Position numbers and translations under genes: made by a program. A DNA stretch of 64,000 bases from an uncultured Lacinutrix sp. (GTDB lineage Bacteria > Bacteroidota > Bacteroidia > Flavobacteriales > Flavobacteriaceae), in contig CAKZMU010000009.1 of assembly GCA_937129145.1 (NCBI GenBank), positions 80,551 through 144,550 of the forward strand. Direction: 5' to 3'. The notes below the pieces were generated by a model. The model searched no databases. It was not told the origin of the DNA and saw only the letters and a program-made list of their open reading frames with translations. This document shows, one piece after another, positions 1 to 64,000 of this stretch; the stretch's first letter is position 1; every line of letters begins with the position of its first letter.

Positions 1-537
1 AGTGAGTATGGTGCTCCAGGAGTGATTATTACCACGCCTAAAGTACTCGAACGTAAACCTAACAATATTCCAGAGCATTTAAAAACCCAAATGCAGGTCG
101 CTACTTTTGGCTATGGTAATGCAAATACCAATTTCGATATATTGGTTATTTCTAAAAAAATGGCATCAACAGAGCCTCCAGGAGGTCATGACCAAGAGCA
201 AACCAAAGAAGACGAAAACAAAATAGACCTTATTCAAGTAGCAGAGGCGCACCTTAAAAACTTTGAGAGTAGAGGCGTAAAAAATATTATCATAAAAAAT
301 GAACAGTTTATAACACCAAATGGTCAAGAAGGTTTAAAAACCTACGGAACTGGCGATTTTGTTACCGAAAACGGAAACGAAGAAAGGGGTAAATATGTCA
401 TTCTTGGCTTTACAACTGAAAATTTATTGCAAGAAGTAATTTTAGTTTGGAAAGAAGACGATGTATATGCCGACCAAATTATGGAGCGTGTTTTAAATTC
501 CATAGAATTAATTAAACTAGAAGAAGACGAAGAATAA
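1..537 (+). CDS. Hypothetical protein immediately upstream of batA; 5' end truncated by the window edge, since frame 1 is open from nt 1 and the track start at 22 is a GTG
   Basis: Open frame from the window start; it sits where Bacteroidota Bat operons carry a conserved hypothetical gene before batA; its stop overlaps the batA start. Confidence 0.5.
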   Translation, partial: SEYGAPGVIITTPKVLERKPNNIPEHLKTQMQVATFGYGNANTNFDILVISKKMASTEPPGGHDQEQTKEDENKIDLIQVAEAHLKNFESRGVKNIIIKNEQFITPNGQEGLKTYGTGDFVTENGNEERGKYVILGFTTENLLQEVILVWKEDDVYADQIMERVLNSIELIKLEEDEE

Positions 538-1544
538 TGCTAGAAGGAATAGACTTTTTAAATAAACAGATGTTTTGGGCATTCTTAACAATACCCTTAG
601 CAATTCTTTGGTATGTTTTTAAGCACAAAAAACAAATAGCAGAGTTTAAAATTTCTAGTATCAAAGGGTTCAAAACAGGAAGCTCATTATTGCCAAAATT
701 AAAACATGCTTTGTTCTTTTTACGATTGCTTGCTTTAGCATTATTAATTACAGCTTTGGCAAGACCACAAACGGTTGATGTATCCACAAAAACAAAAACC
801 ACCCGAGGAATAGATATCGTTATGGCAATAGATGTATCTGCAAGTATGCTCGCCAAAGATTTAAAACCAAACCGACTGGAAGCCTTAAAAAATGTAGCTG
901 CCGAATTTATTAACGGAAGACCCAACGACAGGATTGGACTCGTAGAATACGCTGGAGAAAGCTATACAAAAACACCAATTACAAGCGATAAATCTATTGT
1001 ATTACGCTCTTTAAGAGACATTAAGTACAATACTATTATAGATGGAGGTACTGCCATTGGTATGGGATTAGCAACTGCTGTAAATAGAATTAAAGACAGT
1101 AAAGCAAAAAGTAAAATCATTATTTTATTAACAGATGGTGTCAATAATGCAGGGTTTATAGACCCAAATACTGCAAGCGAATTAGCTCTTGAATATGGCA
1201 TAAAAACTTATACTATTGGCTTGGGAACAAACGGTATGGCATTGTCGCCAATTGCTCAAAGCCAAACAACTGGACAATTTCAATATGGTAGAATTCAAGT
1301 AGAAATTGACGAAGAGCTGCTAAAAGAAATAGCAAATGTTACTGGAGGACAATATTTTAGAGCGACTGATAATAGAAAATTAAAAGAAATCTATAAGGAG
1401 ATTGACAAATTAGAAAAAACAGATGTTGAGGAGTTTAAATTCTATAATTACGAAGAAAAATATAGGCCATTGGTGCTGTTCGCTGGTATATTGTTGCTCA
1501 TAGAATTATTATTACGATTTACAATTTTTAGAAGCTTTGTATAA
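537..1544 (+). CDS. batA: Aerotolerance protein BatA (von Willebrand factor type A domain, N-terminal TM)
   Basis: VWA motif DVSASM…LLTDGVNN, TM helices at both ends, first of two tandem paralogs followed by TPR/BatD/BatE genes. Confidence 0.85.
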   Translation: MLEGIDFLNKQMFWAFLTIPLAILWYVFKHKKQIAEFKISSIKGFKTGSSLLPKLKHALFFLRLLALALLITALARPQTVDVSTKTKTTRGIDIVMAIDVSASMLAKDLKPNRLEALKNVAAEFINGRPNDRIGLVEYAGESYTKTPITSDKSIVLRSLRDIKYNTIIDGGTAIGMGLATAVNRIKDSKAKSKIIILLTDGVNNAGFIDPNTASELALEYGIKTYTIGLGTNGMALSPIAQSQTTGQFQYGRIQVEIDEELLKEIANVTGGQYFRATDNRKLKEIYKEIDKLEKTDVEEFKFYNYEEKYRPLVLFAGILLLIELLLRFTIFRSFV

Positions 1545-2582
1545 ATGTTTCAATTAGAAGAAAAAATATGGTTTTGGCTACTACTTATCATTCCTGTGAT
1601 AGTGGTTCTCTTTTTGGTGCTTCAAATTTGGAAACGACACGTGCAAAAAAAGTTTGCAAACGACCATTTATTAAAGCGATTAAGCCCAAACAAATCAACG
1701 TTTAAATCGGTATTAAAAGTTATTGTTTTATGTTTAGCTTTTGCGTGTTTAACCATTGCGATGGTAAACCCTAAAATAGGCACTAAATTAGAAACCATAA
1801 AACGTGAAGGCGTTGATATTGTGTTCGCAGTCGATGTGTCTAAAAGTATGCTAGCTGAAGATATCGCTCCAAACCGACTAGAAAAATCAAAACAATTAGT
1901 CACTCAAATAATTAACAATCTAGCGAGTGATAGAATAGGAATTATTGCATACGCAGGAAAAGCATTTCCGCAGTTACCAATTACTACCGATTACGCGTCT
2001 GCAAAAATGTTTCTACAAAGCATGAATACCGATATGCTGTCATCACAAGGAACAGCAATAGACGAAGCCATTCAACTTGCAAAAACCTATTACGATGATG
2101 AGGAGCAAACCAATAGGGTGCTTATTATTATTTCTGATGGTGAAGACCATAGCAATATTGCCACTTCAATAGCTCAAGAAGCAAGCGATGAAGGCATTAA
2201 AATATTCACGATTGGTGTAGGCGAAACCAAAGGCGCTCCAATACCTATTAAACGAAACGGCATTGTTCTTAATTATAAGAAAGACAATCAAGGAGAAACC
2301 GTTGTTACCAAGCTCAATGAAGAAACATTAATTGATATTGCGAAAGAGGCAAACGGACAATATATTAACGGAAATAATACTGCCGAAGTGGTTGAAATCA
2401 TCCGGGATATTTTAAACAATATGGATAAAAAGGAGTTTGAAGCGAAGCAATTTGCAGAGTATAAAGACCAATTTCAATGGTTTTTGGGCTTAGGAATTTT
2501 CTTTTTACTCATAGACATATTTTTACTTGAACGTAAAACAGCATGGTTAAACCGTTTAAATTTATTTAACGAAAACTTATGA
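1545..2582 (+). CDS. batB: Aerotolerance protein BatB (VWA domain)
   Basis: Paralog of the preceding ORF (DVSKSM…IISDGEDH MIDAS-like motifs); translationally coupled, with its start adjacent to the batA stop. Confidence 0.85.
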   Translation: MFQLEEKIWFWLLLIIPVIVVLFLVLQIWKRHVQKKFANDHLLKRLSPNKSTFKSVLKVIVLCLAFACLTIAMVNPKIGTKLETIKREGVDIVFAVDVSKSMLAEDIAPNRLEKSKQLVTQIINNLASDRIGIIAYAGKAFPQLPITTDYASAKMFLQSMNTDMLSSQGTAIDEAIQLAKTYYDDEEQTNRVLIIISDGEDHSNIATSIAQEASDEGIKIFTIGVGETKGAPIPIKRNGIVLNYKKDNQGETVVTKLNEETLIDIAKEANGQYINGNNTAEVVEIIRDILNNMDKKEFEAKQFAEYKDQFQWFLGLGIFFLLIDIFLLERKTAWLNRLNLFNENL

Positions 2583-2647
2583 TTTTTTCACATAAAAAAG
2601 TAGTAATATTCGGTATGATTCATCAAACAGGGTCAAATCTATTTAAT

Positions 2648-3463
2648 ATGAAATACGTATTTGCATTTTTACTAACACTATCATTTTCTGTTGTTTTTGC
2701 ACAAGAAAAAGATAAAGCATTGCAAAAGTCCAACGATTTTGTCTATCAAGGTAATAGTTTGATTGAAGACGATTTTATTTCAGCAGAAAAAGAATACAGA
2801 AAAGCCATTTCAAAAAAACCGAGTAACGCTGTAGGTGCTTACAATTTAGGAAACGCCTATTACGAAACCAAAAACTTTGACGAAGCTTTATTGCGCCACA
2901 TAGAAGCTGCTAATGTTGCTAAAACCAAAGAAGAAAAGCACAGAGCATTTCACAATATTGGCAACACCTTAATGGAGCAAAAAAAGTGTAAAGAAGCGGT
3001 TGAGGCTTATAAAAACGCTTTAAGAAATAACCCAAGTGATGAAGAGTCCCGATACAATCTCGTAGTTGCTAAAGAATGTGCTGAACAACAGCAACAAAAC
3101 GAAGACGAGAACAAGGATAAGGACAAAAAAGACGAAGAGAAAGAAGACGAGAAGAAAGAGGATGAAGAAAAGAAGGACGATGGCGAAAAAGAAGATGAAA
3201 ACAAAGACGAAGGCGACCAAGATAAAAAAGATGGTGACCAAAAAGAAGATGAAGAAGGAAAGCCTAAAGACGATGAAAATCAGAAAAAAGATAGCGACCC
3301 TAAAAACCAGAAAGAAAAGCCACAACAGCAACCTGGAAAATTATCGCCTCAGCAAGTTAAAAACTTGTTAGAAGCCATGAATAATGAAGAGAAAAAGGTG
3401 CAACAAAAAATAAATGCTAAAAAAGCCAAAGGAAAGAAAGTAAAAGCCGAAAAAGATTGGTAA
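2648..3463 (+). CDS. batC: BatC: TPR-repeat protein with a signal peptide and a long charged D/E/K low-complexity tail
   Basis: Signal peptide MKYVFAFLLTLSFSVVFAQ, TPR-like AYNLGNAYY repeats, acidic/basic tail; sits at the BatC position of the operon. The track ORF starts at 2579, but the internal Met at 2648 gives the signal peptide. Confidence 0.7.
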   Translation: MKYVFAFLLTLSFSVVFAQEKDKALQKSNDFVYQGNSLIEDDFISAEKEYRKAISKKPSNAVGAYNLGNAYYETKNFDEALLRHIEAANVAKTKEEKHRAFHNIGNTLMEQKKCKEAVEAYKNALRNNPSDEESRYNLVVAKECAEQQQQNEDENKDKDKKDEEKEDEKKEDEEKKDDGEKEDENKDEGDQDKKDGDQKEDEEGKPKDDENQKKDSDPKNQKEKPQQQPGKLSPQQVKNLLEAMNNEEKKVQQKINAKKAKGKKVKAEKDW

Positions 3464-5232
3464 AAATGAAGTCTAAGCTCCTTATAATTACATTCTTAAT
3501 TACCTGTTTTGCTTCAGCACAAGTTACTTTTGAAGCGAAAGTCAGCAAGAAAAAATTAGGCATAAACGAGCGTTTACGCATTGATTTTGTGATGAATAAG
3601 GATGGCGATAACTTCACGCCACCTAGTTTTGAAAATTTTACTATTGTGGGTGGACCAAGTCAAACCATAAGCACACAATGGCTAAACGGCGTTAAAAAAT
3701 CTTCAAAAACGTTTAGCTACTTCTTAGCACCAAAAAAAAGAGGAAAATTCACTATTGGTCAATCTACTATAGAAATTGATGGTGAAATCTACAAAACAGT
3801 CCCTGTTACTATAGAGGTGACTGCTGCTATAGACAAACCAAAAGACCCTAACGACCCTAATTATATTGCTTCCCAAAGCATCCATTTGGTTGCCGAAGTC
3901 TCTAAAACCAATCCTTATTTAAACGAGGCTATTACAGTAGTTTACAAGCTCTATATTTCGCCAAATACAGGCGTTGAAACATGGCGAGAACTGGACAATC
4001 CTAGATATACCGATTTTTGGAGTCAGAATATAAATGTAAAAGAATTAAAGCTAATCCCAAGTAAATATAAAGGTGAAGATTATAGATATGTAGTATTAAG
4101 AAAAACTGTGTTATACCCTCAAAAAACAGGGAAGTTAAATATTGAACCTTTAACTTTAGATGTTAAAGTACAAGTGCCAACCAATAGACGTGATATTTTT
4201 GGAAGTAGGATGGTGAAAATGGTAAGTCGTACGGTTGCAGCAGGCAATAGAACAATTAATGTAAAGCCATTACCTGAAGCTGGGAAGCCATTGGGTTTTT
4301 CAGGAGCTGTTGGGGATTTTGACTTTGAGGTATCTACAAATAAAAGTAAGTTAAAAGCGACCGAGGCATTACAAGCTACAATAAAAGTATCTGGGAAAGG
4401 GAATTTAAAATTGTTTGAGCTTCCTAAATTAACATTGCCAAGTTCATTGGAAGTGTATGAACCAGAACACAGCGAAAAAGTATCCACAAACTTATCGGGA
4501 ATGCAAGGTCAAATAGCCGATAATTATACCATAGTACCTTCCTTTCAAGGAAAATACCCAATACCAAGTGTGTCGTTTTCATATTTTGACTTAAAAACGA
4601 AAAGGTATAAAACAATCACATCAGACGAAATTGTTATAAATGTCAACGAAGGTCCAATTAACAATAGTGCTGAACGCAACGACAATAATTCAAACCTTAC
4701 AAAGCAGCCTATTACGCAATCTGGAGGACAATTTCTATCGTTTAAAACAACAACAAAGTTCATTCCTAAAGAATCTTCGTATTTCTTTAAATCACGATTA
4801 TTTTGGATATTGTTGTTAGTGCCTTTTTTAATGATACCGCTGGCAATTTTCTTAAGACATAAAAAAGAAGAAAGAGACGGTGATGTTGTTGGAAACAAGA
4901 TTAGAGCAGCCAATAAATTAGCACGCAAATACTTGGGTGAGGCTAAAAAATCTTTAGGCAATAAAGAACAGTTTTATAACGCATTGGAACGTGCTTTACA
5001 TAATTATCTAAAAGCCAAACTGAATATTGAAACGAGTGACTTTAGTAAAGATAAAATTGAAGATTTATTAGCGAATAAATCTGTAAATAAAGATTCTATA
5101 GCAGAGTTTATTGATTTATTAAAAAGTTGCGAATTGGCTAGATATACGCCATTTACAAATGTAGAAATGCAACAGGATTATACTAAGGCATCACAAGTAA
5201 TATCTATTATTGACAAACAAATAAGACGATAA
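3457..5232 (+). CDS. batD: BatD (oxygen-tolerance protein; signal peptide, one C-terminal TM)
   Basis: ~590 aa with an N-terminal signal, a TM near aa 455 followed by a cytoplasmic helical tail; position in the operon. Confidence 0.8.
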   Translation: MVKMKSKLLIITFLITCFASAQVTFEAKVSKKKLGINERLRIDFVMNKDGDNFTPPSFENFTIVGGPSQTISTQWLNGVKKSSKTFSYFLAPKKRGKFTIGQSTIEIDGEIYKTVPVTIEVTAAIDKPKDPNDPNYIASQSIHLVAEVSKTNPYLNEAITVVYKLYISPNTGVETWRELDNPRYTDFWSQNINVKELKLIPSKYKGEDYRYVVLRKTVLYPQKTGKLNIEPLTLDVKVQVPTNRRDIFGSRMVKMVSRTVAAGNRTINVKPLPEAGKPLGFSGAVGDFDFEVSTNKSKLKATEALQATIKVSGKGNLKLFELPKLTLPSSLEVYEPEHSEKVSTNLSGMQGQIADNYTIVPSFQGKYPIPSVSFSYFDLKTKRYKTITSDEIVINVNEGPINNSAERNDNNSNLTKQPITQSGGQFLSFKTTTKFIPKESSYFFKSRLFWILLLVPFLMIPLAIFLRHKKEERDGDVVGNKIRAANKLARKYLGEAKKSLGNKEQFYNALERALHNYLKAKLNIETSDFSKDKIEDLLANKSVNKDSIAEFIDLLKSCELARYTPFTNVEMQQDYTKASQVISIIDKQIRR

Positions 5233-5233
5233 T

Positions 5234-5995
5234 ATGAAGAAGATATTATACATACTAACAATTTTATTATGTACTTCTCTAGGTGCTCAAAATAACGTAT
5301 TGTTTGATGCTGGAAACAAAGCCTATAACGAAGGTGACTATCAAGAAGCTATTAATAGTTATGAAAGAATTTTAAACCAAGGCGTACATTCAAGCGAATT
5401 GTATTTTAACCTAGGCAATGCTTACTATAAACTTAATAGAATTGCACCAAGCATTTACTATTATGAAAAAGCCCTACAACTATCACCCAAAAACAAAGAC
5501 GTTAAAGCTAATTTGAGTTTTGCTAAAAACATGACCATAGACGCTATTGAAACTGTGCCAGAAATTGGGTTGTCGAGGATAAGTAAAAGCATTATAAACG
5601 CCTTTAGTTTTGATGCTTGGGCAATGTTTTCGGTAGGATTGGTTATGGTTTTTGCAATTCTGTTTTTAGGCTATTATTTTTCAAGCGCAACCTCTAAAAA
5701 GCGACTGGCTTTTATTGTGAGTTCATCGGCTATTATATTAGCTATTGTTTGTTTGTTTTTTGCCTATCAAAAATATAAATATGTACAAAAAGATAAACCA
5801 GCCATAGTTTTTGCTAAAGAAACCGATATTAAAACAGACCCAAATTTAAGAAGTGAAGTGGCCTTTACACTTCACGAAGGCACCAAAGTTCAGGTTTTGG
5901 AAACCTATGATGAAAATTGGACCAAAATAAAACTGGCAGATGGAAAAACAGGCTGGATTCCAACGGAAGATATTAAGCTGTTGAACAATATTTAA
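5234..5995 (+). CDS. batE: BatE (TPR repeats + TM + C-terminal SH3-like domain)
   Basis: TPR motifs (AYNEGDYQEAINSYERIL…), a central TM, a C-terminal SH3b-like segment (TKVQVLETYDENWTKIKLADGKTGWIP). Confidence 0.75.
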   Translation: MKKILYILTILLCTSLGAQNNVLFDAGNKAYNEGDYQEAINSYERILNQGVHSSELYFNLGNAYYKLNRIAPSIYYYEKALQLSPKNKDVKANLSFAKNMTIDAIETVPEIGLSRISKSIINAFSFDAWAMFSVGLVMVFAILFLGYYFSSATSKKRLAFIVSSSAIILAIVCLFFAYQKYKYVQKDKPAIVFAKETDIKTDPNLRSEVAFTLHEGTKVQVLETYDENWTKIKLADGKTGWIPTEDIKLLNNI

Positions 5996-6055
5996 TATTT
6001 CCTTAACAATTTTAACAAAATCAAAAAGTATATTTGCTTTTCAAAATTTTTTTGG

Positions 6056-6343
6056 ATGAACAAAAGTACTATTGCGCTTCTTTTTTCTATGTTATTTGTG
6101 GCCCTAATATCTGCGCCATCAATAATTAGTGCAGTAGATGATTCTGTTGATATATCCATACTGTACAGTATAACCGAAGAGGAAAATGAAAACATTAAAC
6201 TCACACTACCAGACAGTAAGCTCAAAGAAACAGATAATTTGTTTACAAATTCAAGTGACAAGCATTTAGTATATCGCAATAAAAAATATACTAAACCTCA
6301 CCTTAATTTAACCTTACCACCTCCAGAACAAAGTATTTTATAA
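6056..6343 (+). CDS. Small secreted hypothetical protein
   Basis: 95-aa ORF with an N-terminal signal-peptide-like segment; no recognisable domain. Confidence 0.3.
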   Translation: MNKSTIALLFSMLFVALISAPSIISAVDDSVDISILYSITEEENENIKLTLPDSKLKETDNLFTNSSDKHLVYRNKKYTKPHLNLTLPPPEQSIL

Positions 6344-6469
6344 GCGGCTACACAAGGCTTCTAAGCCTGTGGCAGTTTGTCTAATAGAGAATCTATTAGT
6401 TGAAAAATAAATTATAGCTGTGTATTTTAGATATAACAGCCATAAAATTTTTAAATAAAATACTAAGTT

Positions 6470-7150
6470 TTGAAAAAAACAAGAACACATTTAAAATCAA
6501 AAATTACATTGTTGGTCTTTGCACTAACATTGCCTTTCATTGGGTTTAGTCAGGATAGTAATTTTGGAAATTGGTTAATTTACATTGGGAATAAAAAACT
6601 AAACTCCAAATGGAATATCCATAACGAAGTTCAGTACAGAAACTATAATGCTGTAGGAGATTTAGAGCAATTATTACTTCGTACAGGATTAGGTTACAAT
6701 ATTTCTAGCAAAGACAATATCTTGTTAGGATATGGTTATATCCTATCTGAAAACTATATAGGAAATACGGATGATAAAGCATCAGTTAACGAACATCGTA
6801 TATTTCAACAATTTACAACCAAACAAAATATTGGTAAGGTAAAGTTGAGTCATCGTTACCGTTTTGAACAACGTTTTGTTGAAGACGATTTTAAATTGCG
6901 ATTCCGTTATTTTTTAAGCCTTAATGTTCCCTTAAAAACAAATGATTCAGGAACAAGTCCGTTTTACCTTTCAGCTTACAATGAAATTTTCCTAAACTCC
7001 AAAAGCAGTATTTTTGACAGAAATCGTGTCTATGGAGGATTAGGATATAATGTCAATAAAAATGTAAGGGTTGAATTAGGCTATATGAACCAATTTTTTG
7101 AAACAACTAGTAGAGACCAATTAAATTTAATAACGTTTGTTACTTTTTAA
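6470..7150 (+). CDS. DUF2490-like outer-membrane beta-barrel protein
   Basis: Signal peptide, ~225 aa, alternating aromatic/hydrophilic beta-strand pattern, C-terminal F; resembles the DUF2490 family. Confidence 0.5.
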   Translation: MKKTRTHLKSKITLLVFALTLPFIGFSQDSNFGNWLIYIGNKKLNSKWNIHNEVQYRNYNAVGDLEQLLLRTGLGYNISSKDNILLGYGYILSENYIGNTDDKASVNEHRIFQQFTTKQNIGKVKLSHRYRFEQRFVEDDFKLRFRYFLSLNVPLKTNDSGTSPFYLSAYNEIFLNSKSSIFDRNRVYGGLGYNVNKNVRVELGYMNQFFETTSRDQLNLITFVTF

Positions 7151-7183
7151 AAAATGTTTAAGTAACAATAAAAACCACTAACC

Positions 7184-9046
7184 ATGAAAAATCTATTTTC
7201 GAATTTAAGAGGTGATATTTTTGGAGGTGTTACAGCAGGGATTGTAGCATTACCTTTAGCATTAGCCTTTGGTGTATCCTCAGGATTAGGTCCAAGCGCT
7301 GGATTATATGGCGCAATTTTTATTAGCTTTTTTGCTGCACTTTTTGGAGGAACAAATACTCAAATTTCTGGACCAACTGCACCTATGACAGCCGTAAGTA
7401 TGGTTGTTATTGCAGGTGTTATTGCTGTAAACGATGGCGATGTTGAAAAAGCACTTCCAGCTATATTAACAGTATTTATTTTAGCAGGATTAATGCAAAT
7501 AGGTCTTGGTGCTTTAGGGCTTGGTAAGTATATTAGGTACATCCCTTATCCTGTTGTATCTGGATTTATGACAGCTATTGGAGTCATAATTTTAGTCACT
7601 CAAATTTTACCATCTTTAGGGTATTATCCAAAAGACGATGTGGAGTTTGTTGAGAGCTTCAAACCAGTAGCTGAAGAGTTAATATTGGAAAACATCCTAA
7701 AAGAAGAAGCGGGAGAAGGCATTTTGGTGCTTGAAGATTTTAAAGAAACAATTGACAGAGCTGAAAAAGTAACACCAAACCAAATACTCAAAGAATCTCA
7801 AACTCTAGCAGCTAAGGATGCGTCTGGTGTAATGGGAGCATTTAAAGTATTACCAAGAGCCTTACAAAATATTAATTGGCTTGAACTACTACTGGCTCTC
7901 GGTACTATATTTATCATTTATGGGTTTAAACGAATCACAAAAGCAGTTCCAAGCACATTGGTCGCATTGGTTGTAATGACCTCGATTGCCATTGGATTTA
8001 GTCTTAATTATCAGCCAATCGAAAGAATACCTGAAGGATTACCAACTATTAAAACTGAAATCTTCACCCAATTTAGCTTAGGCTCTATAACACCATATAT
8101 ATTTACAGCATTGACACTAGCACTATTGGGTGCAATCGATTCTCTATTAACTAGCGTTGTTGCCGATAATATGACAAAGACTAAACACAAACCTAATAAA
8201 GAATTAGTAGGTCAAGGAATTGGAAATACCATAGGCGCATTATTTGGAGGAATTCCTGGAGCTGGAGCTACAATTCGTACTGTAGTTAATATTAATTCTG
8301 GGGGGAAAACTAAGTTGTCAGGAATGATAGCTGGAATTATGTTGTTAATAATTCTATTGGCTTTAGCACCATTGGCATCAAAAATTCCTGCAGCAGTTTT
8401 AGCTGGAATTTTAATTACTGTTGGGATAGGTGTGATGGATTATAAAGGGCTAAGGGCTATTCCTGCTTTACCAAAAGATATAAAAGTAGGGCCTCTAAAA
8501 TTAAGCTCAGAAGTAGTCGTAATGCTAATCGTATTATTATTATCTACTTTTTGGAATTTAGTATTTGCTGTTGGAATTGGATTGGTAATTGCGTCATTAA
8601 TGTTTATGAAGAAAATTGGTGATTTAACCGCCGAACGTAGTGATGTGAAACCGCTAAAAGAAGAAGCTTGGAAAGATGAAATAGGATTCCCAGAAAACCT
8701 TAAAGAAGAAGTGTTTATCAAGCACCTTAAAGGGCCTTTGTTTTTTGGTTCCACAAGTGAATTCCAAAATCTTACTTTACAAATCCCAGATACCGCAAGT
8801 ACAGTAATCATGAGATTAGGCCGTATGCAGTATATGGACCAATCTGGATTATATGCCATGGAAGATATGCTTCAGGCACTACAAACTAAAGGTGTGGAAG
8901 TGTTGTTTGTAAATCTATTACAACAACCACGCTATATGATGGAACGAATTGATATTATTCCAGATTTTATTCCAGAAGAGCACATTTTCAATAGCTTTGA
9001 TGACTGTGCAAGCTGGGTTAAAGAAAACGTAAAAGACACGCATTAA
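7184..9046 (+). CDS. SulP-family anion (sulfate/bicarbonate) transporter with a C-terminal STAS domain
   Basis: SulP signature GVTAGIVALPLALAFGVSSGL, multiple TMs, C-terminal STAS (FGSTSEF…); adjacent to a carbonic anhydrase. Confidence 0.85.
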   Translation: MKNLFSNLRGDIFGGVTAGIVALPLALAFGVSSGLGPSAGLYGAIFISFFAALFGGTNTQISGPTAPMTAVSMVVIAGVIAVNDGDVEKALPAILTVFILAGLMQIGLGALGLGKYIRYIPYPVVSGFMTAIGVIILVTQILPSLGYYPKDDVEFVESFKPVAEELILENILKEEAGEGILVLEDFKETIDRAEKVTPNQILKESQTLAAKDASGVMGAFKVLPRALQNINWLELLLALGTIFIIYGFKRITKAVPSTLVALVVMTSIAIGFSLNYQPIERIPEGLPTIKTEIFTQFSLGSITPYIFTALTLALLGAIDSLLTSVVADNMTKTKHKPNKELVGQGIGNTIGALFGGIPGAGATIRTVVNINSGGKTKLSGMIAGIMLLIILLALAPLASKIPAAVLAGILITVGIGVMDYKGLRAIPALPKDIKVGPLKLSSEVVVMLIVLLLSTFWNLVFAVGIGLVIASLMFMKKIGDLTAERSDVKPLKEEAWKDEIGFPENLKEEVFIKHLKGPLFFGSTSEFQNLTLQIPDTASTVIMRLGRMQYMDQSGLYAMEDMLQALQTKGVEVLFVNLLQQPRYMMERIDIIPDFIPEEHIFNSFDDCASWVKENVKDTH

Positions 9047-9066
9047 AAACTTAAAAAATAAAAATC

Positions 9067-9699
9067 ATGATAAAAAATCAAGCAATTACAAAAGACGTAC
9101 AAGACCAATTAACGCCACAATCAGTATTAGCTGATTTAATGGAAGGAAACCAAAGATTTACTTCAGGAAACACTCAAAATGTAGATAATAAAGCATTGGT
9201 AGAACAAACCGTTGGAGGGCAATTTCCTAAAGCAGTTGTGCTATCTTGTATTGACTCAAGAGTACCAGTTGAAACTGTTCTAGACCAAGCCATTGGTGAT
9301 GTGTTTGTAGCTCGTGTCGCTGGAAATTTTGAAAACGTAGATATTCTAGGAAGTATGGAATATTCATGTAAAGTTGCAGGAAGTAAGTTGGTACTAGTAT
9401 TAGGTCACGAGGCTTGTGGTGCTGTAAAAGCAGCTTGCGATGGTGTTGAGCTAGGAAATATTACACATTTATTAAGTAATATTACTCCTGCTGTAAAGCA
9501 ATCGGCAGTTGAGGTTGAAGGTGAAGCAAACTCATCAAACAATGCCTTTGTTGCTAAAACAGTTGAGAACAACGTAAAACTAACTATGGACAGAATTAGA
9601 GAGAAAAGCCCAATTCTTAAAGAAATGGAGGATAATGGCGAGATTTCTATTGTTGGAGGTGTTTACATGTTATCTTCAGGGAAAGTAGAATTATTATAG
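9067..9699 (+). CDS. Beta-class carbonic anhydrase
   Basis: CIDSRVP and HEACGAV zinc-ligand motifs. Confidence 0.85.
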   Translation: MIKNQAITKDVQDQLTPQSVLADLMEGNQRFTSGNTQNVDNKALVEQTVGGQFPKAVVLSCIDSRVPVETVLDQAIGDVFVARVAGNFENVDILGSMEYSCKVAGSKLVLVLGHEACGAVKAACDGVELGNITHLLSNITPAVKQSAVEVEGEANSSNNAFVAKTVENNVKLTMDRIREKSPILKEMEDNGEISIVGGVYMLSSGKVELL

Positions 9700-9713
9700 T
9701 TATTCTATAAGAC

Positions 9714-9742
9714 TAAAAAAGCCGCTTATAGCGGCTTTTTTT
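9714..9742. terminator. Bidirectional rho-independent terminator between the carbonic anhydrase (+) and SOD (-) genes
   Basis: aaaaaGCCGCTtataAGCGGCttttttt hairpin flanked by A and T runs. Confidence 0.65.
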
Positions 9743-9759
9743 ATTGCTTAAAACTAATG

Positions 9760-10368
9760 TTACTTAGCCTCTGCGTAACGTCTTTCGATCTCATTCCAAT
9801 TAATTACATTAAAAAAAGCTTCAATATAATCTGGTCTGCGGTTTTGGTAATTTAAATAGTATGCGTGCTCCCAAACATCCAACCCTAAAATAGGTGTGCC
9901 TCCACAAGTTACTCCTGGCATTAATGGATTGTCTTGATTTGGTGTTGAGCAAACCTCAACTTTACCTCCTTTGTGTACACACAACCAAGCCCAACCTGAA
10001 CCAAATTGAGTCGCAGCTGCTTTACTAAAAGCTTCAATAAAGGCGTCTTTAGAACCGTAAGCTGCTTCAATCGCATCTTTTAATTCTCCAGATAAATAAC
10101 CTCTGTCTTCAGGGTTCATTACTTCCCAAAATAAAGAGTGGTTATAAAACCCTCCTCCATTATTTCTAACAGCGCCATTATTCATATCAAGATTAGTAAG
10201 AATATCTTCAATAGATTTTCCTTCTAAATCTGTTCCTGCAATCGCAGCATTCAGTTTTGTGGTATATCCATTGTGGTGTTTTGAGTGATGTATTTCCATC
10301 GTGCGTGCATCAATGTGAGGCTCTAAGGCATCATACGCATATTTTAATTTCGGTAATTCGAAAGCCAT
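9760..10368 (-). CDS. Fe/Mn superoxide dismutase
   Basis: HHSKHH and DVWEHAYY metal-ligand motifs; 202 aa. Confidence 0.9.
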
Positions 10369-10482
10369 AATTTTAAGTTTTTATATTAATATTTATTTTC
10401 CTATCAAATTTACAATAATGCTTTAAGTTTTGTGTAATTAAGTTATTAAGTTTCCTTATTTTGGTATAAAAATTATCTTTTC

Positions 10483-13400
10483 TTGAGTACATCTTCATTT
10501 AACATCTATAATGCTTCGGCTGGAAGTGGTAAAACCTACACTCTAGTTAAAGAGTATTTAAAAATACTGTTTAAATCGTCTTACAAAGATGCTTACAAAA
10601 ACATACTCGCTATCACTTTTACCAATAAAGCAGTTGGCGAAATGAAAGAGCGAATTATTGAAATGCTTAAACTATTTTCTGCTGAATCGATTATAGAAAA
10701 CCCAAATAGTATGTTTACTGATATCTGTAAAGAATTAGATATTAGCCCAAAACAACTCTCGATAAAATCAAAAAACATCCTAGAAAACATCATCCATAAT
10801 TATGCTGCTTTTGATGTTTCAACCATAGATAAATTCACGCAAAGAGTTATTAGAACCTTTGCTTACGACTTACACCTTCCTTTAAATTTTGAAGTTGAAC
10901 TGGACACAGACACGCTTTTGGCAAAAGCTGTTGATAATTTAATTGCTCGTGCAGGAACTGATAAAGAACTCACAAAAACACTTATAGATTTTACTATTGA
11001 GAAAGCCGATGACGACAAAAGTTGGGATGTAAGCTATGATTTTAATCCGATTGCAAAATTATTGGTCAACGAAAATCATGTACCCTATATTGAATTGCTA
11101 AAAAATAAAAGCTTAAACGATTTTAAAAACTTAAAAACTCACTTAAAAGAAGCATTAACAAAAACTTCAAAAACAATACAAGAAGAATCGCAAGCGGTTT
11201 TAACTTTAATAAGTGAAGCAGGATTGGAGCATAACGATTTTAGCCGAAGTTCGCTCCCTAAGCACTTTAAAAAACTAGCGAATAAAGATTATAAAGTCTC
11301 TTTCGATTTAAATTGGCAAAAAGACCTAATTGAAGGCAACTCGCTCTACCCTAGTCGAGTTACCCAAGATATTTCAAGTATTATTGATGGTATTCAGCCT
11401 GAACTAATTTCAGCATTTCAAAACACAAAACAATTAGTGGTTGATTACAATTTTCTACAAAATTTCTATAACAACGTCACACCTCTTTCGGTGCTTAACG
11501 AGATAAACAAAGAGGTTGCAAAAATTAAGGAAGACAAAAATATATTGCTTATATCAGAGTTCAATTCAATCATCAGCCAACACATTAAAGAACAACCTGC
11601 GCCTTTTATTTACGAGCGTATTGGCGAAAAATTTAAGCACTATTTTATTGATGAGTTTCAAGACACCTCAACCATGCAATGGCATAATTTAGTGCCACTT
11701 GTTGAAAATTCCTTGGCTGCCGAAAACGGAAGCGTCATGCTGGTAGGTGATGCAAAACAAGCTATTTATAGATGGCGTGGTGGAAAAGCGGAACAGTTTA
11801 TAAATTTATATAATGGCAACAACCCTTTTCATCTAGAATCAAACATTGAGCGGTTGCCAGTAAACTACAGAAGCTACAAAGAGATAATAACATTTAATAA
11901 TGGGTTTTTCAAGCACTTATCATCTTTCGTTTTTAGTGATGCTGCTTATGCAAAACTATACCAAGATAGCCATCAAGGTGAATTTAAAACCCATCAAGGC
12001 TATGTAAACATTGACTTTTTAGAGCTTAGTAGAGAAGATGACAGGGACACGGAATACCCAAAACAAGTGTTAAAAACCATAGATAACTGTCTAGAAAATG
12101 GGTTTGAGCTAAGAGATATTTGTGTACTTGTAAGAAAGAAAAAAGAAGGTGTCGCTGTAGCCAATTATTTGTCGGAACATGGAATGGACATTATTTCTTC
12201 GGAAACCTTGCTTATTGGTAATTCGCCTGAGGTTAAATTTATAATCAACCTTTTAAAGTTTATTCTTGAACCAAAAAACCTTCAAGTAAAAATTGACGTT
12301 GTTAGTTATTTGGCTGCCCATAAACTTGAAATTGAAGATACGCATGCATTTTACAAAGAGTTTATTGATTTAGATATTAAAGATTTTTTCTTGAAATGTA
12401 ATTCCTTCGGATTTAATTTTAGTTATACCGAAGCACTTCAAACTTCTGTTTACGAAGTTATTGAAGCTATTATTTATGGATTTAAGCTTGTAGAAACATC
12501 TAATGCCTACATTCAATTTTTCTTAGATTATGCATTGGATTACGTAAACAAAAAAAATGCTAACCTTGTAGATTTCATTACTAATTTTGAAACCAAAAAA
12601 GAATCATTAACAATTGTATCTCCCGAGGGTCAAAATGCAGTTCAAATCATGACCATTCATAAATCTAAGGGACTGGAATTTCCTGTGGTTATCTTTCCTT
12701 ATGCCGATTTGGATATTTACAAAGAAAACAACCCTAAAATATGGTTCCCATTACATCCTGAAAAATTTCAAGACTTTAAAGTCGCTTATTTAAACTACAA
12801 TAAAAACATTGAGGCTATAAATGAAGAGGGTGAACAGTTATACAGTCAACACCAATCGGAATTGGAATTAGACAACATCAATCTCCTATACGTTGCCTTG
12901 ACAAGACCTGTAGAACAATTACATATAATAAGTGATAAAAAACTGCTTAAAAACGGTAGTGAAAACCTAAAAACCTTTAGTGGGTTGTTTATTAATTATT
13001 TGAAGAATATTAATGAATGGGACGACACTAAACTATCTTATTCTTTTGGTGAGCAAAAAAGAGCACCAATTTCTAACGAAAAAACCATAGCCACACAAAA
13101 ACAAGAGCAATTTATTTCCATTCCTAAAAAAAATCACGGTATTAATATTATCGCAAACTCAGGATATTTGTGGGATACAGCCCAAAAAGATGCTATAGAA
13201 AAAGGAAATCTTATTCACGATATCATGTCTCAAATAAAAACCAAAGAAGATATTGATATTACCATGCAACATTTTATATCAGCCGCAGTAATTAACTCTT
13301 CGCAAGCAGAAGAAATAAAAACTGTGGTTGAGAATATTGTTAAGCATCCTAAATTATCACACTTATTTAGTCCTGATGCAACAATTTATAACGAAAAAGA

Positions 13401-13617
13401 TATTATCACAAAACAAGGCGATATTTTACGTCCCGACAGAATCGTAGTCAACACCAACAACACCGCTACAATTGTAGATTACAAAACTGGTTTGCCAAAT
13501 AATAAGCACATAAAACAAGTAGAGAATTATAATAATGCTCTAAAAGACATGTCTTTTAAAGTTACCAAAGGAATACTTATTTACACAAACGATTCCATAG
13601 AAATAAAAGAAGTGTAA
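10483..13617 (+). CDS. UvrD/Rep-type helicase with a C-terminal PD-(D/E)XK nuclease motif (AddA-like)
   Basis: Walker [10 protein letters not shown], helicase motifs ([17 protein letters not shown]), C-terminal nuclease motif …IVDYKTG. Confidence 0.8.
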
Positions 13618-13619
13618 CT

Positions 13620-14831
13620 TTGCAAAAAACAAACATCATGTACGGAAACATAAAAGAATATTTACAAAAAGAAATTCAAGATATTAAGGACAATGGTCTT
13701 TATAAAGAAGAGCGCATTATAACCTCAGCTCAAGGTGCCGAAATCACTCTAAATACAGGCGAAACCGTGCTAAATTTTTGCGCCAACAACTATTTAGGGC
13801 TATCATCGCACCCAGAAGTAATTCAAGCAGCAAAAGACACCATGGATACCTATGGTTTTGGCATGTCCTCGGTACGTTTTATTTGCGGAACTCAAGATAT
13901 TCATAAAGAATTGGAACAAAAGATTGCCGATTTTTATGAAACCGAAGACACTATTTTATATGCAGCAGCTTTTGATGCCAATGGTGGCGTTTTTGAACCT
14001 CTTTTAACAAAAGAAGATGCCATTATTTCAGATTCTTTAAACCACGCCTCTATTATTGATGGTGTACGTTTATGTAAAGCAGCAAGATATCGTTATAAAA
14101 ATAATGATATGGCAGACCTTGAAAAACAATTACAGGATGCTAATAACAATGGTGCTCGCTTTAAAATTATTGTAACCGATGGTGTGTTTTCAATGGATGG
14201 TTTAGTAGCACCATTAGATGACATTTGTGATTTAGCTGATAAATATGATGCCTTGGTTATGATAGATGAATGTCATGCAACTGGTTTTATAGGAAAAACA
14301 GGAAGAGGAACATTAGAAGAAAAAGGTGTTATGGGTCGTATAGACATTATAACAGGCACCTTAGGAAAAGCAATGGGTGGCGCAATGGGTGGTTATACCA
14401 CCGGAAAAAAAGAAATAATCGATATGTTGCGTCAACGCTCAAGACCATATTTGTTTTCAAACTCATTAGCACCAGCAATTGTTGGCGCATCAATTAAAGT
14501 ATTTGACCTTTTATCTAACGATACGTCGTTAAGAGATAAGCTAGAATGGAACACAAATTATTTTAAAAAAGGTATTAAAGATGCTGGTTTCGATATTGTA
14601 GATGGCGATTCTGCCATTGTTCCAGTAATGTTATATGATGCAAAATTATCTCAAATAATGGCAAACAAGCTGTTAGAGGAAGGAATTTACGTGATTGGGT
14701 TCTTTTTTCCAGTAGTACCAAGAGAAAAAGCTAGAATTAGAGTGCAATTATCCGCAGCCCACGAAAAAGAGCATTTAGACAAAGCAATTGCAGCCTTTAT
14801 CAAGGTAGGAAAATCACTCGAAATTGTTTAG
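13620..14831 (+). CDS. kbl: Glycine C-acetyltransferase (2-amino-3-ketobutyrate CoA ligase)
   Basis: Collinear and highly similar to E. coli Kbl ([30 protein letters not shown]-lysine region TLGKA). Confidence 0.85.
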
Positions 14832-14957
14832 AACCTTTATAGATACTAGCATTTTAATATAAAAAAGTCAATATTTTCCTATATTTGTCTTTGTTAATAA
14901 ATTTTAACAACTTACTTTTGCTTACAATTAACACTTAAAAATTAAAAATTATAGAAT

Positions 14958-16325
14958 ATGAAAAATCTTAGCAGATTAATGTTCGCTTTGTTGCTAGTAT
15001 TTGGTTTAAGCAGCATAAACGCACAAGACGACAACAATCCTTGGCAATTTGGCATTGGGACTAACGCCGTTGATTTTTATCCAGTTGGAGACAGTTCTCC
15101 TCTTGGTGGTACATTTGAAAAATTCTTTGATACTAGTCACTGGAATATTGGCCCTGTGGTTAATACTTTATCAGTTTCTAGATACCTAGGAGATGATTTC
15201 TCTTTAGGAGCAATCGGATCTTTCAACAGAATTAAAAAGTTTGGAGAAGCTGATGTAGACGGTTTAAGCTACATGGGGTTAGATGGTATTATCAAATACA
15301 GTCTTGGTAATGCTTTAAATTTAGGTAAATTAGAACCTTACTTAGCAGTAGGTGGTGGTTATACTTGGGTTGATAAAATTGGAGCTGGAACAGCTAATGG
15401 ATCATTTGGAATCAACTATTGGTTAACTGAAAATGTTGGACTAAATGTTCAATCTAGCTACAAGCACTCATTCGAAGATTATTTAGCGAAGCATTTCCAA
15501 CATTCATTTGGGGTTTCAGTTAAATTTGGAGGAAAAGATACTGATGGTGATGGCATCTACGACAAAAACGATGCTTGTCCAGAAGTTCCTGGTTTAGAAG
15601 CTTTCAATGGTTGTCCAGATAGCGATGGTGATGGTATTGAAGATTCAAAAGATACATGTCCTAACGAAGCTGGTTTAGCTGAATTTAACGGTTGTCCAGA
15701 TAGTGATGGTGATGGTGTGTCTGACAACAATGATAACTGTCCTAACGTAGCTGGATTAAAATCTTTAGCTGGTTGTCCAGATGCTGATGGCGATGGTGTA
15801 ACTGATGCTAGTGATAAATGTCCTAATGAAGCTGGTCCTTCTGCAAACAACGGTTGCCCTTGGCCAGATACTGATGGTGATGGTGTGTTAGATAAAGACG
15901 ACCAATGTCCTAACGAAGCTGGTACAGTTGCAAATAATGGTTGCCCAGAAATAGTAGTTCCTACTGTTGAGGTTCAAAACCAATTAACTGAATATGCTAG
16001 AACTATTAACTTTAATACTGGTAAGTCTTCTTTTAAATCTGGTACTGAGCCAACTTTACAGGCAATTACTGCCATTTTAAAAGAATACCCTAAAGCTAAC
16101 TTTACTATTGAAGGTCATACAGACAGTACAGGCGGTAAAGCTTTAAACCAAAGGTTATCTGAAGCTAGAGCAAATGCTGTTATGGATTACTTAGTAAATA
16201 ACGGTATCTCTGCTGCAAGATTAACTGCAAAAGGATATGGTCCAGATATGCCTATCGATAATAACAGAACAAGAGCTGGTAGAGCTGCAAACAGACGTGT
16301 TGAAGTGAAGCTTGTTGATATGTAA
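14958..16325 (+). CDS. OmpA-family outer-membrane protein with thrombospondin type-3 (DxDxDG) repeats
   Basis: Signal peptide; six DTDGDG/DSDGDG Ca-binding repeats; C-terminal OmpA domain (TDSTGG…NRRVEV). Confidence 0.85.
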
Positions 16326-16352
16326 TAAGAATATAATTTTAAATTATATACC

Positions 16353-16386
16353 AAAAAACGCTCCGAAATTTCGGAGCGTTTTTTAT
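16353..16386 (+). terminator. Rho-independent terminator after the ompA-like gene
   Basis: AACGCTCCGAaattTCGGAGCGTT hairpin followed by tttttatttt. Confidence 0.75.
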
Positions 16387-16395
16387 TTTTACACA

Positions 16396-19155
16396 ATGCC
16401 TAGTTTTATAAATGATGTTCTAAAAGACCTTGAAAACAAAAAGGTTGATGTATCTAAAGTAAGTTTTGTACTTCCCAGTAAACGTGCAGGCGTATTTTTG
16501 AAAAATGAAATCGCTTCAAATGCCTCTGAAACAGTTTTTGCACCATCTATAAATAGTATTGAAGAATTTGTTGAAGAACTTTCTCAGCTTAAAAAAACAC
16601 CTAACACTGAGCTGCTTTTTGAATTTTATAGCACTTACAAAGCTGAAACTCCAAAAGACCTAGTAGAAACCTTCGATAATTTTTCTAAATGGGCTCAAAT
16701 ACTCCTACAAGATTTTAACGAAATAGACCGTTACTTAATCGACCCAAAAGTTATTTTTAATTATTTAAGCGCTATTCAAGATGTAAATCATTGGTCGCTG
16801 GAAAAAAACCAAACATCTTTAATAAAAAACTACTTGGCTTTTTGGAAGCGGTTATTTACCTACTATTCAAACCTTCAAAATGAGCTTATAAAAAAAAATA
16901 AGGGCTATCAAGGTTTAATATATAGAGAGGCTGTTGAGAATTTAGAAAGTTATATTCAGCTTAACCCAAATAAACATCATATATTTTTAGGGTTTAATGC
17001 TTTAAATAATGCCGAGAGCATCATAATTCAAGAATTGCTACAAACAGGTTCAGCAAGTATTTATTGGGATATTGACGACGTGTTTTTAAATAATACAAAT
17101 CACGATGCTGGATATTTTATTAGACAACACAAAAAAGAATGGACGTATTTAAAAAACAACCCATTTAAATGGTCACATAATCATTACACAGCTAAAAAAA
17201 ACATAATTGCAACTGGCATTCCTAAAAATGTTGGGCAAGCAAAATATGTGGGAGAATTACTCAGTAAGTTAAAAGCCGAAAAAGGGCATCTTAATAATAC
17301 CGCAGTTGTTTTAGGAGACGAAACATTGTTGTTGCCTGTTTTAAATTCGCTCCCTGAAAATATTGATGCACTTAACATAACCATGGGCTTTCCGTTAAAA
17401 TCCATTCCTTTAGCATCGTTGTTTGACCAATTGTTTTTATTACACAAAGAGGGCGGTGCTTCATACTATTATAAAGATGTTGTTGCCATTATTTCTCATC
17501 CGTATGTTAGACCACTATTTATAGATAATAATGAAGATTGTGGACTATTTATTATTGATACTATTTATAAAAACAATTTGGTTTTTATTGCTCTTAAAGA
17601 GCTTGTTGAGTTTTCACCTCAACAGGAAATTATTTTAAATCTATTATTTAGACCTTGGTCAAATAACACACAACTTGCACTACAAAACTGTTTAACACTA
17701 ATCCTTAAGATAAAGAAACACCTATCAATACACAAAAACGATAACTTGCTTGCGCTTGAATATCTTTACAGGTTCAACGAAGTGTTTAACGCCTTAGACA
17801 GTCTTAATTACAAGTACAGCTATATTACTTCAATAAATGCTCTATACAGCATATATAATGAATTACTCTCTCTTGAAACTCTTGATTTTAAAGGAGAGCC
17901 TTTAAAAGGGTTACAAATAATGGGAATGTTGGAATCTAGGGTTTTAGATTTTGAAACCGTAATTATCACCTCTGTAAACGAAGGTGTATTGCCATCTGGA
18001 AAAAGCAATAATTCTTTTATTCCTTATGATGTAAAAATTGAGAATAAACTACCCACTTATAAAGAAAAAGATGCCGTCTATACCTATCATTTTTATAAGC
18101 TTATTCAACGCGCAAAAAATGTTCATATACTATATAATACTGAACCTGATGTTATTAATGGCGACGAGAAAAGCAGGTTCATAGCACAATTGGAAATTGA
18201 AGGCATTCACAACATACAACACAACATCGTTACACCAGTAACGCCAAAAATAACCACTGACTTAAAGGTAATCTCAAAAACGGATGAAGTTATTTCTGTT
18301 ATAAAATCAATTTCAGAAAAAGGGTTTTCTCCATCATCTTTAACCAGTTATATTAGAAATCCTTTAGACTTTTATTATAGAAAAATTCTGGGAATACAAG
18401 ATTTTAATGATGTTGAGGAAACTGTGGCATCTAACACACTTGGTACTGTCGTTCATAATACGCTAGAAGATTTTTACAAACCTTTAATTGGCAAACTTTT
18501 AACGGTTGAAATTCTTAAAGGATTAAAATCTAAAATTGAAAAAACAGTAACCTTTCATTTTAAGGATATTTACAAAGAAGGTGATATAAAAAGTGGTAAA
18601 AACCTCATCATTTTTGAAATAGCGAAACGGTATGTTTTAAATTTTATAAATCTTGAAATTACACAAGTAAAAGAAGGAAACACAATAAAAATACTGGAAA
18701 TAGAAGCAGATGACAATAGGGTGAAATTAGACATTCCAGAATTGGATTTTCCTGTGTACTTAACTGGAAAAGTGGATAGGGTTGATGAATATAATGGTGT
18801 GACGCGAATTATAGATTATAAAACTGGAAAAGTAGAGCAAGGTAAAGTGACTATTGTGGATTGGGAAGATTTAAACACCGATTACGACAAGTATAGCAAA
18901 CCGCATCAAATTTTAGCTTATGCTTATATGATGAATGCTAAAACACCTTTTACAAATCCTGTTGAAGCTGGAATAATATCGTTTAAAAATTTAAACAACG
19001 GATTTTTAAAGTTTGGCGTAAAAGAATCTTCTCATAGTAGGTCTAAAAACGAGTTGATAACCCAAGAAACACTCGACAACTATTTTCTAGAACTCAAAAA
19101 GTTGATTTTAGAAATTTGTAATCCCCAAGTGGACTTTGTAGAAAAAGAGGTATAA
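16396..19155 (+). CDS. PD-(D/E)XK nuclease family protein (AddB-like partner of the helicase-nuclease)
   Basis: ~920 aa; C-terminal nuclease motif GKVDRVD…IIDYKTGK. The start is placed at the ATG at 16396 (MPSFINDV), downstream of the terminator; the track start at 16312 would overlap ompA and the terminator. Confidence 0.75.
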   Translation: MPSFINDVLKDLENKKVDVSKVSFVLPSKRAGVFLKNEIASNASETVFAPSINSIEEFVEELSQLKKTPNTELLFEFYSTYKAETPKDLVETFDNFSKWAQILLQDFNEIDRYLIDPKVIFNYLSAIQDVNHWSLEKNQTSLIKNYLAFWKRLFTYYSNLQNELIKKNKGYQGLIYREAVENLESYIQLNPNKHHIFLGFNALNNAESIIIQELLQTGSASIYWDIDDVFLNNTNHDAGYFIRQHKKEWTYLKNNPFKWSHNHYTAKKNIIATGIPKNVGQAKYVGELLSKLKAEKGHLNNTAVVLGDETLLLPVLNSLPENIDALNITMGFPLKSIPLASLFDQLFLLHKEGGASYYYKDVVAIISHPYVRPLFIDNNEDCGLFIIDTIYKNNLVFIALKELVEFSPQQEIILNLLFRPWSNNTQLALQNCLTLILKIKKHLSIHKNDNLLALEYLYRFNEVFNALDSLNYKYSYITSINALYSIYNELLSLETLDFKGEPLKGLQIMGMLESRVLDFETVIITSVNEGVLPSGKSNNSFIPYDVKIENKLPTYKEKDAVYTYHFYKLIQRAKNVHILYNTEPDVINGDEKSRFIAQLEIEGIHNIQHNIVTPVTPKITTDLKVISKTDEVISVIKSISEKGFSPSSLTSYIRNPLDFYYRKILGIQDFNDVEETVASNTLGTVVHNTLEDFYKPLIGKLLTVEILKGLKSKIEKTVTFHFKDIYKEGDIKSGKNLIIFEIAKRYVLNFINLEITQVKEGNTIKILEIEADDNRVKLDIPELDFPVYLTGKVDRVDEYNGVTRIIDYKTGKVEQGKVTIVDWEDLNTDYDKYSKPHQILAYAYMMNAKTPFTNPVEAGIISFKNLNNGFLKFGVKESSHSRSKNELITQETLDNYFLELKKLILEICNPQVDFVEKEV

Positions 19156-19157
19156 AA

Positions 19158-19994
19158 ATGACTGTCAAAAAAAACATATTAATTCTAGGAAAACACGACA
19201 AACCCATTCTAACCGATTTATATTATTTAGAAGATGGTAAACCCAAACCCATCATAATATTTTGTCATGGGTATAAAGGTTTTAAAGATTGGGGAGCGTG
19301 GAATGTAATGGCAAAAGAATTTGCAACACAAGGATACTGTGTTATAAAATTCAATTTTGCTTATAATGGAGGAACTGTTGAGCAACCTATAGATTTTCCT
19401 AATTTAAATGCCTTTGGAAACAACAATTACACAAAAGAATTAGACGATTTAGACTCGGTACTTAATTGGGTTGAAGCTAATTTAAGTTCAAATAATAACA
19501 TAAACACTAACAATATTACACTTTTAGGTCACAGTCGAGGTGGCGGAATAGTGACCATTAAAGCTGAAGAAGATTCACGAATTTCTAACATAATTTCTCT
19601 AGCTGGAATATGCGATTTTGGTAAGCGAACTGCCACAATTGGAAACTTGGAAGAATGGAAAAAAGAGGGCGTTAAATATGTTTTAAATGGTCGTACTAAA
19701 CAGCAAATGCCACATTTTTATCAATTCTATGAAGATTTTGAGCAAAACAAAGAGCGTCTTACTATAAAAAGAGCTGCTTCAAATTTAAAAATCCCTCATT
19801 TAATCATACATGGAGACGCAGATACGTCCATAGCAATTGAAGAGGCAAAAAACCTCCATCAATGGAACCCTAAAAGTGAATTAAAAATTATTGAAGGTGC
19901 CAATCACGTGTTTAACACCAAACATCCTTGGGAAAGCAGCAAACTGTCTCCTGAACTAGAGACTGTTGTTAAATATATTTTGGATTTTTGTTAG
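19158..19994 (+). CDS. Alpha/beta hydrolase (dienelactone-hydrolase/esterase-like)
   Basis: GHSRGG nucleophile-elbow motif; C-terminal catalytic His region (HGDADTS…ANHVF). Confidence 0.7.
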   Translation: MTVKKNILILGKHDKPILTDLYYLEDGKPKPIIIFCHGYKGFKDWGAWNVMAKEFATQGYCVIKFNFAYNGGTVEQPIDFPNLNAFGNNNYTKELDDLDSVLNWVEANLSSNNNINTNNITLLGHSRGGGIVTIKAEEDSRISNIISLAGICDFGKRTATIGNLEEWKKEGVKYVLNGRTKQQMPHFYQFYEDFEQNKERLTIKRAASNLKIPHLIIHGDADTSIAIEEAKNLHQWNPKSELKIIEGANHVFNTKHPWESSKLSPELETVVKYILDFC

Positions 19995-19995
19995 T

Positions 19996-20069
19996 GGAGA
20001 AGATGGGATTCGAACCCACGACCTCTTGACTGCCAGTCAAGCGCTCTAGCCAACTGAGCTACATCCCCT
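19996..20069 (-). tRNA. tRNA-Ala(GGC)
   Basis: The reverse complement GGGGATGTAGCTCAGTTGGCTAGAGCGCTTGACTGGCAGTCAAGAGGTCGTGGGTTCGAATCCCATCTTCTCCA folds as a cloverleaf with a G3:U70 pair, anticodon loop cuGGCag and a TTCGAAT T-loop; the acceptor stem has one T:T mismatch; no encoded CCA. Confidence 0.8.
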
Positions 20070-20072
20070 TTT

Positions 20073-20873
20073 TTATTTCAATCCACTCAACACTAAAACA
20101 GGTCTTGGGCTATGAAAATCTTTCTTTAAAATGGTGTTTTTCTCCCATTTCTTGGTAAAAAACCCTCGCTTACGTCTTACAACACACAACATATCTGGGT
20201 CGTTAGATTTAAAATGCTCTAAAACACCTTGAAATGTTGTAGCATTTTCTGTGGTTGTCGTGTTATTGACCATGTTACTTAATTCTTCATTCACATCAAA
20301 ATCGCCTTCATTGTAATATGGTGTTTTAACCAATAATAAACTGGCTATGGCATCAAATTTACTTTGAATCGCTTTTAATGGCTCTAAAACACCTTCCTTT
20401 TTTATAATAGCCGATTTAACAGCAAATAATATTCTTGCAATAGGTCTAAAAACATACCCTTCAGGAACAATAAGTACTGGTATTTGTGTTTGCTTTACGA
20501 TTTTTCCAGAGGTTTTTCCTAAAAAGACCTCCTCTTTAATCGAGTTGGTTCTTGGCTCAACAATAATAAGATCAATCTCACCTTTTTTACAAGCTAATTC
20601 AACAGTGTCTATTAGTTTTCCTTTAAGGGTTCTAGTTTGTACATCTACATCTTTAGTATCTATTTGAGACACCAAACTGTTTAAAAACTCTTGGCTTTCT
20701 CGTTCTAAAATATGGTCTATTTTAATCATAGTCCCAGCCTTTGTATATACGTTGTACACTTGCACTATATACAATCTTGCATCAAATGCTTTAGCAAAAT
20801 CAACAGCGTATTGCAAATGGCTTTTTGCATTTTTTGAGGAACCAACAGGAACTAAAATATTCTTCATAATCAA
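20073..20873 (-). CDS. Universal stress protein (tandem UspA domains)
   Basis: N-terminal Usp motif ILVPVGSS…; two-domain length of 266 aa. Confidence 0.75.
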   Translation of the reverse strand: MIMKNILVPVGSSKNAKSHLQYAVDFAKAFDARLYIVQVYNVYTKAGTMIKIDHILERESQEFLNSLVSQIDTKDVDVQTRTLKGKLIDTVELACKKGEIDLIIVEPRTNSIKEEVFLGKTSGKIVKQTQIPVLIVPEGYVFRPIARILFAVKSAIIKKEGVLEPLKAIQSKFDAIASLLLVKTPYYNEGDFDVNEELSNMVNNTTTTENATTFQGVLEHFKSNDPDMLCVVRRKRGFFTKKWEKNTILKKDFHSPRPVLVLSGLK

Positions 20874-20948
20874 AATTTTAAAGACTAAATTTACTGAAAA
20901 TTATACTGCAAAAATAAGCATTAATAATAATTAGTTTTAAAAAAGCTT

Positions 20949-22283
20949 TTGAATACAAATATATCTTTAAAACAAATAAATAAATTGGCGATTCCTGCAT
21001 TAATTTCGGGAGTGTCTGAGCCTATTTTATCTCTTACTGATGCTGCTATTGTTGGGAATATTGAGGTAAATGCCACAGAATCTTTAGCAGCTGTTGGTAT
21101 TGTGACCACATTTTTATCGATGCTTATTTGGGTTCTTGGGCAAACGCGTAGTGCTATTTCGTCATTAGTATCTCAATACTTGGGCGCTAATAACCTTGAG
21201 GCTATCAAGTCGCTTCCAGCGCAAGCTATATTTCTTATTACATCTTTAAGTATATTGATAATAATTACCACATACCCTTTTGCCGAACCTATTTTTAAAC
21301 TTTATAATGCTTCAAATTTAATATTGGATTACAGTGTAGATTACTATAAAATTCGTGTGTTTGGCTTTCCTTTCACTTTATTTACCATTGCCGTTTTTGG
21401 AACCTTTCGCGGATTGCAAAATACCTACTATCCTATGCTTATTGCTATTGTTGGTACCATAGCAAACATTATTTTAGATGTCGTTTTGGTATATGGTGTC
21501 GAAGGTTTTATTCCTGCTATGAACATAAAGGGAGCTGCCTATGCAAGTGTGTTGGCACAACTCCTTATGGCAGCTTTATCTGTGTTTTATTTATTAAGAA
21601 AAACCGAAATTTCACTCATTCCACGGCTCCCGTTTAATAAAGAAATGCGAACGTTTATACTTATGATTCTTAATTTATTTGTGAGAACTTTAGCATTGAA
21701 TGTTACCTTATATTTTGCAAGTGCTTTTTCAACAAGTTATGGTGCAGCGTACATTGCCGCTTATACTATTGCTATAAACTTATGGTTTTTAGGTGCTTTT
21801 ATTGTCGATGGTTATTCAAGTGCTGGAAACATTTTATCAGGAAAATTATATGGTCAAAAAAACTATAAAAGTTTAGTGGTTTTAAGTAATAAGCTCATTA
21901 AATATGGTATTATTCTAGGAATTGCTATTGCCATTATTGGAGGCTTTTTATATTATCCTATCGGAAATATTTTTACTAACGACCCAGAAGTACTCAATCA
22001 GTTTTATAATATTTTTTGGATTGTATTGGCAATGCAGCCTATTTGTGCGTTGGCATTTATTTTTGATGGTGTCTTTAAAGGACTTGGTAAAATGAAGTAC
22101 TTAAGAAATGTGTTGCTGTTTTCAACATTTATCGTTTTTGTACCAATTCTTTTTTGGTTAGATTCCCTAGACTACAAACTGTATGCTATTTTTATAGCTA
22201 TAACTTTCTGGATGATTGCACGAGGCGTTCCTTTAATTATAAAATTTAGACGACAATTTTTGCGGCTTTCACAAAAGACGTAA
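20949..22283 (+). CDS. MATE-family efflux transporter
   Basis: 12-TM, 444 aa; N-terminal LAIPALISGVSEPILSLTDAAIVG typical of MATE. Confidence 0.85.
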   Translation: MNTNISLKQINKLAIPALISGVSEPILSLTDAAIVGNIEVNATESLAAVGIVTTFLSMLIWVLGQTRSAISSLVSQYLGANNLEAIKSLPAQAIFLITSLSILIIITTYPFAEPIFKLYNASNLILDYSVDYYKIRVFGFPFTLFTIAVFGTFRGLQNTYYPMLIAIVGTIANIILDVVLVYGVEGFIPAMNIKGAAYASVLAQLLMAALSVFYLLRKTEISLIPRLPFNKEMRTFILMILNLFVRTLALNVTLYFASAFSTSYGAAYIAAYTIAINLWFLGAFIVDGYSSAGNILSGKLYGQKNYKSLVVLSNKLIKYGIILGIAIAIIGGFLYYPIGNIFTNDPEVLNQFYNIFWIVLAMQPICALAFIFDGVFKGLGKMKYLRNVLLFSTFIVFVPILFWLDSLDYKLYAIFIAITFWMIARGVPLIIKFRRQFLRLSQKT

Positions 22284-22305
22284 CTTTGGCTTAATAATAT
22301 GGTTT

Positions 22306-22479
22306 ATGATGTTAGCAACAATACTTCAAGAGGTAAACATTGAAGAAAAAATAAAGAATGCTCCCGATAGTGGATATGAAATTGGTGTATTTATTGGCTC
22401 AATGCTACCTTTTGTGATTCTAGCTATCATCGCATATACTATATATTACTACAATAAAAAACGTATAAATAAAGAATAA
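22306..22479 (+). CDS. Possible 57-aa single-TM protein (below the ORF-track cutoff)
   Basis: ATG…TAA ORF translating to MMLATILQEVNIEEKIKNAPDSGYEIGVFIGSMLPFVILAIIAYTIYYYNKKRINKE, with one hydrophobic helix followed by a basic tail. Confidence 0.25.
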   Translation: MMLATILQEVNIEEKIKNAPDSGYEIGVFIGSMLPFVILAIIAYTIYYYNKKRINKE

Positions 22480-22560
22480 GATGGTAGGAAATATGCTTTT
22501 TTTGACTTTAGCAATAATATTAATTGTTGTTTATTTTATTAACCGAAACAAGCGACGTTA

Positions 22561-23013
22561 ATGAGTAATATTCGAATTACAAAACAGTTTTCATTTGAAA
22601 CAGGTCATGCGCTTTATGGTTATGACGGAAAGTGCAAAAATGTTCATGGTCACAGCTATAGACTATTTGTGACGGTTATTGGTAAACCTATTTCAGATAG
22701 CTCAAATGTGAAATTTGGAATGGTTATCGACTTTGGTGACCTTAAAAAAATAGTAAAAGAAGACATTGTTGATGTGTTTGACCACGCCACAGTTTTTAAT
22801 GAAAATACACCTCATGTAGAATTAGCAAAAGAACTTGAAGATAGAGGTCATAATGTATTATTGGTGGATTACCAACCTACAAGCGAAATGATGGTGATAG
22901 ATTTTGCATCTAAAATAAAAAAGCGTTTGCCTCATAATATTGAATTATTCTCATTAAAACTCCAAGAAACAGCAACCAGTTTTGCCGAATGGTTTGCAAG
23001 CGATAATGAATAA
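22561..23013 (+). CDS. queD: 6-carboxy-5,6,7,8-tetrahydropterin synthase (QueD / PTPS family)
   Basis: FSFETGHALYGY…CKNVHGHSY zinc-binding motif; 150 aa. Confidence 0.8.
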   Translation: MSNIRITKQFSFETGHALYGYDGKCKNVHGHSYRLFVTVIGKPISDSSNVKFGMVIDFGDLKKIVKEDIVDVFDHATVFNENTPHVELAKELEDRGHNVLLVDYQPTSEMMVIDFASKIKKRLPHNIELFSLKLQETATSFAEWFASDNE

Positions 23014-23776
23014 AGCTACGCACATAACAATTCCTCAAGGAAAGAAAATTTATTTTTCGTCCGACAATCATTTAGGTGCACCAACACAAGAATCTTCATT
23101 GCCTCGTGAGAAAAAATTTGTGGCTTGGTTAGACGAGATTAAAGAAGATGCGGCTGCTATTTTTTTGTTAGGCGATTTGTTCGATTTTTGGTTTGAATAC
23201 AAAAAAGTAGTGCCAAAAGGCTTTACAAGAACCTTAGGGAAACTTGCCGAAATATCAGATTCTGGTATTCCTATTTACTATTTTGTTGGCAATCATGATT
23301 TATGGATGAATGGCTATTTTGAAGAAGAGTTAGGTATTCCTGTCTTTCATAAACCACAAGAGTTTTTCTTTAATCAAACCTCTTTTTTAATTGGTCATGG
23401 CGATGGTTTAGGGCCTGGAGACAAAGGCTATAAGCGCATGAAAAAAGTATTTACCAATTCATTTAGTAAATGGCTGTTTCGTTGGCTACATCCAGACTTG
23501 GGTGTGCGATTAGCACAATATATGTCTGTGAAGAACAAATTGATTTCAGGTGATGAAGACGCTAAGTTTTTAGGAGAAGACAACGAGTGGTTAGTGCAAT
23601 ATTGCAAACGAAAGCTTGAAGAAAGTCATCGTGATTATTTTGTGTTTGGTCATCGACATTTGCCTTTGGAAATTGATTTAAAGCCCAATTCAAAATACAT
23701 CAATCTTGGTGATTGGATACGATATTATACGTATGGAGAATTTGATGGTGAAAAAATGAGTTTAAAGAAGTATTAA
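23006..23776 (+). CDS. LpxH-family metallophosphoesterase (UDP-2,3-diacylglucosamine diphosphatase-like)
   Basis: Calcineurin-like motifs (SDNHLG, GDLFDFW, GNHD, GHGD, GHRH), collinear with LpxH. Start chosen at the internal Met (MNKATHI), which overlaps the queD end by 8 nt. Confidence 0.6.
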   Translation: MNKATHITIPQGKKIYFSSDNHLGAPTQESSLPREKKFVAWLDEIKEDAAAIFLLGDLFDFWFEYKKVVPKGFTRTLGKLAEISDSGIPIYYFVGNHDLWMNGYFEEELGIPVFHKPQEFFFNQTSFLIGHGDGLGPGDKGYKRMKKVFTNSFSKWLFRWLHPDLGVRLAQYMSVKNKLISGDEDAKFLGEDNEWLVQYCKRKLEESHRDYFVFGHRHLPLEIDLKPNSKYINLGDWIRYYTYGEFDGEKMSLKKY

Positions 23777-24162
23777 TAACTGTTTTTTAAGCGGTATTTT
23801 AAAACCCAAACAACATAACTTCCTAAAACTAGTTCGCCAATAACTCCTATAATATAAGGTGATGTTGGTGTTCCGTCAAAAAACAGACTTAATAATCTTC
23901 CAATACCTAAACCCAACATGAAAACGATGTTAGATACAATTGCTATACGAAGATATTTAGATTTTATAATGCCTAAAATCCAAAGTAAAGAAAAGCCCAA
24001 ATATAAACCCATGAAAGCTTTAAAAGCATTTTTCTCATCGATTGTATCTAAATAGATATCAAATTCTAAATCAGGTTGAAAACCATAAATAATTGCTACT
24101 GGAATTACAATTATTAAAGAGATAATTAAATGAATCTTATTTATTATATCAGATTTTTTCAT
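23773..24162 (-). CDS. Small integral membrane protein (4 TM), hypothetical
   Basis: 129-aa hydrophobic ORF abutting the MFS gene. Confidence 0.5.
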   Translation of the reverse strand: MKKSDIINKIHLIISLIIVIPVAIIYGFQPDLEFDIYLDTIDEKNAFKAFMGLYLGFSLLWILGIIKSKYLRIAIVSNIVFMLGLGIGRLLSLFFDGTPTSPYIIGVIGELVLGSYVVWVLKYRLKNSY

Positions 24163-24164
24163 AA

Positions 24165-25433
24165 CTAATCCTCTTCTTCGTGTGCTTCTATATCCTTAGT
24201 CAAGTCTAGTTTTCTAAACGATGGCATAGCAATTCCTGTGGTAACAACCGTTAAAAGTGTCATTGTGCCGCCAAAAACCACAGCATTCACTGTTCCCATG
24301 AGTTTTGCTGTCAACCCACTTTCAAAAGCACCCAATTCATTTGAAGAGCCAACAAACATAGAATTAACCGACGACACACGACCACGCATATTGTCTGGTG
24401 TTTTTAATTGTAAAATTGTTTGCCTTATTACCATAGATACGCCATCAGTTACACCGCTAAAAAATAATGCTGCCACCGAAAGCCAAAATGAGGTGGACAA
24501 TCCAAATACAATGATGCTAATACCAAACCCAAAAATAGCGACAAGCAGTTTCATCCCTGCGTTTTTGCTTATTGGAATATAAGCTGTTACCAACATGGTT
24601 AAAAATGCACCAACGGATGGAGCTGCAACCAAAATACCAAAACCTTTGGGGCCTACTTTTAAAATATCTTCAGCAAATACCGCTAATAACGCAACTGCTC
24701 CTCCAAATAGCACCGAAACCATATCTAACGTAAGAGCGCCCAAAATGGCTTTCGTTTTAAAGACGAAGGACACGCCTTCCTTTAGACTTTTCATAATAGG
24801 TTCGCCTATTTTTGGGTTAAGAATAGGTTTCTTTTTTATTCTAAACACCACGAGAAAAGCAAAAACCACCAAGGCAAAAACAATACATAACGACCAGTGT
24901 ACACCAATCCAACTAATAGAAAACCCCGCAAAAGCGACACCTAAAACACGAGATATTTGCCAAGTAGAGCTGCTCCACGTTGCTGCATTTGGATATAATT
25001 TTTTTGGAACAATTAAAGCTACTAATGAAAAAACCGTAGGGCTAAAAAAAGCTCTTAAAATTCCACCAAAAAAAACTAGAGCATATATAGAGTACAAAAT
25101 AACCTGTTTAGACCAGGTTGCTTCAATTTTAGATGTAGTTAACCAAAACAATCCAAAACTTATTAATGAAAATGCAGCAATACACCTTGCTAATAAATTT
25201 CGCTTTTCTTGCTGATCTACAATATGTCCTGCAAAAGGAGCCATTAAAAACGCAGGTATAAATTCACAAGCCCCAATTATACCCAAAGACAAGGGATCTT
25301 TTGTAAGTGCATAAACTTGCCATTCAATAACTACAAATTGCATTGACCATCCAAAAATTAATGCAAACCTAATTACAAGAAAAATATTAAATTCTTTAAA
25401 TCGAAGTGACGCATAAGGGTCTTTTTTTGCCAT
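24165..25433 (-). CDS. MFS transporter
   Basis: 422 aa, ~12 TMs, MFS-like loop motifs. Confidence 0.8.
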   Translation of the reverse strand: MAKKDPYASLRFKEFNIFLVIRFALIFGWSMQFVVIEWQVYALTKDPLSLGIIGACEFIPAFLMAPFAGHIVDQQEKRNLLARCIAAFSLISFGLFWLTTSKIEATWSKQVILYSIYALVFFGGILRAFFSPTVFSLVALIVPKKLYPNAATWSSSTWQISRVLGVAFAGFSISWIGVHWSLCIVFALVVFAFLVVFRIKKKPILNPKIGEPIMKSLKEGVSFVFKTKAILGALTLDMVSVLFGGAVALLAVFAEDILKVGPKGFGILVAAPSVGAFLTMLVTAYIPISKNAGMKLLVAIFGFGISIIVFGLSTSFWLSVAALFFSGVTDGVSMVIRQTILQLKTPDNMRGRVSSVNSMFVGSSNELGAFESGLTAKLMGTVNAVVFGGTMTLLTVVTTGIAMPSFRKLDLTKDIEAHEEED

Positions 25434-25434
25434 A

Positions 25435-27126
25435 TTAAGATTTAATATCTCTCAATTTTAATTGTAACGATACTTTGCCGTTCCAATGGTTTTCATCAAC
25501 AGAATATACCGCTTTAAACAGTTTTCTGTTTTTTATCAAGCTCAGCTTGTCGCCTAACCCAAATCCTATACAGACTATTTTTTCTTTTCCTGATTGCGTA
25601 ACAGTAATTCGTAAATGTTTATCGTCTTCGCCAACACATTTGCCATAACCTGTATCTTTTAAATTATCTGTCATAAAAATCGGTGTCATATTTCCTGGAC
25701 CGAAAGGTGCAAATTGGTGCATAATGCGCATTAATTTATTATCAACTTGATGAAGATTAATTTTTAAGTCTATTTTAATCTCTGGAGTTAATAATGATTT
25801 GTTAATGGTTTTGGACACCTCATCTTCAAACGCTTGTTTAAAAGCATCGTAGTTTTCTTCCTTAAGTGTTAATCCAGCGGCATATTTATGTCCTCCAAAT
25901 TGTTCGATATGTTCACTACAAGCATCCAAAGCGTTATACACATCAAACCCTGACACCGAACGTGCCGAAGCTGCTAGCTTATCGCCGCTTTTGGTAAATA
26001 CCAAGGTTGGCCTATAATAAGTTTCGGTTAGCCTTGAAGCCACAATACCAATTACGCCTTTATGCCAAGTGTCTTGATAGACAACTGTTGTAAAGCGGTC
26101 TTGTTCATTGTTGTCTTCAATTTGTTGAAGAGCTTCAACAGTAATTTCTCTGTCTGCTTCTCGTCTATCTGTGTTGAATTCTTCTATTTCGGCAGCATAT
26201 TCTTCAGCTAATTTATAATCCATTTCAGTTAATAACGTCACCGCATAATTCCCATGTTTCATACGTCCAGCAGCGTTTATTCTTGGAGCGACAATAAACA
26301 CGACATCAGTAATCGTAAGTTCTTCCTTTTTAACCTGGTTGATAATAGCTTTAATGCCTGGTCTTGGATTGGAGTTAATCACTTGTATACCAAAATAGGC
26401 CAAAGCTCTGTTTTCACCAGTAATAGGAACAATATCGGCTCCAATTGCTGTGGCAACCAAATCTAAGTATTCAGCTAAATCTTCAACTTCTTTTCCTTCA
26501 TTTGAAGCCAAAGCTTGAATCAGCTTAAATCCAACACCACAACCACACAATTCTTTATATGGATACTCACAATCCTCACGTTTTGGGTCTAAAACTGCAA
26601 TTGCTACAGGCAATTTATTTCCTGGTCTGTGGTGGTCGCAAATAATAAAATCAATTCCTTTTTCTTTAGCATAAGCCACCTTATCTATGGCTTTTACGCC
26701 ACAGTCTAAGGCAATAATAAGTGTAAAATCGTTATCGTGAGCAAAATCAATACCTTTGAAGGAAACGCCATAACCTTCGTCATACCTATCAGGAATATAG
26801 GTGGCAATATTTTCTGACCGCGTTTTTAAGTAGGAGGACATTAAGGCTACAGACGACGTTCCATCCACATCATAATCGCCATATACTAAAATATTTTCGC
26901 CTTGAAGAAGTGCTACTTCAATTCTAGAAACAGCCAAATCCATATCCTTCATCAAAAAGGGATTGTGTAAATCGCTGAAGCTTGGTCTAAAAAACGTTTT
27001 GGCATCCTCGTAAGTTTCAATGCCTCGTTGTAGCAATAAAGTTGCCACCACATCATCTACTTGAAGTGCCTCTTTTAATGCTGCTACTTTGGCAGCTTCA
27101 GGTTTTGGTTTGAGCGTCCAGCGCAT
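25435..27126 (-). CDS. recJ: Single-stranded-DNA-specific exonuclease RecJ
   Basis: DHH motifs (YGDYDVDG, DHH at IICDHHRPG), DHHA1 region (GGH…AAG); 563 aa. Confidence 0.9.
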   Translation of the reverse strand: MRWTLKPKPEAAKVAALKEALQVDDVVATLLLQRGIETYEDAKTFFRPSFSDLHNPFLMKDMDLAVSRIEVALLQGENILVYGDYDVDGTSSVALMSSYLKTRSENIATYIPDRYDEGYGVSFKGIDFAHDNDFTLIIALDCGVKAIDKVAYAKEKGIDFIICDHHRPGNKLPVAIAVLDPKREDCEYPYKELCGCGVGFKLIQALASNEGKEVEDLAEYLDLVATAIGADIVPITGENRALAYFGIQVINSNPRPGIKAIINQVKKEELTITDVVFIVAPRINAAGRMKHGNYAVTLLTEMDYKLAEEYAAEIEEFNTDRREADREITVEALQQIEDNNEQDRFTTVVYQDTWHKGVIGIVASRLTETYYRPTLVFTKSGDKLAASARSVSGFDVYNALDACSEHIEQFGGHKYAAGLTLKEENYDAFKQAFEDEVSKTINKSLLTPEIKIDLKINLHQVDNKLMRIMHQFAPFGPGNMTPIFMTDNLKDTGYGKCVGEDDKHLRITVTQSGKEKIVCIGFGLGDKLSLIKNRKLFKAVYSVDENHWNGKVSLQLKLRDIKS

Positions 27127-27147
27127 GAATTGATTTTGAGTAAATTC

Positions 27148-27570
27148 CTATTTATCGTGGTAATGTATTTCTATGTCTAATTTTGAAAACTGACGAAACA
27201 TTTCCATCACGCCACAGTATTTTTCAACCGAAAGATCAACGGCTTTTTTTATTTTCTTCTCGTTTAAATCCTTTCCGTAAAAGTGATAATCTAGTTTCAC
27301 TTTGTGAAAATATTTAGGGTGTTCTTGCGTTAATTCGCCTTCTACATCCATTTTAAACTCATAGTCAGTAACTTTCATTTTTTCTAAAACCGAGACCACA
27401 TCCAATCCTGAACATCCTGCAAGCGCAGACAACATCATGGATTTGGGAGATACTCCAAATCGTTCGTCTGAACCTTCAACTTCCGTATCCATTATAACTG
27501 AATTTCCTCCTGGATCATCAGATTCAAAAGTCATTCCTCCATTCCATTCAGCAGTGATTTTTCTAAACAT
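27148..27570 (-). CDS. OsmC/Ohr-family peroxiredoxin-like protein
   Basis: 140 aa; conserved Cys pair (ALAGCSG…YCGV) typical of OsmC. Confidence 0.75.
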   Translation of the reverse strand: MFRKITAEWNGGMTFESDDPGGNSVIMDTEVEGSDERFGVSPKSMMLSALAGCSGLDVVSVLEKMKVTDYEFKMDVEGELTQEHPKYFHKVKLDYHFYGKDLNEKKIKKAVDLSVEKYCGVMEMFRQFSKLDIEIHYHDK

Positions 27571-27637
27571 ATCTAAATAATTTTTCGTTTATTGTTAGTT
27601 CAAAAATACTACTTAAAAACTAAAATAAATTAAGAAT

Positions 27638-28240
27638 ATGGCATTAGTAACACCACTTAACCCTAATCATGATGAGGAAACCAAAAAACTTTCAGATTTC
27701 TACAATGAAACGCTTGGGTTTTGTCCAAATTCGGTACTCACAATGCAACGTCGTCCAGCCATTTCAAAAGCATTTATTAATTTGAATAAAGCGGTAATGG
27801 CAAATGAAGGTCGTGTGACTTCTGCCTTAAAACGCATGATTGCTTGGGTGAGTAGTAACTCAACTGGTTGCAGATATTGTCAAGCGCATGCCATAAGAGC
27901 TGCAGAACGTTATGGCGCTGAACAAGAACAATTAGATAATATTTGGGAATACCGAACACATCCTGCTTTTAACGAAGCTGAACGTGCTGCGCTCGATTTT
28001 AGTTTAGCAGCTTCTATGGTGCCTAATGCTGTTAATGAAGATATTAAAGCGAGATTACATGAACATTGGGATGATGGTGAAATTGTAGAAATGCTCGGTG
28101 TTATAGCGCTCTTTGGTTATCTCAATCGTTGGAATGATAGTATGGGAACCAATATTGAAGAAGGTGCTGTTGAAAGTGGCGAACAGTACTTAGGCAAACA
28201 CGGTTGGAATGAAGGCAAGCATGATGGGTCACAATATTAA
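27638..28240 (+). CDS. Carboxymuconolactone decarboxylase-family (AhpD-like) protein
   Basis: CxxH-type motif GCRYCQAHA in a CMD-fold context. Confidence 0.7.
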   Translation: MALVTPLNPNHDEETKKLSDFYNETLGFCPNSVLTMQRRPAISKAFINLNKAVMANEGRVTSALKRMIAWVSSNSTGCRYCQAHAIRAAERYGAEQEQLDNIWEYRTHPAFNEAERAALDFSLAASMVPNAVNEDIKARLHEHWDDGEIVEMLGVIALFGYLNRWNDSMGTNIEEGAVESGEQYLGKHGWNEGKHDGSQY

Positions 28241-28836
28241 ATTTGCATCGTATAGTATAAAAATCACATATTTGCACCTAGAAATGAAAAACACAATAGT
28301 ACATAACGCACCTAAATCACTGTTTTGCCAGTGGGATTATCGAGGAATAAGAGAATTATTCCTTCGGTCAAGGACGTTTTGTAGTTGTTTTAACTGATTT
28401 TTTATATACGATATAACTAAGAAAATCTATAATTATAACAAGCGTCCAAGAAATTGGGCGCTTTTTTTATTAAAAAAATCGAAGAATTTGAAAATAAATT
28501 TTAAAAACTAAAATATTAAGCATTGAAGAGTAAGCAATTGGGAGACAAACACTTGCACATAAACTCAAGTATCTGTTAAAAAACGGACAGGAATATCTTT
28601 GCTTAAACCCAACACAACTATTTGATTATCAATAAATTAAATTGAAGTTTTGCTTGTTTTTTAAAACATAGATTCTCATCTTTGCATCGCAGTTTTAAAT
28701 AACTACTGCAATACATATTAATAATTAAAAACAAGAAGCCATGCTAAAGTATATGATAGCATTACAACCCTTAGGTTATGATCTTGAGTCATTTACAAGG
28801 CTTCGGTATTTTCTGTAGATAATTTCCTAGAGAAGA

Positions 28837-28869
28837 ATCCGAAGCAAACAAACTGTTTCGGATTTTTTT
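28837..28869 (+). terminator. Orphan rho-independent terminator inside a ~700-bp noncoding gap
   Basis: ATCCGAAgcaaacaaactgtTTCGGATttttttt; no protein gene ends here. Confidence 0.45.
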
Positions 28870-28951
28870 ATTCCAAAATTTTAAGAGTACATCAATCTGG
28901 CAGTTTTAAGAGCATCATAAAAAATGGTGCATTTAAGACAATAATAAACTA

Positions 28952-29497
28952 TTGAATAAAACAAACATGGAAAATAATTTACACAACAACTATGTCTTTA
29001 AAGCTATGGACGCATATCCATACGAGCTTGAAGAAACATTGGAAGCATTAAACTATGCTTTATCATATAACAATAAAGATGCGCAAGCATTATGCTTAAT
29101 GGGACGTGTTTATGCTGAACAATTAAAAGATTACGAAACAGCTAAACAATATTTTGCTGAAGCTATTGCGCAACACATGGAAATGCCAAAAACATATCCA
29201 TTTTATATCCAAACTTTATTATGGAATGGTGATTATGAAGAAGCAGATAAATTAATAACATTTGGACTAACTGTAAAGGGTACTGACAAAGCTTTATTAC
29301 AATTATTACAAGGTATTCTTTTTGAAAAACAGGGGGATTTTAAGGCTGCTATCAAGGCATATAAAAAAGCTAATAAAACAGCAACAAACAACTGCTTTAT
29401 TGAATATGTGAATAATGAAATATCTAGGGTTAAAAAGAAAATGGACCCCAGAAAGAAGAAGAAAAAGAAGTCTAACAAAAAAAGAAAGGGGAAATAA
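28952..29497 (+). CDS. TPR-like hypothetical protein with a poly-lysine C-terminus
   Basis: 181-aa ORF; TPR-like helices; KKKKKKSNKKRKGK tail. Confidence 0.5.
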   Translation: MNKTNMENNLHNNYVFKAMDAYPYELEETLEALNYALSYNNKDAQALCLMGRVYAEQLKDYETAKQYFAEAIAQHMEMPKTYPFYIQTLLWNGDYEEADKLITFGLTVKGTDKALLQLLQGILFEKQGDFKAAIKAYKKANKTATNNCFIEYVNNEISRVKKKMDPRKKKKKKSNKKRKGK

Positions 29498-29501
29498 AAA
29501 A

Positions 29502-29526
29502 ATCGGCAATCTTGTCTTGCCGATTT
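29502..29526 (+). terminator. Hairpin (weak terminator) between the TPR gene and the tRNA array
   Basis: ATCGGCAAtcttgtcTTGCCGAT followed by tt. Confidence 0.4.
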
Positions 29527-29529
29527 AAT

Positions 29530-29613
29530 GGGAACTCGTCAACGTTGGAGAGTTGGTGCAGATTGTAAACCTGTTGCTTAAATGCTAAGAAAGTTCGAAT
29601 CTTTCAGTTCCCA
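29530..29613 (+). tRNA. tRNA-Tyr(GTA), class II (long variable arm)
   Basis: Acceptor GGGAACT/AGTTCCC, anticodon loop ttGTAaa, variable stem-loop cttaAATGCtaag, T-arm GAAAGttcgaatCTTTC; one A·C mismatch in the anticodon stem. Confidence 0.7.
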
Positions 29614-29627
29614 CAAATAAATAGATT

Positions 29628-29700
29628 GACAAGGTGGCTGAACGGTTAAGGCAACAGACTGCAAATCTGTTTTTTGTGAGTTCAAATCTCACCCTTGTCT
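29628..29700 (+). tRNA. tRNA-Cys(GCA)
   Basis: Acceptor GACAAGG/CCTTGTC, anticodon arm ACAGActGCAaaTCTGT, T-arm GTGAGttcaaatCTCAC. Confidence 0.85.
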
Positions 29701-29706
29701 CAAAAT

Positions 29707-29779
29707 AGTATCGTAGCTCAATGGCTAGAGCGCTCGGTTGTCTCCCGAGAAGTTGCGGGTTCGAATCTCGTCGGTACTG
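29707..29779 (+). tRNA. tRNA-Asp(GTC), noncanonical (A1:U72, U37)
   Basis: Acceptor AGTATCG/CGGTACT, D arm GCTCaatggctaGAGC, anticodon arm CTCGGttGTCtcCCGAG, T-arm GCGGGttcgaatCTCGT. Confidence 0.65.
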
Positions 29780-29780
29780 C

Positions 29781-29844
29781 GAAGCAGTTTAAGAGATGAG
29801 AAGTTTACCCTGAGCGTAGTCGAAGGGAATCTTGTCGGTACTGC
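29781..29844 (+). repeat. 46-nt conserved spacer module (…AAGAGATGAGAAGTTTAccCTGAGCGtAGTCGAAGg) followed by an 18-nt direct repeat (17/18 identical) of the tRNA-Asp T-loop-to-3'-end segment
   Basis: gaatctCgtcggtactgc at 29763–29780 recurs as gaatctTgtcggtactgc at 29827–29844; the intervening module is ~85–90% identical to the one at 30183–30226. Confidence 0.8.
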
Positions 29845-29848
29845 AAAT

Positions 29849-29931
29849 CTGGGAGGATAATCCCGAAGGTTCGGGAGTGGTTTACTCGCTTTGGAAGCGA
29901 GAGGTTGTAGGTTCAAATCCTACCTCTCAGA
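29849..29931 (+). tRNA. tRNA-Pro(TGG)-like gene with an aberrant 29-nt D region; possibly a pseudogene
   Basis: Acceptor CTGGGAG/CTCTCAG (one G·U pair), perfect anticodon arm CTCGCttTGGaaGCGAG, perfect T arm GTAGGttcaaatCCTAC. The D region is ~10 nt too long and contains the hairpin TCCCGAaggtTCGGGA. Confidence 0.45.
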
Positions 29932-29937
29932 CAAAAT

Positions 29938-30009
29938 ACTCCGTTAGTCAAATGGCTAAGACGCCTGACTTTCTATCAGGAATTAAGGGTTCAATTCCCT
30001 TACGGAGTA
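29938..30009 (+). tRNA. tRNA-Glu(TTC), noncanonical (A1:U72, U37)
   Basis: Acceptor ACTCCGT/ACGGAGT, anticodon arm CCTGActTTCtaTCAGG, T arm AAGGGttcaattCCCTT. Confidence 0.65.
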
Positions 30010-30014
30010 CACAT

Positions 30015-30100
30015 TGAGATATAGCTTAATTGGTAGAGCGTCGCTCTCATAAGGCGAATGGTTTAGGTTCTCCCGATAGTTATCGGGACTAATATCTCAA
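30015..30100 (+). tRNA. tRNA-Met/Ile2(CAT)-like gene with an 18-nt hairpin insertion in the T loop; possibly a pseudogene
   Basis: Acceptor TGAGATA/TATCTCA, D arm GCTTaattggtaGAGC, anticodon arm TCGCTctCATaaGGCGA. The T region is TTAG-gttc-[TCCCGATAgtTATCGGGA]-CTAA. Confidence 0.45.
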
Positions 30101-30106
30101 CAACAC

Positions 30107-30179
30107 GCAGGAATGGCGAAACGGCAAACGCACTCGACTTAGAATCGAGAAACTGGGAGTTCGAATCTCTCTTCCTGTA
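30107..30179 (+). tRNA. Class-I (short variable arm) tRNA with Leu anticodon TAG
   Basis: Acceptor GCAGGAA/TTCCTGT, D arm GCGaaacggcaaaCGC, anticodon arm CTCGActTAGaaTCGAG, variable region aaact, T arm GGGAGttcgaatCTCTC, A73. Confidence 0.55.
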
Positions 30180-30182
30180 CGA

Positions 30183-30246
30183 AGTAAGGAAAGAGATGAG
30201 AAGTTTATGCTGAGCGAAGTCGAAGTGAATCTCTCTTCCTGTACGA
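30183..30246 (+). repeat. 44-nt conserved spacer module followed by a perfect 20-nt direct repeat of the upstream tRNA's T-loop-to-3'-end segment
   Basis: gaatctctcttcctgtacga at 30163–30182 and again at 30227–30246; the module agtaaggaAAGAGATGAGAAGTTTAtgCTGAGCGaAGTCGAAGt is homologous to 29781–29826. Confidence 0.85.
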
Positions 30247-30247
30247 T

Positions 30248-30321
30248 GCTCCACTAGCCCAAATGGAAGAGGCAACAGTTTTAAGCGCTGTTAAGTCCAA
30301 GTTCGAATCTTGGGTGGAGTA
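30248..30321 (+). tRNA. Class-I tRNA with Leu anticodon TAA
   Basis: Acceptor GCTCCAC/GTGGAGT (G1·U72), anticodon arm ACAGTttTAAgcGCTGT, variable region taagt, T arm CCAAGttcgaatCTTGG, A73. Confidence 0.5.
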
Positions 30322-30327
30322 CAAAAT

Positions 30328-30451
30328 AAGCTTATGGTGTAATGGAAAGCACACAAGGTTTAGCTCATGCATATCTATTTCAAGAAATAGGTATTCGTGA
30401 ATGCAAAGCATTTCGAACCTTGGAGTATGGGTTCAAGTCCTATTAAGCTTA
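30328..30451 (+). tRNA. 124-nt tRNA-like gene carrying a ~52-nt structured insertion in the anticodon loop
   Basis: Acceptor AAGCTTA/TAAGCTT, D arm GTGTaatggaaaGCAC, anticodon stem CAAGG…CCTTG separated by 59 nt, T arm ATGGGttcaagtCCTAT. Mature anticodon TAG if spliced at 37/38, TCG if at 33/34. Confidence 0.45.
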
Positions 30452-30456
30452 CAAAA

Positions 30457-30527
30457 TAACCTGTGGTGTAACGGTAACACTCAAGATTTTGATTCTTGTA
30501 TTATAGGTTCGAATCCTATCAGGTTAT
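30457..30527 (+). tRNA. tRNA-Gln(TTG)
   Basis: U1:A72 acceptor TAACCTG/CAGGTTA, D arm GTGTaacggtaACAC, anticodon arm CAAGAttTTGatTCTTG, T arm ATAGGttcgaatCCTAT. Confidence 0.8.
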
Positions 30528-30535
30528 CAAAAAAT

Positions 30536-30608
30536 GGAACAGTAGCAAAGTTGGTCAATGCGTCGGACTGAAAATCTGAAAATACAGGTTCAATTCCTGT
30601 CTGTTCCA
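30536..30608 (+). tRNA. tRNA-Phe(GAA)
   Basis: Acceptor GGAACAG/CTGTTCC, anticodon arm TCGGActGAAaaTCTGA, T arm ACAGGttcaattCCTGT. Confidence 0.85.
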
Positions 30609-30621
30609 CTAAAATTAAAGA

Positions 30622-30639
30622 TTCCTGCCTATGCAGGAA
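30622..30639 (+). other. Perfect 7-bp hairpin TTCCTGCctatGCAGGAA inside the array; the agattcctgc motif recurs at 31045–31056
   Basis: Inverted repeat read directly; no T-tract follows, so it is not a canonical terminator. Confidence 0.4.
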
Positions 30640-30767
30640 ATAATATCAAGCTGGTCTTGTTGAGTGTTTCGGTATAGCACTATTGTATAAATCGTTGCAG
30701 AAATGCATCATGAGTTTATGTTCAACTAGACTTGAAGGTTTTGACTGTTAACCAAAAAATGGTCTCC

Positions 30768-30843
30768 CCCTATAGGTCGTGGGTTCGACTCCCACTTATC
30801 CCAATTGGGATAGTAGTTCAGTGGTTAGAACAATAGGATGTAG
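30768..30843 (+). tRNA. Apparently circularly permuted tRNA gene: 3' half (nt 38–73), 3-nt linker, then 5' half (nt 1–37); the mature anticodon would be GTA
   Basis: 3' half: c-CCTAT-aggtc-GTGGGttcgactCCCAC-TTATCCC-a. Linker att. 5' half: GGGATAG-ta-GTTCagtggttaGAAC-a-ATAGG-atGTAg. The acceptor pairs over 7 bp and the anticodon stem ATAGG/CCTAT pairs over 5 bp. Confidence 0.45.
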
Positions 30844-30888
30844 GTGTTGCTGGTTCGATTCCAGTCGTTTGCTTGGAGAAATTCCTTG

Positions 30889-30948
30889 GCAATAGTAGCT
30901 CAATTGGTAGAGCACTGCACTTTTAATGCAGGTTTGGACTCAAAATCC
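30889..30948 (+). pseudogene. Truncated tRNA-Lys(TTT)-like 5' portion with a degenerate T arm and no 3' acceptor strand
   Basis: GCAATAG-ta-GCTCaattggtaGAGC-a-CTGCActTTTaaTGCAG-gttt, then only a 3-bp GGA/TCC stem; no complementary 3' acceptor strand nearby. Confidence 0.4.
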
Positions 30949-30988
30949 ACAATCAAAAGCCCATCATCTTTTAAAACTGATGACCAAC

Positions 30989-31005
30989 GCAGATTGTCAT
31001 TCTGC
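30989..31005 (+). other. Isolated anticodon-arm-like hairpin GCAGAttGTCatTCTGC, a tRNA fragment
   Basis: A 5-bp stem with a 7-nt loop reading as an Asp GTC anticodon. The nearby ggtcgtggga at 31081 resembles the T-arm of the permuted gene. Confidence 0.35.
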
Positions 31006-31450
31006 TCAACAAAAATGACAAAAATAGTAGATTGCAAGTCGGCTTTAGATTCCTGCATTACTGACGCATCGGTCAACACTGGTCGTGGGAATGACAAAAC
31101 TAGAGCAGTCTTGAAAGTGCCTTGAAATACTGATTTTTAATAGTAGAAGTGGTTACTGTTTTGTAATAAGAAATTATATAAATCTGATTATCGATTCATA
31201 TAGTTGTCACAATACTCAGCACTAATTACAGGCACTATTAATATGAGTATTTCCGCACCAGAAAAATGATTTGCTTTCTGCTATTTTTAACAATGAAGAG
31301 ATATAAAAATATACTTCAATTAATGATGAACTCGTCATTGTTTTTTGAAGTTGGTAAGCCTTCCGTTACAAGAATTGCCGCCACGCTCAAAAATGGGCAA
31401 CAATAAATGTTTAATCTTCCTGAAATAAATTCAGGATAAAAAAATTAGAA

Positions 31451-32551
31451 ATGATGAAACGAGTAAGAATTAATGTTGGAGAAGTAGGATTGGTTTTCAA
31501 AAGAGGTGATTACAAAAGAGTAATTACTCAAGGAAAAAACTGGTTAGGGTTTGGCGAGCGTGTTTTAACCTATAACTTAGCTCATGCTTTCGTTGCTCCA
31601 AAAACACTAGAACTCTTGCTAAAAGACGAGGTGTTGGAGGCAATGTTAGACATTATTGAAGTAAAGGATGGTGAACTTGTATTGGTTTACGAAAAAGGGA
31701 GCTTTAAAACTGTTTTAACTGCTGGTCGTTATGTGTACTGGAAGGGTTTGATTAATCGTGAATATACACGCGTTGATTTAAGCAAAATTTATATTACTGA
31801 AAACATTGACAAAGCATTGTTTAGTAACTATGAATTAAGCAAATACATTCGAGTTTTTGAAGTAGCTGCTTACGAAAAAGCTATCCTTTTGGTAGATGAT
31901 GTATATACAAAGACGCTTGACGGCGGTACATACCGATTCTGGAGAAATGATACCACAATTAAAATTGCTAAGGCTGATTTACGTCAGTTACAACTAGAAA
32001 TTGCTGGACAAGAATTGTTAACTAAAGATAAAGCAGCTATTCGTATCAACTTTTACACACAGTATAAAGTAACAGATATTGAAAAGGCTTTACTAGGAAA
32101 CAAAGATTATGAAAAGCAATTATACATTGCTATGCAATTGGTATTGCGCGCTTACATTGGTACTTACACACTAGATGAATTGCTAGAGCGTAAAGAAAAC
32201 ATTGCAGAAGCTGTATTTGAAGATGTTAAAGCAAGTGCATCAAAATTAGGTGTAAGCGTTTTAAGCTGCGGTATTAGAGATGTGATTTTAACCGGAGATA
32301 TGAAAGAGATTATGAACCAGGTTTTAGTTGCACAAAAGAAAGCGCAAGCAAATACAATTACAAGACGTGAAGAAACAGCTTCTACTCGTAGCTTGCTAAA
32401 TACGGCAAAGTTGATGGAAGAGAATAACATGCTGTACAAGCTAAAAGAAATGGAGTATGTTGAAAAAATCGCTGAGAAAATTGGTGAAATCACAGTCTCA
32501 GGTAATGGTGGAATGGTAACACAATTGAAAGAGATTTTCTCTGGAAAATAA
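31451..32551 (+). CDS. SPFH/band-7 (slipin-like) domain protein
   Basis: 366 aa; C-terminal SPFH-like region with a coiled coil (VLVAQKKAQANTITRREETA…). Confidence 0.65.
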   Translation: MMKRVRINVGEVGLVFKRGDYKRVITQGKNWLGFGERVLTYNLAHAFVAPKTLELLLKDEVLEAMLDIIEVKDGELVLVYEKGSFKTVLTAGRYVYWKGLINREYTRVDLSKIYITENIDKALFSNYELSKYIRVFEVAAYEKAILLVDDVYTKTLDGGTYRFWRNDTTIKIAKADLRQLQLEIAGQELLTKDKAAIRINFYTQYKVTDIEKALLGNKDYEKQLYIAMQLVLRAYIGTYTLDELLERKENIAEAVFEDVKASASKLGVSVLSCGIRDVILTGDMKEIMNQVLVAQKKAQANTITRREETASTRSLLNTAKLMEENNMLYKLKEMEYVEKIAEKIGEITVSGNGGMVTQLKEIFSGK

Positions 32552-32560
32552 GTGGGTGTA

Positions 32561-32592
32561 AATGCGCTAGTTTTTAACTAGCGCATTTTTTA
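32561..32592. terminator. Bidirectional terminator between the SPFH gene (+) and the M28 peptidase gene (-)
   Basis: AATGCGCTAGTTtttaAACTAGCGCATT followed by ttttt. Confidence 0.7.
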
Positions 32593-34311
32593 TTTTGCTC
32601 CTAAAATATTTTTAACTTCCAAAGCCTTATCGCTAATAGCCTTTTGAGTCGCTTCAATATCAGCTTTAATTAAACTCGCATCATTTACCATATCGTTAGT
32701 AGTATTGACGGCTTTTAAATACCAATCTTCCCAAGTGCTGATAATTTCGATTTGTTCTTCAAGTGTATCTCCATTTTCCATGGCTAGCTTACTTTGTTTT
32801 TGCTCTTCTTCTAAACGGCTAATAGCTGCTTTCTCAATGCTTTTTAACACGCGTTTTGCAGTGTTTTCACCTGAGTTTACTAATTCAATAGCAGACACTA
32901 ATGCGCCTGTAGCTACATTCTTTAAAGTGCTTTTCGATACTTTGTCTATTCTATCATTATCTGTGTGGTAAAACTGGTCGGTAAAATGCCAAAACAACAC
33001 ACTTGGAATATCACCTCTTAAAAAAGGCACGTGGTCACTTCCGCCTTCATAAGGATTGGTGTTTACTTCCCAATTGGCACGTTTCCCTTGTTCTTTAAAC
33101 TTTTCGATGACGAAATCGTTTAGATAATGAGGTGTCATGTCTTCAATTTTTAGGGGTCTTCCTCCCCATTCGGTATGCTTATCGTTCCCTCTGGTCCAAA
33201 TCGCACTAGGGTCTGGCATTTTTTCTATTAGAAAAGAGCCTCCTGTTTTTTCGGTATCTTCTCCAACCATATCCAAAGATATTCCCCATTTAATATCCTT
33301 AGCTCTTATGCTATCTTCTTGAACATAGCGTCTGGTGGATACAATCTCGTCTCCCCAAAGAAAGGTAAGAGTTCTTTTTGGTAGAAATCTTCCGTCTTTG
33401 AACAATTTAGCAGCCACCGATGCCATTTCTAAAGTGGCTCCAACTCCTGAAGCATTATCGTTTGCTCCTGGTTCTTGAATATGAGCGCTAAAAGCCAATC
33501 GCTCTTTAGGTAATTCATTTCCTTTAATATCGGCAACAATGGTTAATTCTTCTGAAGGATAAATATTGGTTTTAACCTTTACGTTTAAAGTCGTTTTTCC
33601 TTTTGATAAGCTATTTTTTAGTCGCTCTTTAGCTTCAAAAGACATAGCAATTCCAAAAGATTTACTCACAGAATCCAATGGAACAGAACGAAATTGAATG
33701 GAGGTTATGTTTTTCTCTGGTTGCAAATAATCTGGATTATTATAAGTAATGATTCCGAATGCTCCACCTTCAGTTACAGCAGTTTTAAAAATTCGTCCTG
33801 GATGTGTTTCGGCAAAAACAATTTTATCTTTTACATCTGTTTCAGCTAATTTTTTAATGTCTTCTATGTAAATTACCTCAGCAGTCACGCCTTCTTCAGC
33901 TGTGCTGTAAGAGTTTATTGCAATCATGTTTCTATTGGTAGCATGACTAAGTAACGGCGTTTCTTCGCCATTAATAGTGACGGTTGCATCAACCGATTCC
34001 CATGTTGGTCTTTTTAACGGTCTTGTTTCAATGCGATACGTTAAAAAGTCTTCTCCTGTAGCATTTTCTTCTAAAACATAACCATCTTTTTCAAGCTGTT
34101 CAGCAATTTTGTAAACACTTTTGTTGAATCCTGTGTTCCCAACAACACGCCAATATTTTTCAACAAATGCTGTGGTTTCGTAAGCTAAATCTCCTGTAAG
34201 TTCTTGATTAACAACATCAAAATATTCTTCGGTAGTTATTTCATTGGTTTGCTTACATGAAACAAAAGTGATTACAAGTATTGTAAAAAAGTAAAAGATT
34301 TTTTTTGACAT
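32590..34311 (-). CDS. M28-family Zn-aminopeptidase with a PA domain (secreted)
   Basis: Signal peptide; M28 metal-ligand blocks (HIQEPGANDNASG, DMVGED, GGSDH). Confidence 0.75.
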   Translation of the reverse strand: MSKKIFYFFTILVITFVSCKQTNEITTEEYFDVVNQELTGDLAYETTAFVEKYWRVVGNTGFNKSVYKIAEQLEKDGYVLEENATGEDFLTYRIETRPLKRPTWESVDATVTINGEETPLLSHATNRNMIAINSYSTAEEGVTAEVIYIEDIKKLAETDVKDKIVFAETHPGRIFKTAVTEGGAFGIITYNNPDYLQPEKNITSIQFRSVPLDSVSKSFGIAMSFEAKERLKNSLSKGKTTLNVKVKTNIYPSEELTIVADIKGNELPKERLAFSAHIQEPGANDNASGVGATLEMASVAAKLFKDGRFLPKRTLTFLWGDEIVSTRRYVQEDSIRAKDIKWGISLDMVGEDTEKTGGSFLIEKMPDPSAIWTRGNDKHTEWGGRPLKIEDMTPHYLNDFVIEKFKEQGKRANWEVNTNPYEGGSDHVPFLRGDIPSVLFWHFTDQFYHTDNDRIDKVSKSTLKNVATGALVSAIELVNSGENTAKRVLKSIEKAAISRLEEEQKQSKLAMENGDTLEEQIEIISTWEDWYLKAVNTTNDMVNDASLIKADIEATQKAISDKALEVKNILGAK

Positions 34312-34344
34312 AACGTGGTGTGTTTAGACTATAATATTACAACT

Positions 34345-34917
34345 TTATGAGATAATTTCAGCAACTTTATTTTTAAGCATCGGAATAACCTCTGCTTCAA
34401 ACCATGAATTTTTAGTTAACCAAAATCTATTTCGAGGTGAAGGATGTGGCAACACAAAATATTTTGGCAAATACTCTGTATAATTGGCAACCGTTTCTGT
34501 GAGTGTTTTTTTAGCTTCTTTTTTTAAATAATACTTCTGCGCATACATACCAATAAGAATAATCAGTTCTAAATTTGGCATAAAATCAAACAACGGTTGG
34601 TGCCATTGCGGTGCACATTCTGGTCGTGGAGGTAAATCGCCACTTTTACCTTTTCCAGGGTAGCAAAACCCCATTGGCACAATGGCAAATTTAGTTTCGT
34701 CATAAAAATCTTCATTAGACACATTTAGCCATTTACGTAATTGTTTACCGCTAGCATCATCCCAAGGGATTCCGGAATTATGAACTTTTGTTCCTGGCGC
34801 TTGACCAATAATGACAATTTTTGACTCTGGATGCCCAGAAACTACAGGTCGTGGACCAAATTGTAAATGTTTAGAACAAATGGTGCATTGGCCTATTTCG
34901 TGAAGTAACTCTTGCAT
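34345..34917 (-). CDS. Uracil-DNA glycosylase superfamily protein (family 4/5-like)
   Basis: GQAPG motif (IIGQAPGTKVHNSGIPW); C-terminal HPSPRN motif. Confidence 0.7.
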   Translation of the reverse strand: MQELLHEIGQCTICSKHLQFGPRPVVSGHPESKIVIIGQAPGTKVHNSGIPWDDASGKQLRKWLNVSNEDFYDETKFAIVPMGFCYPGKGKSGDLPPRPECAPQWHQPLFDFMPNLELIILIGMYAQKYYLKKEAKKTLTETVANYTEYLPKYFVLPHPSPRNRFWLTKNSWFEAEVIPMLKNKVAEIIS

Positions 34918-34950
34918 TAGTTAGATGTTTCAACTGCGCTTAACATGACA

Positions 34951-35622
34951 TTATTTTTTCCCAGACACAACAATTACAATTTCACCCTTAGGAGGTTTAT
35001 TGGTGTAATACTCCAATACTTCTTTGGCAGTACCTCGAATGGTTTCTTCATAAAGCTTCGTCAATTCTCTTGATACTGAAACTTGTCTGTCTTCGCCAAA
35101 ATAGTCGCAGAAATGCCCTAAAGTTTTCAATAATTTATGAGGGCTTTCATAAAAAATCATGGTTCTGGTTTCTTCAGCAAGTAGTTTTAGTCTTGTTTGA
35201 CGCCCTTTTTTTACAGGAAGAAATCCTTCAAATACAAATCTATCGTTTGGTAGTCCAGAATTCACCAATGCTGGCACAAATGCTGTTGCTCCTGGTAAAC
35301 ATTCTACATCTATATTATTTTCCAAGCAAGCTCTAGTAAGCAAAAAACCAGGGTCTGAAATTGCTGGTGTTCCAGCATCGCTAATTAAAGCAATGGTCAT
35401 TCCTGAATTGATTTTTTGAACAATGGCATTCACGGTTTTATGCTCATTGTGCATATGGTGAGACTGTGAGGGCGTATTAATCTCGAAATGTTTTAAAAGC
35501 TTTCCTGAAGTTCGCGTGTCTTCGGCTAAAATTAAGTCAGATTCTTTTAAAACCTCAATAGCTCTTAAAGTAATATCCTTTAAATTTCCTATTGGTGTTG
35601 GAACAATATAAAGTTTGCTCAT
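34951..35622 (-). CDS. rsmI: 16S rRNA (cytidine1402-2'-O)-methyltransferase RsmI
   Basis: Tetrapyrrole-methylase-fold start MSKLYIVPTPIGNLKDIT…, ~223 aa. Confidence 0.8.
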   Translation of the reverse strand: MSKLYIVPTPIGNLKDITLRAIEVLKESDLILAEDTRTSGKLLKHFEINTPSQSHHMHNEHKTVNAIVQKINSGMTIALISDAGTPAISDPGFLLTRACLENNIDVECLPGATAFVPALVNSGLPNDRFVFEGFLPVKKGRQTRLKLLAEETRTMIFYESPHKLLKTLGHFCDYFGEDRQVSVSRELTKLYEETIRGTAKEVLEYYTNKPPKGEIVIVVSGKK

Positions 35623-36363
35623 TTACTCAAACTTACTTTGAATAATTCCCATAAAACGCTCTTCAAACTCTTCCTTTCCTTCCCAATGGTTGTAATCTGG
35701 TTTTACGATGTTTTGAATTAAAGTGTTTACTTCCTCAAAAGATTGAGATGTATTAATTTGTGACACCACGCGCTCAAAATCTTCATTATTGCCATCAAAC
35801 AAATGCTTTATAAAAGCGATTTTATCGTTTAATCCAAACGTGAGTGCCTTCCCCTTTAAGGCATCGTTTAGCGTTTTTTTGGTGTCTTCTTTTGGTTTTG
35901 TTTCGGTAACAGCTTCAAAAACTGGCATATCTTTAAAACCAGCTGTCAGCTCTTCAAAATCATTTTCTGAATTATCTTCAGGAGGAATAACAGATTTTAG
36001 AAAATCGTCAACACCATGTGTTTCTTGAGGCATTTGAGCAACCATATCTTTAATTTTCTCAATCGCTGGTTCCATAATACCATCATCTTCTATCTCATCT
36101 AGATTTACATAAATTCTATCGCCAACCTCAACATTATCACTTACTTTATTGTTGAAAGCTTGGTCTAACATGCCAAAGAAAGACGAATCGCTGCCAATTG
36201 TTGGTATATCGTCTTCAAAATTTTCGTGAGCGAATTTCAAAACGGTTAACTTTTCATACAACGCTTCTACTTCTGCATGCATTTTTAAAACATCTTCTTT
36301 ACCTTTTAATTTTAGAATTCTATGTGCTATACTAATTAAATCTGATTCTAGCTTCTTCTTCAT
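35623..36363 (-). CDS. Acidic hypothetical protein
   Basis: 246-aa ORF translationally coupled to rsmI; no recognisable domain. Confidence 0.45.
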   Translation of the reverse strand: MKKKLESDLISIAHRILKLKGKEDVLKMHAEVEALYEKLTVLKFAHENFEDDIPTIGSDSSFFGMLDQAFNNKVSDNVEVGDRIYVNLDEIEDDGIMEPAIEKIKDMVAQMPQETHGVDDFLKSVIPPEDNSENDFEELTAGFKDMPVFEAVTETKPKEDTKKTLNDALKGKALTFGLNDKIAFIKHLFDGNNEDFERVVSQINTSQSFEEVNTLIQNIVKPDYNHWEGKEEFEERFMGIIQSKFE

Positions 36364-36464
36364 AACTTTTAAATTTAATGCGCTTTTGGTTTTTGATTTT
36401 TAATAAATTTACGCCACCTTTATGCAAACGAATATTTGCATTATTTTAGTGTTAAAATTACAAA

Positions 36465-37112
36465 ATGTTTCTTGAAAATACAGTAAATCATAAAGAACAA
36501 TTTGGTTGGATTGAGGTTATTTGTGGCTCCATGTTCTCTGGAAAAACAGAAGAATTGATTCGCAGGCTCAAACGTGCGCAATTTGCAAGGCAAAAAGTAG
36601 AAATTTTTAAGCCAGCTGTTGATGTGCGTTATGATGACGAAATGGTAGTATCTCACGACTCCAACGAAATCCGTTCAACTCCTGTTCCTGCAGCTGCAAA
36701 CATCCCTATTTTAGCGGATGGATGTGACGTTGTTGGTATTGACGAGGCGCAATTTTTTGATGATGAAATTGTAAGGGTTTGCAATGATTTAGCCAATAAA
36801 GGTATTCGTGTAATTGTTGCTGGATTGGATATGGATTTTAAAGGAAACCCCTTTGGGCCAATGCCAAATTTAATGGCAACTGCCGAATATGTAACTAAAG
36901 TGCATGCGGTTTGCACCAGAACAGGAAACTTAGCACAATACAGTTACAGAAAAGCCAAAAGTGATGATTTAGTACTTTTAGGTGAAGTTGACGAATACGA
37001 ACCTTTAAGTAGAGCTGCATATTACAAAGCCATGTTAAGAGACAAGGTGCGTAACATGAAGGTTAATGAAGCTGAAGAAATTTCTCCAAAATTAAAAACA
37101 GGAAATGGCTAA
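36465..37112 (+). CDS. tdk: Thymidine kinase
   Basis: P-loop [18 protein letters not shown]-terminal zinc-ribbon region. Confidence 0.9.
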
Positions 37113-38211
37113 AGCTCAAGAAACGGTTCTTGAAATAGACCTTAATGCGCTTACGCATAATTTTGAATACCTCAAGTCGAAACTTAAAGAAAACACCAAG
37201 TTTTTAGCGGTTGTAAAAGCATTTGCTTATGGTAGCGATGCCGAAAAAATTGCACTCCATCTTCAAAATTTAGATGTAGATTATTTTGCAGTTGCTTATA
37301 CTTCAGAAGGTGTTGCGTTGCGAGATGCTGGCATAACAAAGCCTATTTTGGTATTGCATCCACAGCCAGTAAACTTTAAAACCATTATTGACCGCTGTTT
37401 GGAACCTAGTTTATATAATGCTAGAGTTTTGAGGAGTTTTATTTCTTGTGCAGAAAAAGAAAAACAGTCAAACTATCCTGTACACATAAAATTCAATACG
37501 GGCTTAAACAGACTTGGTTTTTGGGAAAATGATGTGGATTATATTTCATCACAATTAAAAAGCAACCACTCCATTAAAGCTGCATCTATTTTTTCTCACC
37601 TTGCTGCTAGTGAAGACTTAAATGAAAAAGAATTTACTCAAACTCAAATATCAAGTTTTAAAAATTCTGCAAAAGAGTTAATTGACGCCTTGGGTTACAG
37701 TGCCATGCTTCATCTTTGTAATACTTCAGGAATATTAAACTATCCCGAAGCACATTTTGATATGGTTAGAAGCGGCATAGCGTTATATGGTTTCGGAAAT
37801 TCTGCCAAAGAAAACAAAAATTTAAAACCCATAGCCTCTTTAAAGTCGGTTGTTTCACAAATACACTTAATAGAAAAAGGTGAAACGGTAGGCTATAATA
37901 GAGCTTATAAAAGTGAAGGTTTCAAAAAAATAGCAACTATTCCAATTGGTCATGCTGATGGGATTGGCAGACATTTTGGAAATGGTAAAGGATTTGTATT
38001 CATTAATAAAGAAAAAGCCAACATTATTGGAAATGTTTGTATGGACATGATTATGGTTGATATTACCCATATAGAATGTCATGAAGGTGACGAAGTAATT
38101 ATCTTTGATAATCAATTTACAGCCGAAAATTTAGCGGAATCTGCCAATACTATTTCTTACGAGTTAATTACTTCTATTTCTAGACGTGTAAAGCGAAAAA
38201 TTATAAAATAG
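37105..38211 (+). CDS. alr: Alanine racemase
   Basis: PLP-lysine motif AVVKAFAYG; 368 aa; C-terminal beta domain. Confidence 0.85.
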
Positions 38212-38280
38212 TTTTAAGATTATTTTAACATTTGATTTTTTTGTATTTTGGGCATTAATTAACTAAAACATTAAACTATT

Positions 38281-38685
38281 ATGCTTAAAGAATTTAAGAA
38301 TTTTATTATGACTGGCAATGTAATTGATTTTGCAGTTGCAGTTATTATGGCAGGCGCTCTAGGTGCTGTAATTAATGGCTTTGTATCTAATATTGCAATG
38401 CCTTTTGTTGGTTACTTTGCAGGCGGAATGAATTTTGAAGACCTTCATTATGCAATGGACGGAAATGAATATGCATCATTAGCCGCAGCAAAAGAAGCAG
38501 GGGCTGCAGTTATTGCTTATGGAGCATGGATAAACACAATAATTAACTTATTAATTGTTGGATTAGTAATGTTTATGATAGTAAAAGCATACAATAAAAC
38601 TAAAAAACCAGCTGAAGAGGCTGCTCCAGCAGGACCTTCAGATAACGACTTACTTACAGAAATTCGTGATTTGTTAAAGAAATAA
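38281..38685 (+). CDS. mscL: Large-conductance mechanosensitive channel MscL
   Basis: MLKEFKNFIMTGNVIDFAVAVIMAGA N-terminus; two TMs; 134 aa. Confidence 0.9.
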   Translation: MLKEFKNFIMTGNVIDFAVAVIMAGALGAVINGFVSNIAMPFVGYFAGGMNFEDLHYAMDGNEYASLAAAKEAGAAVIAYGAWINTIINLLIVGLVMFMIVKAYNKTKKPAEEAAPAGPSDNDLLTEIRDLLKK

Positions 38686-38705
38686 CATTTAAAAATAAAC
38701 TTGTT

Positions 38706-38742
38706 AAAAAGAGGCGATTCTTAAGAATCGCCTCTTTTTTTG
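38706..38742 (+). terminator. Rho-independent terminator after mscL
   Basis: AGAGGCGATTCttaaGAATCGCCTCT followed by ttttttt. Confidence 0.8.
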
Positions 38743-38801
38743 TTGGTCAATATTAACATCAAAATAAATTATTGCCTACTTTTGTTTCCTAAATTTTACT
38801 T

Positions 38802-39791
38802 ATGAAAGTAGCTGTTGTTGGTGCCACTGGAATGGTTGGCAATGTCATATTAAAAGTTCTTGAAGAACGTAATTTTCCTGTGTCTGAGCTAATTCCTGTA
38901 GCTTCTGAAAGAAGTGTAGGAAAAACAATTGAGTTTAGAGGAAAACCTTATAAAATAGTTGGACTTACTGATGCTGTAAATATGAAACCTGATGTGGCGT
39001 TATTTTCAGCTGGAGGGAATACCTCATTAGAATGGGCTACTAAATTTGCAAAAATTGGTACAACAGTCATCGATAATTCTTCGGCTTTTAGAATGGATCA
39101 GGACAAAAAATTAGTAGTCCCAGAAATTAACGCAAAAGCACTCACTAAAGAAGATAAAATTATTGCAAACCCAAATTGCTCAACCATTCAATTGGTTTTG
39201 ACTTTAGCGCCTTTACACAAAGCATACAAGATGAGGCGTGTGGTTGTGTCAACATATCAGTCTGTTTCAGGAACTGGTGTAAAAGCAGTTGAGCAACTTG
39301 AAAATGAAATTAATGGTATTGAGGGCGATATGGCATATCCTTATCCAATTGGACGAAACGCTTTACCGCATTGCGATGTATTTCTTGAAAATGGGTACAC
39401 TAAAGAGGAAATGAAATTAGCTAGAGAGCCTCAAAAAATATTGGATGATAGAACTTTTTCGGTGACTGCAACTGCCGTGAGAATTCCAACAGCTGGAGGG
39501 CATTCTGAGTCTGTAAACGTTCAGTTTGAAAATGATTTCAACCTACAAGAAGTGCGTGAATTATTAGCAAAAACCGAAGGCATTATTGTACAAGATAATC
39601 CAAATACAAACACCTATCCTATGCCGATTTTAGCACATGGAAAAGATGAGGTTTTTGTTGGTAGAATTAGACGCGACGAAACCCAACCAAACACTCTAAA
39701 TATGTGGATTGTTGCCGATAATTTACGAAAAGGTGCTGCTACCAATGCCGTACAAATAGCCGAATACTTAGTAACCAACCAATTATTATAG
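38802..39791 (+). CDS. asd: Aspartate-semialdehyde dehydrogenase
   Basis: MKVAVVGATGMVG Rossmann start; active-site region NPNCSTIQ. Confidence 0.9.
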   Translation: MKVAVVGATGMVGNVILKVLEERNFPVSELIPVASERSVGKTIEFRGKPYKIVGLTDAVNMKPDVALFSAGGNTSLEWATKFAKIGTTVIDNSSAFRMDQDKKLVVPEINAKALTKEDKIIANPNCSTIQLVLTLAPLHKAYKMRRVVVSTYQSVSGTGVKAVEQLENEINGIEGDMAYPYPIGRNALPHCDVFLENGYTKEEMKLAREPQKILDDRTFSVTATAVRIPTAGGHSESVNVQFENDFNLQEVRELLAKTEGIIVQDNPNTNTYPMPILAHGKDEVFVGRIRRDETQPNTLNMWIVADNLRKGAATNAVQIAEYLVTNQLL

Positions 39792-39918
39792 TGTAAGCCT
39801 TGTCGTTTATAGGGAAAATCTGCCTTTTAACATATCGTATGGAAATTTTGGTATTATAACTAATTAATTACTAGCAACTTTACCTTTTAGTTAAATTAGC
39901 TATCCAAATTTTCTATAA

Positions 39919-41004
39919 ATGACAAAAAATTACTCCTGTTTAATAGGGCTTTTGCTATTTGTATTTGCTTGTACATCGTGTTCGGAAGATGATAACTATG
40001 TACAGGTTCAACCTACGCCAACTTCTCCTGTGTCTTTAAACCTAGAGAATGTTCCTTATTCTAATCTTTCAGAATATAATTTTTTTGAAGGTAATATGGC
40101 AGATTTAACACCTGTTTACGGTGTTTTACCATACAAAATTACTAGCGGACTATTTATAGATTATGCCAAAGCACAAACATTTGTTTGGATGCCTAAAGGC
40201 TCTAAAGCCAATTATGTTAATGACCACAGTATATTAGATTTTCCTGATGGCGCCGTATTAATTACCACGCACTATTTTGAAAATGTCTTGCCTGAAAAGA
40301 ATAGAAAAATGATTGAAACACGCCTTATCATAAAAAAAGAAGGCGAGTGGGTATTGGTAAATTATAAGTGGAACAATGAACAAACAGAAGCAGTCTATAC
40401 TACCGAAGGTAGTTTTGTTAACGTAAAGATTGAAGACAATAACGAAGCTAAAGCTGTTAATTATAAAATCCCATCATATAACGAGTGCTTTACTTGTCAC
40501 AATAAATACGATGAGATTTTGCCAATAGGTCTAAAGCCACAAAATATTAATGCCGATTTTACTTTTAAAGACGGTGTAAAAAACCAATTAAAGAAATGGG
40601 CAGAATTTGGGTACTTAGAAACCTCCAATATTCCTGCTGAAATTGTTTCGGTAGTGGACTGGGCAGATGTTTCACAACCATTAGACTTAAGAGTTAGGTC
40701 GTATCTAGATATAAATTGTGCGCATTGCCATTCAGATAAAGGATACTGTGAGTATGCACCAATGAGATTTTCTTTTAAAGATACCGAAGACTTTGCAAAC
40801 ATGGGTGTTGATGTTGAGCATAATTTTGAACTTGAAGGAGACTTATCACACATTATAGCTCCAGGAAAACCAGAAGAATCAGCTTTGCTGTTTAGGCTTA
40901 AATCAACCTTAGACGAATATAAAATGCCAATTATGGGAAGAAACCTTCAGCATAAAGAAGGTGTACAACTTATAGAACAATGGATTAACTCATTAGAAAA
41001 ATAA
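39919..41004 (+). CDS. Lipoprotein with two CxxCH heme-binding motifs (putative di-heme c-type cytochrome)
   Basis: Lipoprotein signal with Cys (…VFACTSC); CFTCH and CAHCH motifs. Confidence 0.55.
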   Translation: MTKNYSCLIGLLLFVFACTSCSEDDNYVQVQPTPTSPVSLNLENVPYSNLSEYNFFEGNMADLTPVYGVLPYKITSGLFIDYAKAQTFVWMPKGSKANYVNDHSILDFPDGAVLITTHYFENVLPEKNRKMIETRLIIKKEGEWVLVNYKWNNEQTEAVYTTEGSFVNVKIEDNNEAKAVNYKIPSYNECFTCHNKYDEILPIGLKPQNINADFTFKDGVKNQLKKWAEFGYLETSNIPAEIVSVVDWADVSQPLDLRVRSYLDINCAHCHSDKGYCEYAPMRFSFKDTEDFANMGVDVEHNFELEGDLSHIIAPGKPEESALLFRLKSTLDEYKMPIMGRNLQHKEGVQLIEQWINSLEK

Positions 41005-41037
41005 AATTGAATAAAATATTATAATATCCCAATCAAT

Positions 41038-43098
41038 ATGAAAACAAAATTACTCTTTTTAATTATTTGCTTAATGCCTTTTGCTATTAAGGCGCAAAGC
41101 AGTTCAAACACTTGTTCAGCAGCAGATGCTGCAACACATATAACAAGCGGTGGAACATACTCAATAACCTCGTTTGATGGAACAGCACCAGCTCCTGGTT
41201 GCTCTCCTGGAAGTATCGCAAGCAATGGAGAATGGTTTGCATATACACCAGCTAACGATTATCAAGTTACTATTTCGTCTGATATTGCTGGAAACGATGG
41301 AAAAGACACTAAACTTCAGGTTTATAATGGGACTTGCGCTGCTTTAAACTGTTTCGCAAATAGTGATGATGATGGTGTAGATGTTTACAGTCGTCTATCC
41401 GTCGTACAATTTGTAGCTCAAGCAAATACAACCTATTATATTGCTTGGGATAATAGATATGATTCATCTGCCTTCGATTTTGAATTAACCGAAACCACAC
41501 TACAACCAATTAGCTTTACTGAGCAATCAAGGTCTGGTGGCGGAACTTTAAGGGGTGCCGTAGATATGAATAATGATGGGTTAGACGATATTGTCTCTAT
41601 TGTTCCAAAAAACGTAAACGATAGTAATGTTTACGATATAAATATTCAAGAGCAAGAGCCTAATGGCAGTTTTACTGGTCACGATTACCCAGTTTCTGCG
41701 CCTTACAGTGCATCGTGGAGTTTAGCTGCTGGTGACTATAATGGTGATGGATACAATGACCTTGTTTGGGGAAATGGTTCTGGTGTAAACATTATTAAAG
41801 CAACTAACAGCGGAACTGATTATGCCATTGCTGAAACGCAAAGTGGCATATTTACTCAGCGTACAAATTTTGTGGATATCAACGAAGATGGTCGTTTAGA
41901 CGTTTTTATTTGCCACGATATTGCACCAAACATATACTATATGAATGAACCAAGTGGGTTAGAATATTATCAAGGAGCCGATCCAAATGGTGTTCCCGAA
42001 GGATTAGGTATTTACCCTTCTGGAGGTAATTATGGTTCTGTTTGGGTAGATTACGATAATGATGGTGACATCGATATGTTTATGGCAAAATGTGGTGGTG
42101 GTACAGCTAGACGTACAAATCAGTTATTTAGAAACAATGGAAATGGGTCTTTTACCGAAGTTGCTGCGGCAGCAAATTTAGCCGACCCAATTCAAACATG
42201 GTCTGGAGCATGGGGAGATTATGATAATGATGGAGATATGGATGTTTTTATTGGTGGTTACAATGGTACGTCTCACAAAATGATGCGTAACAATGGGGAT
42301 GGTACTTTTACCGATATTACGGCAACTACAAATTTAGGATTCTTTACTTATACAGGTATTGATAATGTAACTGCAGATTTTAATAATGATGGGTTTATAG
42401 ACATTCTTTCTAATGGTAATATTTTAGTTAACGACGGTAATCCAGCAAATATGTCGTTTACAGCTTACACTACAGATGTGCCTCCTCAAGGTGCTATTGG
42501 AGATTTAGATAATGATGGCTTTTTAGATGTTGCCAGCGGTTCTAAAATATATTATAATAACGGAAGCCCTAACAATTATTTTAAAATAAAATTAAACGGA
42601 AGTGGTCTTAATAAGGCTGGAATTGGAGCTCGTATAGAAATTACTACTAGTTCTGGAACTCAAATACGTGATGTTAGAAGTGGTGAAGGATTTAGATACA
42701 TGAATAGTTTAACAACGCACTTTGGTCTAGGTGTTGACACAAATATTACATCTGTTAAAGTGTATTGGCCTTCTAATACAGTAGATATCATGAACAATGT
42801 TGGTGTAAATCAAACCATTACTTTGTCTGAAGGTTCTACATTAAGCACACAAACTGAAGTATTTGCCGAGGATTTAACATTGTTCCCTAATCCAGCAAAA
42901 AGCACCTTATATGTTCGTACAAAATACAACCTGAGCGATGCCATTTATACCGTTTTTGATATTTCTGGTAAGCGTGTGTTAAACAGTAAATTTGGAAGAG
43001 AAAATACTGTTAATGTATCATCGTTAAGTACTGGAACTTACTTTTTAAGAGTGATGCAAGATGGTTTATCTCACACACAAAAATTTATTAAAGAGTAA
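41038..43098 (+). CDS. FG-GAP/VCBS-repeat (ASPIC/UnbV-like) secreted protein with a T9SS C-terminal sorting domain
   Basis: Repeated DxDNDGxxD(I/V) motifs; C-terminal LFPNPAKSTLYV…GTYFLRV Por-secretion tail. Confidence 0.75.
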   Translation: MKTKLLFLIICLMPFAIKAQSSSNTCSAADAATHITSGGTYSITSFDGTAPAPGCSPGSIASNGEWFAYTPANDYQVTISSDIAGNDGKDTKLQVYNGTCAALNCFANSDDDGVDVYSRLSVVQFVAQANTTYYIAWDNRYDSSAFDFELTETTLQPISFTEQSRSGGGTLRGAVDMNNDGLDDIVSIVPKNVNDSNVYDINIQEQEPNGSFTGHDYPVSAPYSASWSLAAGDYNGDGYNDLVWGNGSGVNIIKATNSGTDYAIAETQSGIFTQRTNFVDINEDGRLDVFICHDIAPNIYYMNEPSGLEYYQGADPNGVPEGLGIYPSGGNYGSVWVDYDNDGDIDMFMAKCGGGTARRTNQLFRNNGNGSFTEVAAAANLADPIQTWSGAWGDYDNDGDMDVFIGGYNGTSHKMMRNNGDGTFTDITATTNLGFFTYTGIDNVTADFNNDGFIDILSNGNILVNDGNPANMSFTAYTTDVPPQGAIGDLDNDGFLDVASGSKIYYNNGSPNNYFKIKLNGSGLNKAGIGARIEITTSSGTQIRDVRSGEGFRYMNSLTTHFGLGVDTNITSVKVYWPSNTVDIMNNVGVNQTITLSEGSTLSTQTEVFAEDLTLFPNPAKSTLYVRTKYNLSDAIYTVFDISGKRVLNSKFGRENTVNVSSLSTGTYFLRVMQDGLSHTQKFIKE

Positions 43099-43121
43099 AA
43101 AACTAACTAATATATAATACT

Positions 43122-43148
43122 AAGCCATCTCAATTGAGATGGCTTTTT
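43122..43148 (+). terminator. Rho-independent terminator after the FG-GAP gene
   Basis: AAGCCATCTCaattGAGATGGCTT followed by ttt. Confidence 0.75.
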
Positions 43149-43178
43149 ATGTTATTTTTGCAGTTAACTATTTATATG

Positions 43179-44093
43179 CTTAAGGTTAAAAATATTTCTT
43201 TTGGTTATAAAAAAAGCAAGGTTTTAAAAACTGTTGACTTTTCGGTATTGCCTAGTGAAAATGTTTCAATTATTGGTGAAAGTGGCTCAGGAAAAAGCAC
43301 TTTGTTGAAGTTAATATATGGTGAATATGATTTAGATGAAGGTTCTATAAGTTGGAAAAATCAATCCATATTAGGTCCAAGTCACAACTTGGTAGTTGGT
43401 TATGATTTTATGAAATATGTAGCTCAAGAATTTAACTTAATGCCTTATATAACCGTTGAGGAAAATATTGGCAAATTCTTGTCGAATTTCTTTCCTGAAG
43501 AAAAACAAACACGCATCAATGAACTTATTGAAATTGTTGAGTTAATTGAGTTTGCAAACGTAAAAGTGAAATATTTAAGTGGAGGTCAAAAACAGCGAGT
43601 GGCTTTGGCTAGAGCCATAGCGTTACAGCCAGAAATTATTTTGTTGGACGAACCTTTTAGCCATATTGACAATTTTAAAAAACAATCACTACGTCGAAAC
43701 CTATTTGGCTATTTAAAAAAACACAATATTGCCTGCATTGTTGCAACGCACGATAAAAATGATGTACTCCCTTTTTCTGATAAAATAATTGTACTTCATA
43801 AAGGAGTAATTCTAGCAAATGACGCACCACAAGTATTATACAAAAACCCTAAATCACCTTTAGTTGCTTCGTTTTTTGGTGAGTTTAGTGTTCTAGAACC
43901 TTACGGAATTTTATACGCACATCAGCTTAAATTAGTTGAACATTCTAGCCTAAAAGCAACTGTGTTAGAAAGCTATTACAACGGCAATCATTACTTAGTT
44001 AAAGCAACGGTAGATGATGCCATTGTTTTTTTTGAATCTAAATCTGCCATTAAAACTAACGACGTGGTGTGTTTAGAAGTTTCTAAAAGCTAA
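43179..44093 (+). CDS. ABC transporter ATP-binding protein
   Basis: Walker A GESGSGKST, signature LSGGQKQR, Walker B ILLDEP. Start placed at MLKVKN, downstream of the terminator. Confidence 0.8.
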   Translation, partial: LKVKNISFGYKKSKVLKTVDFSVLPSENVSIIGESGSGKSTLLKLIYGEYDLDEGSISWKNQSILGPSHNLVVGYDFMKYVAQEFNLMPYITVEENIGKFLSNFFPEEKQTRINELIEIVELIEFANVKVKYLSGGQKQRVALARAIALQPEIILLDEPFSHIDNFKKQSLRRNLFGYLKKHNIACIVATHDKNDVLPFSDKIIVLHKGVILANDAPQVLYKNPKSPLVASFFGEFSVLEPYGILYAHQLKLVEHSSLKATVLESYYNGNHYLVKATVDDAIVFFESKSAIKTNDVVCLEVSKS

Positions 44094-44543
44094 TTATTCA
44101 ATTTTTTGAATCAATATATTTTTCCCATTAAAAACAACCATATCATTAATACTTTTGCCCAGTAATAGTTTTCCAATGGGTGAAATAGATGAAATGGCAT
44201 AAAACGATTGACCGTTCACTTCTAATTTTCCTGCGCTTACAGCAATAAAATAGTTTAACTGGTTGGTGTAAACCAACGACCCAAGCGCCACCACGGTAGC
44301 GCTTTTATCAACTTGAACCCTATTTAAAACAGCCCGCATTTTATTGATTTCAGCTAATTGATTTCCTGTTTTTTCGCGTTCAAGTTGTAGCATTGCTCTA
44401 CCTGTTTCATGTTTATCTCCTGCGCTGCTTTTGGTTTCGGACAATAAGGATTCTTGAATTTCTAAAATAGTATTTTGAATAATTAACAAACGATTATCTA
44501 TAAACTCAATACACTTGTTGTATAATTTTTCCTTAATAGACAT
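44094..44543 (-). CDS. GreA/GreB-family transcription elongation factor homolog
   Basis: 149 aa; C-terminal FKBP-like Gre domain pattern. Confidence 0.6.
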   Translation of the reverse strand: MSIKEKLYNKCIEFIDNRLLIIQNTILEIQESLLSETKSSAGDKHETGRAMLQLEREKTGNQLAEINKMRAVLNRVQVDKSATVVALGSLVYTNQLNYFIAVSAGKLEVNGQSFYAISSISPIGKLLLGKSINDMVVFNGKNILIQKIE

Positions 44544-45652
44544 TACACTAAATCAGCTAATTCCTTACCAACCAAACTTCCTATGGCAACTCCCATTCCG
44601 CCAAGTCGGACGCCGCAAAAAACATGATTGGACACTTGTTTTACAATTGCTTTTTTCTGGCTTCCAACTCCCATAATTCCACTCCATCTATGGTCAATTT
44701 CAAAAGGTGTTTCTGGTAAAATTGTAGTTTTAAGTAGTTGTTCTAATTTGTTTTGGATGGTTTTTGTTTGTCCAAAATCCGTGGTTTCTTCAGTTTTATA
44801 GTCAAGGTTTCGACCTCCTCCAAACAATATTCTATTATCAATATTTCTGAAATAATAGTACCCTCTTTCTAAGTGAAAAGTACCCTTTATTTGTAAATTT
44901 TTTATTGGCTTAGTAATTAATACTTGTGCTCTTGCTGGCTTTACGCCTTCTATATTTAGTTGAGAAGAAAACCCATTGGTGGCTATTAGTAATTTTGAGG
45001 ATGAAAATTCAAAATGATTTGTGTCTATTTTAACCGAATTATTGTCTTCAAAAAAACCTGTTACAGTTGTATTGTTTAAAATTTTAATTCCTTTTGATAA
45101 CACTTTCTTAAGTAAGGTTTCCATCATTTTGCCTGTGTCCAATTGCCCTTCAAACTTATTGAAAATATACTTCTGTTTTATATTTATAAATTGAAAAACA
45201 TTGTCGCTAACACTATACACATTATCATTAAAAATTGGTTTAAGCAACCTATTTATAGCTTCCTTTTTCTCTAAACATTCTTCTAATAAGTTGTCTTGAT
45301 TGGAAAACAACTCAAACCCTCCCAATGCTTTATAGTTAATAGCCTTATCGCTTAGGGTTTTTCTTAGTAATTGCAAACCATCAATACGTTTTTTTACGAG
45401 CTCTAAGACTTCTTCTTTTGTGTGTGATTTTAAGTCGTCCAAAATTTCACTTAAACTACCAAAACATGCAAAGCCAGCATTTTTTGTGCTAGCTCCTTGT
45501 GGCAATATGCCTTTTTCGAGTATTAAAATTTTAGCTTCTGGAAAACGTCCTTTTAAATGCAATGCACAGTTAAGTCCAACTATTCCACTACCAATTATAG
45601 TATAATCAACATCTGTTAACCACGATTTTATTTCCCAATACGACAATTTCAT
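44543..45652 (-). CDS. FAD-dependent oxidoreductase (DAO family)
   Basis: N-terminal GSGIVG dinucleotide-binding motif. Confidence 0.7.
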   Translation of the reverse strand: MKLSYWEIKSWLTDVDYTIIGSGIVGLNCALHLKGRFPEAKILILEKGILPQGASTKNAGFACFGSLSEILDDLKSHTKEEVLELVKKRIDGLQLLRKTLSDKAINYKALGGFELFSNQDNLLEECLEKKEAINRLLKPIFNDNVYSVSDNVFQFINIKQKYIFNKFEGQLDTGKMMETLLKKVLSKGIKILNNTTVTGFFEDNNSVKIDTNHFEFSSSKLLIATNGFSSQLNIEGVKPARAQVLITKPIKNLQIKGTFHLERGYYYFRNIDNRILFGGGRNLDYKTEETTDFGQTKTIQNKLEQLLKTTILPETPFEIDHRWSGIMGVGSQKKAIVKQVSNHVFCGVRLGGMGVAIGSLVGKELADLV

Positions 45653-45692
45653 AGAGTAAAAATAGTGGTTTTGATTGATTATGTGTTAAAAA

Positions 45693-45720
45693 CAAAAAAA
45701 CCTGAATTTTCATTCAGGTT
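45693..45720 (-). terminator. Rho-independent terminator of the accB-accC operon (minus strand)
   Basis: CCTGAATtttcATTCAGG with an A-run on the plus side, which is a U-run on the minus strand. Confidence 0.7.
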
Positions 45721-45727
45721 TCTTTAA

Positions 45728-47083
45728 TTAATCTTTATACTGTTCATCCATTTCAAAATCTTCCATGAATTTAGTAGTATAATTACCTGCTAAATAATCT
45801 GGATGGTCCATTAATTGTCTGTGAAACGGAATGGTTGTTTTTATCCCTTCAATAATAAATTCATCTAAGGCACGCTTCATTTTATTGATGGCCTCTTCAC
45901 GAGTTTGCGCAGTTGTAATTAACTTGGCAATCATTGAATCGTAATTTGGCGGAATAGAATACCCTGCATATACATGCGTATCTAAACGCACGCCATGACC
46001 TCCAGGAGCGTGTAATGTTGTAATTTTTCCTGGTGATGGTCTAAAGTCGTTAAATGGGTCTTCGGCGTTAATTCTACACTCAATTGAATGTAAATTTGGA
46101 GAATAATGCTTTCCAGAAATTGGCACACCAGCAGCTACTAATATTTGCTCACGAATCAAATCGAAATCTATTACTTGTTCCGTAATAGGGTGCTCTACTT
46201 GAATACGTGTGTTCATTTCCATGAAATAGAAATTTCTATGCTTATCAACCAAGAATTCTACCGTCCCAGCGCCTTCATACTTAATATATTCGGCAGCTTT
46301 TACAGCAGCTTCACCCATTTTTTTACGTAAGGCTTTGGTCATAAATGGAGAAGGAACTTCTTCCGTTAGCTTTTGATGGCGTCGTTGCACCGAACAATCT
46401 CTTTCAGATAAATGGCAAGCAACACCTCGAGAATCTCCAACAATTTGAATTTCAATATGTCTAGGTTCTTCAATGAGTTTTTCCATGTACATATCGTCAT
46501 TTCCAAAGGCTGCTTTCGATTCTTGTCTTGCAGAATCCCAAGCTTCTTTTAAATCTTCAGGTTTCCAAACGGCACGCATCCCTTTTCCACCACCTCCTGC
46601 AGAGGCTTTAAGCATTACAGGATAGCCTGTTTCTACAGCAAGCTTTTCACATTCTTCAAAATCTTCTATCACACCTTCACTTCCTGGAACACATGGCACT
46701 CCTGCTGCTTTCATCGTAGCTTTTGCGTTGGCCTTGTCTCCCATTCTATCAATCATTTCAGAAGATGCTCCAATAAATTTAATGTCGTGTTCCCCACATA
46801 TTTTTGAGAATTTGGCATTTTCAGATAAGAATCCATATCCAGGATGTATCGCATCGGCGTTAGTAATTTCTGCCGCTGCAATAATGTTAGACATTTTTAA
46901 ATACGATTCGTTACTAGGTGCTGGACCTATACAAACCGCTTCGTCAGCAAATTTTACGTGAAGACTTTCGGCATCAGCTGTAGAATATACTGCAACTGTT
47001 TTAATTCCCATTTCTTTACAGGTTCTAATAACACGTAATGCTATTTCCCCTCGATTGGCTACTAATATTTTTTTAAACATAAC
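45728..47083 (-). CDS. accC: Acetyl-CoA carboxylase biotin carboxylase subunit
   Basis: [14 protein letters not shown] start, ATP-grasp motifs; ~451 aa from the internal Met; the track ORF extends further upstream. Confidence 0.9.
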
Positions 47084-47179
47084 TCTTGTTTTAAAAATTT
47101 CAAATTCCTTACTCCAAATTCCAAATATTGGATTTTGAGTCCCGATAATCATCGAGATGTGTTTTGGAATTTTTAATTG

Positions 47180-47656
47180 TTATGATGGGTCCACCAAAAA
47201 TAATGGTTGGTCAAATTCTACTGGAGAAGAGTCGTCAACTAGTATTTTAACTATTTTACCAGAAACTTCAGATTCTATCTCATTAAAAAGTTTCATTGCC
47301 TCAATAATACAAAGTACATCCCCTTCTGAAATATTTTGTCCTACCTCAACAAATAATGGTTTATCTGGTGATGGTTTTCTGTAGAAGGTTCCTATAATAG
47401 GTGATTTTATTGTAATATATTTTGAGTCGTCCTCAGCTGGAGCTGCTGGTGTAGCTGTTGGTGCAGGCGCGGAAGCAACTGGTTGAGCAGCGGCTTGTGG
47501 CATTTGCGCTTGTACTGGAACTTGCTGTACTATTGTGGTTTCAGAATCTGATCCTGTTTTAATGGTGATTTTTACATCATCCATCTCCAATTTAACCTCG
47601 TTAGCACCAGACTTGGCAACAAACTTGATTAAGTTTTGAATCTCTTTTAAATCCAT
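47180..47656 (-). CDS. accB: Acetyl-CoA carboxylase biotin carboxyl carrier protein
   Basis: Biotinyl-lysine motif [10 protein letters not shown]; Ala/Pro-rich linker. Confidence 0.9.
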
Positions 47657-47685
47657 AATTTGCTATTTTTAATTTAGTTAGTTTG

Positions 47686-48681
47686 TTAAGAATTATAGGC
47701 CCATTTTAAATAAATGGAACCCCAAGTAAATCCGCCTCCAAAAGCGGCAAAAATTATATTATCTCCTTTTTTAAGGTGTGATTCGTAATCGTGTAATAAT
47801 AACGGAAGCGTTGCCGACGTAGTATTACCATATTTTTCAATATTCATCATTACCTTGTCTTTGTCGAGCTCTATCCTGTTGGCGGTTGCATCAATAATTC
47901 GTTTATTGGCTTGATGAGCAGCTAACCAAGCAACATCATCTTTTGTTAAATTATTGCGCTCTAATATTTTTACTGCTACATCTGCCATATTAAATACAGC
48001 ATTTTTAAATACTGTTTTTCCGTCTTGAAAAACATAATGCTTACCATCGTTAAAAGCCTCTTGAGTCATAGGGTAAGATGAGCCACCATAAGTTGCTTGT
48101 AAAAACTCCCTTCCAGAGCCATCGCTTCTAAGGTATTCGTCTTGAAGTCCTAAACCCTCTTCATTAGGTTCAAATAAAACAGCTCCTGCGCCATCTCCAA
48201 AAATGATACACGTTGCTCTATCTTCATAATTAATAAATGATGAATTTTTATCAGCGCCTATTAATAACACATTTTTATATCTTCCTGATTCAATATATTT
48301 TGCAGCTGTAGACATTCCAAACAAAAAGCTTGAACAGGCTGCCTCCAAGTCAAAAGAAAATGCGTTTGTAGCACCAATTTGTGTTGCTGTATAAGCAGCT
48401 GTTGACGCTGCCTTCATATCTGGAGTTGCGGTTGCAACTATAACGAGTTCTATATTTTTTGGGTCAATTCCTTTTTTCTTTATTAAATCTTCTGCCGCTT
48501 TAATAGCCAAAAAAGAGGTTCCTTTCCCTTCATCTTTAAGGATTCTACGTTCCTTAATTCCTGTTCTAGTTGTAATCCATTCATCATTAGTATCAACCAT
48601 GGTTTCCAATATTTGGTTGGTTAATACATATTCTGGCACATATGCGCCAACAGCTGTAATCGCTGCTGTGATTTTACTCAT
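47686..48681 (-). CDS. fabH: 3-oxoacyl-ACP synthase III
   Basis: Catalytic Cys (AACSSF), His and Asn regions (AHQAN, GNTTSAT); 331 aa. Confidence 0.9.
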   Translation of the reverse strand: MSKITAAITAVGAYVPEYVLTNQILETMVDTNDEWITTRTGIKERRILKDEGKGTSFLAIKAAEDLIKKKGIDPKNIELVIVATATPDMKAASTAAYTATQIGATNAFSFDLEAACSSFLFGMSTAAKYIESGRYKNVLLIGADKNSSFINYEDRATCIIFGDGAGAVLFEPNEEGLGLQDEYLRSDGSGREFLQATYGGSSYPMTQEAFNDGKHYVFQDGKTVFKNAVFNMADVAVKILERNNLTKDDVAWLAAHQANKRIIDATANRIELDKDKVMMNIEKYGNTTSATLPLLLHDYESHLKKGDNIIFAAFGGGFTWGSIYLKWAYNS

Positions 48682-48811
48682 AGTTATAGTTTAGTTTTGA
48701 ACAAAAAGTCGCAAAATTGACGTAAAACGCCAAAAAAGTGATGAAAAATACCACTTTTTACACAAATATGGTGCAAAATAGGTGTTTTTGGCTTCAAAAA
48801 AAATTTATCAT

Positions 48812-48836
48812 AAAAAAAACGCTCACAAGTGAGCGC
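48812..48836 (-). terminator. Rho-independent terminator after rpmF (minus strand)
   Basis: CGCTCACaaGTGAGCG with an A-run on the plus side. Confidence 0.65.
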
Positions 48837-48860
48837 TTAATTATATTGTTAGCAATGTGC

Positions 48861-49061
48861 TTATGCTATATTTTCTTCTTGAGAATTATCTACCAACACT
48901 TGACCTCTGTAGTAAAGTTTTCCTTCGTGCCAATGAGCTCTGTGGTATAAGTGTGCTTCTCCTGTAGTAGGACACGTAGCAATTTGTGGTACTGTTGCCT
49001 TGTAATGTGTTCTTCTCTTATCTCTTCTTGTTTTCGAGATTTTTCTTTTAGGATGTGCCAT
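48861..49061 (-). CDS. rpmF: 50S ribosomal protein L32
   Basis: [22 protein letters not shown]. Confidence 0.9.
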
Positions 49062-49069
49062 TTTCTATA

Positions 49070-49615
49070 TTATTTATCCGTTAATAATTTTTTTAATGTA
49101 TTCCAACGAGGGTCAATATCCTCATTTTCTGTTTTTTCTTCTAAGCTTTTTGGGCTTAATTCTTCTAATTTATTGAGTATTTCTGAGCTTAAAGACCCGT
49201 CTATTACGCCTGGGTGCACTCTTTTATGCGGAACTGATAACACAATTAATTCGTAAATATATTGCGAAATATCCACTTCATATTCTGAATGAGGTATGAT
49301 TAAAATTTCCTCATTTTCATCATTATACTCATTTCCGAACTTTACAACCAAATTAAAATCGTTTTCGATAGCTTGGTCAAAAGGTTCGTTTGTTAAATCA
49401 CAGTTTACATTAACTGCTCCAGACACTATAAAATGCCATTCTAATAACGTTGTTTTTTTATTTAAAACAACTTTTACATCTAGATTAGCATCGTTAAATT
49501 CGTCGTACTCAAAATGGTTAAAGAACTTATTGTCAATTTTATACTCGAAATGATGTTCTCCTTGTTTTAATCCTATAAATTGAATTACAAACTCTTTCAT
49601 TTTCTTCATCTCCAC
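49070..49615 (-). CDS. YceD/DUF177 family protein
   Basis: Conserved gene directly upstream of rpmF; 181 aa, acidic. Confidence 0.75.
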   Translation of the reverse strand: MEMKKMKEFVIQFIGLKQGEHHFEYKIDNKFFNHFEYDEFNDANLDVKVVLNKKTTLLEWHFIVSGAVNVNCDLTNEPFDQAIENDFNLVVKFGNEYNDENEEILIIPHSEYEVDISQYIYELIVLSVPHKRVHPGVIDGSLSSEILNKLEELSPKSLEEKTENEDIDPRWNTLKKLLTDK

Positions 49616-49682
49616 ATTTATTTCGAGCGTGCAAATATATAAAATAATATTTACCTATTTGTGGTTATAAACATTTTTTTGT

Positions 49683-50729
49683 TTATATCTTTTTTCTTTG
49701 TTTTTTTAAGGGATTGCTACTTATTTTTTGAAATTCTTCTCGGTTTTTAAAAATTTGAATTCCTGTAAACAGTGCTTCTTTAAACGAACTGTTATCGGCT
49801 TGTCCTTTTCCTGCTATTTCATAAGCTGTTCCGTGGTCTGGAGAGGTTCTCACACCACTAAGTCCAGCAGTGAAATTTACACCTTGACCAAAAGATAGTG
49901 TTTTAAATGGGATGAGTCCTTGGTCGTGATATGCAGCAATAATAGCGTCGAAATTGTTATAATTGTTGGAGCCAAAAAAACTATCGGCCGAATAAGGTCC
50001 AAAAACCAATTTCCCAGTGTCACGTATCTCTACCAATGTTGGTTTTAAAATGTCATCATCTTCGGTTCCAATAACACCATTGTCTCCTGTATGAGGGTTA
50101 ATGCCTAAAACAGCTATTTTTGGCTTTCTAATACCAAAATCTATTTTTAATGTTTTATTAATGGTTTCTATTTTTGATGTAATCAATTCTTTGGTGATTT
50201 TTGATGACACTTCACTCACAGGAACATGGTCCGTTAAAAGTCCCACCTTTAAACTATTGGTAATCATAAACATGAGGCCTTCGCCTTCTAGTTCTTGAGA
50301 TAAATAGTCGGTGTGCCCTGGAAAATTAAAAGAACTTGACTGAATGTTGTGTTTGTTAATTGGTGCTGTTACTAAAACATCAATTTTATTGTTTTTTAAA
50401 TCATTTGTTGCTGTCTTAAAAGATTTTATGGCATACTCACCTATTTTCATATCCTCGTTGCCAAAATTAATGGCCACGTTTTCTTTCCAAACGTTCAGTA
50501 CATTAACTTTACCATGTATAGCCTGTTCTGGTTTATGAATTCCGTTAAAACTTATATCACTTTTAAAATGTGTTTTAAAAAACGCAAATGCTTTATTTGA
50601 CGCGTAAATAATTGGTGTGCAAAAATCAAGAATTCTATTATCCTCAAAAGTTTTAAGAATTATTTCGCCACCAATGCCATTTAAATCCCCAACAGAGATA
50701 CCCACTAAAACTTTTTCCTCTTTTCTCAT
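49683..50729 (-). CDS. pdxA: 4-hydroxythreonine-4-phosphate dehydrogenase
   Basis: ~348 aa; PdxA-like metal-binding His regions (GHTDY, AYHDQG). Confidence 0.8.
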   Translation of the reverse strand: MRKEEKVLVGISVGDLNGIGGEIILKTFEDNRILDFCTPIIYASNKAFAFFKTHFKSDISFNGIHKPEQAIHGKVNVLNVWKENVAINFGNEDMKIGEYAIKSFKTATNDLKNNKIDVLVTAPINKHNIQSSSFNFPGHTDYLSQELEGEGLMFMITNSLKVGLLTDHVPVSEVSSKITKELITSKIETINKTLKIDFGIRKPKIAVLGINPHTGDNGVIGTEDDDILKPTLVEIRDTGKLVFGPYSADSFFGSNNYNNFDAIIAAYHDQGLIPFKTLSFGQGVNFTAGLSGVRTSPDHGTAYEIAGKGQADNSSFKEALFTGIQIFKNREEFQKISSNPLKKQRKKI

Positions 50730-50791
50730 TAATAATGATGACTTTTGTTTGTAATTTTGATGTTACAAATTTAACTAAATAAAACCGTTAT

Positions 50792-51382
50792 ATGTTTACT
50801 GGTATTATAGAAGATATTGGAATAGTTACAAATTTAAAGAAAGAAGGAGATAATATTAGTATAACTATTGAAAGTAGTATAACCAACGAATTAAAAATTG
50901 ACCAAAGTGTTGCCCATAACGGTGTTTGTTTAACTGTTGTAAACATAAAAGATAAAGAATATACAGTAACTGCCATTAAGGAAACCATTGATAAATCTAA
51001 CATAGGTGGTCTAATGGTTGGTGGTTTGGTAAACCTAGAAAGAGCCATGAAGCTTGGTGATAGACTCGACGGACATATAGTTCAAGGGCATGTAGACCAA
51101 GTTGCAACTTGTATAGACGCAAAAGAGCTTGATGGAAGTTGGGAATACACTTTTAGGTATGACGCTTCACTAGAAAACATTACCATCGAAAAAGGTTCTA
51201 TCACTGTTAATGGCGTAAGCCTAACTGTGGTTAATTCTAAAAAAGACACTTTTAGCGTCGCTATTATACCTTATACTCACGAGCACACAAATTTTAATAC
51301 TCTAGCAAATGGAACTATTGTTAATTTGGAATTTGATGTAATAGGGAAATACGTGAGCAAGCTTCAGAAAAAGACAGCTTAA
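50792..51382 (+). CDS. ribE: Riboflavin synthase alpha subunit
   Basis: MFTGIIEDIG start; duplicated lumazine-binding halves (VAHNGVCLTV / ITVNGVSLTV). Confidence 0.9.
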   Translation: MFTGIIEDIGIVTNLKKEGDNISITIESSITNELKIDQSVAHNGVCLTVVNIKDKEYTVTAIKETIDKSNIGGLMVGGLVNLERAMKLGDRLDGHIVQGHVDQVATCIDAKELDGSWEYTFRYDASLENITIEKGSITVNGVSLTVVNSKKDTFSVAIIPYTHEHTNFNTLANGTIVNLEFDVIGKYVSKLQKKTA

Positions 51383-51576
51383 CGTTTAGATTTTGATTTA
51401 ATAAAACCTAAATGTTTTATCGCTCCGTAAACAAGTGCTAAGACAAACACAAAAACTACAGCACCGTCAATAGGCAGTCCAACTGGTGGTGGTCCCGAAG
51501 GCGGCGGCGGTACAGGTCCTCCCTGATAGGCGTAAGCCATATTAGAAAAAACAAATAAGATTTGGGTTATTTTCAT
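51379..51576 (-). CDS. 65-aa protein made of a signal peptide, a Pro-rich linker and a C-terminal LPIDG + TM + KSKSKR sorting-signal-like tail
   Basis: MKITQILFVFSNMAYA… GGPVPPPPSGPPPVGLPIDGAVVFVFVLALVYGAIKHLGFIKSKSKR. Confidence 0.4.
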   Translation of the reverse strand: MKITQILFVFSNMAYAYQGGPVPPPPSGPPPVGLPIDGAVVFVFVLALVYGAIKHLGFIKSKSKR

Positions 51577-51935
51577 ATTGTTTTATGAATCATTTTGCTG
51601 TAAAAGTATGAAAAAAAGCGAGTTATCAAAATTTTTACTACAAAAAACACCTATGAAATGCTCAAAAACATCGATTAAGTGCATTCTAGGTTACAATTGA
51701 CACTAACTAATTGACTAAATATTAAAAGAATTAACTGTGTTTATAATCCCTTTGTTATCCCTTAATATGGCAAAAATAAATATTTTGTATGTATTTTCTG
51801 AAATATTTTTGGGTTTATTGATATCGTTTCAAAAAACGATAGGTTAAAATTTGACACTTACTTGTTTGTTAAGTCACTCCTATTTCTGTGAAAACAAAAA
51901 GGTTTTAGTAAAAAAACTAAAACCTTGCTTTTGTT

Positions 51936-51949
51936 GTGGTCCCACTTGG
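51936..51949. repeat. 14-nt direct repeat of the 3' end of the tRNA-Met gene at 61700–61773; putative distal att-like boundary of a ~9.8-kb islet
   Basis: gtggtcccacttgg is identical at 51936–51949 and 61699–61712. Confidence 0.6.
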
Positions 51950-52254
51950 AATACTACTAATTACAATTATAGAGAGTGTTGTGGAGTAATACGGAGTTTC
52001 GAATAGATTTATTGTTTACTGAAAGAGTAATAAAGAATACTATAGATGTATAAAGGTTTGAGCATCGATTGATTTTTTTATCCTTTTTGTCAAAATTAGA
52101 AAGGCCATTCCTACAAAAGAATAGCCTTTTCATTTTTATATTATATCTATGTCTTTCATAATTTCTAAAGAAACAGGTGCTACTGGGTTAGAAATCATTT
52201 TAAATACTTGATAGAATTTTGCTAATTGCCCCATAGCTATATATAATTTCACTT

Positions 52255-53379
52255 TTAATTGCTTACTAAAAATCCAGAGTTAAATGCATACTGATTCCAT
52301 TTTGGCAATGGATGAAATTCACTCGCCTGCACATCTCTAAACAAACGTTCTAATTCATTTTTACTGTAATAACTTCCACCTCCAATAAGCTCCATGGCAT
52401 ATTTAACTGTGTCAATACAAGCCTCGCTTACATTTGTTTTTAAGCTTAGAATTTCTGATGATAGTTGTTTGGAAGGTGAGAATTCGAGTTCATCTGTACG
52501 TTCATACATGGCTTTCCATTGTACTTTGGCGCTTAAAAATGCATTGTCCAATTTACCTAATACATAAGGCATATGACCTTGATTTGATGTGTTGTTCTTA
52601 GCAAAATTGATGGCAATTTCTCTAGCACGTTCAGCAATACCAATATAAGCAGACATTATTAATGGCATAGCCACTGTGATTACAATATTCCAAACATTAT
52701 GAAACTCATCTTGTGGTCTTTCTAAAGCAATCGCGCTATCTGGAACAAACACGTCTTTTAAAACTACGGTTTGAGAACCTGTTGCTCTCATTCCCATAAC
52801 ATGCCAATCGTCTAATAGACTTAATCCTTCTGTTTTAAAAGGCACTCCAAAATGCAATACTTTGCGCTCACCTCTTTCATTTTCATAAGGTGCTGAAGTC
52901 ACTAATATGTTTCCTGTAGCTGACTGACTCGCAAATGCCTTTTTTGCATTTACCAAATAACCACCCTCTACTTTAGTCATTTCTCCATTAGAACCCAACC
53001 AATCTCTTGCACCTGTACTTACAAGTACTAATTGATTATCTGCAACATTAGCCAATAATGGTTTGCCTGTGTTTTTATGTTTGTATTTCCAAACTGTAGC
53101 AGCCACAAGGTGTTGATGCATTGAAAACGCTAAAGCTGTTGAACCACAATTATTTCCAAATAGTCTAATAATATTACATACTTCAGAGTAAGGCAAACCT
53201 GCTCCTCCTAATTCTTCTGGAACCATTAAAGAGAAAAACTCATTCGCTTTTAACTTCTCGTAATTTTCATAAATGAATTCACCTGTTTTATCTTTTTCTG
53301 ATGCATATTCTGCAAAAGATTGTGCTAAATCATTAGCTATTTTATTCCAATCTGTATTATTTGATGTTACTGTATTCAT
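52255..53379 (-). CDS. Acyl-CoA dehydrogenase-family flavoprotein
   Basis: 374 aa; ACAD-like middle and C-terminal domains. Confidence 0.6.
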   Translation of the reverse strand: MNTVTSNNTDWNKIANDLAQSFAEYASEKDKTGEFIYENYEKLKANEFFSLMVPEELGGAGLPYSEVCNIIRLFGNNCGSTALAFSMHQHLVAATVWKYKHKNTGKPLLANVADNQLVLVSTGARDWLGSNGEMTKVEGGYLVNAKKAFASQSATGNILVTSAPYENERGERKVLHFGVPFKTEGLSLLDDWHVMGMRATGSQTVVLKDVFVPDSAIALERPQDEFHNVWNIVITVAMPLIMSAYIGIAERAREIAINFAKNNTSNQGHMPYVLGKLDNAFLSAKVQWKAMYERTDELEFSPSKQLSSEILSLKTNVSEACIDTVKYAMELIGGGSYYSKNELERLFRDVQASEFHPLPKWNQYAFNSGFLVSN

Positions 53380-53414
53380 TATTTCTTGTTTTTTATGATT
53401 AATCCTTTTGATGT

Positions 53415-54923
53415 TTATTGGTTTTGTAATTGTAATACGCTGTCGGTTAGCATCTGTTGATGCACTTTATTACCTTCTTCTTCAACAATATCAATGATCT
53501 CTTCAATGTCTTTTTTAGACGTTCTAAAATTGACGATGCAGCTTCTTAAGCAATAATTTTCGTTGATAATAGCATTAGAAATAAACACTTCTCCGCTTTT
53601 TTGTAATCGCGTTGTTAGTTTTTCGTTTAACTCATTTAAGTACACTTGTTTATTTTCTAAATGTTGAGGTATTTCTGAAGGTATATACCTAAACGTCGCG
53701 ATACTTAAACTTTGGGTTACTGCATCAAGGTTTGGGTGTTGATCTGCTAATTCAAATAATAATTTAGACAACTTTATATCTTCAGATATCATTTCTTGAT
53801 AACCTTGTCTTCCTACTTGCTGAAGCATTAACCATACTTTTAATGCTCTAAATCCTCTAGAATTTTGAAGTCCGTATTCATAATAATTTTGTTCAGCATC
53901 TTCTGTATCAAAATTGAAATACTCTGGATGTGAACTATATGCATCAGTTAAATGTTTTGGGTTTTTAACCAAAGTACAACCAGCTTCTAACGGACTATAC
54001 AACCATTTGTGTGGGTCGATCGCAATAGAGTCTGCTTCTTTTATACCTTTAAAAGTTGCTTCTAATTCTGGAATAATATTGGCTGGTGCACCATAAGCTC
54101 CATCAACGTGAAACCACATATGATACAATTTACAAATGGCCGAAATACCTTCTAAATTATCGACTGTTCCTGTGCTTACATCACCAGCAGTACCAACTAC
54201 AAAAAAGGGTTCATTGCCTTCAATAATATCTGTTGTGATTGCGTTTTCTAATGCTTCTAAATTCATTTTATTATCCGCATCAGTTTCTATCCATCTAATT
54301 GCATTTGTTCCGTGTCCAAATAAAATGGCAGCTTTATCTATCCATGTATGTGTTGACTTTGAACAATACATGATTAGTTTTTTCTTCAAAGAACCAAGGC
54401 CTTCTTCTTTAATATTGGCTGGTGCTTTAGCTGTTCGTGCCGCAAGAAATGCTGTGAAATTTGCCATGTTCCCACCACTAACTAACACACCTCCATAATT
54501 AGATTCTACTCCAATAAATTGTGCTAGCCATTGTATGGTTTGCTTTTCAATTTCTGTTGCCATTGGTGATAATGCAAATGCGCCAACGTTAGGGTTTACC
54601 GAAGCTGCTAACAAATCTCCTAATGCTCCAATTGGTGCTGCTGAACCTGTGATATAACCCATAAATTTTGGGTGGCCATTAAATAATGAATGGTTATACA
54701 ATAAATCTGTAGCTTTCTCTAATAAAACTGATGCAGAGGTTCCGTTTTCTGGAAATGATTGATTACCTAATAGCGACTGTAACTGCTTTGGTGTTTCGCC
54801 AGTCGTAACTGGTCGCTCCGAAATAGTTTCGTTAAAACCAGAGATACTATCTATTAAGTTATGTCCTAAAGATTTAAATTCTTTAGCTGTTAATTCTAAT
54901 GGTGCTTTTCTATTATTCTCCAT
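53415..54923 (-). CDS. PLP-dependent amino-acid decarboxylase (group II: aromatic-L-amino-acid / glutamate / tyrosine decarboxylase family)
   Basis: 502 aa; fold-type I decarboxylase blocks (IDPHKW…, SGGNMANF). Confidence 0.75.
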   Translation of the reverse strand: MENNRKAPLELTAKEFKSLGHNLIDSISGFNETISERPVTTGETPKQLQSLLGNQSFPENGTSASVLLEKATDLLYNHSLFNGHPKFMGYITGSAAPIGALGDLLAASVNPNVGAFALSPMATEIEKQTIQWLAQFIGVESNYGGVLVSGGNMANFTAFLAARTAKAPANIKEEGLGSLKKKLIMYCSKSTHTWIDKAAILFGHGTNAIRWIETDADNKMNLEALENAITTDIIEGNEPFFVVGTAGDVSTGTVDNLEGISAICKLYHMWFHVDGAYGAPANIIPELEATFKGIKEADSIAIDPHKWLYSPLEAGCTLVKNPKHLTDAYSSHPEYFNFDTEDAEQNYYEYGLQNSRGFRALKVWLMLQQVGRQGYQEMISEDIKLSKLLFELADQHPNLDAVTQSLSIATFRYIPSEIPQHLENKQVYLNELNEKLTTRLQKSGEVFISNAIINENYCLRSCIVNFRTSKKDIEEIIDIVEEEGNKVHQQMLTDSVLQLQNQ

Positions 54924-54950
54924 GATGTTTTGTTTTAAAACGTTTAATTA

Positions 54951-55295
54951 TTAAGCCGCTGTTATTAAAATGCGTTCTATACCAGCAAAGCAATTATTCA
55001 TTATAATCCTGTGTTCTTTTTTTGCTCTTACTAGAAGATTTTTTACTTCAAAAAGAAATGCTTGTAATTGATTTTTTGAGTAGTTTTTATCTTCTATTGC
55101 TTTGCATATTTTCTGAATGCCTTGATAATCATTATCAGCATTAAACTCGGTTTGCATTTTATTAATTTCAGTTTCACTAATATGAATAGAGGTGAAATCG
55201 ATATGATTCTTTTTTGTGAAATTTGAATGCATTAAAAATAAAAGCAGATACACTTTTAGTTCTTCTGTTGTCCATGTTGGTTTATGATTTTTCAT
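54951..55295 (-). CDS. Hypothetical protein
   Basis: 114-aa ORF; no recognisable motif. Confidence 0.35.
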   Translation of the reverse strand: MKNHKPTWTTEELKVYLLLFLMHSNFTKKNHIDFTSIHISETEINKMQTEFNADNDYQGIQKICKAIEDKNYSKNQLQAFLFEVKNLLVRAKKEHRIIMNNCFAGIERILITAA

Positions 55296-55315
55296 GACTT
55301 TGGTACTTTTAAATT

Positions 55316-56170
55316 TTAATTACAGTTTTCGCCAAAAGCTGAGAAACCATCAATACCTGATGACCAGTTTGCATTACTATAAATAGCATCATCTACTTCA
55401 ATACAATAAAGGTTAGAATTAGACCTTGCTTCAAAATCGGTTAAGCTTCCATTGTTTCCATTCTTTACACTTAGGTTTGTTAGTTGATTATTAGAGACGT
55501 CTAAGTCTTCTAATAAACTGTTTTGGCTTAAATCTAATTCTGTAAGTTGATTATGAGCTACTTTAAACCAATACAAATTCGCACTATTCGTAACATCTAT
55601 ACTGGTTAAAAGGTTATTAGAAGTACCTAATCTTACAAGATTTATATTATTTGCTACATCTAAATCTGTTAATTGGTTATTATCGCAGATTAATACCTCT
55701 AAATTTATGTTGCTTCTAACGTCAATACTCGTTAGACTATTTATATAAGCACTAACAGTTTTCAATTCTAAATTGTTACTTAAATCTAAACTTGTAAGCT
55801 GATTGTCTTCTGTATTTAAATTACTTAACTTTAGATTATCGCTTACATCTAAATTGGTTAAACTATTACCATAACATTCTAACACTTCAAGGTTTGTAAA
55901 TGCATCTATACCTTGTAAACTACTAATGTTTTTCTCTGAAACATCTAACTGAATTACAGCTTCGGCATCTGTGATTAAAATGGTTCCGTTTAAGCCATTG
56001 GTATCTATCCCTAAATCGATTAGGGCTTGTTCAAAATTTGAGTCTGGAATGTTGACTTCCGTTCTTTCTGTTTTTTCTACATCATCATCGTTTTTACTGC
56101 ATGATGAGAACATTGTTAGAGCCATTAATAGGCTTAAAATTGTACGATTTGTTGTATTAAGTGATTTCAT
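55316..56170 (-). CDS. Leucine-rich-repeat lipoprotein; a single module of the type repeated four times in the downstream gene
   Basis: Lipoprotein signal (…LTMFSSCSK); ~22-aa LxxLxLxxNxLTxLD(V/L)SxN repeats; C-terminal CIEVDDAIYSNANW…ENCN cap. Confidence 0.7.
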   Translation of the reverse strand: MKSLNTTNRTILSLLMALTMFSSCSKNDDDVEKTERTEVNIPDSNFEQALIDLGIDTNGLNGTILITDAEAVIQLDVSEKNISSLQGIDAFTNLEVLECYGNSLTNLDVSDNLKLSNLNTEDNQLTSLDLSNNLELKTVSAYINSLTSIDVRSNINLEVLICDNNQLTDLDVANNINLVRLGTSNNLLTSIDVTNSANLYWFKVAHNQLTELDLSQNSLLEDLDVSNNQLTNLSVKNGNNGSLTDFEARSNSNLYCIEVDDAIYSNANWSSGIDGFSAFGENCN

Positions 56171-56255
56171 TATTTATTGTTTTAAATTTGATTTTTGAGT
56201 ATAGGAAGCCACCAAACCTATGACGGCTTCCAAAATTTTTAATATGTGATTTGAA

Positions 56256-59200
56256 TTAGTTTACGACCAGTTTCTTTACTGTTTCGCCTAAATTATTTTT
56301 GATATTTACTAAATATATTCCCGAAGGGATTTGACTAACATTAACAGATTGATTGTTGTTAATTGTTGTTGCCAAAATGCTCCTTCCGTTGAAATCATAG
56401 ATTTTTATTTGCGAATCTTCTTGAAGCCCTTTTACATAAAATACCTCTGATGATGGGTTTGGATATAGACTTACAGTATCAAATATGGATTCTTCATTTA
56501 CTCCTAATGATTCACAATTTTCATCAAAACTTGTTTGCGCATCTATATAACTACTCCAAAGTGCGGTACTGTAAGGTGCGTTATCTACTTGAATACAATA
56601 CAGATTGGGATTATTATCTGCTTCAAAATCAGTAATGATAGTGTTATTGCCATTTTTAACATTAAAACTTGTTAGTTGGTTATTGGCAGCATATATTTCA
56701 ATTAGCACTGTATGATTATTTAAATCCATACTTGTTATTTGATTACTTGCAAAACTTAATTCCTCTAAATCAAGATTGTTACTAATATCTAATGTTGTTA
56801 GTTGATTTTCATACAACTCCAGATATGTTAAATCTGGATTATTACTTACATTTATATTTGTAAGTTGACATGTAGAACATGTTAATGATTCTAATAAAAT
56901 GTTGTTAGATACATCTAAACTACCAATTGCATTTCCGCCTGCGTGCAATTCTTTTAATGCTATATTATTTGATATATTTAAACTTGTTAAATCATTATTA
57001 TTACATATTAATATTTCCAAATCTTCAAGACTATTAATGCCTTCCAGATCTTCAATATCATTATTTCCAATTCGTAATTCTATTAAATTTATAAAGCCTT
57101 CTATTCCTGTTGCATTTGAAATATTTTCATTACCTACATCTAGACTTATTACTGCTTCTGCTTCCGACTGAAGAATATTTCCTGTTAAACCATTATTATC
57201 ATATCCTAAATCGATTAAGGCTTGTTCAAAATTTACATCTGGAATAGCAATAGTTGGAAACGGAACGCTACAGTCTTCGCTAAAATTTGTTTGTGGGTCT
57301 ATAAAGGCACTCCAATTTGCATTACTATAGGCAACATCATCTACTTCAATACAGTATAGACTTGGGTTGTTTGTTGCATAGACTCCATCTATATTAACAT
57401 TATTTCCATTTTTTACATTAAGGTTGGTAAGTTGATTATTAGTTATTGATAATTCAAACAATTGAAGATTATTACTAGCATCCATATTTGTAATTTGGTT
57501 ATAACCAATAAGTATTGAAGATAATGCTGTATTGTTTTCAATATTTAAAACTGTTAGTTGATTATTATCTGCTAGCAACTCGTACATGACCATATTGTTC
57601 CCAAGCAATAGTGTTGTTAATTGATTATGACTGCAATCCAATTGTGCAAGCGCTAAATTATTACTTACATCTAAGCTCGTAAGATTATTGTTTTCACATT
57701 GTAGGGCGCTTAAATTTGTAAAGCCTTCAATTCCTAAAAGACTAGAAATATTTTTATTGTTAACATTAAGATTTGTTACCGCTTCGGCTTCACTTTGTAA
57801 AATATCACCTGTAAATCCATTAGTGTCTATACCTAAATCTATGAGTGCTGTTTCAAAATTATCATCTGGAATAGCAATGGTTGGCGCAGATGCATTACAA
57901 TCTTCACTAAAACTAGTTTGTGCATCAATATTCGTCCAATTCGTATTACTATACGCAACATTATCTACATCAATACAAGTTAAATTAGAATTATTTGTTG
58001 TGCTTATACTCGTAAGCATCGTGTTGTTTCCATTTTTTAAGTTTAAACTTGTTAAATTATTATTAGCACAACTAAAAACTGCTAATGCAGGATTATTACT
58101 CAAATCTAAACTTGCTAATTGGTTTCCCCAAACCCTAAAATCTTCTAACAATATGTTATTGCTAACATCTATACTTAAAATTTCTCCATCAGAACAACGT
58201 AATTCTTTTAAATTAATATTCGTATTTACGTTTAAACTGGTGAATAAATTGCTATAACATTGAAGGTATTCTAATGCAGTTGCATTGCTAACATTCAAAT
58301 TAGTAATATCGTTACTATAGCAATACAATGTTTGTAATAAAGAAAGGTTACTTACATCTAAACTTGTGAGTTCATTAGAATGTACATACATAGTTTCTAA
58401 TACAGTATTGTTGCTTACATTTAGATTAGTTAACTGATTAAAAGGCACACTCAAATAAGTTAATAGTGTATTACTACTTATATCTAAACTCGTTAATTGA
58501 CTATTTATGGCTATTAAATATGTTAAGGATGTATTATTGCTAATATCTATACTTGACAGGTTATTGTTACTACAATCTAACGTTTGCAAAGCAGTATTAC
58601 TGCTTAAATTTAAACTCGTCAAATTGTTGTTACTACAAACAATACTAGTAACATTAACAAAACCTTCTATACCTTGTAGAGAATTGATGCCTTTATTATT
58701 TAGTGCTAACGTGTTTACAGCCTCGGCATCAGATTGTAAAATAAGACCATTTATTGTTCCATCACTGTCTTGACCAGCGTCTATAAGTGCTTGTTCAAAA
58801 TTAGAATCTGGAATAGCGACTGTTTGTGCAGTTGTTGCTGCTATAGAAAACATAGTAAATAACATCCAAAACATAGTTTTGCTTTTCAACTTATTCACAC
58901 GTTTTAAATACTCTTTTTTTGTATTGCTTTTTTTAGGAAATGGAACATACATAGGTGTATTTTCTACATAATGCTTATAAAGGTTTCCAAATTCTTTTCG
59001 TAAATCTTTTTCTTCAAAAAAGGTTCCTATAATGAAATATGCCGATAAGAAAATGGCAAAAACAAGATGAGTTCCTGTCATAACTGGTGTAGCCCAAAGT
59101 CCCAACATGCCTCCAAAATAAATTGGATGTCTCATGTACTTATAAAACCCAACCACTTCAAAATTTAATGGTTTATAAGGTTTTTTCATGATCTCGAAAT

Positions 59201-59657
59201 ACACTTGTCTCAAACCAAAGAAATCTAAGTGGTTAATTAAAAATGTACTGATAAATAGAATAGACCATCCAATAAAAAAAAGAGCATACATAAAGTAATT
59301 TAGAGTAATATTAGAAGACACGTCCCATAATAAACCGCCTAATGGTTGCCATTGTATAACCAAAAAGAATAGCAATAAACCAGAGACTAAAATAAAAGTG
59401 CTGCGTTCTATAGCTCTTGGAAAATAGCTAGAGAAAAAATCTTTGAACCATGGTCTTGCCATGATGCTGTGCTGCACTCCAAAAAGAGCAACTAAAACTA
59501 AGTTGTTAAGTAGTGCTAATAAGAATGGCACTCTTGGTTCTTGGTCGATAGATATTTCAGGTATTAAATGACTTACTGATAATATCCAGTATACGATAGA
59601 GGCAAAGCCAACTAAATAGGCCGCGATTGAATAGATTAACATTGTAAAACTTTTCAT
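56256..59657 (-). CDS. 1133-aa fusion ORF: N-terminal ICMT/PEMT-like membrane methyltransferase domain, four tandem ~220-aa LRR modules and a T9SS C-terminal sorting domain
   Basis: N-terminal RHPIYFGGMLGLW motif with multiple TMs; an internal signal-peptide-like Met (MFWMLFTMFSIAATTAQ, ~58877) in the same frame with no intervening stop; four AIPDSNFEQALID…C(I/T)(D/E)VD(D/N)VAYSN modules; C-terminal YPNPSSEVFYV…GIYLVNI tail. Confidence 0.65.
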   Translation of the reverse strand: MKSFTMLIYSIAAYLVGFASIVYWILSVSHLIPEISIDQEPRVPFLLALLNNLVLVALFGVQHSIMARPWFKDFFSSYFPRAIERSTFILVSGLLLFFLVIQWQPLGGLLWDVSSNITLNYFMYALFFIGWSILFISTFLINHLDFFGLRQVYFEIMKKPYKPLNFEVVGFYKYMRHPIYFGGMLGLWATPVMTGTHLVFAIFLSAYFIIGTFFEEKDLRKEFGNLYKHYVENTPMYVPFPKKSNTKKEYLKRVNKLKSKTMFWMLFTMFSIAATTAQTVAIPDSNFEQALIDAGQDSDGTINGLILQSDAEAVNTLALNNKGINSLQGIEGFVNVTSIVCSNNNLTSLNLSSNTALQTLDCSNNNLSSIDISNNTSLTYLIAINSQLTSLDISSNTLLTYLSVPFNQLTNLNVSNNTVLETMYVHSNELTSLDVSNLSLLQTLYCYSNDITNLNVSNATALEYLQCYSNLFTSLNVNTNINLKELRCSDGEILSIDVSNNILLEDFRVWGNQLASLDLSNNPALAVFSCANNNLTSLNLKNGNNTMLTSISTTNNSNLTCIDVDNVAYSNTNWTNIDAQTSFSEDCNASAPTIAIPDDNFETALIDLGIDTNGFTGDILQSEAEAVTNLNVNNKNISSLLGIEGFTNLSALQCENNNLTSLDVSNNLALAQLDCSHNQLTTLLLGNNMVMYELLADNNQLTVLNIENNTALSSILIGYNQITNMDASNNLQLFELSITNNQLTNLNVKNGNNVNIDGVYATNNPSLYCIEVDDVAYSNANWSAFIDPQTNFSEDCSVPFPTIAIPDVNFEQALIDLGYDNNGLTGNILQSEAEAVISLDVGNENISNATGIEGFINLIELRIGNNDIEDLEGINSLEDLEILICNNNDLTSLNISNNIALKELHAGGNAIGSLDVSNNILLESLTCSTCQLTNINVSNNPDLTYLELYENQLTTLDISNNLDLEELSFASNQITSMDLNNHTVLIEIYAANNQLTSFNVKNGNNTIITDFEADNNPNLYCIQVDNAPYSTALWSSYIDAQTSFDENCESLGVNEESIFDTVSLYPNPSSEVFYVKGLQEDSQIKIYDFNGRSILATTINNNQSVNVSQIPSGIYLVNIKNNLGETVKKLVVN

Positions 59658-59826
59658 GATTATTTATTTTTAAGTTCGAGACAAACATATTCACGAAAAG
59701 AGTGGATAGCACAAAATTTAATGGATACAAATGGGTGACAAGCGCCTAATTTACGGATGACAAATGGGTGACGAAAAGAAAAATAAATTTATTAACTAAT
59801 TAGTAATCAGTATTTTAATAAATTAA

Positions 59827-61596
59827 TTAAAATGTTTTTAAAAAAGCGTCTAAATCTTCTTCAGGTGACAGATTAAGTTTTTTTCTGAGCCTGTTTCGGC
59901 TCTTTTTTACGGAAGAAGGGTTGATATTTTGAAGTGCTGCTATCTGTTTTGTATCTAAATCTAGTTTGATTAATGAACATAATCTTATTTCCGTTTTGGT
60001 TAAACCTTCAAATTGAGTGGTTAACTTATCATAGAACGAACTGCTTAACGCATCTATTTTGGTATAAAAGTCATCTGCACTTTTATCAACCCAAATTTTG
60101 TTTTTTATTTCGGTATCTAATTCCTCTAACTCTTTGGCGCGTTTTCTGCCTGTTGAGGTTTTTAGATTCTCCATACGTTCTGCTAAAGACAAAGCCCATT
60201 CTTGGTTATTAGATATATTAACAGCAAAATTGGTAAGGTCTTTTTTCTTATATTCTATTTCTGAGTTTAATAATTTATTCTGTAAGTCTTTATATTTCAC
60301 ACGTTGTTTATATCGATAGTATAGTAAACTCATTAAGAAAATAGCAGCTAGACTTCCAAAAATTATCCATTGGCTTTTTGCTCTGTTTTTTGTGTTAAGT
60401 AATGAAATCTCTGATTCTTGAGTTTTAAGTTTTTCCTCTGCAATACGCGCTTCTTTAGCTTTAACAATACTGTCTAATCGCATGGTTTTAGCAAATTCCA
60501 TTTGCTGCAACTGCTTACCAACTTCATCTTTTTTTAAGCTATCATTTAAAGTGGCCATTTCTTCATGATATTCTAAAGCTTTAACTTTATTACCTAAAGC
60601 TTTGTATCCACGATATAGACAATCACAAGCGTTTTTCTTTTGTATTAGACTATTTAATTCGAATGCAATTTTGTAACTTCTTGTACAAGTTTCAATACTT
60701 TTTGAATATGCTTTTTGCTCGAGATAAAGTTCACCTAAGTCGATAACAGTTTCGGATATTAATGGTAGACTCCCTATTTTTTCACGAAGCGCTAAGCTTC
60801 TATTGTAATAATTTAATGCCTCCTTAAGACTTCCTTTTTTTTGATAAACATCACCAATATAACCTAGTGATATTGCTTTATTTCTTGCCAATTTAAGTTC
60901 GCTTGTTCGCTTTAAACTTCTATTAAAATAGTCAAGAGCCAAATTATAATCTGCTTGTTTTAAGTAGGACTTCCCTATATTATTGAGAGTTAATGAATTA
61001 TTCTTATCAATTTCCAAACAACGTTGAAAATAGGTTATTGCTTTCTCACTATTACCTTGATCATAATATAAATCACCAATGGTATTTAAAGTAAAAAATG
61101 TTCTGTTGTTATCTCCTAGTTCTTCACGGATTTTCAGGCTTTTTTGTAAGTAATTTAAAGCTTTTATACCATTGCCTATATCACTATAAACGATTCCAAA
61201 TTTATTGTAAGTTGCTGCTATACCTTCTTTATCTCCTAGTTCTTTTTCAATAACAAGTTCTTTTTCAAAATGTCTAAGCGATTCTATATAATTTCCCTTA
61301 ACCCAATTTGCTGTCCCTAAAGCTTTGTGTGCATGAGCAATGTGCTTTTTAGACTTGATATTTGTCGCATAATCGTATTCTATTTTTCCATAGTATATTG
61401 TACTGTCTGGTTCGGTAAATACTATATTCCAAGAGTACTCTCCTAAGGCATTTAACCTTAAACTATCTTGCTTAGTTATATCGTTCCAAACGGATAAAAG
61501 AGAATCCATCTCTATGTCAAAATCAGTTTTATTTTCTTGACCAAAAGAAGAATAGCTAATCAAAAGAAGAAAAAAAAGTATGGCTCGTTTAAACAT
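59827..61596 (-). CDS. TPR-repeat, single-TM regulator with a C-terminal LuxR-type HTH
   Basis: Signal/TM, ~8 TPR units, a TM (WIIFGSLAAIFLMSLLYY), C-terminal LuxR HTH (…TKQIAALQNINPSSVKKSRNRLRKKL). Confidence 0.7.
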   Translation of the reverse strand: MFKRAILFFLLLISYSSFGQENKTDFDIEMDSLLSVWNDITKQDSLRLNALGEYSWNIVFTEPDSTIYYGKIEYDYATNIKSKKHIAHAHKALGTANWVKGNYIESLRHFEKELVIEKELGDKEGIAATYNKFGIVYSDIGNGIKALNYLQKSLKIREELGDNNRTFFTLNTIGDLYYDQGNSEKAITYFQRCLEIDKNNSLTLNNIGKSYLKQADYNLALDYFNRSLKRTSELKLARNKAISLGYIGDVYQKKGSLKEALNYYNRSLALREKIGSLPLISETVIDLGELYLEQKAYSKSIETCTRSYKIAFELNSLIQKKNACDCLYRGYKALGNKVKALEYHEEMATLNDSLKKDEVGKQLQQMEFAKTMRLDSIVKAKEARIAEEKLKTQESEISLLNTKNRAKSQWIIFGSLAAIFLMSLLYYRYKQRVKYKDLQNKLLNSEIEYKKKDLTNFAVNISNNQEWALSLAERMENLKTSTGRKRAKELEELDTEIKNKIWVDKSADDFYTKIDALSSSFYDKLTTQFEGLTKTEIRLCSLIKLDLDTKQIAALQNINPSSVKKSRNRLRKKLNLSPEEDLDAFLKTF

Positions 61597-61699
61597 TATG
61601 AATTTTAGTTGGTTGTGATTGAAAAATACTTGCTCTAAGGTAAAGAAAAATATAACGAAGAAAAAAGCCTCTCATTTCTGAAAGGCTTGTGTTTAAAAG

Positions 61700-61773
61700 T
61701 GGTCCCACTTGGGCTCGAACCAAGGACCCTCTGATTATGAGTCAGATGCTCTAACCAACTGAGCTATGGGACC
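61700..61773 (-). tRNA. tRNA-Met(CAT) (elongator Met or Ile2-lysidine type; not distinguishable by eye)
   Basis: The reverse complement GGTCCCATAGCTCAGTTGGTTAGAGCATCTGACTCATAATCAGAGGGTCCTTGGTTCGAGCCCAAGTGGGACCA is a canonical cloverleaf with anticodon loop ctCATaa. Confidence 0.85.
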
Positions 61774-61820
61774 AATTAAGGCTGCAATATTACTACTTAT
61801 TTTATTTCTTAGCAAGGAAA

Positions 61821-62234
61821 TTATTCTTTATTAGTACGCTCTTGGCACAGCTCAATTAACACACCGTTTGTCGATTTTGGATGTAAAAAAGCGACCAACT
61901 TATTATCGGCTCCTTTTTTAGGTTTATTGTTTAAAATAGTAAAGCCTTCTTCTTTTAATCGTTTTATTTCTTTTTCAATATCATCTACATCAAACGCTAT
62001 GTGGTGTATGCCTTCGCCCTTTTTCTCAATAAATTTTGCAATTGGGCTGTCTTCGTTAGTCGCTTCTAAAAGCTCAATTTTATTCTCTCCTACCTTAAAA
62101 AATGATGTTTTAACGCCTTCGCTTTCTACCGATTCTGTTTTATAATGTGGTTCACCAAAAAGTTTTTCAAACAACTCATTGGACGTTTCAATGTTTTTTA
62201 CCGCAATTCCTATATGTTCAATTTTATTCATCAT
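61821..62234 (-). CDS. Methylmalonyl-CoA epimerase (VOC/glyoxalase superfamily)
   Basis: 137 aa; VOC metal-ligand pattern (HIGIAV…, EL). Confidence 0.7.
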   Translation of the reverse strand: MMNKIEHIGIAVKNIETSNELFEKLFGEPHYKTESVESEGVKTSFFKVGENKIELLEATNEDSPIAKFIEKKGEGIHHIAFDVDDIEKEIKRLKEEGFTILNNKPKKGADNKLVAFLHPKSTNGVLIELCQERTNKE

Positions 62235-62302
62235 GCTACAAATTTAATTTAAAACACTAACGTTTTAAAGCATTAACTAACGAAATGTATTATTTTTGTG
62301 GC

Positions 62303-62695
62303 ATGGAAAGTAATAGACAGAAAAAAATAGCATCGGTTTTACAACGAGATTTAGTAGATGTGCTGCAAAATGCAGCAACGCAAGGTGGTATGAAAGGTGT
62401 AATTATTTCGGTAACAAAAGTAAATGTAACTGTTGACCTTTCCATTGCGAAAGTGTATTTAAGTATTTTTCCTGTTGAAAAAGGCGCAGAATTATTAGAG
62501 GGCATCACATCCAACGCTGCACTTATAAAACATGAATTGGCGCAACGCACCAAACACCAGCTAAGACGCATGCCTCAGCTGTCTTTTTATATTGATGATT
62601 CGTTGGAATATATTGATAAAATTGACCGTTCTTTAAAAGGGTTGGACAACCCATTGAATGACCCTGATTTATTAGAAAAAAGAAAGAAAAAATAG
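62303..62695 (+). CDS. rbfA: Ribosome-binding factor A
   Basis: Start placed at the internal Met (MESNRQKKIASVLQRDL…); KH-like RbfA fold motifs; 130 aa. Confidence 0.8.
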   Translation: MESNRQKKIASVLQRDLVDVLQNAATQGGMKGVIISVTKVNVTVDLSIAKVYLSIFPVEKGAELLEGITSNAALIKHELAQRTKHQLRRMPQLSFYIDDSLEYIDKIDRSLKGLDNPLNDPDLLEKRKKK

Positions 62696-63898
62696 TTGAG
62701 TTTTCCTTTTTATATAGCTAAACGTTATCTGTTTTCTAAAAGCAGTAATAATGCCATTAATTTTATTACGATAATTGCTGCTATCGGAATTATTATTGGT
62801 AGTGCTTCGCTGTTTATTGTGTTGTCTGGTTTTGCTGGTTTAAAGGATTTTAGCCTTCAGTTTACATCTTTTGTGGACCCCGACCTTAAGGCAATTCCAA
62901 CTCAAGGAAAATCATTTACACTTTCTGAAGATATTGTAAATAAGATTAATAACGTTGAAGGCATCGCTTCTTACACTAAAATTATTGAAGAACGCGCAGT
63001 ACTCAATTTTAAGGATAAACAGCTTATCGTAACCCTAAAAGGTGTTGACCAAAATTACCCGCAAACTACCATTGATTCTCTTGATGTTATTGGCCAATGG
63101 TTTGAGCATGGAACAGACCAAATAGTTGCTGGCTCTGGTGTTTCAAATTATTTGTCCTTTGGAATTTTTGATTATGGAGAAAGTATTAAGGTTTCGGTGC
63201 CTAAGCCTGGAAAAGGGCAGCCAACATCTGTAAATTCAATCTTTAAATCGGTTAATGCGGTAAATTCAGGGATTTTTGTGGTTAACGAAGACCTTGATAA
63301 CTCACTTATATATGCCAATTTAGAAACCGCACAATACTTGCTCAATTATAATGAAAACCAAGTAAGTGGCATTGAATTTGTACTCGAAGACATCGAAAAT
63401 ATTGAAACTGTACAAGAAGAACTAAAGTTAGCACTAGAAAATTCTTTTGCCTTAAAAACCAGAGAACAACTAAACGATGCGCTTTATAAAATGTTAAATA
63501 CCGAAAATCTTGCCGTATATTTAATATTTACGTTAGTGTTAATTATTGCACTTTTTAATGTTATTGGTTCAATAATTATGATGATTCTAGACAAGAAGAA
63601 AAACCTAAACACCCTGTTTAATATTGGTGCTACCGTAAAAGATATTAGAAAAATCTTTTTTCTTCAAGGAAGTTTAATGAGTGTGTTGGGCGGAAGTGTT
63701 GGATTGTTTTTGGGTTATCTTATTGTTGTGCTACAAAAACAATTTTCGCTTGTTATGATAACTGCCAGCTTCCCATATCCTGTAGCGATAGACCTGAAAA
63801 ATATTTTTATAGTATTTGTTACTATAACCATTTTAGGAATCTTAGCTTCTAAATTAGCATCGTCAAGAATCACAAAGCGATTAATCGTTGAGGCTTAA
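62696..63898 (+). CDS. FtsX-like ABC transporter permease (LolC/LolE lipoprotein-release type)
   Basis: 400 aa; N-terminal TM, a large periplasmic domain, three C-terminal TMs. Confidence 0.75.
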   Translation: MSFPFYIAKRYLFSKSSNNAINFITIIAAIGIIIGSASLFIVLSGFAGLKDFSLQFTSFVDPDLKAIPTQGKSFTLSEDIVNKINNVEGIASYTKIIEERAVLNFKDKQLIVTLKGVDQNYPQTTIDSLDVIGQWFEHGTDQIVAGSGVSNYLSFGIFDYGESIKVSVPKPGKGQPTSVNSIFKSVNAVNSGIFVVNEDLDNSLIYANLETAQYLLNYNENQVSGIEFVLEDIENIETVQEELKLALENSFALKTREQLNDALYKMLNTENLAVYLIFTLVLIIALFNVIGSIIMMILDKKKNLNTLFNIGATVKDIRKIFFLQGSLMSVLGGSVGLFLGYLIVVLQKQFSLVMITASFPYPVAIDLKNIFIVFVTITILGILASKLASSRITKRLIVEA

Positions 63899-64000
63899 GC
63901 AAATTGAAAATCTGAAAACTTATCTTCCACCTCATCAAAAGCTGCAAACACATCTTTCGCGTCGTCGCTGGTAACCATTTTCATTCGGTAGTCTTTAAAA

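Follow-up and report, generated by a model that had tools for sequence, protein, structure and literature searches.

The segment from 51936 to 61712 of the window, the 64-kb stretch of DNA analysed here, is probably the decayed remnant of a site-specific integrative element that targeted a tRNA gene. This 9.8-kb islet lies directly downstream of an intact tRNA-Met(CAT) and is bounded by two copies of a 14-nucleotide (nt) segment of the tRNA 3′ end. By the mechanism that we propose, a Bacteroidota-type tyrosine recombinase would have joined the attP site of the element to the chromosomal tRNA-Met 3′ end at a 14-nt core (CCAAGTGGGACCAC). Integration would have restored the tRNA, now with an element-borne terminator, and pushed a copy of the core, along with the original tRNA terminator, some 9.8 kb further downstream, to the ribE side. 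A later deletion at the distal end would have removed the recombination and backbone module, including the integrase, an HTH_17/excisionase-like gene and, by analogy with the metagenome contig L084, RteC, and left a 305-bp non-coding scar. The six co-oriented cargo genes would have stayed and would now be fixed as ordinary accessory genes. The reading marks the 9.8-kb block as horizontally acquired accessory DNA in a Flavobacteriaceae genome; decayed tRNA islands are commonplace, and no concept is changed by this one.

The tRNA-Met gene and the 14-nt repeat

The putative integration target is a tRNA-Met(CAT) at 61699–61773 on the minus strand, predicted by ARAGORN and matched by Rfam RF00005 at 73 bits. 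The tRNA is a non-initiator, with positions 1 and 72 paired and no GGG/CCC in the anticodon stem, and would be either an elongator tRNA-Met or a tRNA-Ile2 (lysidine). The 14-mer GTGGTCCCACTTGG occurs exactly twice in the window, at 61699–61712 and 51936–51949, in both cases on the plus strand. A third copy is absent from either strand of the window even at 2 mismatches, and dinucleotide-shuffled sequences average 0.13 matches at ≤2 mismatches. On the tRNA strand, the 14-mer is composed of CCAAG from the 3′ strand of the T-stem, TGGGACC from the 3′ strand of the acceptor stem, the discriminator A and one flanking nucleotide, C. The tRNA-proximal copy would be the attL-type crossover region, with the same boundaries as in two integrase-bearing elements described below (L003 and L051), and the distal copy, an exact repeat, would be of attR type. 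Identity between the two copies does not extend beyond the 14 nt on either side, and no pseudo-tRNA similarity was found around the distal copy beyond the 14-mer. The distal copy is found beyond the 3′ end of the tRNA, the layout that an attL and attR pair should have; the composition, orientation and placement of the repeat are all as the preliminary description had given them.

That description also put the odds of a chance 14-mer at about 1 in 4,000, a figure that needs qualifying. Repeats of this length are not rare in the AT-rich window: 96 distinct 14-mers, starting at 0.30% of its positions, have a second direct copy more than 200 nt away, but of all the repeated 14-mers GTGGTCCCACTTGG alone reaches 60% G+C. 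Base composition alone gives, by our own arithmetic, a chance estimate for GTGGTCCCACTTGG of about 2e-5 in about 60 kb. Another of the repeated 14-mers, an AT-rich one, overlaps tRNA-Phe by chance.

Empty and occupied sites in relatives

We compared the locus with 80 Flavobacteriaceae loci (numbered with the prefix L). An empty arrangement is seen in 19 of them, from Algibacter, Lacinutrix, Winogradskyella, Tamlana, Flaviramulus, Aquaticitalea, Flavobacterium and other genera, with the order FtsX, rbfA, mce, tRNA-Met, a small Pro-rich ORF, ribE and pdxA. This order is colinear with both flanks of the window, and the tRNA-Met is separated from ribE by 76–680 bp; relative to it, the six genes of the islet are therefore inserted immediately after the tRNA. 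The empty site suggested as a check, tRNA-Met followed by ribE, thus exists in 19 relatives, and the island genes are found beside tRNA-Met in none of the 80 loci.

On the tRNA side, the syntenic anchor is methylmalonyl-CoA epimerase (mce; 61821..62234, minus strand; TIGR03081 at 155 bits, cutoff 115), a gene linked to tRNA-Met in most of the 80 relatives. The distal anchor is riboflavin synthase (ribE; 50792..51382, plus strand; Pfam Lum_binding). Also outside the islet, next to ribE, is a conserved 65-aa ORF (51379..51576, minus strand) with a signal peptide, PPPPxPPPP and GLPIDG motifs, a TM helix and a basic tail. The empty sites have this ORF in the tRNA-Met–ribE interval, at a distance of 138 to about 350 bp from the tRNA; in the window its distance from the distal core is 359 bp. 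Even the nearest empty-site relatives reach no more than about 75% nucleotide identity in the flanks, and on the ribE side homology gives out at 51685, which prevents synteny from fixing the distal boundary to the base. The att reading implies that the empty site of a close relative reads ...GGGACCAC|AACAAAAGCAAGG....

The orthologous tRNA carries integrase-bearing elements in Mangrovimonas (L003, 6.8 kb), Tamlana (L026, 6.0 kb) and Arenibacter (L051, 7.5 kb). Each is bounded by a direct repeat of the tRNA segment, 14 nt long in L003 and L051 and 16 nt long, with a one-base offset, in L026; the boundaries in L003 and L051 coincide to the base with the 14-nt core of the window. The three elements encode tyrosine integrases with Arm-DNA-bind_5, SAM_5 and Phage_integrase domains (about 71% identity among the three), as well as HTH_17 and a Rep protein (ORF2/G2P-like), and paired GGGGACGA arm-like repeats are located at both of their ends. 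The core co-varies with the tRNA of the host, reading CCAGG in these elements versus CCAAG in the window.

Among about 60 loci searched, the core recurs downstream of the tRNA in the same orientation, exactly in L003, L051, L065 and L040 and as a 16-nt match in L026. Upstream of the tRNA there are no matches at ≤2 mismatches, and the opposite strand has a single 2-mismatch match (downstream, in L078). The 14-mer is therefore not a common one: barring tandem tRNA copies in Myroides, it recurs only downstream, in the same orientation, in occupied or remnant loci. Judging from the sequences, decay recurs at this tRNA-Met site, with two cores 170 bp apart in L065 and a leftover Rep fragment in L037. 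The same interval holds unrelated integrase-less insertions of 2–5.5 kb in L007, L009 and L020, a second family of integrase-bearing elements uses the same tRNA in L035, L079 and L071, and tandem accretion is seen in L026. The mce-linked tRNA-Met is thus a hotspot where elements have integrated repeatedly in many marine Flavobacteriaceae genera, at a defined 14-nt crossover core; this helps island prediction in a phylum whose very short att cores defeat standard repeat-based island finders, and it provides candidate pairs of integrase and att site for genetic tools.

These comparisons bear on the alternative that the 14-mer at 51936 arose by chance and that the genes were gained independently of the tRNA, for example by flanking homologous recombination after transformation or conjugation. 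We regard this as highly improbable. The repeat is indeed short, 96 other 14-mers recur in direct orientation in the window, one of them, AT-rich, overlapping tRNA-Phe by chance, and there is no recombinase and no arm site; but GTGGTCCCACTTGG is the sole G+C-rich example, it lies on the right side of the tRNA in the right orientation, and its distance from the small ORF and ribE is the one that the empty sites predict. Coincidence would also have to account for a tRNA-style terminator after the distal 14-mer, for boundaries that match the repeats of the L003 and L051 elements to the base, and for about 60 loci without exact equivalent repeats upstream of the tRNA or on the other strand.

Islet ends and missing mobility genes

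Both core copies are followed by a terminator. Directly after the tRNA is the hairpin AAGCCTTTCAGAAATGAGAGGCTTTTTT (61660..61689, minus strand), which may have been supplied by the element. An AAGCC-type hairpin is present in 17 of 30 occupied loci versus 4 of 19 empty loci (Fisher p = 0.019), an argument that is weak because the tRNA-adjacent hairpin also resembles hairpins in three ‘empty’ loci (L004, L036 and L070). The second terminator hairpin, located 10 nt past the distal core (51899..51926, minus strand), would be the original terminator of the tRNA, moved away by the insertion; CCACAACAAAAGC... at this position resembles the tRNA-plus-terminator junctions of the empty sites L078, L063, L067 and L075. 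A further terminator-like hairpin, within the islet (52100..52129, minus strand), closes the cargo operon. The 650-bp non-coding stretch noted earlier at the distal end does exist, as 678 bp free of ORFs (51577 to 52254), but it straddles the distal repeat and only 305 bp of it (51950..52254) are inside the islet. We propose that these 305 bp are the deletion scar of the lost recombination and backbone module.

That the islet has no integrase or excisionase, as first described, is borne out. With tblastn, using the three integrases among the queries, there are no homologs of integrase, excisionase, RteC or Rep in the whole 64 kb and no matches to integrase, Rep, HTH_17 or RteC remnants in 51950..52254, and Pfam detects no recombination or relaxase domains in the six island proteins. 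A matching tyrosine integrase, absent from the window, is found instead in the same-core elements at the orthologous tRNA of three other genera. The two islet ends share no repeats that could serve as arm-type sites and contain no GGGGACGA motif, and GGGGACG is absent from the window. The islet thus has the same tRNA-Met core as the small L003-type elements, whereas their GGGGACGA repeats, Rep, HTH_17 and integrase have no counterpart in it by motif and tblastn searches. Without recombination genes, arm repeats or GGGGACGA, nothing ties the islet directly to a particular recombinase. Exact attB and attP junction patterns had no match in JGI metagenome contigs, which lacked the occupied junction too and were hence uninformative.

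It is quite unlikely that the islet is an active cis-mobilizable element whose excision and re-integration are still catalysed in trans, by an integrase of the same specificity from another element that resides in the cell or enters it. In favour are the two cores, intact and identical over 14 nt, the use of this core by at least one integrase family, the targeting of the same tRNA by a second family, and the ability of CIMEs to move together with an ICE (PMC5704250); yet neither end has recognisable arm-type sites and no cognate integrase is encoded within 64 kb, and excision of the islet in trans looks doubtful.

Decayed elements that keep attL and attR but have lost their integration and transfer genes were defined as CIMEs for Streptococcus elements (PMC5704250). 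The islet resembles them in having direct repeats of the target 3′ end and no integration or transfer genes, at a site that also takes intact elements of the same specificity and shows tandem accretion in a relative (L026). It differs in that it demonstrably keeps only the 14-nt core, and its host is a marine-type Flavobacteriaceae bacterium, not a Firmicute. The earlier label of a degraded island or CIME-like remnant is therefore supported by the empty sites and the same-core elements, but the likeness would be structural only, with core repeats kept, recombination genes gone and no arm-type sites.

Among elements of the same phylum, the islet shares a very short core and a tRNA 3′ end as target with the mobilizable elements NBU1 and NBU2 of Bacteroides; the common core of NBU1 is roughly 14 bp. 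NBU1 and NBU2 integrate at the 3′ end of tRNA-Leu or tRNA-Ser (PMC5704250), whereas the islet targets tRNA-Met. A recombinase of the Bacteroidota tyrosine-integrase type is a further likeness, through the related elements L003, L026 and L051. Unlike NBU-type elements, the islet has no IntN1-like integrase or Mob relaxase (Pfam, six ORFs), and its intact relatives encode Rep (ORF2/G2P-like) rather than a MobP relaxase. Within the Flavobacteriales, the 10K genomic island of Riemerella anatipestifer likewise measures about 10 kb, follows a tRNA gene and has direct repeats at its ends. Some strains have it and others lack it; it occupies tRNA-Arg with a 53-bp repeat, encodes a functional IntN1-like integrase and excises (PMC6764341), whereas the islet has a 14-nt repeat and no integrase.

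Cargo genes and their mobile relatives

The six cargo genes share one orientation, all on the minus strand, and are tightly packed with one bounding terminator. Starting from the tRNA, the first (59827..61596) encodes a membrane-anchored TPR regulator with a weak LuxR/GerE-type C-terminal HTH by Pfam and translation. It is followed by an ORF of 1133 aa (56256..59657) in which, by Pfam, NCBIfam and translation, an MddA/PEMT-like membrane methyltransferase module (about aa 1–245; NCBIfam NF045656 at 228 bits, under the 270-bit cutoff) is fused in frame to an LRR protein with its own signal peptide, from M262, and a T9SS C-terminal sorting domain. The same MddA–LRR fused product is called on the independent contig L090. 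Next come an LRR lipoprotein with the lipobox FSSC (55316..56170; Pfam LRR_4), a 114-aa hypothetical protein with no family above threshold (54951..55295) and a group II PLP-dependent decarboxylase (53415..54923; Pfam Pyridoxal_deC, E = 2e-66). The last islet gene encodes an acyl-CoA-dehydrogenase (ACAD)-fold flavoprotein (52255..53379; Pfam and NCBIfam) that is SfnB/DszC-like by weak NCBIfam matches. The gene content reported in the preliminary description, two LRR proteins, an ACAD-like flavoprotein, a PLP decarboxylase, a hypothetical protein and a TPR–LuxR regulator, is present as listed, except that the large LRR ORF also has the N-terminal MddA/PEMT-like module.

Four of the six cargo genes are linked to a mobile backbone elsewhere. 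In the metagenome contigs L084–L086, the LRR, hypothetical, PLP decarboxylase and ACAD genes occur at 78–81% nucleotide identity to the islet, directly upstream of RteC and HTH_17, in the variable region of Flavobacteriaceae integrative elements with this CTnDOT-like regulatory module. The flavoprotein is 89% identical in these contigs, with RteC and HTH_17 coming next, the decarboxylase shows 78–82% identity in L084 and L085, and the lipoprotein is 51% identical to a 261-aa LRR protein of L084. Homology between the islet and L084 ends at the ACAD stop codon (window position 52253), and L084 has no att core between cargo and RteC. The window differs in having no RteC, HTH_17 or other backbone gene, and the islet may derive from an RteC/HTH_17 element of the L084 type, with which it shares cargo. 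In L088 and L089, other cargo precedes RteC on the same backbone. Other parts of the cargo occur in other combinations: in L083 and L087, TPR, MddA-like and ACAD genes form clusters that lack LRR and PLP decarboxylase genes and are headed by homologs of the TPR regulator (40–43% identity), and the hypothetical protein travels with the decarboxylase, adjoining it in L084 and, as a pair alone, in Psychroserpens (L091). The cargo is a mosaic, and it may have come in through more than one event.

A composite hotspot is accordingly the alternative to consider here, although we think it unlikely: the stretch from the tRNA-Met to the small ORF and ribE would take up insertions of any kind, the distal 14-mer would be the true attR scar of a different, deleted element, for example of the L003 type, and the cargo would have been gathered by separate events (tandem accretion, homologous recombination or nested insertion), so that the 9.8-kb islet is not one element. 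Cargo units do occur separately elsewhere, the stop codon of the MddA-like gene is missing where it joins the LRR block, which suggests nested insertion, the tetranucleotide deviation is confined to the middle of the islet, and the site shows both tandem accretion (L026) and unrelated integrase-less insertions in the same interval (L007, L009 and L020). Against separate events are the co-orientation and tight packing of the six genes before a single terminator, and the lack of an internal core copy even at 2 mismatches. A mosaic could moreover predate transfer, having formed in the donor element, as the variable cargo upstream of RteC (L084, L088 and L089) suggests. A wider reading, to which we give little credence, is that the tRNA-Met core is a Flavobacteriaceae-wide docking site for several unrelated families, which may comprise small elements encoding Rep and an integrase, others with AAA_24, DUF3871 and defence genes, and perhaps RteC-type ICEs, with integrase-less cassettes still exchangeable in trans. 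If it were true, cassettes of accessory genes would be exchanged naturally at this locus, among them a conserved organosulfur module of MddA-like and ACAD-fold proteins.

The GC and codon-usage profile suggested earlier as a check sets the islet apart in part. The islet has 31.2% G+C versus 34.3% in the rest of the window, GC3 is under the background mean in six of six islet genes (z −1.5 to −2.5), and codon preference is normal. Tetranucleotide usage in the window deviates most at 53–61 kb (z up to 3.4); this deviation has its centre in the repetitive LRR gene, which may by itself account for it.

The tRNA-Met repeat and the empty site

The 14-mer GTGGTCCCACTTGG occurs as two exact copies in the 64-kb window, at 51936–51949 and 61699–61712, both on the plus strand, and no third copy was found on either strand of the whole window at up to two mismatches. 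One copy is the 3′ end of tRNA-Met(CAT) (61699–61773, minus strand; ARAGORN, Rfam 73 bits) and reads, on the tRNA strand, CCAAG from the T-stem 3′ strand, TGGGACC from the acceptor 3′ strand, the discriminator A and one flanking base, C. The distal copy lies 3′ of the tRNA end in direct orientation, the geometry of an attL/attR pair. These features bear out the preliminary description, which had proposed this composition and arrangement. The copies are identical over exactly 14 nt and diverge immediately on either side, which rules out reading the distal copy as a pseudo-tRNA or as part of a longer, degenerate repeat. The odds of 1 in 4,000 previously quoted for a chance match presume uniform base composition, whereas the window is AT-rich and contains 96 distinct 14-mers repeated in direct orientation (0.30% of positions); in favour of the core, it is the only one of these with at least 60% G+C. 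Judged on the window alone, this repeat thus counts as suggestive evidence, short of decisive.

A scan of the genome collection with methylmalonyl-CoA epimerase (mce) yielded 80 Flavobacteriaceae and Bacteroidota loci, most of which keep the linkage of mce to tRNA-Met. In 19 of them, from Algibacter, Lacinutrix, Winogradskyella, Tamlana, Flaviramulus, Aquaticitalea, Sungkyunkwania, Flavobacterium and others, tRNA-Met is followed by ribE, then pdxA and the further downstream genes of the window, starting 76–680 bp after the tRNA; the genes on the other side, FtsX and rbfA, also match. None of the 80 loci carries the six islet genes at the tRNA-Met position, and the empty site sought in relatives is present. 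Given these empty sites and the absence of the islet genes from all 80 loci, the six genes are an insertion directly downstream of tRNA-Met, and the distal core sits where the tRNA end would fall in an empty site. A small conserved ORF lies between tRNA and ribE in the empty sites, 138 to ~350 bp from the tRNA; its counterpart in the window (51379–51576) is separated from the distal core by 359 bp. In the flanks, the closest relatives with an empty site are only ~75% identical to the window at the nucleotide level, with ribE-side homology detectable to 51685, so synteny alone does not fix the boundary to the base.

The small ORF (minus strand, 65 aa) is made up solely of a signal peptide, PPPPxPPPP, GLPIDG, a transmembrane helix and a K/R tail. 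At least 25 Flavobacteriaceae loci conserve it between tRNA-Met and ribE; it matches no NCBIfam family and looks like a free-standing sorting-signal-like peptide. In three Myroides loci (L031, L038 and L053; ~10470–10700), tRNA-Met occurs in two or three tandem copies downstream of mce.

Integrase-bearing elements at the same tRNA

When each locus was screened for further copies of the 3′ end of its tRNA, we identified the same 14 positions, as CCAGGTGGGACCAC, 6.8 kb downstream of the tRNA in Mangrovimonas aestuarii (L003) and 7.5 kb downstream in Arenibacter sp. (L051); the window's 14 nt are a base-exact match to the segment that bounds these integrase-bearing elements. Tamlana fucoidanivorans (L026) has a 16-nt repeat with a one-base offset 6.0 kb downstream, and in Psychroserpens (L040 10480–11900) at least 47 nt, comprising the tRNA 3′ end and terminator, are duplicated 1.3 kb downstream. 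The repeat tracks the tRNA of its host, with CCAGG in those hosts and CCAAG in the window. Among ~60 loci, no core match at up to two mismatches was found in ~10 kb upstream, and the opposite strand gave a single two-mismatch match, downstream in L078; in the empty-site loci, the core does not recur in the same orientation at up to two mismatches. Pure coincidence would leave the distal copy as one more of the window's many repeated 14-mers, and next to these controls and the exact match in two integrase-bearing relatives we regard it as highly improbable.

The three small elements (L003 10535–17339, L026 10533–16553 and L051 10706–18248; 6–7.5 kb) each carry, adjoining the distal core, a tyrosine integrase with Arm-DNA-bind_5, SAM_5 and Phage_integrase domains, ~71% identical to one another; they supply the matching integrase that the preliminary description had suggested looking for elsewhere, at the orthologous tRNA and bounded by tRNA-end repeats. 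They also encode an HTH_17 protein and a Rep (ORF2/G2P-type, PF23343), and have paired GGGGACGA-N3-4-GGGGACGA repeats at both ends that look like arm-type sites. The integrases share at most 34% identity with Bacteroidales plasmid integrases, and a phage origin of the Rep is unsupported, with no tblastn match in INPHARED. A second, unrelated family occupies the same tRNA in L035 (10561–19535), L079 and L071, with the gene order 284-aa ORF, HTH_17, 297-aa ORF, integrase, AAA_24 and DUF3871, followed in L035 by a GmrSD-type restriction nuclease as cargo. Together, the core-bounded elements and this second family show that tRNA-Met is a genuine recurrent integration site, and the 14-nt core at this conserved hotspot and the two integrase-bearing families that use it may be useful by-products for specialists in flavobacterial mobile elements.

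Past the distal core of L026, a second attL-like arm resembling that of L002 (16538–16640) points to tandem accretion. A composite origin of the islet, through several events in the hotspot and with the distal core as the scar of another element, would be in keeping with such accretion; set beside the lack of any further core copy in the window, it seems unlikely, though it is the alternative to be reckoned with most.

Gene content and origin of the cargo

The six genes all lie on the minus strand. Nearest the tRNA is a membrane-anchored TPR regulator with a weak LuxR-type HTH (59827–61596), followed by a 1133-aa ORF (56256–59657), an LRR lipoprotein (55316–56170), a 114-aa hypothetical protein (54951–55295), a group II PLP decarboxylase (53415–54923) and an acyl-CoA-dehydrogenase-fold (ACAD) flavoprotein (52255–53379). 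The accessory content described earlier thus stands, except that the T9SS-targeted LRR protein is also MddA-like: the N-terminal ~240 residues of the 1133-aa ORF form an MddA/PEMT-like membrane methyltransferase (methanethiol S-methyltransferase/PEMT fold; aa 3–239, NF045656 at 228 bits, under the 270-bit cutoff), fused in frame, with no intervening stop codon, to an LRR part whose separate signal peptide (from M262) is retained and which carries a T9SS sorting domain. The same fused product is called on an independent contig, L090. As first noted, integrase and excisionase are missing: neither these nor Rep, RteC or relaxase were found in the six ORFs, or by tblastn anywhere in the 64-kb window.

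On the metagenome contigs L084–L086 the ACAD protein has a relative with 89% identity, and the LRR, hypothetical, PLP decarboxylase and ACAD genes match window positions 56189–52253 at 78–81% nucleotide identity. Homology between L084 and the window stops at the ACAD stop codon, after which L084 goes on with RteC, HTH_17 and more genes, a backbone widespread in Flavobacteriaceae that has other cargo upstream of RteC in L088 and L089. This homology, with RteC/HTH_17 next to it, ties four of the six genes, by sequence comparison, to a mobile element's variable region, and suggests that the window has lost an RteC/HTH_17-type backbone at the distal end. A tandem of island and ICE in L084, which would place a core between ACAD and RteC, is ruled out, as no core-like sequence occurs there at up to three mismatches.

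The cargo is a mosaic. L083 (7302–11119) and L087 (7259–11122) have the TPR-LuxR regulator, a stand-alone MddA-like protein (244–254 aa) and an ACAD-fold protein (SfnB/DszC-like), with the MddA-like gene between the other two and without LRR or decarboxylase genes; this three-gene cluster of other Flavobacteriaceae chromosomes may be an organosulfur module. A 115-aa hypothetical protein and PLP decarboxylase are paired in Psychroserpens sp. AS72 (L091 9624–11485), where the chromosomal surroundings are unrelated and the neighbours are an AraC regulator, OsmC and pyruvate:ferredoxin oxidoreductase; this suggests that the pair forms a functional unit independent of the island.

Ends, composition and probable decay of the islet

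Several loci illustrate decay at this tRNA. Saonia (L065 10696–10908) retains two cores that lie 170 bp from each other and enclose next to nothing, a near-complete deletion remnant; L037 has a Rep fragment beside the tRNA; and L007, L009 and L020 carry integrase-less insertions, 2–5.5 kb long, that separate the tRNA from the small ORF, with MORN, HTH_3, response regulator, DUF4130 with a radical SAM protein, and TPR proteins as cargo. The islet fits this recurrent pattern, and we consider it probable that it is a decayed tRNA-targeting integrative element that kept its attL/attR cores while its recombination and backbone module was deleted. In this model the empty site would read ...TTCGAGCCCAAGTGGGACCAC directly followed by AACAAAAGCAAGGTTTTAGTTTTTTTACTAAAACC (plus strand, CTTGCTTTTGTTGTGGTCCCACTTGGGCTCGAACC), the circular attP junction would be GGCTTGTGTTTAAAAGTGGTCCCACTTGGAATACTACTAATTAC on the plus strand, and the parent element would bear the attP core CCAAGTGGGACCAC.

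Among the closest known systems are the CIMEs of Firmicutes and, in Bacteroides, the NBU-type IMEs, whose integration targets are tRNA 3′ ends. The NBU1 core is roughly 14 bp long. The Riemerella 10K island at tRNA-Arg (PMC6764341) is a further close system. In structure the islet is CIME-like, PMC5704250 defining a CIME as a cis-mobilizable element with attL/attR kept and integration and transfer genes lost. The two islet ends have no repeat in common, GGGGACGA motifs included, and membership in the L003 family is ruled out by the lack of GGGGACGA repeats and of genes in common. Mobility as predicted from the retained cores is doubtful because arm sites are lacking; a still-active CIME, the sub-case of the decayed-element reading that those cores would allow, is accordingly distinctly improbable.

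The non-coding stretch at the distal end, put at 650 bp in the preliminary description, exists but measures 678 bp (51577–52254) and spans the distal repeat. A terminator-like hairpin (52100–52129) ends the cargo block, leaving 305 bp of non-coding DNA before the distal core, in which an integrase remnant is ruled out; a hidden ncRNA in the non-coding stretch is likewise ruled out, the Rfam matches being tRNA only. Each core is followed by a terminator-like hairpin. The one after the distal core (CCACAACAAAAGCAAGG...) resembles empty-site junctions (for example L078, L063, L067 and L075), and the one after the intact tRNA (AAGCCTTTC...GAGAGGCTTTTTT) resembles those of the occupied loci L028, L035 and L057 as well as three 'empty' loci. 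A regex class of the tRNA-side hairpin is present in 17 of 30 occupied versus 4 of 19 empty loci (Fisher p = 0.019), and the terminator classes would fit the expected exchange of downstream arms, to which they lend weak support.

Compositionally the islet is AT-shifted (31.2% G+C versus 34.3% in the rest of the window) and GC3 is under the background mean in all six genes (z −1.5 to −2.5), whereas codon preference, the other half of the proposed profile, is not unusual. The strongest tetranucleotide deviation of the window (z up to 3.4, 53–61 kb) centres on the LRR gene, whose sequence is internally repetitive; Tandem Repeats Finder reports nothing. This mild signal fits acquisition from another AT-rich flavobacterium.

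Exact-protein contig look-ups with the window's ACAD, mce and TPR-LuxR proteins and with P0361 gave no match, and those with ribE and PLP decarboxylase returned only the island-bearing metagenome contigs L081, L082 and L090, which are 99.9–100% identical to the window and bear the distal junction or island interior; no island-free variant of the same species was among the contigs so found. The source organism is present in the samples ERZ650160 and ERR2094168. An exact search of JGI metagenome contigs, from which the source organism is absent, gave no match to the predicted attB, attR or attP junctions. Elsewhere in the window, seven tRNA genes (Cys, Asp, Glu, Leu-TAG, Leu-TAA, Gln and Phe) lie within 1 kb at 29628–30609 on the plus strand, and a lone tRNA-Ala lies at 19994–20068.
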